A stretch of DNA of 63,216 nt, counting the filler, from Ministeria vibrans ATCC 50519 (Eukaryota; Protista; Filasterea): the NCBI GenBank assembly GCA_943704425.1. It is 5 parts of 5 records of this genome, joined end to end, with 100 filler letters (N's around TTAATTAATTAA, not from the genome) between each part and the next. Parts side by side here need not be neighbours in the genome. Positions count along the whole stretch, not along the records: positions 14,823 to 39,881 come from CALSCP010000540.1; 4 more parts are not named here. One strand, written 5' to 3'. A model generated the notes under the pieces. That model ran no database searches, was not told the DNA's origin, and saw only the letters and a program-made list of their open reading frames with translations. The position numbers were made by a program, and so were the translations under genes. Of the stretch, positions 1 to 63,216 are shown piece by piece (positions within the stretch are counted from its first letter, which is position 1; every line of letters begins with the position of its first letter).

Positions 1-652
1 TTTTTTTTCGCCTTTACCATTCTGCGTTTTGTGGTATTGTGGTTTGGCATGTGCACGGCCCCCACGTCTCCGCGGGCCCCCTGCATTGCCATCGGGGACG
101 GTTGATTGCGGCTTGCGGCGGCCCTTGGCGCGCTTGCCACAGCGGCCACGTCGCTTGCTTCTCTGCTCCTAACCAGCGCACCTCCCACGCGAAATCACCG
201 CCCCCTCGCTGCCTCCTGCCGCCCGTCACCGTCGTAGGGGATCTGCCGGACCCTTTGTGACGCACCTGCACCGCCACGAAGACAACATTCAATGATACAG
301 AGAGAGTGTCGTCTTTTTTTTTTTTCTTTCTCTTTTTTTCATTTGAACGTGTTATGTCCCTAATCATGGCGGCCAACGGGCACTCATGGCCCTTATTCCC
401 ACGTCTCGCCACGATGCGAGCGGCTTGTGTTGACGCAAACAGCGAAGATTGCACTTTTGCATTTTTTTTACGCTTGAACTGTTTTCATTTCTGTGTCAAT
501 CCCTCTGCCTAAATGGTAGCTTGTTGCCCTTGTGTTCTTTTGTCTTCTTTCCGTTGTCGTGTTTGCCGTGTCAAGCTGGATTTGTCTCACTCTGCGTATC
601 ATGAGTCTTCACTTTCTCTTACATTGTATGATATTGTGTTGTGTCTATATAG

Positions 653-3222
653 CATTCATGTCTCGTCTCTTTGCCGTGCTCCGTTTTGAATCGGTCATTC
701 ACGAGTTTGATCCGTACTTCAACTACCGCACGACACAGGTAAGCAAGCAACAAGCGCGAATGATAATAAGGTGTGAGCTGATCTCCTGGTACTCGTTTTA
801 GTACCTTGTGAACAATGGCGCGTACGATTTCCACAATTGGTTCGACGATCGTGCCTGGTACCCTCTTGGACGTATCATTGGTGGCACCATCTACCCGGGT
901 CTCATGGCCACATCGGCTGTGCTGTACAACGCTCTGCACTACATCAATATCACCATTGACATTCGAAACGTGTGCGTGTTCCTTGCCCCTCTCTTTTCGT
1001 CTCTCACCGTCATGTCCACTTATGCTCTGGTAAGTACAACAGCGTACATATCATATTATTTGTGTTAATAATTACTATACTGTATTGTATAAAATTATAA
1101 TTATTTATATATGCGTGTCTGTGTGATGCATGATGTGTGCTAAACCTTATTTCTATTGCATTTTTGTTGTAGACACGCGAGCTGCATTCCAAGGCGGCGG
1201 GTCTGACTGCCGCTGCCTTTGTTGCCATCGTTCCCGGCTACATCTCGCGTTCAGTTGCGGGCTCTTACGATAACGAAGGAATTGCCATTTTTGCACTTAT
1301 CTTCACGTTTTACCTGTGGATCAAGGCGGTCAAGACCGGCTCGATGATGTGGGCGGGTGCAACGGCCCTTGCCTACTTTTACATGGTGTCCGCCTGGGGT
1401 GGCTACGTCTTCATCATCAACATTATCCCACTCCACGTCCTGGCACTCATGATCACAGGCCGTTTTAGCCACCGTGTCTACGTCGCTTACTCCACTCTCT
1501 ACTGCCTCGGAACACTCTTTTCCATGCAGGTATTTTTTTTTTTTCGTTTCAATTATTACTAATAATTATTTGCATTATAAAATAATGTAGATTTCGTTTG
1601 TGGGATTCCAGCCGGTGCTGTCGAGCGAGCATATGGGTGCTCTGGGCGCCTTCGGTCTGTGCCAGCTCCTTGCCTTTGCCAACTACGTTCGCTCGGTTCT
1701 CTCTGAGGAACAGTTCACTGTACGCAATCAAAAGTGCACGCAATTGTCGAAATTCCAACCTAATCCTGACCTTTTTCTTCTTTTCTTTTTTTTTACTAGG
1801 TTCTGTACAAGACTGTGATTATTGGCGGAGGCGGAACAGTTCTCGCTGTGGGTCTGATTCTGCAGTTTATTGGCAAGATCGCACCGTGGACCGGCCGCTT
1901 TTACTCGCTTCTGGACCCAACCTACGCCAAGGAGCACATTCCCATCATTGCCTCAGTCTCAGAACATCAACCGACCACCTGGTCGTCGTTCTTCTTTGAC
2001 TTGCAACTTCTGGCCATGCTCTTTCCCGTCGGCATGTACTTTTGCTTCCGCAAGCTTACCGACCACAACATGTTCATCATCATCTACGGCTGCTTCTCCA
2101 TCTACTTTGCTGGTGTCATGGTTCGTCTGATGCTTGTCCTTGCCCCTGTCATGTGTGTTCTTGGCGCGATTGCCATCACCGAGACGCTCACGCAGAACTG
2201 GAAGAACATTGAGGAACCGACAACGAAGAAGGAGCAAAAGGAGGCGAAGCGTGTCGGAGACGAGCGCAACAAGCAGAAGAAGCGTGTGGCTACTGGCGCG
2301 CTCATCCTGGTCACTGTGCTGCTGTGCCTCTACTCGTTCCACTGCCTGTGGGTCACGGCCGAGGCGTACTCGTCCCCCAGCATTGTCCTGGCTGCCAAGG
2401 GTGGTAATGGCCGTCACATCTTTGATGACTTCCGTGAGGCCTACTTCTGGTTGCGTCAGAACACTCCCGAAGATGCCAAGGTATACTACACTGCAAGGGA
2501 AGAGAGCTAAGTTGGTGACTAATATGTGTTCTCTTTTTGTTTGTTTTTTTGTGTGAAATAGATTATGTCGTGGTGGGATTACGGCTACCAGATTACAGCC
2601 ATGGCGAACCGTACAATTCTGGTGGACAACAACACATGGAACAACACACACATTGCGACGGTGGGCCGTGCCATGGCCAGCACCGAGGAGAACGCCTTCC
2701 CCATCCTGCAGGCCCTTGATGTCGACTACATCCTCATCATCTTTGGTGGTCTCACTGGCTATGCGTCTGACGACATCAACAAGGTAGGTTTATTAATAAG
2801 AATTGTGACGAGAGTGACACTCAATGACAATGGCAATGACATTCGCTTCTTCTTCTTCTTTTTTTTGTTTTTTTTTTTGTTTTTTTCTTGTTTCACAGTT
2901 TCTGTGGATGATCCGCATTGGCGGCTCAGTCTACCCGGAGATCAAGGAAAAGGACTACATGGCCAAGTCGGGCGAGTACAAGATCGACCGGGCTGCGCCG
3001 TCGGTCATGACGTCGAGCCTCATGTACAAGTTGTGCTACTACCGCTTTGGCACGGTGCACACGGACAGCGGCAAGCCCAGCGGCTGGGACAGAGTGCGCA
3101 CTGCCGAGATTGGCGTTAAGGACTTTGAACTGGACACGGTTGAGGAGGCGTACACGACCGAACACTGGATTGTCCGCATCTACAAGGTCAAGAAGCCCGA
3201 CAACCGCAGTGGCTCCTTCTGA
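653..3222 (+). CDS. STT3: Oligosaccharyltransferase catalytic subunit STT3 (multi-exon; first exon(s) unresolved upstream of 653)
   Basis: Exons encode [33 protein letters not shown], the WWDYG motif, [11 protein letters not shown] and DINKFLWM. GT-AG introns; stop TGA at 3220-3222. Confidence 0.97.
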
Positions 3223-3438
3223 GAATCTTTCTCTTTGTCTCTGTTTGTCTGTGTTTGTGTGTGTCTGTGTCCTCTTATTTTGTGTTGCTTCTCATTTGGT
3301 GGTTTCAATGCAGATCTTTTGACTTTTCCTCTTTCCCAGAGTTGACAAAAAAAAAGAAAGAAAAATAGAGAAAGAACAAAAGGGTCACAAAACGCAACAA
3401 TAAATACAGTGCAAAAAAAAAAAACAAGGTCTGCGCAT

Positions 3439-4627
3439 TCACTGGGCCTCGGCACCGACGGGACGGCCCTGGCCCCAGGCAAAACCACCCGGGGCTGCGT
3501 CGACCTGGGGCAGAGGGACTCCGTCGGCGTCGAGGGCGGGCGGAGCCTCTTGGAAGAGCCAGGTGAGCAGGCGTGGTGTGCGCAGCAGACGTGTGCCTGT
3601 GCGTGCCGGGTACACGTCTTCCAAGAAGTAGTAGATGTGGCCCGTCGCAATGCCAATGATGTCCACCATGATCGACTGGTTCAACATCAGCGAGAACACT
3701 GGTGGCCGTATTGTCAGGATATGAAAGAAAAAAACAGGAAAGAAGAAAAAATGTGAGACGAACAAACAAAATAGTGCGTCTGAGTGTGGTGATCGCTTAC
3801 GAAGCAAGACCCAAGGCAGATAGGGCGCTTTGAAGGTCAAAATACCAAGGATGCTCATGTGCACGTTGGGGTTGCGGCGCGACCAGACGTAGACAAGCAT
3901 ACTGGTGAGACCCATGCCAAGAAAGTACATGTCCAAGAAGGGAGCCATGCACAGAATGAGTGTGGCGCCAAAGAGCAGCATAAACAGATAGTCGGCGGTG
4001 CGCCCCAAGAAATGGTCCTGCTCCAGCAGCAGCGAGTAGCGGTAGAGAAAGTACATGTGGAAGACATATTCAATGTTGAATGGACCGAAGTAGAAAAAGT
4101 TGGTCACAATCCGCCAAAGCTACAAAATGACAAGAGGAAATTAACAGCCAATCAAAAGAGACGAAGATCGGCCGTTGCACAATGGGCGCATGGCAGGCAT
4201 AAAGAGGAGAGGGGGAGCAGGGAGGGGGGGGCGGGGGGCGGCGGCAGGGGAGCGCCGTTGGTCGTGCGGTCGCGCGTTGAAAGTTCGCGATGGCCGCACC
4301 ATCACACACGTCAGCCACAGGGGCAGAACTGCGCTTGCTCACGAAGGGCTCGAAGGGGGTCGGGGCATGGAGAGCAGGATGGTGTGCGTGGCGTACCTCG
4401 AGTTTGTTGTAGATGAGAGCGCTGTTGAAGTAGAGTTTGAACGGCGACAGAATCTCAAGTTGCTACAGACGGAGGAAGCGTCAGAGAAGGACGGGCGCGT
4501 GGATGCGCCGCGCACTGGCGGCAGTGGGGGGGTGTACCGTTGCAAGGGTGGTGAGGAAACAGACGCTCACATAGGTGCGCGTAATGACAGGAAGCTGAAG
4601 AAAGAATGTGTGCGGCGCGTCGGCCAT
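3439..4627 (-). CDS. DERL2: Derlin (Der1/Derlin-2-like) ERAD rhomboid pseudoprotease, 4 exons
   Basis: LPVITRTY, LWRIVTNFFYFG, LYRYSLLLE, VYVWSRRNP, APYLPWVLL, GHIYYFLEDVYP. C-terminal GGFAWGQG resembles an SHP box. Confidence 0.93.
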
Positions 4628-4840
4628 GGTGCGTTGCTTCTTATTGTACGTAAGATGGTACTCCGTTAGACGTTGGTGCGATGTATATCGAATGTATTTG
4701 CGACCAAAAAAAAAAAAAGAAGAAATCAAAATATTTTATGATTGTTTCAACTTTCATGTTTGAACTTTGAAATTTTTCTTCACGTTTCTCCCTTTTTGAT
4801 AAGATCAAAATATAATCAAAAACATTATTTTTAATTTGAA

Positions 4841-6969
4841 ATGCAGCTGTTATCGTTTGTTGTGTGCGCCGCTGTGGTGATGTGCACGGTGCAGGTGTCG
4901 GCGGGCGCGGAAGGAACGGACCCAAAATTCTCACGAGCGACAGTTGACTTTCGCAAAGAGGCTGCTTTCGGACTGCACGTCGACAACGACAGCGACGGCT
5001 GTGTCGACGAACGCGAGGCGATTGCAGCACTCCACGGAGAACTCGATGACAACTCGTACGATTATGAAAATGGTGCAGAGTGAAGTGTGTTGCGCAATAT
5101 CGTCATTGTGATGATGATAACAAGTCGACTCAAACGCCCATGCGTTGCGTAGAGACGGGGCCATCAACGCATTAGAATCAATGGACTATCTGGAGACGCA
5201 CAAGGTGGACGGGACGGTAAGGGGGCGCGCGGGCTGTGCACTGCGCCGGTTTGTGAGACGGTTTGCGTTTTTTCTGCGTAGGCGTTCAAGCGACGCCAAA
5301 CGGCCTTCCACGCACACGACAGCGACCGCGACGGCAACGACTTTATATCGGTCAACGAGATGCAGACCGCGTGGAACGACAGCATGGGTAAGGGGCGGCT
5401 GCGCTCTGTGAGGTGTGTGGGTGGGTTGTGTGACACGTCGTTGGTCTTGGCGTAGTGCGACACTGGTCAACGCGCGACGTTCAAATCTGGATGGAAAACA
5501 TTGTGGGCTTGCCCCAATACGGACCGTTGTTCTTGTAAGTGCGCTGGACTTTGATATGCGGACATGTGACAAAGGGAGTTCGATTGTTGAAAAATTCCTT
5601 TGTAGTGAGATGAATATTGACGGGAAGAAACTGCCATTGTTTGCGCTGCAACGCGGAAAGCTTCTTGAGAGTGTGCTGCACATTACGGACGCAAGGCACC
5701 GCGAACAGATTGCGACGCGGATTACTTTGGATGTGGTGTTCAGTTCGCGCACAGGTACAAGTACAGACGAGTTGTGTGTCATACTAACGACGTGTGTGTG
5801 ACTTACTTTTTTCTTTTTTCATTTTTTTTTGGGGGGGGCAGCGGTGGATCCATGGGCGTCATGGATGACCACTTTGCTGGTCACTGTTATCATTCTGTTT
5901 ACGTGTGCGCTCTACTTGTACAAACGGAAACACGCAGAAGAACGGTACGAGAAGGTTATATGTTTGGCCATCCTTTCTTTGACTAATTTTTTTTTATGTG
6001 TAGTGCACTGCAGAGTCGAGTAGCGCATTTGAATGAGGAGATGGAGAAGCGCACGGCGGAGGCGAAAAAGGCCGCGCACAGTTCGTCTGAGCGACTCAAA
6101 CGGGAAATGTCTGATTTGAAGCGGAAACTACACGAGAGCTCCAGCTCATCGCAGCGACAACGGTCTGAATCATCGGACCAGATTGTACAGGTGTTGCTAG
6201 AGACATACGAGCGAGAAAGAGAAGTGCTGGACACGGAAGGAGCTCAAGCAACAGAGGCATGGCGCACGGCCAAGGAGGAGGTACCGCACGTGGGGTGTGA
6301 GCCAAGTGTGTGCTCAGTGTGAGTTGAGTGATGCTCTCTGAGATGGTGTGCGCTTTCGTGTCTGGCATGTTGTTTATTTTGTCTTTTTTTTTCTTTTCTT
6401 ATTTGTGTTAGTTTGAGAAGCGTCATCCATCCAATATTAAGGCACTGCAGATGTGGCGTCGACCAGAGGATCAGTATCGGAAGATGCGAAGGGCGATTGA
6501 GTCATCGCAAGAAAAACAACTGCGCGTACAGGTAAGGGAGGGACCGCCGGTTGCTGAATGCGCCGAGAGTGCATGTGTACGTACTGGTTGTGCTATGTAT
6601 TTATGTATGTATGTAGAAACAACGCGAAGAGATGGAGTCGCGATGGATTAAGATTGAGGAGTTTGTTGTGCGCCCTTTGGTAACGAAAATGATAGAAAAA
6701 GAGTTCTTCAGCGAGACTCGATCACACTCATCGACCATTAACCCCCCGTTGTGTCTCTGCGTGTGTTTGTGTAGAAGCGGACGCTCAACCTTGACTTCTA
6801 CATGGACTCGTCGACACCATCGTCGTCCGTCTCCAGTCCCTCCCCCAGTCTCGACAAGGGCCCCTTTGTCTCCCGGTCGGGGTCCGGCTTGGTGTCCCGG
6901 TCGGGTTCCCGGCAGACGTCCCGCGCAGAACTTCTGAAGGATCAGCCTCGCTCATCCAAATCTCAATGA
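4841..6969 (+). CDS. STIM: Stromal interaction molecule: signal peptide, EF-hands, SAM, TM, coiled coil with SOAR/CAD-like region
   Basis: Signal peptide MQLLSFVV. Spliced EF loop DDNSDGAINALE (intron ~5056-5152). SAM VRHWSTRDVQIWMENIVGLPQY...HITDARHREQIA. TM helix. LLETYEREREVL...AKEE...RWIKIEE matches STIM1 SOAR landmarks. Confidence 0.85.
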
Positions 6970-7028
6970 ATAGTACAGTTGATACACACGAAAAAAAAAA
7001 AAAAAAAAAAAGGCAAAAGCCAATTTGT

Positions 7029-8641
7029 TCACCAAGTAACATGGACATAATCAAAGTCAAAGCGCTCGGGCTGACCATAGTGAAGGGCGTCAGGAAAATC
7101 AGCGGTGGCCCAGTCAAAGACAGGGAGGGGGTGTGCGGAGTTGGACTGGGTGCCGTGGGTGGGCCCGCAGACAGCCGAGGTGCTCAGGCCCTGTCGCATC
7201 AGTGACGCGTTCGTCATCTTGCTGTCGGTACCGCCGTGCGATCGTCGCACCAGTGCGCCAAAGGGTGCCTTCATGTCGCTCGGGTTGAGGTCGCTGCGCG
7301 CCGAAATGGCGTTTTCGCCACTGAATGGAGTTGGGGTGCAGTTGCAGCGAGAGAGAGGGTCGTGTTGGAAGTCGTTGTAGCGCATCATGTGCTGCATGGA
7401 GGTGAGGTCGGTGATGTGCGTATGGTCGCGTGCAAAGATAAGAGCGCGCGGGCTCTTGTCGTGCGTGAACCAGTCGCCGTACTTCGCCACTTGCGCTGGC
7501 TGGTTGCTCATGTCGAAGATGAAGGGGAACGCCGCAATGCTACAGCGCCGACAATATTAGTGTGGGAAGCATATCATTATCTCGTCATGCGTACTTGTAC
7601 GAGGCCCAGTAGGATTGCTGGCGTAGGGTGTCGGTACAGTCCTTGGAGCGGACAAAGCCAGGGATCTGCTCGACGACCCAGAGGAGGTCGTCGGCAAGGT
7701 GCTCGGCACCAGGCACAAAACGACTGTAGTCGACGATCATCCATTGGTTGTTGTAGGTACCGCTGTTGTGGCGCGAAAATACATCGGCCCACTCGCTTCC
7801 CGAGTGGGCAAGTCGATTGGCCACAATGCTGCGACGCCACTCGAGAACGCTCTCGGGCTGAATGTACAGCTCCACGAGCGTCTGGTTGTTGTTGCCAATG
7901 GTCGTCTCCATCGACACGAGCTGCGACGACAGCTGGTAAAAGTCGTCGCCGGAGCCCACGACGCCCGGACTTGACGAGAAGGTCTGCTCGACGGCTGCCG
8001 CATGCTCAAAGTAGAATGTGTACTTCTTGTACGTGCGCAACATTCCCGAGAAGTTGTCCCACGTGTCCTGTGCCGCAAAAAGCTCCGCATTGCCGGGCAG
8101 CAGCTTAATCATGGCGCTGCACGACCCAGAGCCGACGACACCCTTGGGGGCTTCGGGACCCAACAGTGCACTGGCGAGGTCCTCGAGATCGCCCGACATC
8201 TGCAGTAGGTTCATGGCAAATAGATCCAGCTCTTCACCCTTGGTGGCGTTCATTGCATAACCGTCGGCGAGGCCGCGCAGCTGGTCGCTCAAGAGGAATA
8301 CATGATGCCAGTAGGCCTCTTGGTGCGGCTCCGCATTGTCACGCTGCGTCTGCATCCACGCGTCCTGCTTCGCCATGTAGTTCTTCAACAGTGGACACAG
8401 CTTGGCGTTGTTCGTGCACCAGTCACCCTTGCCGTAGTTGTTGACGTAGTTATAGTAGATCAGTTGACGCGTCAGAAGCCCCTCGACGACACCTGCCGCG
8501 TACGCACGCTCACTACACAGCCACGCCAAGCCACAAACACGGGTGAGAACACGCCACACATCATCATCATCATCATTGCATTGCATACCTGTCAGAGCCC
8601 ACTGTGTTGCTTGTGTTCACGTGCAGAAATGTCCATCCATT
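7029..8641 (-). CDS. Phospholipase B-like (PLBD) Ntn-hydrolase; 5' exon(s) unresolved
   Basis: GSCSAMIKLLP (catalytic Cys), SGDDFYQ, METTIGN, NSGTYNNQWMIVDY, SYWASYN, MMRYNDF, AISARSDLN. Confidence 0.92.
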
Positions 8642-9076
8642 CTAAAGGAGCAATAATAGGTTAAAACAGTTTGGATAACAAAAAAAAAAAAAAAAAAAAA
8701 AAAAAAAACGAAAGTTAAACCGCCGGTTGTAGAGCAAAGCCAGGGCAATGGGCAGAAGCGGAAGGGCGGGAGGGGCACCAGCAGAAGAGTACACACACAC
8801 AGGGGGCGCACGGGGGGTGCGGCAGAGGGCAGGGGGCGGTGGCGAGACACAGGAGGGTCGCGTCTTACCAAGCTCCGCCATTGCGTGTTTGTGGGCGTCG
8901 CGTGGGAGTTTTGTGTCAGCGAGACAAACAGTGGAGTGCGTGCAGATCCACGGGAGTGAAAAGTATGATCTGAATTCTGAGTTGTACTTCTGAGTATCTT
9001 CTTCTGTTTCTTGAACTCTTTTGAACTTCGGGTTTGTTTTTTGTACACACGCCACACACGCACACAGCACAAGCCG

Positions 9077-9854
9077 CTACACAGCGGTACCAACTTCGGC
9101 AATAGCACACTGGCGCTCGTCGTCTTCCGCGCCAACGAGGTCGGCTACGACGCGACGGCACTGGGCGAGCCACTCGCGCTTCCCTTGGTCTGACACGGCT
9201 GCCAGAAAGATGGTGCGGGTTGGCAGACGCACTGTGAACGAATGTGCCTTGCCCGGATCGCCTTCGTCGAGGATGTGCGCGTGACGCAGCTCGTAGCGAC
9301 CGCCCGCGTCGCCCTTGTCGTTGGGCCCATCAAAATGAAAAAGTGTTGCGTCCGAGTCAAGCACAAAGAAGCGCTCGTGCCAGCGCAGCGACTCCATTAT
9401 GCCGCCAGTGCCACGCCGATTGAGCGTACCACGGCACACAAGTGTGCTTTCAAGATTTGCCAAAGTGATCTGAGCAATGTGAAGGGCACGCAACGCCGTA
9501 CGGTCGAGCGTGAACGGAGCTGCGTCGCCATCGGCATCGGTGCCCAGCGAGCAGTGTTCGGCTTCTGCCCGCTCGCGCAGCCATCCTTCTACGTCTTCAT
9601 CAAAAGTTCCCTATGTGAAATAGTTGGTGAGAGTTTTGCGTTTGTGAAAAAGGGCGTTCGTACCCCGAGCGACGCGGGCAGACGTTCCGCCGACACGTAC
9701 TTGGTCAGCTTGGACCGTTTTGTAAATTTGATGCGCGAAACAATCGCATTGTGTGTGAAGCGACGCACCACGTTCCACAGAAGCGTCAAGTACCAAGGTG
9801 GGTCGACGACATAGATGGGTCCCAGACTAAAACCATCGCAAATGAGTGAATGAG

Positions 9855-9895
<41 letters not shown>

Positions 9896-9922
9896 GAGAG
9901 AGAGAGACCCGCGTCTGTTGTG

Positions 9923-10011
<89 letters not shown>

Positions 10012-10677
10012 GTGTGGAGAGAGAGAGAGACCCAGGTCTGTTGTGTGTGTGTGTGGTATGAGATAAACGTACATTCCCGGGTATTGGTCGCGCAGCGTCT
10101 CCAGCACAAGACGCATAGTCGAGTCGTTGCGTTGCTTCATGCTCCAGCCACTGAAATCCTGGAATATGCACACTTCGGTGACACTACAAGGAGCGTGATG
10201 AAAAGGCAAACAGACTGCTGTTGTGCGTTACGCTGCGTCTTCGAGAACCCTCTCCGCAACGTAGAGAAACATCAAAAGAGCCTCTTGCCCCGTCATCTCC
10301 GAGGGTTGGTAGTTTCCAAAGTGCATGATCAATATGGGGCGTCCCTCGGCGTCTCTCGAGCGGGAGTTCACCAGCCACTGTTGCGAGAGCGACTGAGGTG
10401 TTTGGGTCAGCGCCTCGACTCTGCCGCACAGTACGGCCTACCTTTGCCACATGGCACACCTTCAGGCGCGACAGCCCGACCTGCTTGCGCCAGCGCATGT
10501 GCTCGAGGGCGTGCAGTCGCGTTCTGTCTGCGTCGTCGTCGTGGTGGCGCGACAGACGACGCAGTGCCCCGCTCGAGATGCCGTCGCGCGACTCTTCCGG
10601 TAGCCCTTCGCGGATCTGCATAGAAGCGTTATCTATGAGTGTAGCGGTACAGGTCGCACCTTGTTAATGTCCGCCAT
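9077..10677 (-). CDS. CRAL-TRIO (Sec14-like) plus C-terminal PH domain protein
   Basis: [48 protein letters not shown] (CRAL-TRIO). [30 protein letters not shown] (PH). Confidence 0.8.
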
Positions 10678-10792
10678 GAGTAAAAATTGTTTGTTTTTTG
10701 GACTTTTGGCTTTTGAGTTTCAGTTTTTGAGGTTTGATTGTGCCTTTTAAAAGTTATTTTCTATTTATTTAAAAGACCCCCGCTCTCGTGCC

Positions 10793-12607
10793 ATGTCCAC
10801 GTCCGAGGATAGCCAGGACATTGAGGCGCCTCTGCCTCCGCTGCCGACAGTCCTTCCCACAATGCAAAGCCGAAGCGAATCTCCTCCTCCGCCGCCGCCA
10901 CCCCCGCTGACACCCGAGCGAGACATTGCGAGTGTCATCCGGTCGACACTGATGGCGCTGGAAGGCGCTCACATTCGCCAGCGCAAGAAGGAAGCAAAAT
11001 CGCTGTTGAACGTCTCCTTCCAAAAGCTAGAAGCGGTCACTCTCGAGCAGCTGCAGCCCGAGCGCCTCGTTGGGTTGTCGCGTGACGAGGCTGACGCCAT
11101 CTCGCAGCAAGTGTACGACTCCCTTCGCGCCGTGATGCGTGGGCTTGCGGTACGCGTCATCCGGTCGCTTTGCATTCCTTCCTCACGCTCACGCTTGCCT
11201 TGCAGGTCACTGTGGTCAAGCATTACGACGCCGAAGCGGCCAGTCTGCCCGGTGCTGCGGACACAGAGAGTGTGAAGCAGTCCACAAGCGAGCTGCGGCA
11301 ACAGCTGGACGCGTGTGTCGATTCGGTTGAAGCCATTTCGCGCGGACGCGGCTCGCTCGAGGAGAAGTCGCCGACAATTGACGAAGGAGAAGAATGGGAC
11401 GCAGCGCAAGAGGGCTCGTTGGTGACCACATTACATTGTCAGAGACTAGCGGCTGGTAGTGTACCTGCGCCGGGCACTGGTGCGGCGCCCACACCGCAAC
11501 TTGCGCGCGACCTCCTCGAGCGGTTCAAGTTGTCGGAACGGTCGTTCCGTGAAGGCACGGTGACGGTGACGGAGTCGGGAGTGATTGTACGCGACGCCGC
11601 GACGCAAGAGACAATTTCTATGCACCCAGCACATCGTATTCGTCTGTGCTGTCGCGTGCCACGCGACGACAAACAAAAATCAAAGTGGGTGGCGCTTGTG
11701 GCGACGCGTCAGCCCCTCTGCTTGCTGCTGCGACTCGACCGACCAAAGGATCTACTCGAGTAAGTGTGAGCGCACACGAGAGTGGTGGTGCTGATTGTAC
11801 TGACTGAATTGGTCTTTGTAGTCCCATCAAGCGGATTGTGCAACCGACGTGGTCGACCGCTGAGTTGCGCGAGGCGACCGACGCCGTGAACCGCGCAGCC
11901 ACCATTGCACACACGCCACGTGTGTCGGTGGCGCAGTCTACGGTGGCGGGCTCTGTGCAGAGCGAGCGGGTGGACGGCGAAGGGGAAGGAGACGACGACG
12001 ATGAGGAGGAGGACGATGAGGAGGACGAAGATGAAGGATTGACGCTGTCGTCGGGGCAGAAGCAACCGGTGATGAAGCAGCGAAAGAGTGTGCGCACAGC
12101 GAGCACTGTGAGCACGAGCAACAGCAACACCAGTGGTGGGATGGGTGCGGGTGTAGGAGGCAGGGGGCGCAGTACAACGCAGGCCCTGTTCCACGACGAC
12201 CTGGGCGACCCTCTCGTGCGCTATCAGGGCTACCTGGTCAAGCGAGGCGCGCGCGTCAAGTCCTGGAAGAAGCGCTATTTCAAGTTGACGTCGCAGGATC
12301 TACAGTATTATCGCAGTGACACGGTAAGCAGTCTGTCGATTGATGTTGATGAGATGGTGTGCATTAACACGACCACTCCAAATAGTCTCGCTCTGCAATT
12401 CGCTCCATCAGCGTGTCGGACATTGTGTCGGTGGGCAAGGTTGACAGTGGACGATACGGCAAGGAGCGGCAGTATGCGTTTTATGCGGAGACACCAGCAC
12501 GGGAGTTTGTGTTTGTAGCCGAGAGTGCGGATGAGCAGCGCCAGTGGATCGACGCTCTTGTTCAGGTTGTACCCTCTTTTATGCTTGGCGGAGGCCTTCA
12601 CTTGTGA
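10793..12607 (+). CDS. Proline-rich protein with a PTB/PH-like central domain and a C-terminal PH domain
   Basis: YQGYLVKRGARVKSWKKRYFKL...REFVFVAESADEQRQWIDAL is a canonical PH. VTVTESGVIVRD..HPAHRIRLCC resembles PTB. Confidence 0.75.
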
Positions 12608-12855
12608 GCCTGTCGCGCCCTTGACTTGACTTGGCATTGTATTGTAGTATTTACCCCCAGCCAAAACTCATTGGTTTGCTCTCATTAGTCAGTCAAGACT
12701 CTCAAGGCAAAATCAGGTTTAGACTCTAGACTCAGTGAAGACTCAAGAGTCACTTGTTGCGTCATGAACAAAAACTGAGGATAAAGGATGAGTTGAGTTT
12801 AGAGTTGACACTTCACTTCATTGACTTCAAAGTTTTTGATCATTTGTACTCTGAT

Positions 12856-14484
<1,629 letters not shown>

Positions 14485-14766
14485 GTACGCACATGACGTG
14501 GTCTGACTCCATTTCTGAACACCACCGTCTTTGACCCCTTTAAAAACATATCGTGTCGATGTATCCTCTCTGTCTTGACCAATCCGGTCTGAATCATCAC
14601 TGTGTCCTTGTGCAATGCATTTGATGATGTTACCTACGTTCTTTTGCACCTATCTCTGCTGTGTCCTCTCTCTCTCTCTCTCTCTTTTGGTGCGGGATTC
14701 CACAAGCCGCATCCGGACTGGGNNNNNNNNNNNNNNNNNNNNNNNNNNNNNNNNNNNNNNNNNNNN

Positions 14767-14778
14767 TTAATTAATTAA
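14767..14778. other. Artificial contig-joining spacer TTAATTAATTAA in N runs (also 39926-39937, 42550-42561, 60699-60710)
   Basis: Identical palindromic all-frame-stop 12-mer flanked by ~44 N on each side. Several genes beside these spacers are truncated. Confidence 0.95.
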
Positions 14779-14822
14779 NNNNNNNNNNNNNNNNNNNNNN
14801 NNNNNNNNNNNNNNNNNNNNNN

Positions 14823-15105
14823 TCTCTTGAACTCTCTCTCTCTTGAACTCTCTCTTGAACTCTCTTGAACTCTCTCTTGAACTCTCTCTCTCTCTTGAAC
14901 TCTCTCTCTCTCTCTCTTGAACTCTCTCTCTCTCTCTCTTTCTCTTGAACTCTCTCTCTCTTGAACTCTCTCTCTCTTGAACTCTCTCTTGAACTCTCTT
15001 GAACTCTCTCTTGAACTCTCTCTCTCTCTTGAACTCTCTCTCTCTCTTGAACTCTCTCTCTCTCTTGAACTCTCTCTTTCTCTCTCTTGAACTCTCTCTC
15101 TCTCT
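14823..15105. repeat. Compound microsatellite (CT)n-TGAA
   Basis: More than 15 copies of CTCTTGAACTCT with variable CT runs. Confidence 0.9.
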
Positions 15106-15128
15106 GTTTGTCGTGTATGCATATATAG

Positions 15129-15759
15129 ACCATGCAATCTACTGTGAAAATGGCACAAGCTATGGGCGGGGCGGCACAGGTAGTGTAGTGTATGTATCCT
15201 CCTTCTCGTCTCACTCACACACCTCTTCTATTCCTTGTCTCATTCCTTTGACAACGACAGGCAATGAAAGTTACCAATGACCAGATGAGCGTACAGGACT
15301 TGCAAAAGACAATGCAGAGCTTCGAAAGAGAATCGATGCAAATGGACATGAAAGAAGAAATGAGTACGTACTCATTTGTCCCTTTCTGTTTCACTCACCC
15401 ACTTTATTCTTTTTCTCTCTTGCACTCACAACTCATTTATTAATTTCTGTTTCACCCATCCACTTTATTCTTTTACTAGTGAACGATACGCTAGATTCCA
15501 TGATGGAAGAAGAAGGAGACGAAGAAGAAAGTGCGGCCATTATGGGTCAAGTTCTAGACGAAATCGGAATTGATCTCTCTGGAAAGGTACCCAAACACAC
15601 ACACACACACACTTTTTGACTGACCACAACATACACACACGGCAGATGGTTAGCGTTCCGGCTCAGGGGGTCCCCCAGGCTGCCCCTGCCGTGCCCCAGT
15701 ACGACCCTGCCGTCGACGATGACCTGTCTGCCCGCATTGCCTCTCTTCGCGGCGTCTAA
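15129..15759 (+). CDS. CHMP2: ESCRT-III CHMP2/Vps2 (CHMP2B-like), 3' exons only
   Basis: Spliced TMQSTVKMAQAMGGAAQAMKVTN...FERESMQMDMKEEMMNDTLD...VLDEIGIDL...DDDLSARIASLR (MIM1-like tail). Confidence 0.9.
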
Positions 15760-15898
15760 CTCAACCTTTCTTGATCCTTTTTTGCCAAGGGACCATTTTT
15801 GTGTTATTTTCTCATTGTACTGTATTTTTATTTTTTAAAAATCCAAATCTGCTTTCTCTCTCTCTCTCTCTCTCTCTCATTGTCAATGACTCACTGTC

Positions 15899-18800
15899 TC
15901 ACGCGTCCGACCACGGACGGTATCCGCCAGCCGCATTGTCCGTCGACCCATCCTCATCATTGAGCTTGTAATGGCCACCGCCAGCCATGCCTCCCATCTG
16001 GATTGCGTCGCCACCCGACTTGCGACGGCGGATCACCACAACGACCACAATGAGAATGACCAAAGCAAGAACTCCCACCACGATGCCAATCAGGGCACCC
16101 TCAGAGAGACCGCCGTCGTTGTCGTTGTGCGGCTGAGGCTGATCTGGCACCGCTGTGAAACCAGGCACAATCGGAGTGCACGCCACAATGTTCGACGGTG
16201 TTCCAATCATCAGCGACTGGCCCACCACCGACTGCGCTCCCTGCAACGGCAGTCCCGACACTCCCACCAGCACCCGCGTATCTCCCTTCGCCGGCAGTGT
16301 CAACTCGCCATACCGCGCCGCCAAGTTCCCCGCCATCCCGCTCGCACTCGTCGCCCCAGTCGGGTTGTACACTGTCGCACTCGACGTGCATCCGTTCGTA
16401 ATGCTCCACGGGTACGCCGTCGGCGTGCTGCGACGACGCGACGACGTCACGCTCGTCGTCAGGTCCACCAGCAGCTGCGTCGTTCCACTCACTGCACCCA
16501 CATCCTGCGTCAGCTTCACCGACCCATGCAGCGCCCCGCTCGTAAACGCCGCCTCGCTCACCACGGCTCCCGCGCCCCCGTCCGCTCCAATCGTCGCACA
16601 CCCGACACGCTCTCCCGTAACGCTGTTCCACGCCACCATCGCACGTCCCACCACACTGTGCTCTCCCGTCAGTGGAAGCACAAACAGCGTCCCGTCAAAC
16701 ATCAGTGTGCCCGTCAACAGCCCCACTCGCACACTCAGGTCTCCCATCGCACACGCCTGGTTCCGCAGACGCGACGTCGCAGTGCATCCCGCCGCAGCAG
16801 ACGACGCCACCCCACGCGGATTGTACACCTCGCCCACATCGACACACGACGACGATCCCACAGGCAGCGTAAACACTCCCCAGCTCAGCCCACCCGCAGG
16901 CACTCCCTGCAAATCAGCCTCAATGTGCGTCGCCTCTCCCGAAAACGCCTGACGAAGCGTCACCGTTCCACTCAACGACGCCGACGTGAAATTCGCCACC
17001 GCCACGCGTGTCGGCTGCTCCACCAACACGCCGCATCCATTGCCAATCACCACAGACTGGCCCATCACAGACAGACCACCCGACAGCGGCAGTGCCGCAT
17101 CCACCGACATTGACGAGCTCCCCGCCGACACCTGGATGCTGCCGATCTTGCCTGCCTCATCTCCAATCGCACACGTCGCCGTCGGTGACGCAGCAATGCA
17201 GCTGTCCGTACCGTTCGTCACCAGTGCGTTCGTCGGATTGAACACACTGCCCTGCTGCACACACTGGAACGACGTGCTGTCCACCTGTGCACCTCCATTA
17301 ATCGTCCACGCATACGACGCACTCGGCGCGCTCCCCGCCAGTGGCGACAGCGACCACTCCACTGTCGTCGGCGCCGTCAGAGGCGACGAAGCAAGTTGGC
17401 GCAACGTCACACTGCCCGACACCGTCTCCGCCAGCTCCGCCGTCGCCGTGACCGTCTCTCCCGCATACCCAATCGTCCCACACGCCAGAGGCGCAAGCGC
17501 AGACGTCATAATCACAACAGAGCGACGCGACAGCGCAAACGGACCAAACAACGTCAGTGTCGGGTCGCGCACCTGGAACGCAGCACTCGGGCCAGGCAGC
17601 ATTCCAAACTTGCCCGTCATGTCACCAATCGCACAGTCCGTGAAGCGAGTCGCCGATCCCGCCGTGCACTGCGTCGCATAGCTGGGCGCAGTCGTCTGCA
17701 CCTCCAGCGGGTTCAACATCACCGACGGACACTCGGCCGGTACCGCCACGTTGTTCTCCGTCGTCGCCGACAGACTCGGCATCGTGTGCAGATACCACGA
17801 CGACCCCGTCGTGGGCAGTCCCTCCAGCGCAACAGTGATGTCCACCGGATCCTGTGCCGACGCCTGCGTGAATGTCACCGAGCCCGTCACTCCGCCCACG
17901 TCGACGGGCGCCGACACCACACGCGGCTCCAGTGCCATCACGGTCGTGCACGCCGTCTTCTTGCCCACACTGTCCTGCAAAAACAGCGACAGTCCGTTGA
18001 TGTTGTCCGGTCCCGTCAGCGGCGCATTCATCAGCGTCACAAACTGCTTCTGTGCACCAATCGCAGGCAGCTGCAGCTTCGTCGCGGCCTGGCCCGACAG
18101 GTCGCCCACGGGGCACCCACTTTGGTTGAACTGCGTGCAGATGGGTGACGGAATCGGGACATGTTTCGGGTTGTAAATGTCGGGAAAGTCTGAGCAAGTG
18201 CCTTCGCTCAAGTACCACGAGCCAATGGTCACGGCGCTCGTGTACCACAGATCAACGAGAACCGTCGTGCCGTACGTACCCTCGACGCCAGTAATCGACG
18301 AGTTGGTGCTCTGACGGAACGTGAGCGTGCCGGCAAGTGTCGACGAGTCAAAGACTGCCTGCGACGTCACAAACTCAAACACGTTGGCCCCAATGGGAGG
18401 CGACGCAGCCGAGGCACACGCAACGCGCGCGCCAGTCGACGAGTGCAACACAACAGAGCGCCCAACAATGCTGTACGGGCCATACAATGGAGTGTTGAAG
18501 TCGAGAAACTCCAAATTGTTTGCGATGGCGGGAAGATCACCCCAGCGACCCGACAAGTCGCCAAGCTCACAGGCGGTGAACTTGAAGTCCGACGTGGGCG
18601 TGCACATCTCATTGTACACCGTCATGTTGACAGGCAGAGGGCTGTAGTGGCCGCCCAGGGAGGGATTGTCGCACGATGCATCTACGGGCACTGGAAAGTC
18701 GTGGATATGCCAAGGGTTGGGTGAGCCTGGCGCACCCTCGACGTTGACGGTGATAAAGGTGGGCGACCATTCGTCCCACTGTTCAAAGCGCACCGTGCCA

Positions 18801-20608
18801 CTCACACCGCTGTGGTAGAAGGGCGTCTCGACGTAGGGCATTGGCACGTCGACGAAAGTGGCGCAGGCAAGCACGTAGGGAGAGTCGTCTTCGACTTCAA
18901 TCGCAACCGAACGTCCGACGACCGACAGGTTGCCCTGAATTGTCACAAACGGATCGGTGAGAGTGTCCGAGCCGGGCAAGCGCAAGTAGTTGTGCTGCAG
19001 TGTGAAATTGTGGATGGCTTCGGAGCAAAGATCATCGTCCCTAACGAAAACCAAGAAATGATTAGAACACTAATCAACACCTCGTAACTTAATGGTATGT
19101 TACAGATTGGCAAGACGGCACAAGCGACGCGCCTCCTTGACGCCCTCGGAGCTCTCGAGGCGCTGGATCAGAGGCGAGAGAATGCCGCCAGTTGAGAGGC
19201 AGCGCTTCTCGGCGGGCGTATGCGCAATGCCGTCGTCCTCCACCGGCTTGTAACGGATGGTGTAGTGAAACTTGCTGTCCAGATTGGGCGCAACCGAAAT
19301 GTTGAGGTTGGGGTTGTAGTTTACCCACGACTGGATGGTCACTTGTGCATCGGGGTAGCCGAGGGGCTGTTCAAGCACAATTTGTCCTTGCAGAAGTGAG
19401 TCTTCGGGGAAGGTGGCAACCGCAAACTTCTTGCGCGGCGTCGAAGTCATGGCAATGTTGGTGCAGGCGAACGGCTGTCGCTGACCGCTCTGGGGCCAGG
19501 TAGGCCAGGCACGGTAGATGTACATACCGTGACCAATGATCGAGCTGGCTCCAATGAGCTTCAGGTAAGGATCAACAAAGACAGAGGGGGCATTGGGAAA
19601 CGGTCCAAACTTGCCCGAGAGGTCTCCTTGCACGCAACCGGCAGGAAACGATGTTGAGCAGGGGAAAGTCATGTTTTGAAACCATCTAAAGAAATGAAAC
19701 GGAAAAGAGAATGAATGAAAGCCCACTCTGGAAATACAATGGGCTCTGGCGGCGTACGGCGAGAAAGGATCCATGTCTTCGTCGGGACACACAATGTTGG
19801 TGTTGCGCACAATGCCCACAATAATGTGGTTGTTGCTGGGGAGCCCTTGGAAGTTGGACGAGATCACAACGGGCGACGACTCGTTCATTTGGAAGAACGA
19901 AATGACGCCTTGCACTCCTTCGCTTTGGAACACAGCCTGTGCACTCACATTGGTCACTGCATCAAAGGAGAAAGGGGAACGAGCGGGAATCGTTTTGTGA
20001 GTATTGTCTCTTTTTTTGTTGAGAATGATAAGGAAAACGCGTGTCAATTGGCAGAGCGACGAATATACAGAGCGGAAACGCGGTCGGAGGGAACGACGCA
20101 AAGCGCACTCGTCCATGGCCCCGGTGCCGCTGCAGCCTCGGCTGTTCCATTAAGGCAAAATCGCTCACTGACACCTAATTATTATTTATTTTTTTCTCGT
20201 TGTCGTTTTTTTTTTAATCGTTTCTCTCTTCTTTTCCTCACGAGACACACACAGATTGACGGGTACAGCGGAGGAGGGCTATGTGCACGACTCGGTGGTA
20301 GACAATCGCAGGGTTAGAGAGACGCGAGGGCGCCAGGAAGGCGATAAGAGGTGAGACACAACAAAAAAAAAAAAAAAAAAGCGAGAGAGAAGAAAAAACG
20401 GATTGTCACACATACGCGATAAGAGTCGCATATAGCGACACACGCGCGAGGGTAGGGCATGGAAGAGGCATGAGTGGATGGCTGGGGGGGGCAAGGCGGG
20501 GGCGAGGGGCGTCTTACAGGGCTGAAGACCGAGAGGAAAGGGATTGGGCAGAATTTGCGATGAGACACACGCAATGGCGCCAGCAAACGCAAGTATGGAG
20601 ATCCACAT
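15899..20608 (-). CDS. Type I membrane Cu/Zn-SOD-repeat protein (CSRP-like), about 8 SOD-fold repeats, TM, short Tyr-containing tail
   Basis: Signal peptide MWISILAFAGAIACVSS (ATG 20608). Repeated GxVxFxQ...GDLSG(K/R)xG...SIVGRSVV..ACA units. TM ALIGIVVGVLALVILIVVVVVI followed by RRRK. Confidence 0.88.
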
Positions 20609-21439
20609 CAGAACAGGGACTCGGCGTCTGGGAAGTCCGAAACGAATCAAACAATTATGTTTATTTTTAATTTTATTTAAAGTATTGAAATGTAAAGTAT
20701 TGAGTCTTTTCCATTCGACAGATCGGATGTCGGACAGTCAACGGAATCGGCAACGGAATCGGGCCAAAAGAATGATCGGGCGTTTGTGCATCGCCACTTT
20801 ACACTAAATTGAACTGAAATCAATGCCGTCGTCGTCCAACCAATACCTCAACACCCGACTNNNNNNNNNNNNNNNNNNNNNNNNNNNNNNNNNNNNNNNN
20901 NNNNNNNNNNNNNNNNNNNNNNNNNNNNNNNNNNNNNNNNNNNNNNNNNNNNNNNNNNNNNNNNNNNNNNNNNNNNNNNNNNNNNNNNNNNNNNNNNNNN
21001 NNNNNNNNNNNNNNNNNNNNNNNNNNNNNNNNNNNNNNNNNNNNNNNCTGTGTCTCTGTGCATTCTTCTCAGTTATCATGGGTCAATAAGTTCATGGGTG
21101 TACCAGCGGGTTTATGGGCTTCTTTCGGGACATTCTCGTCTCGAGAACCAGTCCCTTTCAAATTGATATTGGATTAGTTATTTTTTGTCCCTCTCAGGAT
21201 AGTTCTATCCGGTGCCTATCGCTTCACTTGTCTGGCCATCAGCCAACCTGTCGCCGCTCCCTCTCGACGCTTTCGTAGTTTATAAAGTGGCTCTGAGCTG
21301 TTTGTGTTGTCGCTTTTCGTTTGTGATTGACAATACTAATAATAATAATAATAATAATATTGATAATTATTATTGTCTTCTTCTTCTAGTTATTTTTTTT
21401 TGCCGTACCAGTGTGTCACCTTGTGACCTTGTCGTAATC

Positions 21440-23062
21440 ATGGCGAACCCCATGCCTATTGAACCGTTTGAACTGTTTCAGACGATGAGAGAGATTGCTG
21501 CGAGACTTGATCATTTACAACCGCACGCTGTTCAATTCTTACGCGACGGCTTCTACTCGAATCTTGTTGATACGGCTCAAAGAACAATTCGTCAGAGGCT
21601 CGACGAGTGGAATCGCGTGGCTGCTGGCGGCGAGGAGCAGCGAAGCGATGGCGGCGAATTGTCCAACCCGACATCCTCCTCACCGCCTCCGTCAGACACC
21701 CAACAAGCACACGACTCTGCATCAGTGTCATCGGGCAGTTTGCGAGGGCAAACGAGCGTGACGGTGACCGAGCGCGAAAAGCGCGCCAAAACCGACGAGC
21801 GCGCGAAGCAACGGCGATCGCCATCTCCCACGCTGTCTCCATCGCCGAAAAGACAGAAGGTCGATTCGGCAGTGGTGCTATCGTCCGCATCAAAAGCGAG
21901 AAAGACGAGAGTGAGGGCGGGAGACAGCCAGCTCAACGCCGCAAGTGCAGCAGCGGCGATGGACTCTGCTCCGAAGCGGGGCAAATCAGTGCGGAAGGCG
22001 GCTGAGCCAGCGGCGAGCCAGGCTGCCGCGACTATGTTCACGTCGTCGGCCGAAGAGGCTGCAGGACTTGGAGAAACTGTGGACAGCGAAAGTGACGCGA
22101 GTGCGATGGACTGTGCGAATAAGCTCCTGAAAACAATCGGTACGTTTTCATAATAATAATAATAATAATAATAATAGTAATAATTTATATAATATAATAT
22201 TATTATACGGGTTAACGTGAACGTTGCTGATAAGAGCGGGTTGCTCACATCAGTCACATGTTTGTTTTGGCACAGAATTTGGTCTGGATGGGACGAATCA
22301 GTCTCGCAAAGGCCCCGTTAAGCGCAGAGAGCACAAGGCGCGTCGGTCAGGATCGACCTGCTTGGCGGAGAAGGTCAGGCTGCCAACTGCAGCAACTGCG
22401 GCAAGTCAGGCAGCGGCAACACCAGAGCCAGGCGACCACGCGGATGACAATAAGCCAGGACCAGAGAGCGAAGCACAGATTGAGGCTCTTCGTCGATCTC
22501 GACGTAATCTTCCCTTTTTTCTCTTCGTGGAAAGCCCTCGTGTTTCTCAATCCCTTTCCATTCCTCTCTCTTGTTTGTTTCAGGTCATTTTGACAACGAT
22601 AGTTTGAAGCATGCAGCCTGCCTCCACAAGAGTTTGAGCAAGAACCAGTACCGCGCACTTGTTCCGCGACCAACACATTGTTGGGTGGAAAATCCTCTGA
22701 ATCCTGTCTTTGCAACACTTTGGCTGATGCCGGATGAACATAAGATTTCGTCGTTCGAAGAGCGCTGGAGCCTCTTTTTTTTCAAGGGCGAGATTCCAGA
22801 AAATCCCACTGTCATTGAAGACATTGAAAATCTCGCGACTGCCTTGACCGATTTTTTCGATGAGGGCCACAAACTCGAGTATAGCTGGAATGTAGTGTTC
22901 ACGCAAGCCACCGACCTACTGGCAAACATGGTCGTTGCCGCTTGGTGTTCGCCCGTCTCGGACAGTGTTACGCTAATTCGACTGAACGGCTCTACTATTG
23001 AATGTACTCATCAAGATGCGAAAGGCCTTCTTGTTGTAATGAAAGCGCTCCAGTCGCAATGA
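21440..23062 (+). CDS. Island gene A: orphan, 3 exons, low-complexity middle with NLS-like SPKRQK, globular C-terminal domain resembling the gene B C-terminus
   Basis: ATG 21440. GT-AG introns at about 22140-22275 and 22504-22583 join three ORFs in frame. Stop at 23062. Confidence 0.7.
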
Positions 23063-23129
23063 ACCAATTTTTTGTTATTTTCGATTTTCATTACTCCTAA
23101 ACACACACACTCACACACATTCCCTCACT

Positions 23130-23364
<235 letters not shown>

Positions 23365-23409
23365 TATTATTCACTTCCTCGCCTCATTCCAAATCACAAC
23401 AGCGCACTC

Positions 23410-26400
23410 CTACTGTTTGCGACGCTTCTTCGCCCTTTCCTGACCAACCTCACCCTCCTCCAAATCTTCCCCCTCCTCGTGATCCTCGCAGTCGGTTGGC
23501 GCTGCTTGCAGTGTCGACAAGGACATCGCATCAGTCTCCTCTTCCAGATGCGACACACTACGCTTGGGCGCACGCGCACACTCTCTTTGACGCTCTCTTT
23601 GACGCTCTCTCTTCATCTTGACCCGCTCACGCTGCTCCCTCTCTTTTGCCTTGTAAGTAGCAAAATGTGCCGCCCGTTCCTTTATCTCGTGCGCATCGTG
23701 CGGAATCATGCGCACCGACGACGGTGCGCTCTTTACAGTGACCTGACGGCGCAGCACATACCAGCGCCCCCCTGAAAACACCACCTTATGGCCGCGTGGC
23801 GAACCCTTTAAATCTGCCGGTGCGACTCGTCGCTCTGGCAAGATGCGCACCGCTGGTCCATTCATTTCCTCGATCATCACGTCAAAGGGCTCGCCAAAAT
23901 GATCCACAAAGATACTCAAGATGAGCCAGCCCATGGCGGCAACACTCGCTACACTTTTCTTGCTCGGCTGTGCCTCATACATCTTCACAATGAGAGCCGA
24001 CACACTAATGCTCTTCAAGTCGGTCTTCAATTTTTCCCATCGCGACAGAAACTCCGCGTACCGTGAGTCTAACAATGCGGCCGTCGCGATGCGCTGCAAC
24101 ACCAGGTCGGCAAGGCGCTTCATCACCTCCGTGCCATCTTTCCGAGCTGCATGCCGGTGTTTGGAGAACTCGGGAAAGTAGTGCACCAGACCTGCGCACA
24201 GCTCACGAAGCGGTCGCGACGACAGTTCACTCTCATCGTAGTGCTTCCACCCCTCACCAAAGTCCATATTCTTCTGTGCACACGCCGCCACCTTGTCAAC
24301 ATTCTCACATGCAAACATCCACAGTTTCTCCGAAGCAGACTGCAACTGGTTTTTGGGCGACGCGTGAGTTTGCTTGTCGCTAGGCGCACGAGCAAAGGTG
24401 GCGCTTAAGAGTGCCTCCAAATCAAGATTCGCGCAATCCCGACTTTCCTTTGTAAGACGACACGTCGCCTTGCCCCACATGTTTCGTAGCTGCGATCGGT
24501 CTCGCATCTCGCCAAACATCACATTCACCTGCGTTTTGCGCAGGTCCTCAAGCTTCGTTTTAAGCTCCTCGTGATTCAAATCGGTGAGCACCTGTCGAAT
24601 CTTGGCAAATGTGGCGCGCAACTGTGTGTCCATGACATTGGGAGTGGGTGGCGTCCCGTTCCCTTTCTTGAATGTCAGAGCGAGCGCGGTCAACATGCGC
24701 GAACGCTCGCCGCGCAAATGATACGCCAAACCCTTTTTGTATCCATGAGGATAGAGCGAAGCGTCACTCAGGCATTCAATCTGACTCAAATAGGTCGCGA
24801 CTAGACATTGGCCCACAATTCGAGGCAGCTGCACGGCAACCGCATGCTGAAGCACCAGCTGCGCAGCGCGTCGAATGGCCGCATCCAGTCTCTCAGACGA
24901 CTCGTCCTTCATCGCATCGTCCAAGAGACCGCGCCCACTGTTGCGAACCTCATCGCAATCAAAGGCACTCAGGATGGCGCCTGTCAACGCCCCCTTGGCC
25001 TTCTTTTGCATAAAGATACGCTGCGTGTGCTTTGTCGATAGGAATTCGCGCATCTTGGCAATGGTGGCGACTCGCCCCTCAGTTGCAAACTTGGCAATCA
25101 TCTGTTTCACCACATTGCGCATCTGCATGGCCTCCTCATCGTCACTGTCACCCACAATTTCATCCACAAGCGGCGATTCCATAGCCGTAAGAAGCTCTCC
25201 AACAAGACGTTCCTCAAATTCCGACACACGCCTGCGTAGCGTGCCGAACATGTGAGACTGGTGAAGCCTCATCAGATACTGGACGAGACGTGTAATGCCG
25301 TCAAAGCTCGCGTCAGCGTTCACCGAGAAACACTGTTTGATCTCCACGAGAGCCTCAGACGGCATCGTATCCGCATCGATAAGGAGGGTGCGAGCCCACT
25401 GCTGGCACTCCTTCTCGTAATCGTGTAACAACTTCTCGAGGGGCGAATCGACCGTAACTTGGTCGTCTTCAGTGCAGAGAAACCCACGCGCTGACTGCAG
25501 AGCACACTGGTATAGAGTCAATCGTCGCTTGAGCTGGGATCCATCAAGACTCCGATCGTCAAAGCTTGATCCGCCACTGGACTGTCGGCCGGGACGACGC
25601 GTGTGACGCGTCTTGCCTGCCTTGAGAGAATGAGCATGCATGCTCACCTTGGCGGCCACTTCGAGATTGCCCTTGCCCACCACACTCTCGACACATCGCT
25701 CGGCATTCCCCTCAAGCTCCTTTAGGTGCGCCTTTTGGTGCTTGACAAACTCGGTAAAGCGCTGCATCAGTTGCTCCTCGCTTGACTGCGCCAGGTACAC
25801 ATGCTTGAGGAAGGCCCTCATGCCTGTCTGACGCATAAGCTGGTGATGGTCATCCCGCGGCGTCACCTTGAACAGGTCATAATCCGCCATGAGAGAGGAG
25901 AACAGCAGCGGAAACACATGTGTGAACTGAGTCTTCTTGTTGAGGACCCAACCAAGCTTCTTGAACTGGAGCTCTATCGAGTTCGCCGCATCGTCGTCTT
26001 CGCCAACTTGAATCCTGATTTCCTCCATTAAAACCTCTTTTAGCTTTTTCTTGCAGCCGGCCTTCCATAATTCGACCTGCTGACCGAGCGAACAGTTGTC
26101 CGCATTGTCGGTTGTGTCGGCCTGCAGGGTCTCGATTGTCACAGTGTCGTGACGCTCCTTGCTCATGAGAAAAGTGATGGCGGGAAAGTCGGCGCCGGAC
26201 GGGTCGTTGAGAAGACGCGGCAAGAGGTGCCGTTTGAAGGTGTTCAGGACATTCTCCGACGATGACAGATCTCGGTTGATGAGCGCAATAACGTGGTCAC
26301 TGTCATTGAGTGCCTGAGCCAGCATGGACACTTTTTGCGGGTTCAATTCGTTGCTGCCTGGCGCATCGACAATCTCCGTGTTAAGGCGTCGCAGGACGGT

Positions 26401-28323
26401 GGAAGGAATGAAGACGGTAACACGCTTAATGAGCAGCGCGTCGGGCGAATCCAGCAGCGTGCGAAGCATGTGACGCAAATACACACGGTCGTGGAGGATG
26501 TCTTTGCCACCTGTGAGCAGCACACGAGGTTTGCCCAAGAGCGCAAGACGATCGGGGTGCACAACCTCATGAGGGTTGCGCAAGAACTTGTCGACGAGAT
26601 CAATGTCAATGGGGACAAGGGGCAAACTGGGAAGCCTGCTCTCAATCTCGCCGCTCGCTTCGTCCTCGTCTTCATTGTCCGAGTCGCTGTCGCCCAAACC
26701 ATAGTCGAATTGACCACGCGTGGTAGAGCTAGTCGCCATGGGCTGGTCCAGGTCAATGGCAGTCGGGGTGCTTGTCGAAGTGGTGGTGGTGGTACTCGTA
26801 GTTGTCGTTGCAGGGTGGCATTTTGAGAAGGATGTGGGGTAGGACGAGAAGCAGGGCGGCTTCTGGAGGCAGCGCAGAATTTGGACGAGAAAACAAGCCG
26901 CAGCATGCCCGACCGGATCCTGTCCTGGGCCCTTCTTCTTTGCCAGCTTAAAGTCGGTTGTCTCCACGCGGCGCTTGATCTCTTCAAGAGAGAGAATGTG
27001 GATGCAAGCATGAAAGAGTGAACTGTAGCGCAACGCGATCTGGCAGCTTGTTGTTGACGTGTTGAGATTCTTGCTCGGAAGGATGTACGCACCCGTGCCC
27101 TGAGGGTTGCCGACGGAGACACGTGCGTTCGTTTTGCCCCGTGCGTGTCCCTCAAGATCAACGACCAGATCCTTTTCCATTTTGAGGCGATCAAACAGCG
27201 AGCCTGCTCGGAGGCGACCAGTCGCACGATCGAACAGCATCTCGTCCGGCAACTCGAGCGGGGCGTCGGTGGAAGCACCGAGAAGCGCACAGGCTTCAAA
27301 ACACTTTCGATGCGATGAGTTGAGGTGTGCATACTCGTACGCCAGAAGCTCAGAAGAGCGACCCAGTTCGTTTGCCAAAAACGACTTTCCTTCGTTGTTG
27401 TCGGCGAGCAGCACTGACTTGCTGACGCCAACGCCAGCCTCGCTGTCCGCTTCTCCTTCGTTTGCATTGGGGTGTTGCAGCAGCTCCAGCTCTCGAAGGG
27501 ACGTTGTCAGGAACTCCACTGCCGGATCCGAATGCTGCGTCGCGTCTTCTTCGCTGTCGTTGTCACTGTTGTCGTCAGCCTGGTGGTCCGCCTCAGGCAG
27601 CAAGCTGTTGAGATTGCGGCGAAGAGAGGACAGGTGTTTAACGACAGCATTTGACAACTCGTCGCGGGTGTCCATGTCGGGAAGGATCGCCCCAACGCTG
27701 GGTGTCTCGTTGTCGACGTCCGTCTCATCGCCATCATTTTCGTCGTCGTCGTCGTCTTTGCCGTCGTCGTCTCCGGCCGTAGCGCCCTCGTCGTCGTCGT
27801 CGTCAGCGGAGGTGTCCATCGCATCCGACAGCATCCATTCAGTGTACTCGGAGAAGACGAAAGGGTCCTTGCGGCCGCCAGGGAAGCCAAAGACGCGCTG
27901 GAAGATGGGATAGAGGTCGTGCTTCGGTCCGTACGACGTGTAGAGCGGCTGCTGACTACGCAGGGTGGGTGCATCAAGCCCGAGAGGCCGCCTTTTGCAC
28001 TTCTTTTGCAGGAATGCGACAGTTCGTCGATGGTCAGGACCGCAGACTGACCGATAGAGCTGAGAAGGAGCAGAGAGCAGTAGTAGAAAGGGAAAATAAT
28101 GTGTCAAAAACAATTATTGTGAGTTGTCATTTCGACTTACTTGGAAAAGATCAATGTCAGGGGTGCTTCCTCGCGCTTTGGTCAAGCTTGCGAGTCTCTT
28201 GTCAACGGCCTCTGGCGTGTTACAACGGTACTTCTCGCCGATGAACACGCGGAGCTCTTCGTTGAATTTCTTCTCGATGTTTTTCTCTTGCGCGCGAGTT
28301 GTGCGCTTCTCTTCCATCGCCAT
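23410..28323 (-). CDS. Island gene B: ~1600 aa dynamin-like (DLP/NUGGC-type) GTPase with helical stalk and degenerate OTU-like C-terminal domain; 5' end uncertain
   Basis: G1 LLADNNEGKSFLANEL (27382-27405), G2 ILPS..STTSCQIALRY, G3 EIVDAPGSNE, G4-like FLMSK. 4.6 kb exon. C-terminal AKKRRKQ. Confidence 0.75.
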
Positions 28324-29098
28324 CGCGTTCCGACGCCACCTGAGAGGATTCGCAGTACATGGCGTTCATCACAACATTGAAAGTGTTTTACAAAGGGGAG
28401 CCCAGAACACAGGAGAGAGAGGGAAAGGGGGAGGGAAGGGGAAGAATACAGAGAGGGACACGGAGCAAGAAACAAATCACGTTCAAAGAGAAGGCACAAG
28501 AGCACGTCTGCGTTCAAGAAAACCATTGTCACATTGCAACACATCCAAATCATGCAGATTGCAGCAGGCAATGCTGCTGGGGAGATGTGTTTCTCCAACG
28601 AATCATCGAAAGAAAAAAATTAACGAGGAAAGTACCTCTCTCTCTCAGGGAACAGAAACGGCAGCGGATAGCTCAGTGTGCTAAACTACTGAACGCTTGT
28701 TCAGTGTGTGTGCCTGCTTATCAAGCGGAAGAAACACGAGACAAACAGCGAAATAAAAGTGTTCAGTGTGGTTGATTGATCAGAATTGAAAAAATTATCC
28801 TGTTGTACTTCACATCGTGAATTTCGAGACAGACAGACAACAATCGGACGATCCTTTAGCAGTAAATGGTTTAGTCAGACTGGTTGTAGCAGTAGGGCGA
28901 AGAATCGCTGCCTCTATCACCGTCTACACTGCCAACGAGTAGGTTTCAACAACGCAACAACAACAATCAGTCTTTTTTTCCTCCTGGAAAAATTCCCTTG
29001 GGATGGGTTAATCAATTATTTTGTCTTTTTATAATTTAAATTTTAGCCACTCTTTTTCTCTCTCACCGCTCTCCAACTCGTGACAGACTGACAGTCTC

Positions 29099-31598
29099 AT
29101 GTTTGAATACCGTCACTCAAGTGACGCAAACACCATTACTTATGACGGTAGGTTGCATTATTCTAATTGTCCGCTTCGTTTTCTCGCGACCCACCTCCAC
29201 CAACACAATCCCATAATGGCCTTACCGACAGCCCCAATATACCCTTCTTATCCCTTGTCGGATGCCCATTGCTTTAATGCTCTTGCAGCCTGTCTCGTTT
29301 GCCTGGAAAGTTGAAGTCGGATTAATCAGACTTTGACGATGTGACAAATTGACAATGAATAATTATTTTTTGATTTTTCTCCATTTAAATTCGTAGACCA
29401 ATCGCCCCTTGTCCCCCAACCGCCCGCTCCTCAAGCTCTTGATGGCAACATCAACGACATGTCGCTGGGCGACGCGGTCACGGAACTGGCGGAGAACGCA
29501 CTTGAAGCCAACGCAAAGAACTTCGCGTACACATACACGGACGAGGCGATCGCCATCCACGACGATGGTGACGGCATGAGCAAGGAGGGGCTGCTTGCCT
29601 TTTCGCAGATGGGCGGCACCACACGCCGTGCGGCGTTCGAGCAGGCCAGCTCAATTGGCCGCTACGGCGTCGGCTTCACGTCGCTGTTTCGTCTCGGCCG
29701 ACGCGTTGTTGTCGAGAGCAAGACCGCGGGCCAGCCGGCGCACAAGGTCACTTTTAATCGGGTATGATCCTGTTGTCTGCGTCGGTGTGAAGGCGTCACG
29801 AGACGAAATGTTCAATGGTTGTTTTGCAGGATCGCATGATTGCTGAGGGAAAGTTCGCTGGCACCGCTCCCGAAGAGGTCGCGCCGTCCTCCCACGACGA
29901 CTCGTACACACACTTCACGATCACGTGCATCGACTCGAATGCGCTCGAGGAAGACGCCATCGACGACATGAAGCGATTTGTCGCGACGAAGCTGTCGCTT
30001 ATCCTTCGTGGCGGTCCTCATTACCTCCACCCCGATCGTGTCAAGCTGCACTTGATCGAGCTTATGCACTGCAACGTACAATTCAAGAAGGAACCGTTTA
30101 CTGTGCGCATTGACAATTGGAACAGTCGCAATGAGGAGGACCTCAACGCCTACGACCGCAACTTCAAGGTGTTCCAGCACATCAGTGGCGAGGCATGCAC
30201 CATCCTCAAGCTTCCTGTGGTTGTCGAAGACTCTCAGCCGTCACAGAGCAGCGCAGTTCCCGTTGCACTTCTCTACCTTCGCTACCGTCCGCTGACCATC
30301 GAAGACCCCGAAGTACCCAGCGCCAGCACGAAGACGATGCGTGTGTTCTGGCACGGCATGGATCTCACTGCAGGCGCCCAGAGCCAGCAGCTCCACCAGC
30401 TGTAAGAATGCCTCGAGCTCTTGTTTTTTTTCTTTTCTTTTACAGTTGCTTGACTCACAACAAACACACAGGTTGCAGTTTCTTATTGATTGTCTCGGAA
30501 ATGAGATGACGAAAAGCACAGGAGTGCGTCTGAAGAGCCGCTGTCCGCGTGTCGACGCAATTCTCTTCTTGCCTGTTCAGGCGCAGCCTGAGGTTTGCCC
30601 GAGCTCCCACAAGCGGTCGATAACTCTGGACGTATGTCAAATGGGCCTCACTGTCGAGTCACAACTGACTGTCATTCTCACACACTTGACAGACTCCCTA
30701 CCTGAAAGCAGCGCAAGAGGGTAAATTCGACCGTGCGACGCAGGCGGACAGCGCCGGTCATCCCGGTGTTCGCTTTGTAAACTGGCTCCGGAAGAGTGCA
30801 GAGCAAGACACAACGGTAGGGCGACTGAAAGGGCAATTTATACTGACATTGTTTCTGTTAATTGCTGTCACAGTGGCTCATTGACGAGAGCTCTCTGATG
30901 CCACTTCAACAAGGGGAGGCGCCCAGCGAACATCAAGCGAAATTCAAGCAAGTGCGCAATGGCAGCGGTGTTATCGAAATGGGCAACCACGTCCGTCTCA
31001 AGCACTCTCCCGATCTCCCACCCGTCATTGGCCAAGTGCAGTACTTTTCGCGCGTGCTTGTCAAGGACCAAGTGGCACGACAGGCGAATGCGCCACTGTT
31101 CACTCTCATGGTCACCCTTCAAGAGCGCTATCTAACAAAACCCACAACATACGAGCTTCCAGGTGACGTGCGAAAACAGCCCACTGCCGCTGACAAGAGC
31201 AAGTATGACAATCTCTTCCCTAAAAATTTTCGCCAAGTAAAATTCCCGAATCGGCTGAACAAAGGAGGTACGAGTCGGACAAGAGGAAGTATGCTCGAAA
31301 AAATTGTGTTGATATGAATTGTTTGTATGCACGCACGTAGACGAACAGAATATCAAATTGCATTTGGAGAGCTTTGCGAAAGAGCTTGTACCGTCGAGCA
31401 CCAAGTATGCGGATGGCCGAGAGCTCAAGCTCCAAGTTTGCCTCGTGTCGATGACGCAGACGCTTGATGGTGATGTACCTTGCAAATGTCCCCTGCCGGC
31501 GCGATGCGCGGCCCGTCTGATCCAGTCGTCCGCTCTCGGCTCTCCCTCAAGACGGAGCAGTAAGGGTACATCTCTCTTCAATAACACGCTCTCTCAAC

Positions 31599-31640
<42 letters not shown>

Positions 31641-33082
31641 ATCTTTGCCTTTCCCCAGGCTCGAAGGAGCACTTTTACTCGTATCCGGCGCCAACGGATC
31701 GGCTGGGCCAGATTGATCTCACGTTTGCAGTCTATGCTTCGATGTCAGAGGCGAAGTTGAAGGTGACCCCCGAGATCAAAGTCACATACATAGTGGCCCC
31801 CGAGTACGGTGTGCCTGCAATGCTTGAGCTCTATGATGCCAACAGCTCCTTGTCGAAATGCATCCTCAACGCTCCCGCGGCTGGACATCTGCTGAATGTT
31901 TGCGTTCGTGATGACAACAAAGAAATCATCCCCACGGCGTTCCTCAACCGTAAATATCCTCATGCGATTTTCTCGCTTGGAGTGGTGTCCGCTGGAAGAG
32001 AGCTTGCGGTAGTGAATGACTCTCGGAATTCGTACCCCACCGTGTCTGTGAAGACGCCACGCGTGCCACAAGGGAAGTTCTATTCGGTGACGGCTGCTAG
32101 CTGCTGGGGAATTGAGGGACCTGTGGACTACATGCCGCTGAGCGGTCAAGCGGACAAACTGGTTTGCACCCTCAAGTTGAGCAAGGCAGACGAGAGCGCG
32201 GACGAATCTGAGCTCGTGGTGGAGCGAACTCTCTCGGTGTGTTCCAACACTCTGAGTCTTGTGGTGGATGGCAGCGAGCCTGTGCCAGTAAACGAGGAGT
32301 TTTCCTTGGAGGCCGCAGTGATTAGCAAGGACGAGAGTGTGGTGCACGGCGAGGACACGAGCCAGTTTGTTTTGGAGGTGATGGGCAGGAGTCGGGCACA
32401 GTGGGAGCTGTCGGTTTTGAAGGTGCGACCACAGGCGCTAGCATCGGGACGCAGTCGTCCGATGCAAAAGATTTTGAAGGTGAAGATCACGTGCGTGTTG
32501 AAATGGATTGGGGGCGGTCCTGTGCCGACAGGAGTCAAGCAAGTGCACCTGAAAGTCAAGTACCTACGACTGGCGGAAAATATTGGTCTGCAAGTGCAGG
32601 CTGCGACGCCCATGAAGAAGCGCTTGCGCGAGGAAGAGGAGGTTGACGACGAGGAGGCTATGGACGACGAAGACGAAGAAGAAGAGGGCGAGGAGGAAGA
32701 GGAAGAGGAAGAAGAAGAAGAAGAAGAAGAAGAAGAGGGCGAGGAGGAAGAGGAAGAAGAAGAAGAGGGCGAGGAGGAAGAGGAAGAAGAAGAAGAGAAA
32801 GCGGAAGAGGAAGAGGAAGAAGAGAGTCCTCGGAAGAAACGGCGCGATGAGAAAGGTGCGGTGGACGTGCAGAAGCAGAGCAAGGTGGAGGAGAAGCGAC
32901 AGAAGAAGTTGGCGGGTCTGCATGGCTCTCTGACCGAGCATTTAAATGCGATGGAGGAATTGCACCGTCAGGAAGTAGAGCTGAAACGACAGTTGAAAGA
33001 GGTGAAGCAACAATTTCAGGTCAAAAAGGAGTTGGCCAAGAGCATTAAGAAGAAAATCTCCCTGCTGAAGGAGCATCATTAG
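29099..33082 (+). CDS. Island gene C: SMCHD1/GMI1-like GHKL ATPase (GHKL, transducer, BAH-like, Ig-like), acidic tract and coiled coil, no SMC hinge; about 8 exons
   Basis: Bergerat motifs ELAENALEA, IHDDGDGMS, SIGRYGVGF. Downstream YLRYRP, VFWHG, RVDAILFL, FVNWLRKSAEQD and GNHVRL..PVIGQVQYF parallel SMCHD1 IRYHP, CFWNG, RISGALF, FTLWLKDCHEKYD, GQLVK..LFYGSIVRF (recalled). Confidence 0.75.
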
Positions 33083-33139
33083 TGAGAAGAGAGAACGAGA
33101 GGTTTTATATGAATGAAAAAGATCTGAGTTGGTTTGTTT

Positions 33140-34396
33140 TTATGTGCTCACACTTGTAAAGCGACCGATTTTGGCCGCGACAGGCGTACATCGATCGCGA
33201 TCGTGCCGGTTAACAACGACACGGACGTCCCAGAACCGCCGTGAATGTCGAGTGTGACCAATAGTGGGGAGAGCGCGTCGTACACCGAAGACAACGTCTG
33301 CTGTACCCCTGCGTTTGTTGCCCTCGTAGAGCACCATTGTGAGCGGGATTCCAACTGACTCACTTGGCGTGGTGCCAGGGATATTCGCGTTTTGCACCTC
33401 AAATCGCTCAGTCGGGCTGACTAGGTGTGGTTTTCGTACTTCGTCAGTCGGGCATGGGACTTCCGATCCTCTTACAACCATTGTGTACTGCTGCAACGGT
33501 TGGAAGTTTATAGCGGGCATCTCAAACGTAATCTTGGCGGTCAGGGCGCCTTCATACGAGATCTTGCCTCGCATTTTTGGAAGTATTTCCCCAAATGGGT
33601 CCTCGTGATAATTTGTCGAGGACGAGCTCACTCGCTTGATTGGAAGAGTGATGAATTGCGGGAATGCTTCGCCTCGTTTTAGCGCTGGCGCATCTGTGTG
33701 TCTATCCACGGTTAAGGTGCCACAGCCCCTGTCGCTTTCCTCCGGCCGAGACGCTTGAGATCGTAACTCTTCAACAATCGCATCGCACCACTCGTTCTGA
33801 GTCTTCAAAGCGTCCGCAAGTCGCTGGAAGAGAACAGGGTGCCAGTGAGTGAGAGAGTAAAGAAAGCCGGTCGGAAGACAAACTACCGAGACAAATTGTG
33901 TGAGTGTGTGTGTGTGTGTGTGGAGGGGGGGNNNNNNNNNNNNNNNNNNNNNNNNNNNNNNNNNNNNNNNNNNNNNNNNNNNNNNNNNNNNNNNNNNNNN
34001 NNNNNNNNNNGTGCATATTGAGAGTGAAGGTGCATATTGAGAGTGAAGATACATTGAGAGTGAAGGTACATATTGAGAGTTACATATTGAGGTGAGAGAT
34101 TTAAGGTGGAAACAGAAGAGACTTCACATTCCAATTGCTCACATCTTTGTCCTGCTGCTCGAGCTGGCTCTCTGGCTTTGACTCAGAAACGATCTCTTTA
34201 AGCTTGTCCTTATGCTCCTCAAAATCCAAGTAGCTGACCCAGTGTAATCGCCTCACAATAGAGAACATCCGTGGGAGCAGTTCAGGGTGGCTCTGAGCCA
34301 ACCGTACCAATGACGCGTACTCCGAATCTCTCTCTTGCAGACGGAGGATCTCTCCTTCCTCAAACGAAAACGAGAGGAGGGAAATTATGTCATCGT
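33140..34396 (-). CDS. Island gene D: orphan with helical N-terminal part and beta-rich C-terminal part; 5' end unresolved
   Basis: Exons at about 34396-34143 and 33823-33140 are joinable in frame by a GT-AG intron that spans an N gap. Confidence 0.55.
34011..34092. repeat. Short tandem repeat CATATTGAGAGTGAAGGT
   Basis: About 5 degenerate copies next to an assembly gap, within the gene D intron. Confidence 0.7.
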
Positions 34397-34930
34397 CTAC
34401 AAGAAAAGATTAGACGCAACTCAGAGCTCACAGCGGTCGATAAACTACGGCAGCCCCTCCGCCCCAGTCTCAATGCCCCATGGTCCGTCGTCCACCGGCC
34501 CTTCGACGCCTGAAATGTATTTTCCAGGGGTGGCAGAAGTTTTGCTTTTGCTTCAAATTTTCACCCCCACAAAACGCAAAGGCTGAAGACAACTGAGGGT
34601 CCTTGTCACAAAATCAAAGAAGCAAAGCGTATATGTAGTTCACATACGAAGAATGCGAGCGAAATATGCAGCGCAAAGGCGTACTCATTCTATGGAGCTG
34701 TGAGATCAAAAATTCAAAATTGTTAGCCACCGTTACTCCGTTAGCCGGCAAGAGCCAAAATGCGATTTTGAATGAATAGAAAAATTAATTAAGGTTGATA
34801 AAGAGTAAACCATAATTATTTTCGCCGGAAAATATTTTTACTACTATCATTAATTTAATCTCGCGACGTAGAGACTCCTAGGCAGCTTTTTTAACCTTCT
34901 TTCCGCGCCATATCCGCGGTTCTGTTAATT

Positions 34931-37900
34931 TTGTACTCGTTGTGGGCGCAGCAAGGAGTACGCCTCGATGGCCAGTGGGTGTTTCTGACCGTTGGTGTTC
35001 GTTTTGGATTTTTCCCCACAGTGACCTCGCGCGTCAATATTCCACTGGCCACAAAGCGCCAACGCGACAGCAGCGATGAGGAGAGCGACGATGAGGAGAG
35101 CGGGAGACCCCGAAGCCCCCTCGACGTCATTCGCGATGTGAACGACGAGAGTTCCGACGACGACGAAGATCTGCAAGAGTCGGTGTTTGCCCAACGACGC
35201 TCTCCCCGCCTCCCGCACGCCGCGACCGCCGCAGCATCCCCCGAGCCCGCCCCCGCAAGTGTCGCTGCTACAGCCACCGATGCGCCCGCCAGCACGCCCA
35301 GCACGCCTCGCGTGGCAGTCGTGCCAGACACACCACCGCCCGACGACAGTGCCGACGGGCGCGAGAAGGCCGCGAGCCCATTTTCCATGACCGAGGCGTG
35401 CCGCATCAACACGGAGACGCTCAACATCATCATCGCCAACAGCTCGAACATTTTAACGGCAGTCAGAGAGGAGGCAAAGGCCAAACTGGCAAGCTATCAC
35501 GGCCAGCACACCTCGATCGCCGTGGTGGGAGCCCTGGGCGTTGGCAAGTCCTACACCATCAACTGCCTCGTGGCAAGCAGCAAGTTCCTGGCCGAGCACA
35601 ACTGTCAGAGCCCCGTTGGCTCAGTGCCACTCAAATCCAGTGCGGGAATCCTGTCTTGCACCAACAACATGGTCAGCATCACACACAAACCCGGGCCTTT
35701 CCAGATCGCGATCGATCGCTACACATTCACCGAGGAGAAGCGACCGGGTATGTCGAGTGCCTCCACTGCTACAATTTGCAGCGAATTTCTTCACGACAAT
35801 CTCGACTTTGCCGCTCTCTGTACGACCCTCGATGAAATGTTTCGGCGGGATCTTGGCATTGACGCGATCATTCGCCTGTCGGGACCGTTCGACATCCCCG
35901 AAAAGATCACTCTGTACGACACGCCCGGACTTGGTGATCAGTCAGACAACGACGAACAACCTTACAACACGCCACTCATGCGACATCTGCTCACCGACGC
36001 TGACGTGCTTGCCATTGTTTCTATGCGTCGTGCTTCGCGCGAGGAGATCACCTCCCTCATTGGCCGCGGTGCGCTCAGTGGTGTGCTCCGCAGGGCCGAT
36101 AACAAGACTCCAGTGGTGCTCAGCATCTACCGTGCCGACGAGCGCGACGTACAAGGTCACTTGCAAGAGGCTCGTCGTCATATTGAACGTGCCATCGACC
36201 AGGTCCTCTCCGGCACCCAGACCATTGCTGGTGTCGAGTTCCGCGACGATCAACTCTGGCTTGTTGACGCGATTCGCCGAAACGTCACACTCCTCTCGTC
36301 TGTGGGCCTAGACCAACGCCACGACGGGGCGGTTCGAGTTCTCGAGAACGTCCGCGAGCTCTCGCTGACAAACATCGCGTCGGCCGCGCTCTCAAGTGTC
36401 GCTAAAATGCTATTCAGTCACCTGAAACTCTCCACGTCTGCTGCCAACTACTCGAACCCAAAGAAGCATTTTACAAAGCGCTGGAACAAGCTTGTTGAGG
36501 CACTGCACTTCTCGAGCGATGTCACTGTACTCCATGAGAGCGACACGGCACAAAGAGCGCTCGAGGATGCCACCGAGCGGCTCCACGATTACTTTGAGGA
36601 AAATGAAGACGTGGTCAAGAGCCCGAGTCGCTCCGCAGGCGTTGTCGTCCACTACTCGCGCGGATTCCTCAAGCATTCGTGCGTCCACCTTGTTGTTCAG
36701 CATGTTGTCGACAGTTTCCAGCGGTTTGCGGTGGAGCTCAAGAACAACGCCAAAGGCAACAAGAAGGGCGGGTCAAAGGCGGCCAAAGATGAATCAGAGG
36801 AGAACGAGGGGCTCTACGCGGCTTTTGTGCTGGATGAGGATGAGCTGAATGCGAAGATTGAGTCGTCCGTGCTCGATGTGAGTGAATTCAGTCAGAGCGT
36901 CGCGACGACTTTTGCACAGTTGTTTGCCGCGAAAGAAGACCTTGGCGAACGTCGCCGTGTGCTCTGGTCGGTTGTCAAGCAGGAGTTTCTCGCCATCATC
37001 AACACGAAGAAGGCGACACTGTTAAACACGGTGCGCGACTTTCTGACCAGCTCCTTCACGAAACTCTCGCAAACGATCCAGGGGGTGTCTTCCAGCAAGG
37101 GCGAGACTCGTGAGGAGGTTCACAAGCAAATCAAGCAGCTCACGACCATGATCCGTGACATGCAAGTGCGCCGACGCACGGCAAAGCAAATGGTCAGCGA
37201 CATGCCTCGCCAGGACCCTAACTTGATTGTTGAAGAGCTTCGCAAGCTCGCCATCACCGGTTCTTCAGCAACATTGCGTGCTCCGGCTTCCTCTCCTTCT
37301 CCCAAAGCCGCCGCTGCAGCTGCCGCGCCCTCTTCAGCCCGACCAACGTCGCCACCCACCCACGAACTGGCGCCGCCCGCCAAATCGCTGAGTGTCAAGG
37401 TTGAAGAGGCGTCGCGGCCAACAAAAGGCATTCCTTCTTGCCTACTTGAGCTCGATGAGTCCGTTGTGATTGTGTCCGCGGTAGCAGCGCGTGCGGAAAA
37501 GGCGGCCAGCTCTGGCTGGACCTTTAGTGGACCCATTTCCAAGATCAAGGCGCACCTTCAGCCCGGAAACCAAAAGATCCAAACGACTCCTGTTTTGTCT
37601 ATCCTCACGCCCAACGTACTCCCCAAGAAGCTCAAGATTCTCGATCTTGTCTTTGGCGAGCGTGCCCTGAACATCGAAGAGTCTCGCTCTGTGTTTCTTG
37701 TTGTTGACGCTCGCTTCCCACAGCTCGCCGATATCACAGAGACCATCACGAAGAAGATCAAGTCGGCGACCTCTAACCAACCGATGCTTGGCTTTCTTGT
37801 CATTACTGGCGACGACCAGGGCGACACGATTGCCTCCTGCGACATGTGCACCAATGCAATGCGGTTCTTTGCGAGCGGTGCCCTCTGTGCTGAGCGTTTC

Positions 37901-38788
37901 TGGTTCCTCGAGCCCGGCATTAGCGACACGTCTCCTGTGTGGAACCCGCGGGGGCTCTACAGCGTGACGACGCCCATTCGAAGTTCGATCGACCGCACCG
38001 AACGAGACTGGCTGGCGATCTTGGCGGCCAAGGAAAAGTCCCAACGATTAGCACTCGCGAAGCTGTCCACTCCTATTGAAGTCGATTTTATAGACACTCC
38101 CGACAAGGGTGTTGACCTGCTGGAGAGCATTCTTCGGCAAAAACGGGCAAGTCACCCGTCGTTCAAGATTTGGGTGAGAGGGCTGAAGGCGGTGAACCGC
38201 GCGGCCATGAAAGTCGACGAGAAGGTTTTGGGAATTTGCATCGAGTGCGTGCGCGAACTCAGTCAGGAAGTTGATGGTTCACTCAGCGCTGAGCATCTGG
38301 AGCTGCGTGCCATTATTGACGATATTCTGGCGGTGGACAGTGTCGACAAGCAGCTGGTGGCTATGGGCTGGATGCCGTCTCCGTTTCAGGTGCACACAAT
38401 ACTCTCTGCGAGCCCCAAGACGTACCGGTTTGCGCGCAACTACCGCGACTCAAAAAACGTGGCACGCATGGCGGGACTGCGTGGTGCTGTGCTGTTTAAC
38501 TCGCAAGCGTTGCGGGCTGAATATGCCGGACCATCGCCGACGGGAGGGCGCGCGATAACGAACGACGTCTCCGGTTTCAAGTGGGAAAACGACCTTGTGG
38601 ACACACGGCGCAAGTTTCTCAACAAGATGTGCAGCAAGAACAGTCACCTTGCCGTCATGATCAACTTTTTCCTGGCACCGACTTACGCCAAGGCAGCGAA
38701 GTCGGGGCAGGAGTCAGCGAAGCCGACGCAGGAGGCGTCCCCGAGGCCATCCCCGAGGAAGCGCTCACGAAAGAAACAATTTGTGTGA
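34931..38788 (+). CDS. Island gene E: ~1260 aa dynamin-like GTPase with helical stalk and C-terminal degenerate GT-A (GREB1/TAGT-like) domain; true start possibly ATG 34968 plus a short intron
   Basis: G1 GALGVGKS (35528), G2 LKSS..SCT, G3 LYDTPGLGD (35918), degenerate G4 SIYRAD. 3.8 kb uninterrupted ORF ending RKRSRKKQFV. Confidence 0.78.
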   Translation: MYSLWAQQGVRLDGQWVFLTVGVRFGFFPTVTSRVNIPLATKRQRDSSDEESDDEESGRPRSPLDVIRDVNDESSDDDEDLQESVFAQRRSPRLPHAATAAASPEPAPASVAATATDAPASTPSTPRVAVVPDTPPPDDSADGREKAASPFSMTEACRINTETLNIIIANSSNILTAVREEAKAKLASYHGQHTSIAVVGALGVGKSYTINCLVASSKFLAEHNCQSPVGSVPLKSSAGILSCTNNMVSITHKPGPFQIAIDRYTFTEEKRPGMSSASTATICSEFLHDNLDFAALCTTLDEMFRRDLGIDAIIRLSGPFDIPEKITLYDTPGLGDQSDNDEQPYNTPLMRHLLTDADVLAIVSMRRASREEITSLIGRGALSGVLRRADNKTPVVLSIYRADERDVQGHLQEARRHIERAIDQVLSGTQTIAGVEFRDDQLWLVDAIRRNVTLLSSVGLDQRHDGAVRVLENVRELSLTNIASAALSSVAKMLFSHLKLSTSAANYSNPKKHFTKRWNKLVEALHFSSDVTVLHESDTAQRALEDATERLHDYFEENEDVVKSPSRSAGVVVHYSRGFLKHSCVHLVVQHVVDSFQRFAVELKNNAKGNKKGGSKAAKDESEENEGLYAAFVLDEDELNAKIESSVLDVSEFSQSVATTFAQLFAAKEDLGERRRVLWSVVKQEFLAIINTKKATLLNTVRDFLTSSFTKLSQTIQGVSSSKGETREEVHKQIKQLTTMIRDMQVRRRTAKQMVSDMPRQDPNLIVEELRKLAITGSSATLRAPASSPSPKAAAAAAAPSSARPTSPPTHELAPPAKSLSVKVEEASRPTKGIPSCLLELDESVVIVSAVAARAEKAASSGWTFSGPISKIKAHLQPGNQKIQTTPVLSILTPNVLPKKLKILDLVFGERALNIEESRSVFLVVDARFPQLADITETITKKIKSATSNQPMLGFLVITGDDQGDTIASCDMCTNAMRFFASGALCAERFWFLEPGISDTSPVWNPRGLYSVTTPIRSSIDRTERDWLAILAAKEKSQRLALAKLSTPIEVDFIDTPDKGVDLLESILRQKRASHPSFKIWVRGLKAVNRAAMKVDEKVLGICIECVRELSQEVDGSLSAEHLELRAIIDDILAVDSVDKQLVAMGWMPSPFQVHTILSASPKTYRFARNYRDSKNVARMAGLRGAVLFNSQALRAEYAGPSPTGGRAITNDVSGFKWENDLVDTRRKFLNKMCSKNSHLAVMINFFLAPTYAKAAKSGQESAKPTQEASPRPSPRKRSRKKQFV

Positions 38789-38853
38789 GTGTGTGTGTAT
38801 GTGTATGTGCGTGAGAGAGAAAGAGAGAGAGAGGGAGGGAGAAACAAACAAAG

Positions 38854-38953
<100 letters not shown>

Positions 38954-39505
38954 ATGAGATGTTTCAAAGAAGGTGCGGAGCAATCAGTGCAGAGAGATTA
39001 TTAAGTTTGAAAGATTCATTAATAAGACGTGGTGCTTTCTTTTGCTTTTTCTCGCGATGGATGAGTCGAATCCATCAGCACAGCAATTCACATTGGCACG
39101 CGTTCTTTTCAATATCGTTGGTCGTGAGCCTCTCGTCGACAAGAAATCTTGTAGCGAGAAAACTCGCTGTGGCAGGAAGCAAGAAGGGCCTTGATCACCT
39201 CGAACGTATCACATAAAAGAGTCGCTGACGCAGCGAGTGCGCGTAAAGAAGGTGCGGGGCGGACATTCGCTAAAGGTCTCCTGACGCGCATTTACGCGGC
39301 CACCAGCCTCTGGTCAAACTAGATGACGACATCGATGCGCTCCGATCAAGCATATACTACTATAATTGTATACTTCATGTATCTCTCTTACACACTCTCT
39401 CTCGCTCGCTCGCGCTCACACACACACACACTCTCTCTCTCTCTCTCATACTCGCTCTCACTCTCGCACATCGCATCAAACCCTTTTTACCCCTTTCACG
39501 CTCCC

Positions 39506-39881
39506 TCACGCATCCGACCACGGACGGTACCCGCCAGCCGCATCGTCCGTCGACCCATCCTCATCATTGAGCTTGTAATGGCCCCCGCCAGCCATGCCTC
39601 CCATCTGGATTGCGTCGCCACCCGACTTGCGACGGCGGATCACCACAGCAAACACAGCAACAATCAGCAGCGACAGAACACCCACCACAATGCCAATCAA
39701 CGCCCCTTGCGACATTCCTCCCCCGTCGCCCGTGTCCCGCTGTGCCTCGTCCGGCACCGCCGTAAACCCCAACACAATCGGAGTGCACGCCACAATGTTC
39801 GACGGTGTTCCAATCATCAGCGACTGGCCCACCACCGACTGCGCTCCCTGCAACGGCAGTCCCGACACTCCCACCAGCACC
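39506..39881 (-). CDS. 3' end of a second SOD-repeat membrane protein paralog (truncated by contig end)
   Basis: Near-identical to 15899-16273 in the last repeat and cytoplasmic tail. Diverged in stalk and TM. Confidence 0.85.
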
Positions 39882-40005
39882 NNNNNNNNNNNNNNNNNNN
39901 NNNNNNNNNNNNNNNNNNNNNNNNNTTAATTAATTAANNNNNNNNNNNNNNNNNNNNNNNNNNNNNNNNNNNNNNNNNNNNAGAGAGAGACAGAGAGAGA
40001 GAGAC

Positions 40006-40048
<43 letters not shown>

Positions 40049-40064
40049 GGAGAAAGAAACAAAG

Positions 40065-40111
<47 letters not shown>

Positions 40112-40337
40112 AAGAAACAAAGTGATAGAGAGAGAGAGGAGGGAGAAAGAAACAAAGTGATAGAGAGAGAGAGGAGGGAGAAAGAAACAAAGTGATAGAG
40201 AGAGAGAGGAGGGAGAAAGAAACAAAGTGATAGAGAGAGAGAGAGGAAGTAGAAAGAAACAAAGTGATAGAGAGACGGTGTCGCGGGTTGATTGATGTCG
40301 CGGGTTGATTGACGCCGTGGCGCACGTTGTTTTCAGG

Positions 40338-41641
40338 TGGCGAGAGTGTGCAAGGCGCTTGAGATCACACAGTACTCGCGTGTGGAGTTTGTCAAGGACT
40401 ACTGGCACCAGGTGTTTACGGGCATGCTTGACGCCTACCGATCCGGCGTAACTCCCAACCCAGACGTCGTCTGCAATCGCTCGATCAAGTTTGGAAGTTT
40501 GGTGAAGCACCTGAAGAGGCGCTATGCGCACGAGTACACCAACGGCGGCCTCCTGCTCGTGACCGGCCATTACGCTGCCATTGGCACCCTGTCGCCTGAC
40601 GCAGGCCAATTTCTTGGACTCACCGACGACGAGATGCAAAGAGAACGCGAGCACACCGTGCTGTGCACGGCCACCGACATGACCAAGGACCAGACGTACT
40701 TTCTGGCGGGAGTTCAACGGGACATCTTGCTCCCGCCTCCCGACGCGCCACTCCAGATTGCATTTCCCCTGCAGCACATGCGCAAGAGTGAGGTGCGCGA
40801 GTTGGCCAAGCAGCAACACCTGCCCAATGCGTTACGTCGCGAATCCATGGGCATATGCTTTGTGGGCAAACGACGTAAGTTTCGCGAATTTCTCGACGAG
40901 TACATCGAGACAAGTCGCGGTGCCATTGTCGAGATGCCGTCGGGAGAAGTCGTGGGCCACCACAAGGGGGTACACTACTACACGGTGGGTCAGAGTGCGC
41001 GATTGAGCCCGCATCGCATGTATGTGTGTCGCCTCGACGCAGAGCTTCAGCAGGTGCTTGTTGTACGCGACCCACATCATCACCTGATGTACTCACTCAG
41101 CGCCACCCTGCTCGAGTTCAACTGGCTCGTCAGCGACACCGTTGCGCGGCGTGTCCTTGCTTTGCTTCGGCAGCACAGCGATCCCAACCAGCAGCAAGAG
41201 GATGGGGAAATGAAACCTAGTCGATGGAGCTTTGTCGCGCGCTGCCGCCACCGTCAACGCCACGCCCCTGTACGGGCTCTCACACCCTTCCCGAACGAGA
41301 AAGCCACCGCCAGCGACTCAACAACAACAACAACAGCAGCAGCAGAAGCAGCAGCAGAAGCGCCAGTATTTCCCCTACCATCGTTGCCCACACGACTGTC
41401 TATCGAGTTTGCTGATCCTGTCCACAGTGTCGCACCCGGCCAGTTTTGTGCACTCTACCTGTACGATCGTCACGCACGACGCGCCACTGTCTGTCTCGGC
41501 GGCGGCACCCTCGCCTCTACCAATTCACCCAGCCACCCTTTCAGTGCCACTGTCCAGGCTCGGCTGTGGTCAGCTGCTCGCAAGAGCTCAGAAACTCAAC
41601 AGCTGCTCCAGACAAAGATCCATTGTGAAAATACACTGTAA
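40338..41641 (+). CDS. TRMU: tRNA 2-thiouridylase MnmA/TRMU (5' exons missing)
   Basis: TPNPDVVCNRSIKF, TGHYA, KDQTYFL, KSEVRELA, ESMGICFVG, GVHYYTVGQ, VAPGQ, CLGGG. Confidence 0.93.
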
Positions 41642-41703
41642 TATTATTAATAAAGTATTTTACTAAGTTAGTACAAAAACCATAACTGCTGTTGCATGCG
41701 CGA

Positions 41704-42269
41704 CTACTTTCTTAATGCCACCTTGAATACACGAATGTGTACTGCCGAATTACATCGTCGTTGCGTTGTGGGTCTCTAACATACAATAAAATATAAATCA
41801 ATGAATGGATTGTGCAATCGAAAGAGTCTGGAGTGTGCTGTGTATACCTTTCCCTCAGTCTCCACCGAATCTACTAGCTCCACGGTGCTTGTCTGAACCG
41901 AGAGAGCAAGAGTACCCATTCCACGCTCCTCCAGCTGGAGTGCCAGGGTGAGGGAGCGGTTGATGGCGGCACCCATCGCGTGAAAGTACACCTCGGACAG
42001 ACTGAAACACTCGGATGGGATCAGTCAGTGATGCTGGTGCCACCGCGTCCTTCCTCAACTCACCCCGTATCTAGCAGCCGCTGGGCACGCTCAAGGAGAG
42101 CCGGGTAGGCGGTCGAGCGGCTCACATAGAGGTCGTTGGTGCGCGCAGGAAGGCGAACCGGAACGCGCTTGACCAGCACCGAGTAGAGTCGCATGTCGTC
42201 GTCGTCGTCTTCAGCCACTTGCATAGCCCGAGCCCCAGACGAGCCAGAGGTCCTTCCTTGCGTCGACAT
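41704..42269 (-). CDS. POP7: RNase P/MRP subunit Rpp20/POP7 (Alba-like), 3 exons
   Basis: NDLYVSRSTAYPALLERAQRLL, YFHAMGAAINRSLTLAL, TSTVELVD, NSAVHIRVFK. Confidence 0.85.
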
Positions 42270-42605
42270 ATTGAAAGGTGAGCCAACTGACTTTGAGTGT
42301 TGACTGGAACTAAAGTGAAAAGTGCGAAGCGAGTAAGATCAAAAAGTCTCTTTTATTTGCTACACTAAACGGTACGAGTCGTGGATATAGGTGGATATGG
42401 GATTTGGTGGGGTATCTTGGGGCATATCGTGTGATGACCAAGCTCCAATCGCTTTGTCTATGAGCTGACAGGAAAATACCGTGTGCGCACTTTTGGGCCA
42501 TTTGGNNNNNNNNNNNNNNNNNNNNNNNNNNNNNNNNNNNNNNNNNNNNTTAATTAATTAANNNNNNNNNNNNNNNNNNNNNNNNNNNNNNNNNNNNNNN
42601 NNNNN

Positions 42606-42712
<107 letters not shown>

Positions 42713-42721
42713 ATTCTTCAG

Positions 42722-44466
42722 TACGGACTCGAGAGCACTCTGTTAAACATGAAGAGCCCGCTCATAAGGCACAAGTGGACGCGTACAAGCAGGCACACGA
42801 TCAGAGCGAACCGACCGAAACGGAAACTGGCGTCCTCTCCGCTCTGGAAGAAGCACGAAGGAGGAACATTGCGCGCAACGAGGCCCTCTTGGCCTCACTC
42901 AACTTGCCGTCGGCCGCCACATCCAAACCTCCACCGGTTTCGTCGTCCGCCAAAGCACGTCGTAAACGCGATTTCAGTGCCATTCCCAGCACACCGCCAT
43001 CGCGCCGAAGCACCCGTCTTAAGGGTGCTGACCCATCTGAAATCACCCCTGCCATCGCCAGAAGTCCAACGCCGCCACCTCCAACGGTCGTACAAGGACC
43101 CATTTTAGTGCACTCCGATTGGTTCACCACTCTTCTTTCCTCTCCTACACCACAACACACATCCATGCACCAGCCAGACATCCCCATTGGCTCCCTCGCA
43201 CGCGACTTGAGGTACCATACATAGTCATTATATCTTTTCGTTTTACTTTCTTCCTCTCTCACCCTCCTCTCTCTCTCTCTCTGCTCTCTCCTTAGTGCCT
43301 CACTCACTATTCGAGACGATGATCATGCGAAAATTGTCCCGTCGCGTATCCTCTCACTCGCCTTTCTCCCCACATCCGCCTCCTCAATCGTTCTCTTTGC
43401 CGGTGACTTGCACGGCAACGTGGGTGTTCTTGTTGCAGGCGATGGTGCCGACCGAGCAGCACAGCACGCCACTTGGCACGTTCACGTTGGCTCAGTACGC
43501 GGTTTGGTCACCCACAACGACGCACTCTTCACCGCCTCCGACGACGGTTCGGTGCGGCGACTCACGCCCGATCTCTCTCAATTTGATCTCTTCTACCACA
43601 ACGACGATCAACGTCTCGCCTCCATTGCCGCCACTGACGAGCAGTATCGAAAAAATTACACGAAACTGTCCGTCTCTCACCGATTGTTGTTGTTGTTGTT
43701 GTTTTTTTTTTTCTTTTTTTTTCTTTTTTGCAAGTCACTTATTGTGGTTGGGAACGAATGATGGAGATCTTTTCTCTCTTGACACGCGCTCTCCTCGCAC
43801 GGCCGCTGCCCTGAAACACTCGAGCGCACCGCACACCCGCAAGATTGGCTCGCTTGACACTTCGGGAACTTTTCTCGCGACCGCCAGTCACGACGGCACT
43901 GCCTCTCTTTGGTAGAGGAACTCTCTTTTTGTATTATTTTACTCATTTCTTTTGATGGGCCTAGGGACATTCGTATGATGGGGAAAAAGAGCAAGGCGCT
44001 TGCAACGACGGTACACGGTGTCGCCGTCACAGGAGTGTCGTTAAGTCGTACACAGTCACCACATATGTTCATGTGCAGTACTGGTAATGACAATCGTCTG
44101 CGTGTCACTTCGCACGATGGTGGTGCGCGGTCTTCTTCTTCGTCGTCGTCTTCTTCTTCTTCTTCTTCTCCTCTCACGGCCGACGTGGCTCATCGCAATT
44201 TGACCGGCCGTTTTGTATCGAACCTGTGTGCGAAAATTAGTCCACATGATCCACACACATTGCTCGTTGGCGGAACCGATCGAACTGTGGACATCTTCTC
44301 CCTGTCACATCCCAAGCCAACCTCGCTCTCCCTTGTCACTCACAAGCCCCTCTCCCAACCTGACCCTCTCTCCTCCATTCCCGCCATCAACGTGTTCCAC
44401 CCTACCAATCCCTACCTTGTTGCCTCGGGGAATGCCTCAGGAAGAGTCTTTCTCTGGCGCAAATAG
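42722..44466 (+). CDS. WDR76: WDR76/CMR1-like WD40 protein (5' end possibly truncated)
   Basis: LSALEEARRRNIARNEALLASLNL, RRSTRLKG, AKIVPSRILSLAF, LATASHDGTASLW, HRNLTGRFVS, SIPAINVFHP, GNASGRVFLW. Confidence 0.85.
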
Positions 44467-44568
44467 ATGGTGTATACAAAGTGAAAAAAGTAAAAAAAAG
44501 ACAAAAGACATAAATTTACATTACATAATTTATAATTATGTTGGGGAAGGGGATGGACTTTGTCTGTG

Positions 44569-45997
44569 TCAAGCGTCTCCCATCACCACAATGGAATGAC
44601 CCGCTCCAATGCCAATCTGCGTTGCACCCGTCTGCACCACACACTCGGGCGTCATCACATTGGCATTCCCACCACCACCGCACATGCCATGTTCATTCCA
44701 TCCCCACGCAAAAACACTGCCAGTGCGTCGGTCCAGCGCCAACGAATGCTCGGAACCACACACAACAGAACACTCGGTGACGGACCACTCAAAGGGCATC
44801 TCAATGTGCACTGGTGCCCCTGAAAACACCCGCTCACGTCCCACCTTGCTTCTGTCCATCACCACTCCACTATTGCCCAACTGTCCGTAATCCGCACGCC
44901 CCCACGCATACAACATTGCTGGTCCACCGTCACCCTCCACCGACGCCACACAGTGGTTCCATCCGCATGCAATCATCATAATCCTCCCCAAAGTGTGTGT
45001 TGTGGCCTGAAAATCACTCTCATCCCGCATGCGTTGTCCATATTTGTTACACCCACTCGAGAAGAGCGCGTTTCTCTCACGACTCAGTGCCACCGTGTGT
45101 CGATAGCCACAGCACACTTGATCCACTCGCGCATCAAGAATAACTATAAAAAAAAAAATGTAAGTTGTTCTCAAAGAGCTTTCTTCCTTCTAACTTTTCG
45201 TTGGCTCTTCAACGATCGATCCGGCACTCTTCAGTTGTTCTCCAATCTGTCCGTGTTTCGCTTCGCCCCACACAAACAACTCGCCCGCCTCTACCATACA
45301 CAATCGTTTCACAGCCAACGCGCTTTATAAATAAGACTGTTATCTACCCGTAATAGCAGCCGAGTGCCTGAGTCCTGCGTCCACTTGTACCACCTTTCCT
45401 TCAATGGGTATCCTTGTGGGCACGGTGCGAGGCGCAACACCCGGTCCACACTGTCCATAGCGACCCTCTCCAAAGGTCCACACTTGCCCGTGCCCTACAG
45501 ACGCCATTAAACAACGCACCCCTATGTTCGGCTCATCGCACCGTCAATGGCAAGGGAGTGGTTCCATCCACAGGAGACCGAAGTGAACGACGGCACTTCC
45601 TCCTATGCACAAAACATCAGCCCAAACGGGTGGGTCAAAAGAAAGAACCCCCACGTTTCACTACCACTCGTTGAAACATCAAAGAGTCCTTGCTGTGTCC
45701 AATTCCAAGCTGCCCAGACGAATTCCATCCGCAGCTAAAGAGAGAACCGTCGTCTAAAATCTGACTGTGTCAACAAGCGACACAAAAAAAAAACTCCCCG
45801 TTTGCACCTTTCAAGAGAAGCGTATGGCCTGCACCGCCACACACTTGACGAACCCCCTCCACATCAACGCGTGCACCCACAGCTTCGACGTCTTCGCGAT
45901 CGCCTGTGCTCAGTTGGCCATGGCTATTGGCTCCCTATGCGTGCGCACCGATGAGCCCAAGCCCACAGACACCACCGACACGTACCCACGCTAGCAT
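44569..45997 (-). CDS. RCC1-repeat protein, SERGEF/DelGEF-like
   Basis: MLAW|GANSHGQL, CGGAGHTL, CGYRHTV, ACGWNH, WGRADYGQLG, CGSEHSL, WGWNEHGMCG. Confidence 0.85.
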
Positions 45998-46101
45998 CCC
46001 CTTTCGCTTCCTAACTCCTGCGTCCAGTGCAAAGTGGAAGAAAGAAGAAAAAAAAAATATTCACTTTACTGGAAAATTTCAAACAGTATTATTATCAATT
46101 T

Positions 46102-47924
46102 ATGGCGGAGGAGGTGGACTTTGTTGTCCACCCCCCTGCTGCTCTTGATGATGATGACGACGACGATCGCGCTGTAGAACTGGCGCTGTTTCGCGTGCTA
46201 CAGCCCATGACGGACGCGTCCCACCCAATGCCTGTTCACGACGCAATCGCAGCAGCATCGCGCAGCGAACGCAACCGGCATGGCGAGCGCGTCAATGTGG
46301 ACTGGGTTAGGGTTGCTGAGACTCTCGCACGACCCACAGCAGTGGCGTTTCAAGGCCAATTGCAAATGTATCAAAGATGAAAAAAAGTGCGTCCACCGAA
46401 ATCACTCTCACTTCTCTCTTGGGACAGGTGGCCTCGCGTGTTAACGCTGCCTCTGAGGCTACAACGACAACTGCTCTCGTGGGCATCCCACGGAAGCACA
46501 CGGCTGTTCGGCGACGCAAGCGAACGCGCCATGTACGCCAGTTTGTCGGCGTGTCGAGCGGATGCGTGGTGTGCCGTGCTGCTTGACGCCTGGAAACGCG
46601 CCATGTACTCGGACGACCATCGTAGCGGGGAGCCTGGGGATGTGCCTTGCTTGTGGAACGACCTTGCGTGTGCTGGCGACACGTTCAAGAAGACTTGTGA
46701 GCGACTGCGCGCCAAACCAAGTGGAACCAGCGCTTGGCTTGCCGACACTGCCGCAACGTTTGCTGGAGAGCACTCGCTTCAAAGTGACAACCACAACGAC
46801 GACGACAATGATGATGACAACGAGAACAACAACAGGAGCGACGATGAGCACGTTGCAACTCAGTCCATGGCACACAGTCAGCCGCAGCACGAAAGTCCTC
46901 TTACACGTCTGTCGCAGCGCATGACCCGCGCCAGTGAACCCACTGCGTCACAACCAATGCTTTTTGTGTCATCATCCCAGCAACTTGCCACTGGTGGTGA
47001 AGCAGAAGAGGACGCTAGCAGTGATGACGACAACCTACTTGACGATGACATGCACTCCCTCACCTGTGTGAGTGCCGACACGCAACGCAAAATGAACTGT
47101 CTCGTCAACGAAGTCTGGTCCGTTGAGCGCCTCTCATCACCCAACGAGTCCCTTTCTACTCCGCACCAAGAAGCAATCCAAGTGCTCTGCGAACTCACTG
47201 TGACTGCCACTCAGCGGCTCTGCCATCGCCTCGCCCTCCCCTCTCTCTCTGATCCAGCCACTGCCTCCGTTTGTGCGCATGTAGTCGCTGCCCCCATGGA
47301 CCCCAGTCTTGCCACAATGACTCTCTTCTTTGAAGCGCTCTTTTGCCCAAAGGTCTGAAATCAAATTGTGTGCGTAAAATACGAGTCTTGTCGATCAGTA
47401 TGCGTATCAAGTCACGAGCTGATATCACAATTCTTCTTCTTTCAAAAAATCTGTAGATTTGTGCACTGACTCAGACTGCTTCGCGATCTCTCTTTGCGGC
47501 ACTCGCCAATGCGACTGGAAAGTACCCTTTGGCAGTCGTTCAAGGAGTCCTTATTTCTGTCGTGTCGTCTCCTTCGTTTGGTACACACTCATTACCTGTA
47601 CTCTTTCGAACTCTCTCAAACTCATTAATAGGAAACTTTCAATCGGTTTTTGTGAGCAAAACTGTGAGAGAAACACTCACGAGCGACACGCAAAAAGTAT
47701 TTTGTGAGCGCTTTCTGCAATGGCTCTCACAACAACAACAAATCAATGAGTCAATCAGTGTTCATTTTATTCCTCTTTTTGACGCTTTTGTCAACGTGAG
47801 TGCTTTGCGCCTGAGTGATCTTTCGCTCTTTGTTTCCATTCTCAAAGACTTTTCCTCTCTCTTTGTCTCTGTTTTGCCCTTTGGCAAAGTTTTGTTGGCC
47901 TTTCTCAAGAAATACCGCTCAGAA
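46102..47924 (+). CDS. FANCE: Fanconi anemia group E-like protein (3' end lost in gap)
   Basis: LFCPKICALTQTASRSLFAALANATGKYPLAVVQGVLISVV..FG matches the FANCE C-terminal repeat. FGKVLLAFLKKY. Confidence 0.7.
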
Positions 47925-48069
47925 GTAAGATCAATCTCAATTTCACTTCAATCCATTCAATACCATCTCTATCACTTTGTTTCTCTCTCTCTCTATCACT
48001 TTGTTTCTCTCTCTCTCTATCACTTTGTTTTCTCTCTCTCTCTATCACTTTGTGTCTTTCTCCCTCCTC

Positions 48070-48124
<55 letters not shown>

Positions 48125-48141
48125 CTTTGTGTCTTTCTCCC

Positions 48142-48191
<50 letters not shown>

Positions 48192-49073
48192 ATTTATTTC
48201 TTTCTTTCCCTCTCTCTCTNNNNNNNNNNNNNNNNNNNNNNNNNNNNNNNNNNNNNNNNNNNNNNNNNNNNNNNNNNNNNNNNNNNNNNNNNNNNNNNNN
48301 NNNNNNNNNNNNNNNNNNNNNNNNNNNNNNNNNNNNNNNNNNNNNNNNNNNNNNNNNNNNNNNNNNNNNNNNNNNNNNNNNNNNNNNNNNNNNNNNNNNN
48401 NNNNNNNNNNNNNNNNNNNNNNNNNNNNNNNNNNNNNNNNNNNNNNNNNNNNNNNNNNNNNNNNNNNNNNNNNNNNNNNNNNNNNNNNNNNNNNNNNNNN
48501 NNNNNNNNNNNNNNNNNNNNNNNNNNNNNNNNNNNNNNNNNNNNNNNNNNNNNNNNNNNNNNNNNNNNNNNNNNNNNNNNNNNNNNNNNNNNNNNNNNNN
48601 NNNNNNNNNNNNNNNNNNNNNNNNNNNNNNNNNNNNNNNNNNNNNNNNNNNNNNNNNNNNNNNNNNNNNNNNNNNNNNNNNNNNNNNNNNNNNNNNNNNN
48701 NNNNNNNNNNNNNNNNNNNNNNNNNNNNNNNNNNNNNNNNNNNNNNNNNNNNNNNNNNNNNNNNNNNNNNNNNNNNNNNNNNNNNNNNNNNNNNNNNNNN
48801 NNNNNNNNNNNNNNNNNNNNNNNNNNNNNNNNNNNNNNNNNNNNNNNNNNNNNNNNNNNNNNNNNNNNNNNNNNNNNNNNNNNNNNNNNNNNNNNNNNNN
48901 NNNNNNNNNNNNNNNNNNNNNNNNNNNNNNNNNNNNNNNNNNNNNNNNNNNNNNNNNNNNNNNNNNNNNNNNNNNNNNNNNNNNNNNNNNNNNNNNNNNN
49001 NNNNNNNNNNNNNNNNNAAAAAAAAAAACACCGCCCCAGTGAGTAAACATACACAAAATCGACAGACATTGCC

Positions 49074-51313
49074 TTATACCTTTTCGCGTTGACCACCAAA
49101 GAGATAGAGCAAACGCGACTTGGAATCAAAGGTCATTGAGTGGCCAATGGATGCCTTCAAAGGAGTGCGATTGGCGGAAGTGGTGAGAGTAGTAGCAGCA
49201 GGATCCACAGCAGTTGATGTAGAGAGTGTTGGATAGTCAGAAGCAAGCGGGAGGGGCGTGTTGTCGTGGCACACGGTGTGCCATTTGCGCGTGGCACAGT
49301 CGAACATGAACAGCCCGCTGTAGTCGGGATTGCTTGGCGTCGGGTTGGATGTTGACGAAGGGTTGTGAGAGGGGTCGACGAGACGACCGCCAAAGACAAA
49401 GAGTGTGTTCTTAAGTGGATCGTGACACATTTGGTGGTCGTAGATGAGCGCGGGTCCTCCTTCGGCGCGCGTGTCAGATGAGATGCGCTCCCACACGTTC
49501 GTCTTGAGGTCGTAGCAGTAGAAGTCGCTGCGCAACGTCTGTGGATTGCGCAGTTCGGGGTCGACAAAGCGACCCAGCACATAGAGCAACTGTCGCTCTT
49601 CGTCAAGACACACTCGATGGCACGAGCGTGGCGACGGTCCGCCCTGTTCCTCCATCCGAGCACTCAGCAATCTCCAGCGGTTCTCATCAATCGAATACAC
49701 CCACATGTCCCCCAGCTCGTTTGCACCGTCCCATCCACCCACCAACACCAGGCTGTTCGTGCACTGCGACAACACCATCTGGTGACCCCCACGCATCCCT
49801 GGTCGCTCACGTGCAGCCGCTCCTTGCCCATCCGCCCCCAAGGGCACCAATCGCGTCCACTTCAGTGTGTAAGGCAGTCCTCGGATGTGCTCGTTAAACA
49901 GCTGTGCCTCGCACGCCTCCTCCATAATACGCTCTGCCGCGTCATAGTCCCCGTTCATCACAATGTGCCGATGCAGTTCTGTCAGCGACGCATGTTCGAG
50001 TGTTTGCTAGGCGAACATAAGAAGAAGAAAAAAAAAGAAGACAGACAAACAACCTCAGCTCACCCAAAAAAAATGTACCAGACGACGCAAACAAATAACA
50101 ACAAACAACATACAACAAACAAATATAAATTATATACATATATTATAATTATATTATATAATTATATATATTGTCTCCTTTGCTCTTCTCCTTTTCATAC
50201 CTGTGTTTCACGTTGCAATGCTTCAAAAGCCTCCGAGTAGTTTCGTTGACGGAAGTGTTTGAGGCAGAGGCGAATGATTTCTGCCTCACGATGACGCTCG
50301 TAGTCATCCATGACACGCTTCACCACTTGATCATCGGCGACGCCATTCACTTGCACGTACCACACGCTAAAGTTGAAGTTGGCTCCGTGCGCCGAGATGG
50401 GCTTGATGCGCAGATAGCGCAGGGGAAACGCCGCGCCGTTTGCCTTGTGTTTCACTGGAAACACTTCGCTCTCGTTGTCGTTGGCCAGACCCCCATGCAG
50501 CAACTCCACCATGTTGTCGGGTGTGAGTCCGCCAAAAATCTACAAAAATGGAGTGCAAAATGAGATGTTGAGGGCTGGTGGTGTGTATAAAATAATAAGT
50601 GTGTATGTTGTCAATGTGATGTGCGTATGGTCTATGTGTATATATGTATGTATGTGTTTGTGATAAATGTTTTTGTAGTGCGTGTGTGTATGCATGCGTG
50701 GCGTGTGCGCGCTGCGGTGTGTGTGTGTGTGTGTGTGTATGTGTGTGGGACAAGTTCGAGGTGTCAAGTGGTGCACTCACTTTGAATTCTTTCAAGTTGC
50801 ACACATGCGGTTTGTAGTACTTGCCAAAGAGTACAGAGTGCACAATGGCGGGACGGTCCAGCTTGATGGTGATGAACTGCAAGTGGTTGTTGACGCCCGA
50901 CGACCATCGACTGCCTTGGTCGTTTGGGTTTTCGACCTACAAACCGTTACGGAAAAAAGCGTTTCAAACCATTCAATGGACCTAAACGCATCTCGCGCGC
51001 CCCAACTCGCTCGAGGGTAGCTCCAAAAGAGGCGCACCCATGCCCAGGGCACCTTGGCCAGGCGCATAGACGGTGTCTTACGGCGATTTTCTCAGGATGA
51101 TACGACGCACTAAAACTGCTCCAGTCGTGAATGGTGTAGGGGATCTTCTCGGCCACTTCCTCCTGAAACACAAGCGGGTGTTTAGCGCCAGCATGGGTTT
51201 GAGAGAGCCGAGCGTCGCTTAGACAGTCGGTGTGGGTTGTTTGAAGAGTGTTTGAGGTGATGGACCTGATCCAGCTCGTGCGCGTGATCACACGTCGCCA
51301 TAGCAGATTCCAT
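49074..51313 (-). CDS. MKLN1: Muskelin (discoidin, LisH, CTLH, kelch); 3' part lost in gap
   Basis: YTIHDWSSFSASYHPEKI, SRWSS, FGKYYKPHVCNLKEFK, IRLCLKHFRQ, PGMRGGHQM, GPSPRSCH, GGPALIYDHQM. Confidence 0.93.
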
Positions 51314-51520
51314 AGCGAAATGGTGATGCTAGTCAGTAGTCTGCAGAGATTGGTTAAAACTTAATAATAATTATGTCTTATGAAAATATATGGAGTGAAG
51401 AGTTTTCATTTTTTAATATTCATAGTGTGCCGAAGAAACTCTTAAATTTTATTGATTCTCTTTTCGTATTCACAATCAGCTAATATACTTAGATTCATTT
51501 GTACACGTTTGGTTCCTTTT

Positions 51521-54500
51521 TCAGTCCCTATGGTGATGCACTACACCATTGCGCGCACTGTGACACTGCATGACAGCGAGACGTGCCCCGATGGTGCCCG
51601 CCAGTGACGCTTGCTGTGAGGGGATGGGTTTGAGTGAGCTTGGCGGTGGAAGAAGTTCGCCAGAGGGTGAGCGGTGAGGGAAGGAGTGCAAGAGACGGCC
51701 ACTGCGCGTGTTGTAGACAAGCGTGTGGCTGGTCGAGGTGCACACAAGCGTGGAGTCGTTGCTGGGCGGTGAAAGTGACTTGGTTGCGTTGTGCGTGCTG
51801 CTGCTGCTGCTGCTGCTGTTGCTGCTGTTGCTGCCATTCGACGAACCCAACAGGTGGAGCGAGGGCGAGAAGGCGGCAAAATGATGGAGGGGACGACCGG
51901 AACGACGATGCCACAGACGCACTGAACCATCAATGGAACTGGTCGCGATCACATGGGTGCCCGCCTGGACGCAAAGCACCGTGTCGGTGTGGCCCTTGAG
52001 CACATGCACGAGTGCCCCAGTGCGAGTGGAGCACACCCGCACAAGACCCTCTGCATCGCCACTAACCACCTGTCCGTTGTTGGTGCACAGCGCAGTCACA
52101 TTAGACGCATGGCCATAGAGAGTCAATGTACATCGCTGCTGAACAACATCAATAACATTCACCGAGCCATCCTGTGAGCCAGAACACGCCAAACGCGCCC
52201 CGTCCAACGCAAGTACAGTCACCGCCTGACGGTGTCGTGCCATGGTTGCATGCTCATACTCACACGACGCCGCATCACACCACCACAGATTGATGGCCCC
52301 ATCAACGCCACCCGTCACAAAGATGCCCGTCTCCCTCGCAGCTTCCACACGCTTCACCGTCGCCAGCTCAACCGGGAGCACCGCCTGACGCTGCACCTCA
52401 AAGTAGTCTGCATACACAGCCGACGACTCAATGCAAGTAATGCCCCCGCCAACATGCGCACGCTTCATTTGCCACGGGCAGTCCAGCACCCCCTGAAGAA
52501 GCTGCTCCATCTGCCACACACAGAGGGTGCCGTCGCTCGTGCCCACCGCCAGCGCCCCGCCAATCATCTTCAGCGACCAAATGGACTCATGCGAGTGCCC
52601 CAGAAAGCTAACCAGCGGTGCACCCACCTCGCACCCGTCGCTCACATTACTGTCGCTGCCGTACAGCTCCCACAGCGCCACGGTACGATCAAGTGACGCA
52701 GTAGCCGCAAAAGTACGTCCAGCCATGTCACCTGACGAGTCCACGTCCACCGAAAGACACTCAATGTCCATGGTGTGCGCGGCAGGCGCAAGCGGGATCA
52801 TCTCAAACACACTGTCTGCGTCGGTCCACGGTGGACATGCGGTATCGACCGCCAGCGTGCCGTCACCGTCAAAGATCATGCCCCCAGGCGTGACCGATCC
52901 TGCAGTGGACGCGGCGGCAAGAGCAATGACAAGACACACAACAAGAATGGCAAGAACAATCACAGTCAGCACCGGATTGTAAGTGGTGAGGCGCTGCGCG
53001 ACATCATATACATAATGAGACCAGGTCGCATTGACATTGCTAGGCCGTACAAGCGGACGATGCGATGACGAAAGTGTCGTGGCCGGTCTCAGGTGAGAGA
53101 GTAAAGGAGCAGATGGCAGATGCGATGATAAAGACGACGGCGCAGCAGCCGGTTCAGAGGCACGTAGGGTGTCTGTTTGATGTCGCTGCTGCTGCTGTTG
53201 TTGTGATCGCGGCTGAGAGTCATTGCTGCTGCGAGTACGTTGATTGTTCTCTGTGGCAACTTCACCACCACCACCGTCAATCGTCAGGGTTGTCGTGAGA
53301 CCCACGGCACTGTGAGCGGTAGGCAAGACATCGACAAAACGCGAGTACATGTCGACACGCAAGTGTGAATGAAGTAGACGCCACATTGAGTACGAGGGTT
53401 CACTCGACGCTCCGTGCACGCCGCCATTCTGCTGCTGTTGAGCCTCGACAGCCATCTGCTGGTACACTCCAAAGGCAACGGCAGCACCCATGCACACCAA
53501 AACAATGACCGTCTTCGCAATGAGCGGATCCAAACAAATACTTCGAATGACACTCACATCGGGATTCTCATCGAGATCCACCACGTCTCCATGCCACACA
53601 GTCAGGCGCGGTCCATCACGACGACGCACCACCGAGTCGGCCATTCCTCTACCTGTCGCTGTCGCATCATCAGTCCCATTGGTGGACTCGCTTCCGTTCG
53701 AGCGAACGCTGTTGTCGCTGTCCGAGTCAGTCGCCGGCCCGTTTGCATACGATTTGATCATTCCTGCCAAATCAGTCTGCGACTGAATGCGATCGCCCAT
53801 CATTGGCTTGCGCAAGTGCAAATCGTTCAACTATGCACAAACACACACACACACAAAAAAAAAAAAAAAGTTAAGTGTTTGCTCTCAGCGTTGGTGTGGC
53901 ACGCAATTACTTCCAGTCGACGAATGTCAATGGAGAGAACCGTCGCAAAGAAGGTACACTGTAGAAAGAAATCGGCCAAAACACCGATGGTCGCAAACAG
54001 ACAGAATTCCTAGGAAACGGAAGAGATGAGCATACACTGTTGAGATGAATGAGACGTCGTTTGACGTACTCTGAGTGCATCAATGCTGGTCAGTGAGCCA
54101 ACGACGAAGACAGTGAGGTGAGTAAGAAGGCCCATTGTAATGCGCACACCAACGTGAGAGAGACCGTGAGCAATGCGCTCGCGCACGGGCAAGTCAATGC
54201 TGGTCGCCACAACGCCATTCGTGAGCACAAAGATGTTGTCGACGCCAATGGCAATCACAAGAAATGGAATGATTTCACTGTATGGAGGAAATCGGGAAAG
54301 GTGAGAAGTAGAGGAGAGACAACCAATGCTATCTTTCGCTTACACTGCCATGAGAGTGGAAGTGGTGCCGAAAAAGGTGCAGATGCCGACTGAAGAGAGC
54401 ATGGAGCAGAAGACAGTGAAGACGGCCGTGAACCCCAGACCGTATTTACTGCGCACCATATGGAACTTGCCCACTGAAAAGGAAATGTAGAGGGCAACAA

Positions 54501-55851
54501 TGACATAGATGGCCACAAGAAAGCCGATGTCGGAGCGGAGAGGGGTGGAGGAGGTGGTGGGAAAGAAGATGTGAGTGGTGTTGGGCGAATGGGGACTGCT
54601 CAGCGGCTCATTTCCAGCGTTGACTACGAATGTGTTTAATAATCATAAAGTATTTTAGACGCGGTTGCGAGGGTTCTATGCACACTTACTTGAGTAGCGA
54701 TTTGGGTCAATTTCGGCAAAAAGACGATCGACATACTCACTGAGTAGGGCCGAGTCGGTGGCGTTTGACGGGAGAGGCGCACGAAACACGAGGAGCAGAA
54801 AGAGCGAGTCGATGTGGTCCACAGACCAATCATTTTGCAAGGAGATAGACCCATAAACAATGTCTATAAGGAGGTCGAGGAATCAGAAGAAGATAAAAGA
54901 AGAAGATGAAAAAAGAGGTTTGAGCCTGGCAACTGACCTCTGTCGAGGGAAGAGGCAGACCGGCCAATGGTAAGTGAGACGTCTGGGTCAGCCTGAAGAC
55001 GACTGAGGTCATTTTGCCACAGGAAGGTTGGTGAAAAGAGAACACACTTGGCAATGGCATCGTCACTGGGTGTGCTGAGTTGGAAGCGTTTGCGAAGGCA
55101 CACGTCCGAATAGTGTACTGTCTGACCCCTACCTCAAACGACAGAAAATACCGTCTGAGCACTCACACACATTGACGGACAAGTATTACCCTATTAACGG
55201 ACGGAAAGAGTTGATAAAGCTGTAGAGACGAAGCGAGTCGACGAGGACTGCCTTGAGGAGGTCAGGCGAGTCGTAGGAGGCGTCGTAGAGGGCGGGCGAG
55301 GCGCCAAGATCGGGCCGATCGAAATGGACGTGTCCCAGTGTCAGCGCAGGCGCAAGCCCAAAGTGCTCGTGAAAATCCTGTTGTGATACAGATCCCTGTA
55401 AGCTCAGCGAGCCGCGCCACTGAAACAACGCGCATTTAGTGTGTCAAATTATGTCGATGTGTGAAAAAATAAAAAAATAAAAAAAAAAGTGTGTGGAGAC
55501 ACGCAGAGAGAACTCGCGCTGTACTGAGCCACATACCTGATGTGGGGCGGGGTCTGAGTGGCCATAGAGGAGCCGGTGCACAAGAGGGAAGGTACAGAAG
55601 ACGACGACGCCTGGCGATGCGTGTGAAGGCGGTGAAGAGAGAGACAGAGAGAGTGAGTGAGAGGATGAGTTGAAACGGTTTTTTCTTTGGTCTCTTGTGG
55701 TTGAGACAGAGCGGATGAACCAAAAAAAAAAAACACACAGTCACTTACCCATGACAATCATGATCACTGGCACAGGGTGAGAGGCGCAGACGAGGCCGTG
55801 GTTGTAGAACACACGCTCAAGTCGACGCCGGAGTGCAGCAGGGACGAGCAT
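51521..55851 (-). CDS. SCAP: SREBP cleavage-activating protein (sterol-sensing domain plus WD40)
   Basis: N-terminus [18 protein letters not shown] (YIYF equivalent), [22 protein letters not shown] (MELADL equivalent), [11 protein letters not shown]40 repeats. Confidence 0.92.
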
Positions 55852-56180
55852 TGAGTGGAGAGCGATGGACTGATCTCAAACCAGAGAGAGAGAGAAAGAG
55901 ACAAGTGAAAAAAAAAACGATTTGGCTCTGCACGATCGGTGCGACAGTGCAATCCCGTGTGATCCAAAACAAAAAGAAGAAGAAGAGGGTCAAAAAGAAA
56001 GTGTGAAAAATAAATGTGAAAAAGTGAATTTTAACTATACACTTTCACTTTTTTTCAATCATTCTTTCTCTGACGTTCACTCGCGTCTGATTTGGTGCTG
56101 GAGTGACAAGTTCACGACCCACCTGGAGATACCAGCAACATCCTATTATACAGTTTTTTTTTGAGGAGACTCACAAAAAT

Positions 56181-57191
56181 ATGTTTTTCTATGTAACGCT
56201 CAAACTATTCTGAGAGACTGTGTGCTGACGCATGCGCCTCGCCACCGTGGCGAATGGTGACGTAGAAAACATTCAAGAGAGAAATCATGCTGCATCCGCG
56301 GTTCTTTGGGCCGCAGATGCGACAGACGCTGTTGCGCAAACTGTACGAAGACGTTGAAGGACAGTGCCTGGGCGCCGACGGCTTTGTCGTCATGATCGAT
56401 AGCGTGGAGGTAGGCTGGGGCGGGTCGGGGGGGNNNNNNNNNNACATTGCAGACTCGCAGCCTACGGTTGTCACGGCCTCTGCTCGTCTCCTCGCCATCA
56501 CTCTCTCCTTTAACGGGGGTGCCTGCGAGACGCGTTGTGACGCGGAAACCGATTCGAAACGAATTTGTCGTATTTATCATAAGTCGGATTGTGCGATGTC
56601 TCTTTGACATTATTATTATATTTTCTTATATTATATATGCGAATGGGGGCTTTTTTGTGTATTTTGTGTATTCTTCATGGGATGCACATCACTCACTTTT
56701 GTTGTTCTGTTGCAGCACATTGGGAAAGGACAACTTCAAACCTCGTCTGGATTCGCAACGGTATATCCCAACACTCTCACTCACACACACCGCGCGCAAT
56801 ACCAGTCGAGCAACATTCACAACAAGCGTAATCCTGACTCTTTCCGTAGTGTTTGATTCGCTTCCGTGCCATCATGTGCCGGCCATTCAAAGGAGAAGTG
56901 CTGGACGTGACTGTGACGGGTGTCACCAAAGTCGGCATTACAACACAAGCAGGCCCCTTAACGCCCTTTATCCCCAAATCAGTCCTGGGCGACTGGCAGT
57001 ACGAAGACACTGTCAACGTACAGCCGTGCTACCGCAATTACGAAGAGAACATGGTCATCGCAAAGGACGCGCGAGTGCGTGTGCGCGTCACAGGTGTCGT
57101 CTCGGAGGCCACCAAGGTCCACTGCATGGCCACCGTCGACGATGACTACCTTGGGCCCATTGTCGCTCCGTTGGATTCATATGAAATGTAA
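56181..57191 (+). CDS. RPB7: RNA polymerase II subunit RPB7
   Basis: Spliced MFFY|KTFKREIMLHPRFFGP..VEGQC..GFVV..RPFKGEVLD..AGPL..DDYLG. Confidence 0.93.
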
Positions 57192-57261
57192 ATATTACGT
57201 CCCAAAACATTGGTTGTGAGTATAATAGAGACGGAGAAAGAACGTACCATCGCAATTTCGT

Positions 57262-57438
57262 GGTAGACCAAGGATGTCTCTGACAATCGTAGAGATGTCA
57301 CCGTGAAATAATTGAATGGCGACTCATTTCCGCTGATGATTGATGAATGGGTAGACCAAGGATGTCTCTGACAATCGTAGAGATGTCACCGTGAAATAAT
57401 TGAATGGCGACTCATTTACCACTGATGATTGATGAATG
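57262..57438. repeat. Intergenic 88-bp direct tandem duplication (2 copies)
   Basis: GGTAGACCAAGGATGTCTCTGAC...GATGAATG at 57262 and 57350, differing by 2-3 nt. Confidence 0.9.
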
Positions 57439-57536
57439 ATTAGCAATAATGAGTTGAAAAGGTTTAGAAAAATGATAGAGAATCGAGAGTGTCAAAACAA
57501 GGCATTGTCCAAAATTTAGTCATTCAATATTTTTCA

Positions 57537-58555
57537 ATGGAAGATTTTGACTACAATCCGTTCTTTGTAGCATTAAAAGGACCACTGAAGGCCGTGTACA
57601 AAGTGATCCAAGCCAAGCAGTGGACCATAGTGCTGCCCAAGGCGTCGTCGCTCACTGGCGTCAAGTTTACCAAAGAATTCGCCGACACACACACACTCAA
57701 GCCATCGCAGTACTTTGTGGGCCAGCTCGAATGCGTCAATCCCAAGGCAGCCGTACGAACGACCTACGCCTCTCTTTGTCGCTCTCTTATTCTCCTCTCT
57801 TTACCTTTTGCAGGAGAGCACCTTTGAAATAGTCGACCAAGAATTGCGCACGACATCACCGCAAAACCACGCTGTACGCCCCATCCTGCAGCAGGAGCAG
57901 TACTACACCAGCGACATGCGGTCGTTCCTCATCATCAGCATCGCCGCCCCCCTGACGGAGCCTCCGCGCGTCCGCCACGAGCAGCGCACGGCCGCCATGC
58001 ACTCGCTTGCACGCCAGCTCGACGACCTCACCGTCTCGCAGCACGCCGCCGCGCATCTCCAGCCCCTCTTCAACACGCGCATCGACACCGAAGCAGCACG
58101 TCTCTTCCTCTCCCAACGCCCGCTGTACGCCGGCCCCCGCAGACGTGCTGACGACGCCGTCCACAGCTTCGTCTCCAACTATGCACTTCTCCCCGACTTT
58201 GTCGACGACGCCGCTCGCAAAGTCGAACGGATCACTCTCGACCTCGCCGAAGGCCTCACTCTTGCCGATCCTGCCCTACAGCTGGCAGCCGACTCGCGTG
58301 TCCGCTCAGGGCTCCAGCGAGTCTGCAATTCATATGTTCTTCACGGTGTTCACAACCACGTACGAAGTGACCTTTACACTCACATATTTTTATGGTTATA
58401 TTTTATACGCCACACTCATACAACTCTCTTGATGTATTACTTTAAGTTTTTTTTCTCACTCACACACATGCACTCACTCACACACAACGCTCTATCACTT
58501 TGTTTTCTCTCTCTCTCTCTCTCTAAATCTCTCTCTATCACTTTGTGTCTTTCTC

Positions 58556-58618
<63 letters not shown>

Positions 58619-59465
58619 CCTCTCGCCAATTTATCTAGCAATCACTATACGACGTTCAAACTCTTTTCTTCTTTCTCTCTTTCTTGTTTTTTATTAGGTG
58701 TTTCTGGCACTGTGTGATTTTATGTCGGAGCGTAATGCAAAGTTGCACGAACGCACAGTGTACCTTTCTCATGTGCGTCCGTCAGATCTGGGAATCCGCC
58801 CCGAGTTCCACGGTGACTTTCGCACTGCCATCGCTCGACTGGCCACCAGCGAGACACATGTGTGTCCCGAAGAAATTCTGTGGTGCCTCTGCGAGACTGT
58901 GCGTGCGACACAAAGCGCAGCTGAAACCTGCATGGAGGAGACAAAAGGTTTTGCGTGTGAGGCAATTGCAGTGAGTGGGGATGACCTTCTCCCATTGATT
59001 GCACTGGTTATTGTGAGGTCGCAACCTCGTCACTTGTTTTCCCTTCTCGACTATGCCACGCAATTCTCCTTCTCGGGCGATCTGGGTGAGCTGAGCTTTA
59101 GTGCAGCCACTTTTAGTGCAGCAGCTGAGTACCTTCTAACCACAGACGCACTTACAGTGCACGTCCGTGAAGGAAAACGACGCGCTGACGTCTCCAGCGC
59201 CGTCCCGTCCTCTCTCGCACGTCGCGCAACCACCGCTAACATCACTACAAAGACACCCCCGAAACATCAATCTGTTTTGAATAGCGCAGTGAACAAGACT
59301 GACACTCCCTCTGCTTTTTCTTCTGCTTCTACTTCTGCTCCTGTCCGCCACAGCTTCTCCAGCACTGCCTATCGTGCTCCTCCTGAAGTCATTGACCCCT
59401 TCCGCTCACCCGCACGCAATCTCGGCCCTCAATTGGACGATGACAGTGACGATGAGTGGCACTGA
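57537..59465 (+). CDS. VPS9-domain Rab GEF, VARP/ANKRD27-like but without ankyrin repeats
   Basis: N-terminal NPFFVAL..IVLPK..FADTHTL resembles ANKRD27. VPS9 core SGDDLLPLIALVIVRS..GELSFSAATFSAAAEYL. Confidence 0.8.
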
Positions 59466-59563
59466 TCAGTGTTGACAGCTTTTTTATTACTCTCTTCTCT
59501 TGTGCTGCTCTTTTGTACAAAACGTTATTAAATCCGACAATTCGACAAGAAAAAATGATACCT

Positions 59564-60654
59564 TTATTGCGTCGCCCATCTTTGAAACAAGGCAGGCACT
59601 TTCTCGTGTTCATACAAAATGCTTAGTTTTCTCTCAATTGCACTCTCACTCTTTCCCTCTTGCACCATTGCGCTCCACACATGAGAACTGTACACACTCT
59701 TCCAGTTCGACGCCAACACAGTGTCAGTGAACACAGTAGAGTGGCATCGGCGCAGGTGAACACGCAGATTGTTCGCCCGCGACACTGATTGCGAGCAGAT
59801 GGCACATCGAGTGCGATACACACTCAGCACATGATACTTACTGAAATGAGCACCCACTCGAGTCTTTGTAAATGGTGCATAGTCACAGACTTGTCCTGTT
59901 GCCGGTCGCACCATTCGACATTTGATTGACCGTTGGACAGTCGCTCAAACGACGCATCAAGATCCACCGCACCACAACCACTCCCCGCTTCCCTCTCCTT
60001 CTGCGCAAGCAACAGCCAACCAGCAAACGACGACGGAACTCGCTCACACTCACGCAACAACTGCAGCTCACGCACAATCACACACTCGCTCGCATTGCGC
60101 TCCTCCAGCTCACTGCGCACAAGAGAGGCGTACACTTTCAGCCAGTCGCAGCCACGAGTGAATACATCACTGTCCGACTGCAACATGTGTAGCTTAAATT
60201 GCTTCTGTGTGGCAACACATCCTCCTTGCACACCACACAGTTGACGCGGATCACACTCCGATGGCACATTGAGAAATGCTGCGCAACCCACTCAGGCGCA
60301 AATCCCTTTCCCGCACACACTCGTCCGTCCACCAATCGACACCGACACCGCACCTTGCCATTCCCCAGCATCTCAAACACACTCTCTTGTCCTCCCCATC
60401 CTCCTTCTCGCCCCGTGCCATCGCCAACCAAGTCTCAAATCCCATTGGGACTTGTTCCCACTCGCAACGACCAAACACCTTCGCCACTTCTCCCTCAACG
60501 TCCTCCTCTTCTCCGTCGCGCTCCAATGCCGCACGCACCTCTCGCAGGTAGACCGTCTTTCATCCTCCGTCCTCCAATGGACCACGTTCCATGACGGTGG
60601 CTGTGAATGTGTTGCTGTGGTGTGAAGCAACGTGACGTTTGAGCTCGTTCCCAC
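59564..60654 (-). pseudogene. Disrupted, intronless, internally repeated C2H2-like zinc-finger gene (1 nonsense, 3 frameshifts)
   Basis: Repeats C..C..HFS..H..CxxC..NL+.H...H(S/D)xxFT..W..VY..V. Homologous segments continue only across -1 shifts at about 60385, 60195 and 59925. A TGA (60560-60562) sits at a conserved Trp. Confidence 0.7.
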
Positions 60655-60887
60655 NNNNNNNNNNNNNNNNNNNNNNNNNNNNNNNNNNNNNNNNNNNNTT
60701 AATTAATTAANNNNNNNNNNNNNNNNNNNNNNNNNNNNNNNNNNNNNNNNNNNNGCAGTGCCGGATGCTCTGTTTCAATCTTGGCCAGCATGTGAATTGG
60801 CGCGAGCGATGACGACGTCAAAAAAACGAAAATGATAATGATAATGAAAATGGCCAGCTCAACAACACAACATGAGTTGTACGTACC

Positions 60888-63060
60888 CTGTCGATTGTGA
60901 ACGGTAAGCGAGATGGCATTGCCGTTGTCCTTGAGATCGTGTACCTCGGTCTCACCAAACATATTCACATAAGGCACACTGAAGGTGCACATGAACGTGT
61001 CTTCGACCGTGGCACCCTCGGCTGCCTCATCAAAGGCGAGAAGCTTGGCCAGACCCGACGCGAGACTCTACATACACAACAAAAGGAGGAAGGGAGACTG
61101 TGAGACGCAAGAGAAAACAACGAGGGGCGCGTACGGGCCGAATGTCTTTCAGATGCTCAAGAGTGAGTGTTTGGCCCAAAAGTTTGCGATAAACCACCAA
61201 GGGAAAGTGTACGTCGAGAATGACCGCATTGTAGATGGCCAGACCAAGAATAAGGCCCACAACGTTGAACTGTCAAGGAACAGAGGTAGCGTGTGAGGTC
61301 AATTAGACGAGCTGAGCAGCTTCGTACCTCATCTGTATTGTCGAGCTCACTGCGCACAAACCAGTGTGTGTTCGTTTCGTGGTTCTCGCAGAACATTCCA
61401 AACTCTGCTCCAAACAGCTCGCGGACAAGAAGCTAGAAAAAAGAACGAGTGTGACGAGCAAACCGAACACACAAAGAAAAAGAACGAGTGTGACAAGCAA
61501 ATCGAACGCACAAAGAAAATAATATAAAGAAGGACTGAGACAAGCAAACAAAATACATGAAGAAAAAATACATAATAAATTATAAAGAATGAGTGTGACG
61601 AGCAAACCGAACACGAATAAAAAAGAATACGTGACAAGCAACCGAACACAAATAAAAAAGAATAAGTGACAAGCAAACCGAACACAAATAAAAAGAATAA
61701 GTGACAAGCAAACCGAACACAAATAAAAAGAATAAGTGACAAGCAAACCGAACACAAATAAAAAGAATAAGTGACAAGCAAACCGAACACAAATAAAAAG
61801 AATAAGTGACAAGCAAACCGAACACAAATAAAAAAGAATAAGTGACAAGCAACCGAACACAAATAAAAAACGAAGGTGACAAGCAACCCAAACACACAAA
61901 CATATTATTATTATTATCAATTGCAATAGTGCTACACAATGACAAAACACACACACACACACACCAACATACCTGAAACCATTCTTTTCGTACACCTCCT
62001 TCGTCGACCCCTGTAAAGAAAAAAAAAGGATCATTAAAGGCGCTGTATGAAAATCAAGTGCAGTAGTGCGGGGCTGACCTTCTTCGCCCTCAAAGACAAC
62101 CTTAAGAGGCTTTTTGCACTGCTCCGGTGTCTTAGATGTAAGCTGCACCACCGTGTCCCGCAGTACGTGGCCCCGACGCACGCGAATGATCAGATAGGGC
62201 ATATCATGACCAGACAGGAGACGATCAAAGAAAGAGCGGCGCTGCTCCTGCAATGTGGCCACCTACATGGAGGGTCGAAGGGGGTTAAGAGTGGATGCGT
62301 GTCGTGTTCCCAGAAAGTACCTCCAGTTCGCCCACCATAACCTCGCTCTTAGACTGGGCATTGAGTAAGAATGGATAGTTGCGAAAGCAGAAGTGTTCGC
62401 GCAACATACTGGTGAAATCGGGCACAATATCAAACGACTCGTTGACGGCGTCGTTATAAAAAGCTGCGTAGGGAAGAGGTGAACGGGAGCACGCATTTGC
62501 GGAGTGAAGCATGGCCAGAAGACGCACAGACGACTCGACAGAAGGGTCTTCCTGTGGCGCATCGTATTCGCTCATGAGAATGCGCAGTGTTAAAAAGTGC
62601 TGTATCAGCTCGAGAATGTGCTGTAAATAAAAAAGGTGTCTGAGTGAGACACCAATGGCAAAAAATGTCATTGAGGCGTACAGCAAGAGAGCTGGGGTGG
62701 CTGGACCAGCAATTGGAGAGATAGTCGCGAGTGGACTCGGGCAGTGAGCAGATCAGACGGAAGAGTGCAGGAAGAGCCTGTTATCGGACACATGATATAT
62801 GAATGGTGCGAAACAGAGGCACATTGTTATGGTGTGTTTACATATACCTTGTCGTGAAAAGAGACATCCTCAAGGAATTTCGACTCGAGAATGAACAAAA
62901 GCCAATTTTGGACACGTGCAAGTGGAATGCAACGCGTAAGGAGCGCCACCCCATTGTTCACAAGACACTGGAGCTCGTCGCACGTTGACTCCAGGGTAAA
63001 TCTGAAACTTCCTTCAATGCGACGATCGAGTGTATTACACTGACTCAATTTTCGATGCAC
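60888..63060 (-). CDS. HECT E3 ubiquitin ligase (HECTD2/HERC-type), internal exons only
   Basis: [69 protein letters not shown]. Confidence 0.88.
61437..61895. repeat. Intronic ~35-bp minisatellite AAAAGAATAAGTGACAAGCAAACCGAACACAAATA
   Basis: About 11-12 copies, homogeneous in the centre and degenerate at the edges, inside a HECT-gene intron. Confidence 0.9.
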
Positions 63061-63172
63061 CTACGCAACAAAGAGAGGAGAAAGCAACACAGTGATATAA
63101 AGATGATAGAGAAAGATATTATATATATATATATATATATAGGAGAGAGGAGAGAGGGAAAGAAAGAAAGAG

Positions 63173-63216
<44 letters not shown>

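Follow-up and report, generated by a model that had tools for sequence, protein, structure and literature searches.

Gene content and layout of the locus

The window, that is, the whole stretch of 63,216 nucleotides (filler included) of Ministeria vibrans ATCC 50519 that was analysed, holds five genes within positions 21440-38788, here named A to E. Open reading frames and RNA contigs gave the order A+ B- C+ D- E+, with B/C and D/E as head-to-head pairs, and this bore out the arrangement described in an earlier note on this DNA. The five genes are real, highly divergent and come from a small marine eukaryote. The main features of the island, in window coordinates, are:

21440..23062, plus strand: gene A, probable three-exon orphan (ORFs)
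21440 to about 22138, plus strand: exon 1 of gene A, low-complexity, containing SPKRQK
about 22679-23062, plus strand: last exon of gene A, with a globular look
23138..23361, no strand: (TC)n microsatellite separating genes A and B at their 3' ends (Tandem Repeats Finder)
23410..28782, minus strand: gene B, divergent dynamin-superfamily-like GTPase, 1610 aa (spliced RNA contigs, motifs)
28783..29097, no strand: B/C intergenic region, about 315 bp long if measured from the outermost transcribed exon of each gene (RNA contig ends)
29098..33082, plus strand: gene C, MORC-like GHKL ATPase, 1064 aa (RNA contigs, Pfam, profile)
33140..34396, minus strand: gene D, small orphan, about 313 aa provided that the predicted start is correct (RNA contigs)
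34397..34968, no strand: D/E head-to-head intergenic region, including the 5' intron of D (sequence; same layout on contig C498)
34969..38788, plus strand: gene E, putative dynamin-like GTPase, about 1260 aa (ORF)

Spliced and expressed B, C and D were observed in RNA contigs, with canonical GT..AG introns in all three genes, and these contigs came from two organism labels and a marine polyA metatranscriptome. The GC3 of the island genes was between 0.51 and 0.78, against 0.55-0.73 in neighbouring and housekeeping genes, and the host-style introns reported earlier were confirmed. The two exons of 3.8-4.6 kb were also located, in B (4650 nt, 23410-28059) and in E (about 3.8 kb), as were the four basic motifs: A contains SPKRQK and C contains SPRKKRR, and B and E end in AKKRRKQ and RKRSRKK, respectively. 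The RNA contigs of B and C reached their limits at 28782 and at about 29098-29102, respectively, and the region between them is a candidate bidirectional promoter. A (GA)n run matching the microsatellite lies at 38813-38915, and the same kind of satellite is present on other contigs. A second assembly gap (20861-21047) is located upstream of A.

Two paralogues of the last exon of A lie on contigs C473 and C2431, away from any copy of B, C, D or E and with no neighbour in common, and the searches of A against Pfam and PADLOC gave no match. Gene A is probably an unrelated neighbour, outside the cassette discussed below.

Gene C and its GHKL head

The structure of C was obtained from RNA contigs:

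29098-29146, plus strand: 5'UTR exon, followed by an intron at 29147-29395
29459-29760, 29829-30401, 30472-30631 and 30693-30814, plus strand: coding exons 1-4
30873-31265, 31339-31559 and 31659-33082, plus strand: coding exons 5-7

Seven GT..AG joints were found in these contigs, and the coding sequence of 3195 nt is in frame, with every exon free of stops. The N-terminus matched Pfam HATPase_c_3 (PF13589) with an E-value of 1.4e-15 and 58 bits, the cut-off being 25. The boxes used as the criterion for a GHKL ATPase, namely the N box (ExxxN), the G1 box (DxGxG) and the G2 box (GxxGxG), are all intact in C, and residues E9, N13, D35, G37, G39, G67, G70 and G72 are invariant across the four GHKL paralogues of the genome. 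The best PDB match of the C family profile was MORC3 (5.8e-9), followed by MLH1 and HSP90 at a small distance, and SMCHD1 was absent among the best 60 matches listed. The gene had been described as a hinge-less, SMCHD1-like GHKL ATPase; the GHKL head and the lack of a hinge match stood, but among solved structures the likeness by family profile was closest to MORC3.

Behind the head of C come a region that looks beta-rich, a poly-Glu tract at 32630-32830, the SPRKKRR motif and, finally, a tail rich in Lys and Glu. Searches carried out exon by exon gave no recognisable domain in exons 2-7, about 900 residues after the head; no Pfam or PDB match to an S5/transducer was obtained in exons 2-4, nor any match to a CW zinc finger or an SMC hinge in the exons of C. 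In PADLOC, C matched TmtA (3.5e-8) with its GHKL part only, over model positions 66-135 of 1552. A BAH-like reader in exon 5 was considered as well, and was unsupported by the domain searches of that exon. GHKL matches from viruses, 28-32% identical, were of a generic kind.

Genes B and E encode divergent, putatively dynamin-like GTPases

Spliced RNA contigs of 5.1-5.2 kb (runs X8 and X9) defined the structure of B, and that of E was taken from its open reading frame:

28323-28141 joined to 28059-23410, minus strand: coding sequence of B
28060-28140 and 28338-28633, minus strand: introns of B
28634-28782, minus strand: 5'UTR exon of B
34931-38788, plus strand: large exon of E, about 3.8 kb
34969, plus strand: probable ATG of E; a short 5' intron is predicted to end at 35021
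37403-38698, plus strand: conserved C-terminal domain of E, about 430 aa (aa 825-1256 of the ORF)

The protein encoded by B carries a P-loop (ADNNEGKS), a G3 motif (DAPG) and the basic tail AKKRRKQ. Three paralogues, 29-42% identical to B, were found elsewhere in the genome. The GKS and DAPG motifs are kept in all four proteins, all of which end in basic tails, and a conserved G4 motif (N/TKxD) was absent from the alignment of the four. With Pfam Dynamin_N, B gave an E-value of 0.004 and its paralogues from 1e-5 to 4e-4, all below the cut-off; the best score in the family was 25.8 bits (E 1.3e-5), the cut-off being 27. The neighbours of B in a protein language model were Dynamin_N/DUF7605 clusters (atlas score 0.95-0.96). 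An AF2 model of the GTPase region was of low confidence (pLDDT 46.7). With VIA, its residues 309-556 reached Z 6-7 against P-loop GTPases of a generic kind, mitofusin and BDLP among them, and its best Foldseek match had an E-value of 0.07, both scores lying under the level at which families can be distinguished. The C-terminal FGEPF region of B is without a known counterpart. A word-index protein search, which is less sensitive and in which low-complexity words may swamp the candidates, found no relatives of B outside the genome.

The motifs of E are G1 GALGVGKS, G3 DTPG and the basic tail RKRSRKK. It has one paralogue, E', with which it shares 52% identity; GALGVGKS and DTPG are invariant between them and both proteins end in basic tails. 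E itself fell below the Dynamin_N cut-off, matching over the P-loop only, but E' passed it with 28.6 bits against 27, over profile positions 1-139 of 168, and the language-model neighbours of E were Dynamin_N clusters (atlas score 0.96). The clusters nearest B and E include the nuclear GTPase SLIP-GC type. Of the two dynamin-like GTPases that had been proposed, therefore, the paralogue E' and the atlas neighbours supported the assignment, but E and the whole B family remained under the Pfam cut-off. E appears to be a very divergent member of the dynamin superfamily, an assignment that is less firm than that of the GHKL head in C.

For outside relatives of E, the exhaustive profile search is to be trusted over the word-index searches. 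It covered 1.84 billion representative proteins and returned two distant matches, in the GTPase half only; the word-index protein search, in which low-complexity words may again have swamped candidates, gave no match. The C-terminal domain of E has no counterpart in Pfam or the PDB, and its AF2 model (pLDDT 32) was unusable. A dynamin-like GTPase fused to a TAGT/JGT-type DNA-base glycosyltransferase had been proposed, and this was not upheld: in neither E nor E' did the C-terminal domain match a glycosyltransferase family in Pfam up to E 10, and nothing was found in the PDB. Nor did B and E prove to be a related pair, since only the P-loop could be aligned between them.

B and E might instead be membrane-remodelling proteins of an organelle or of the nuclear envelope, with lipid-binding polybasic tails and with the GHKL gene as an incidental neighbour, which we regard as rather unlikely. 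Most characterised members of the dynamin superfamily act on membranes, the highest-ranking fold matches of B, although non-significant, were to 5owv (a bacterial dynamin pair), to mitofusin and to BDLP, and short hydrophobic stretches lie just ahead of the tails of both proteins. However, no transmembrane-length segment was seen in B or E, the genome already contains canonical dynamins (127 bits with Dynamin_N), the nuclear SLIP-GC type is represented among the language-model clusters closest to them, and the retained linkage of C, D and E described below would be left unexplained.

Gene D and the continuity of the assembly

Gene D spans an assembly gap:

34396-34143 and 33823-33140, minus strand: exons of D, with an intron at 33824-34142 (RNA contigs, four runs)
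near 34685-34688, minus strand: first coding exon of D, 4 nt (inferred)
33932..34010, no strand: assembly gap (N run) inside the D intron

Searches of D in Pfam, the PDB, PADLOC and NCBIfam gave nothing apart from a low-complexity artefact in NCBIfam. Kinship of D with the beta-rich region of C was rejected on comparison. The gap is flanked by a (GT)n run on one side and by a 19-bp tandem repeat (34011-34080) on the other. In four runs, the D transcript follows the window as far as 33823 and picks up again with letters at 34143; the exons join in phase 0 and, therefore, the gap breaks no reading frame.

These transcripts bear on the origin of the block, for which a large mobile element with the genes as cargo, a giant virus integrated into the genome, an assembly chimera and a contaminant were weighed. 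A 300-nt direct repeat of 84% identity (15898-16197 and 39505-39804) brackets the island, and one RNA contig connects 29098 with contig C2411. The two units of this repeat, however, are the 3' ends of paralogous host genes of the Sod_Cu type and not a terminal repeat. No integrase or transposase domain was present in the ORFs scanned, and B and E had no relatives in scans of the viral contig collection or of metagenomes. Composition and introns are of the host type, transcripts span the gap, RNA contigs tie C to D, and DNA runs of independent studies contain 0.52-0.99 of the words of the stretch. In runs under the label organism C, the share of these words is about a fifth. Nothing in the repeats, the composition or the searches for integrases and viral relatives pointed to selfish-element cargo, the RNA contigs spoke against a chimeric scaffold over the part that they cover, and foreign or artefactual origins as a whole are very improbable.

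Recurrence of C, D and E in the genome

Among the island genes, only C, D and E recur together. Their second copy is located on contig C498, at 40-55% amino-acid identity:

33244-36960, minus strand: E'
37257-38542, plus strand: D'
39874-42536, plus strand: C'

D' and E' are again head-to-head, and C' is inverted relative to D-E when compared with the island. The flanks of the two loci have no other genes in common, and comparison of the two D/E intergenic regions found neither nucleotide conservation nor a common promoter motif. On sequence grounds, the C498 block is an ancient paralogous copy of C-D-E. D has D' as its single paralogue (40% identity), apart from a decayed, truncated fragment, D'', found at a third locus (contig C986) that also holds a C copy, C'', and lacks E. 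A dS of 0.02-0.04 was obtained between C' and C'', with too few changes for dN/dS. The SPRKK motif is present in C, C' and C''; the Lys/Glu-rich tail of C, which looks helical and resembles a coiled coil, is shared with both copies. The fourth GHKL gene, of the same build, lies at C498:14877-18378 with no GTPase adjacent to it.

In total, the B and GHKL families have four genes each and that of E has two, within a genome of 29.7 Mb containing about 14 dynamin-type genes. The B paralogues are solitary, with no C, D or E nearby and no common neighbour. B is a member of a separate four-member family of divergent GTPases and adjoins the C-D-E group here only. The co-evolving module postulated previously was therefore retained for C, D and E but not for A and B, whose paralogues lie apart from them. 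For E, co-location outside this genome, the test set beforehand, was not found: P0001, the only distant relative that E has there, lacks a GHKL neighbour.

These distributions also weigh on the original proposal of a single nuclear system, made up of all five genes, that defends against viruses or transposons or silences them, much as if paired bacterial dynamin-like defence proteins were combined with MORC/SMCHD1. The GHKL ATPase and the two large, divergent GTPases do lie inside 15 kb, each belongs to a small family in this genome, basic tails are present, and having next to no relatives elsewhere would fit fast-evolving conflict genes. By contrast, A and B never recur with C, D and E, the two GTPases align over the P-loop only, E shows no TAGT domain by profile, and PADLOC recognised nothing in B, D or E and only a generic GHKL head in C. 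A five-gene system is accordingly improbable.

The recurrence could also be explained if C, D and E, and even more so A and B, were chance neighbours, unrelated lineage-specific genes without a joint function, the repeated adjacency of C, D and E going back to one old segmental duplication in a gene-dense genome; this is possible, if rather doubtful. It would agree with a recurrence that is paralogous and not independent, with the inversion of C on C498, with the survival of C'' without E or an intact D, and with the fourth GHKL gene, the solitary B paralogues and P0001, none of which keeps such company. On the other hand, C, D and E are all that the two blocks have in common, at 40-55% amino-acid identity, the D/E layout was kept in both copies, the D copy without E is decayed, and two divergent dynamin-type genes within 10 kb would be an event estimated at about 1%.

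A possible C-D-E cassette

The reading that we tentatively favour, with somewhat less than even confidence, is that C, D and E form a lineage-specific three-gene cassette, possibly nuclear, whose products work together, and not a five-gene system. It is consistent with the two old paralogous copies, with the short head-to-head intergenic region shared by D and E in both, and with the intact ATP- and GTP-binding motifs. A bidirectional promoter between D and E would place the two genes under common regulation. By analogy with MORCs, which are ATP-driven dimeric clamps on DNA or chromatin, C would be such a clamp, with E as a GTP-driven oligomerising partner and D as an adaptor. Because E, E' and the B family have basic tails and SPRKK is conserved in the C copies, the proteins may act in the nucleus.

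Several observations temper this proposal. One 10-kb segmental duplication explains the recurrence, and retained linkage is no proof of joint function. The inversion of C in the second copy means that there is no fixed operon-like order, and the D/E layout is unremarkable, head-to-head pairs being common in compact genomes. No example was found in another organism, and P0001 has no GHKL neighbour. Both structure predictions were of low confidence (pLDDT 32 and 46.7), and the nuclear address is read from basic motifs only, polybasic tails being able to bind membranes too.

A stronger version of the cassette, which is unlikely, would make C-D-E an undescribed nuclear NTPase cassette for genome defence that is diversifying by duplication, with B as a looser member. 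A MORC-like clamp would be coupled via a small adaptor to a dynamin-like GTPase with a new effector or sensor domain, and would silence viral or repeat DNA; in function, it would be the equivalent in a eukaryote of prokaryotic defence systems built from several NTPases. At present, the locus is a well-documented lineage-specific gene cluster and not a demonstrated system.

Comparison with known systems and implications

As in the MORC family (MORC3 and plant MORCs), C has an N-terminal HATPase_c_3 head with intact ATP-binding motifs, and the length of the protein, its coiled-coil-looking C-terminal tail and its basic motif also suggest a likeness; unlike MORCs, it has no detectable S5/transducer, CW zinc finger or known domain after the head. 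In MORCs, the S5-fold domain follows the GHKL head directly and a coiled coil lies at the C-terminus, with a CW zinc finger in the animal members. The likeness to SMCHD1 would be architectural only, a GHKL head followed by a long, beta-rich-looking region, but C lacks the SMC hinge and SMCHD1 was outside its best 60 PDB matches.

Like the dynamin superfamily, above all the SLIP-GC (NUGGC)/DUF7605 group and bacterial dynamin-like proteins, B and E are large GTPases in which G1 and G3 motifs are present. The Dynamin_N clusters nearest to them include proteins of the SLIP-GC-like kind and of the fungal DUF7605 kind, and the basic tails of B and E may be nuclear signals; the DUF7605 match itself, however, was non-significant (E 6). 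The C-terminal domain of E and the FGEPF region of B have no counterpart in the superfamily, and the B family differs from it in having no conserved G4.

The NTPase classes found in B, C and E also occur in anti-phage defence, in the paired dynamin-like proteins of Eleos (LeoABC) and in the GHKL proteins of Tiamat/paraMORC. In contrast to Eleos/LeoABC, A, B, D and E had no PADLOC match, and, in contrast to Tiamat, exons 2-7 of C showed no DUF3684 core, nuclease or further TmtA match. Eukaryotic homologues have been reported in the Tiamat preprint (10.64898/2026.09.30.754977). Unlike prokaryotic defence operons, the island consists of intron-bearing eukaryotic genes and is not an operon.

Even if C, D and E do not cooperate, B and E are notable for their isolation and are good targets for structural and functional work. 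If they do, a MORC-type ATPase would be genetically coupled to a dynamin-type GTPase, a case for which, to our knowledge, there is no precedent. One of its parts would then be a dynamin-like protein that is probably nuclear and carries a new type of domain, about 430 residues long, and the cassette would bear on how eukaryotic genome-surveillance machines may be built from NTPase parts that bacterial immunity employs as well.

A three-gene cassette recurs elsewhere in the genome

Gene E, a dynamin-like GTPase, and gene D, a small orphan, each have one paralogue in the Ministeria vibrans assembly, both on contig C498, and gene C, a GHKL ATPase, belongs to a family of four genes (C, C', C'' and a divergent member). 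The loci outside the window are as follows.

Paralogous loci of the cassette genes
C498:33244-36960, minus strand: E', paralogue of E
C498:37257-38542, plus strand: D', paralogue of D
C498:39874-42536, plus strand: C', paralogue of C
C498:14877-18378: divergent fourth GHKL gene, 15 kb from E' (HATPase_c_3, E 1.3e-17)
C986:82452-87827: third GHKL locus, C'', with a truncated D-like fragment

On C498, D' and E' again lie head to head with a spacer of about 300-500 bp, and C' is inverted relative to the arrangement in the window. The two loci share identities of only 52% (E), 40% (D) and 54% (C, GHKL exon), and the duplication is therefore old. Apart from these three genes, the surroundings of the two loci share no homology. 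A 1.7-kb run of N (C498:about 40290-41900), following a (GA)n run, breaks C'.

At the third locus, C'' is nearly identical to C' where the two can be compared (dS 0.02-0.04; nucleotide identity 94% in the head and 89% in the tail), the flanking DNA is 75-79% identical and holds only the last ~50 codons of a D copy, and neither E nor any Dynamin_N match was found on the contig. This uneven identity points to gene conversion or to a strongly constrained GHKL gene. The divergent fourth gene shares the build of C, with a head, a long middle without assignment, an acidic tract and a tail that is rich in Lys and terminates in KKKAKRK.

The earlier note had proposed that five adjacent genes, A to E, form one system. 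Its description of the island stands, but the five-gene system does not, because paralogues of A and B recur apart from C, D and E: no copy of C, D or E lies within ~20 kb of the three paralogues of B (on contigs C1613, C1883 and C1345), which also lack a shared neighbour, and paralogues of the last exon of A sit on still other contigs. What remains is a cassette of a GHKL ATPase, a small orphan and a dynamin-like GTPase kept together in two old copies, together with a separate GTPase family, one member of which, B, adjoins it. That C, D and E are functionally coupled is, tentatively, the likeliest single reading of this arrangement; a plain segmental duplication of the three genes without joint function is a nearly as likely, rather doubtful alternative.

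Gene models and continuity of the contig

Window positions 14823-39881 are the entire contig C540 (25,059 bp) of an assembly of 29.7 Mb in 2860 contigs. The public runs containing its sequence include "algae", "seawater" and "marine" metagenomes, and on this basis the host was taken to be a small marine alga or a protist associated with algae. RNA contigs were compared with the window over 28000-33900, and the introns obtained from them were canonical.

Gene models in the window
Gene A, plus strand: predicted three-exon model (ORFs)
28634-28782, minus strand: gene B, 5'UTR exon (RNA contigs)
28141-28337, minus strand: gene B, exon with ATG at 28323 (RNA contigs)
28059-23410, minus strand: gene B, exon (RNA contigs)
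Ending at 29146, plus strand: gene C, 5'UTR exon (RNA contigs)
29459-29760, 29829-30401, 30472-30631, 30693-30814, 30873-31265, 31339-31559, 31659-33082, plus strand: gene C, coding exons (RNA contigs)
34396-34143 and 33823-33140, minus strand: gene D, exons (RNA contigs)
34931-38788, plus strand: gene E, long ORF

The complete mRNA of gene B, encoding 1610 aa, was covered by RNA contigs of 5.1-5.2 kb. The seven coding exons of gene C sum to 3195 nt in phase (1064 aa). The upstream exon of gene D has no in-frame ATG, and a first coding exon of 4 nt is predicted near 34688. The ORF of gene E likewise has no early ATG; E and its paralogue have an acceptor in common just ahead of the conserved start, and translation would probably begin at the ATG at 34969, followed by a short intron.

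C540 contains two runs of N, at 20861-21047 and 33932-34010. The first, of 187 N, is an assembly gap that separates gene A from the left-flank genes upstream. The second has (GT)n on one side and a 19-bp tandem repeat on the other, and falls within the GT..AG intron of gene D on the minus strand (33824-34142). RNA contigs from four runs, namely X8, X9, X15 and X19 (a polyA metatranscriptome), match the window as far as 33823 and then continue with 30 letters whose single occurrence in the window is at 34143. A codon is completed at 34143, where the upstream exon ends, and the next one begins with the downstream exon at 33823. The two sides of this gap are thus joined in transcripts, with no reading frame broken.

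Two differences from the window were observed in gene C transcripts. The contig from run X15 (organism A) has one G>A difference at 32925, 3' of the poly-Glu tract and close to the 3' end of the coding sequence; allelic variation, strain variation or an error could account for it. The spliced mRNA contig of run X9 extends beyond 29098 on the upstream side by ~840 nt absent from C540; the 30 letters at the join map to C2411:67432-67461(-), without a canonical splice signal. In run X8 the mRNA begins at about 29102 without extra upstream sequence. The X9 extension would reflect contig chimerism, an alternative 5' exon or a structural difference between strains.

Protein families

Homology searches of the spliced genes were run exon by exon. 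The first exon of gene C encodes a GHKL head (HATPase_c_3, E 1.4e-15), and the ExxxN, DxGxG and GxxGxG motifs are invariant across the four paralogues. When their profile was compared with PDB, MORC3 came first (5.8e-9), followed by MLH1, HSP90-family chaperones, PMS2 and MutL. SMCHD1, to which the gene had earlier been likened, was absent from the best 60 matches listed; "MORC-like" is a fair label, and "SMCHD1-like" finds no support. Among the defence-system models, only the head was matched (Tiamat TmtA, 3.5e-8, model positions 66-135 of 1552). The remaining ~960 residues gave no match in Pfam, PDB, PADLOC or NCBIfam, and comprise a beta-rich-looking region, a poly-Glu tract, SPRKKRR and a Lys/Glu-rich, coiled-coil-like tail.

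Gene E carries G1 (GALGVGKS) and G3 (DTPG) motifs. E' exceeds the Pfam Dynamin_N cut-off (profile positions 1-139 of 168), and the protein-language-model clusters closest to E are Dynamin_N families, including a "nuclear GTPase SLIP-GC-like" type. When the E/E' profile was run exhaustively with HMMER against 1.84 billion representative proteins, two matches emerged, both in the GTPase half. The better, P0001, aligned over 407 columns with 97.8% probability; it lies on a 15-kb contig of another eukaryote, with no GHKL gene in its neighbourhood. The C-terminal domain (ORF residues 825-1256) is the best-conserved part of E (57% identity to E'). It matched nothing in Pfam or the PDB and showed no sign of a glycosyltransferase, the TAGT type raised in the earlier note included; the AF2 model of this domain (pLDDT 32) was unusable. 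Separately, a 54%-identical fragment of the E stalk region (aa 571-630, E 5e-5) was found at C2043:108-269, on a contig of 1769 bp, and may be what is left of an additional E copy.

The P-loop of gene B is ADNNEGKS (G/AxNGxGKS in its paralogues), and a DAPG motif follows ~390 alignment columns later. No conserved G4 motif was found in the alignment of the four family members. The Dynamin_N matches of all four fell short of the cut-off (E 1e-5 to 4e-3), and the Atlas neighbours of B are Dynamin_N/DUF7605 clusters. The AF2 model of B (pLDDT 46.7) gave only generic GTPase matches (Z 6-7), including Cj-DLP, mitofusin and BDLP. As the alignment of B with E is limited to the P-loop, the two are not a related pair. 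No recognisable domain was found in D or A.

Origin of the island

In GC3 the island genes agree with their neighbours and with housekeeping genes. As noted earlier, the introns are of host type, and the (TC)n at 23138-23361 and (GA)n at 38813-38915 belong to the ordinary satellites of the genome. Searches of viral and metagenome contig collections turned up no relative of B or E. The sole long repeat bracketing the island, a 300-nt direct repeat of 84% identity, consists of the 3' ends of two paralogous Sod_Cu-type genes that flank it on the minus strand.

Bracketing repeat and flanking gene
15898-16197 and 39505-39804: direct repeat
15899-19054, minus strand: left Sod_Cu-type gene, whose 1051-aa ORF contains a Cu/Zn superoxide-dismutase domain (Sod_Cu, E 4.8e-33)

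The right paralogue extends past the contig end. GC3, introns, contig collections and repeats gave no evidence of a mobile element, virus or contamination.

Possible role

Basic tails are conserved at the ends of all B-family members, E and E', and the SPRKK motif is conserved in C, C' and C''. Judged from sequence, a nuclear role would fit these features, the MORC-like head and the SLIP-GC-like neighbours, none of which is proof. For lineage-restricted, duplicated NTPases, a part in defence or silencing would be a reasonable guess, albeit an unlikely one. The protein classes found here are already known; within the reach of these searches, both GTPase families and the C-D-E association are undescribed.
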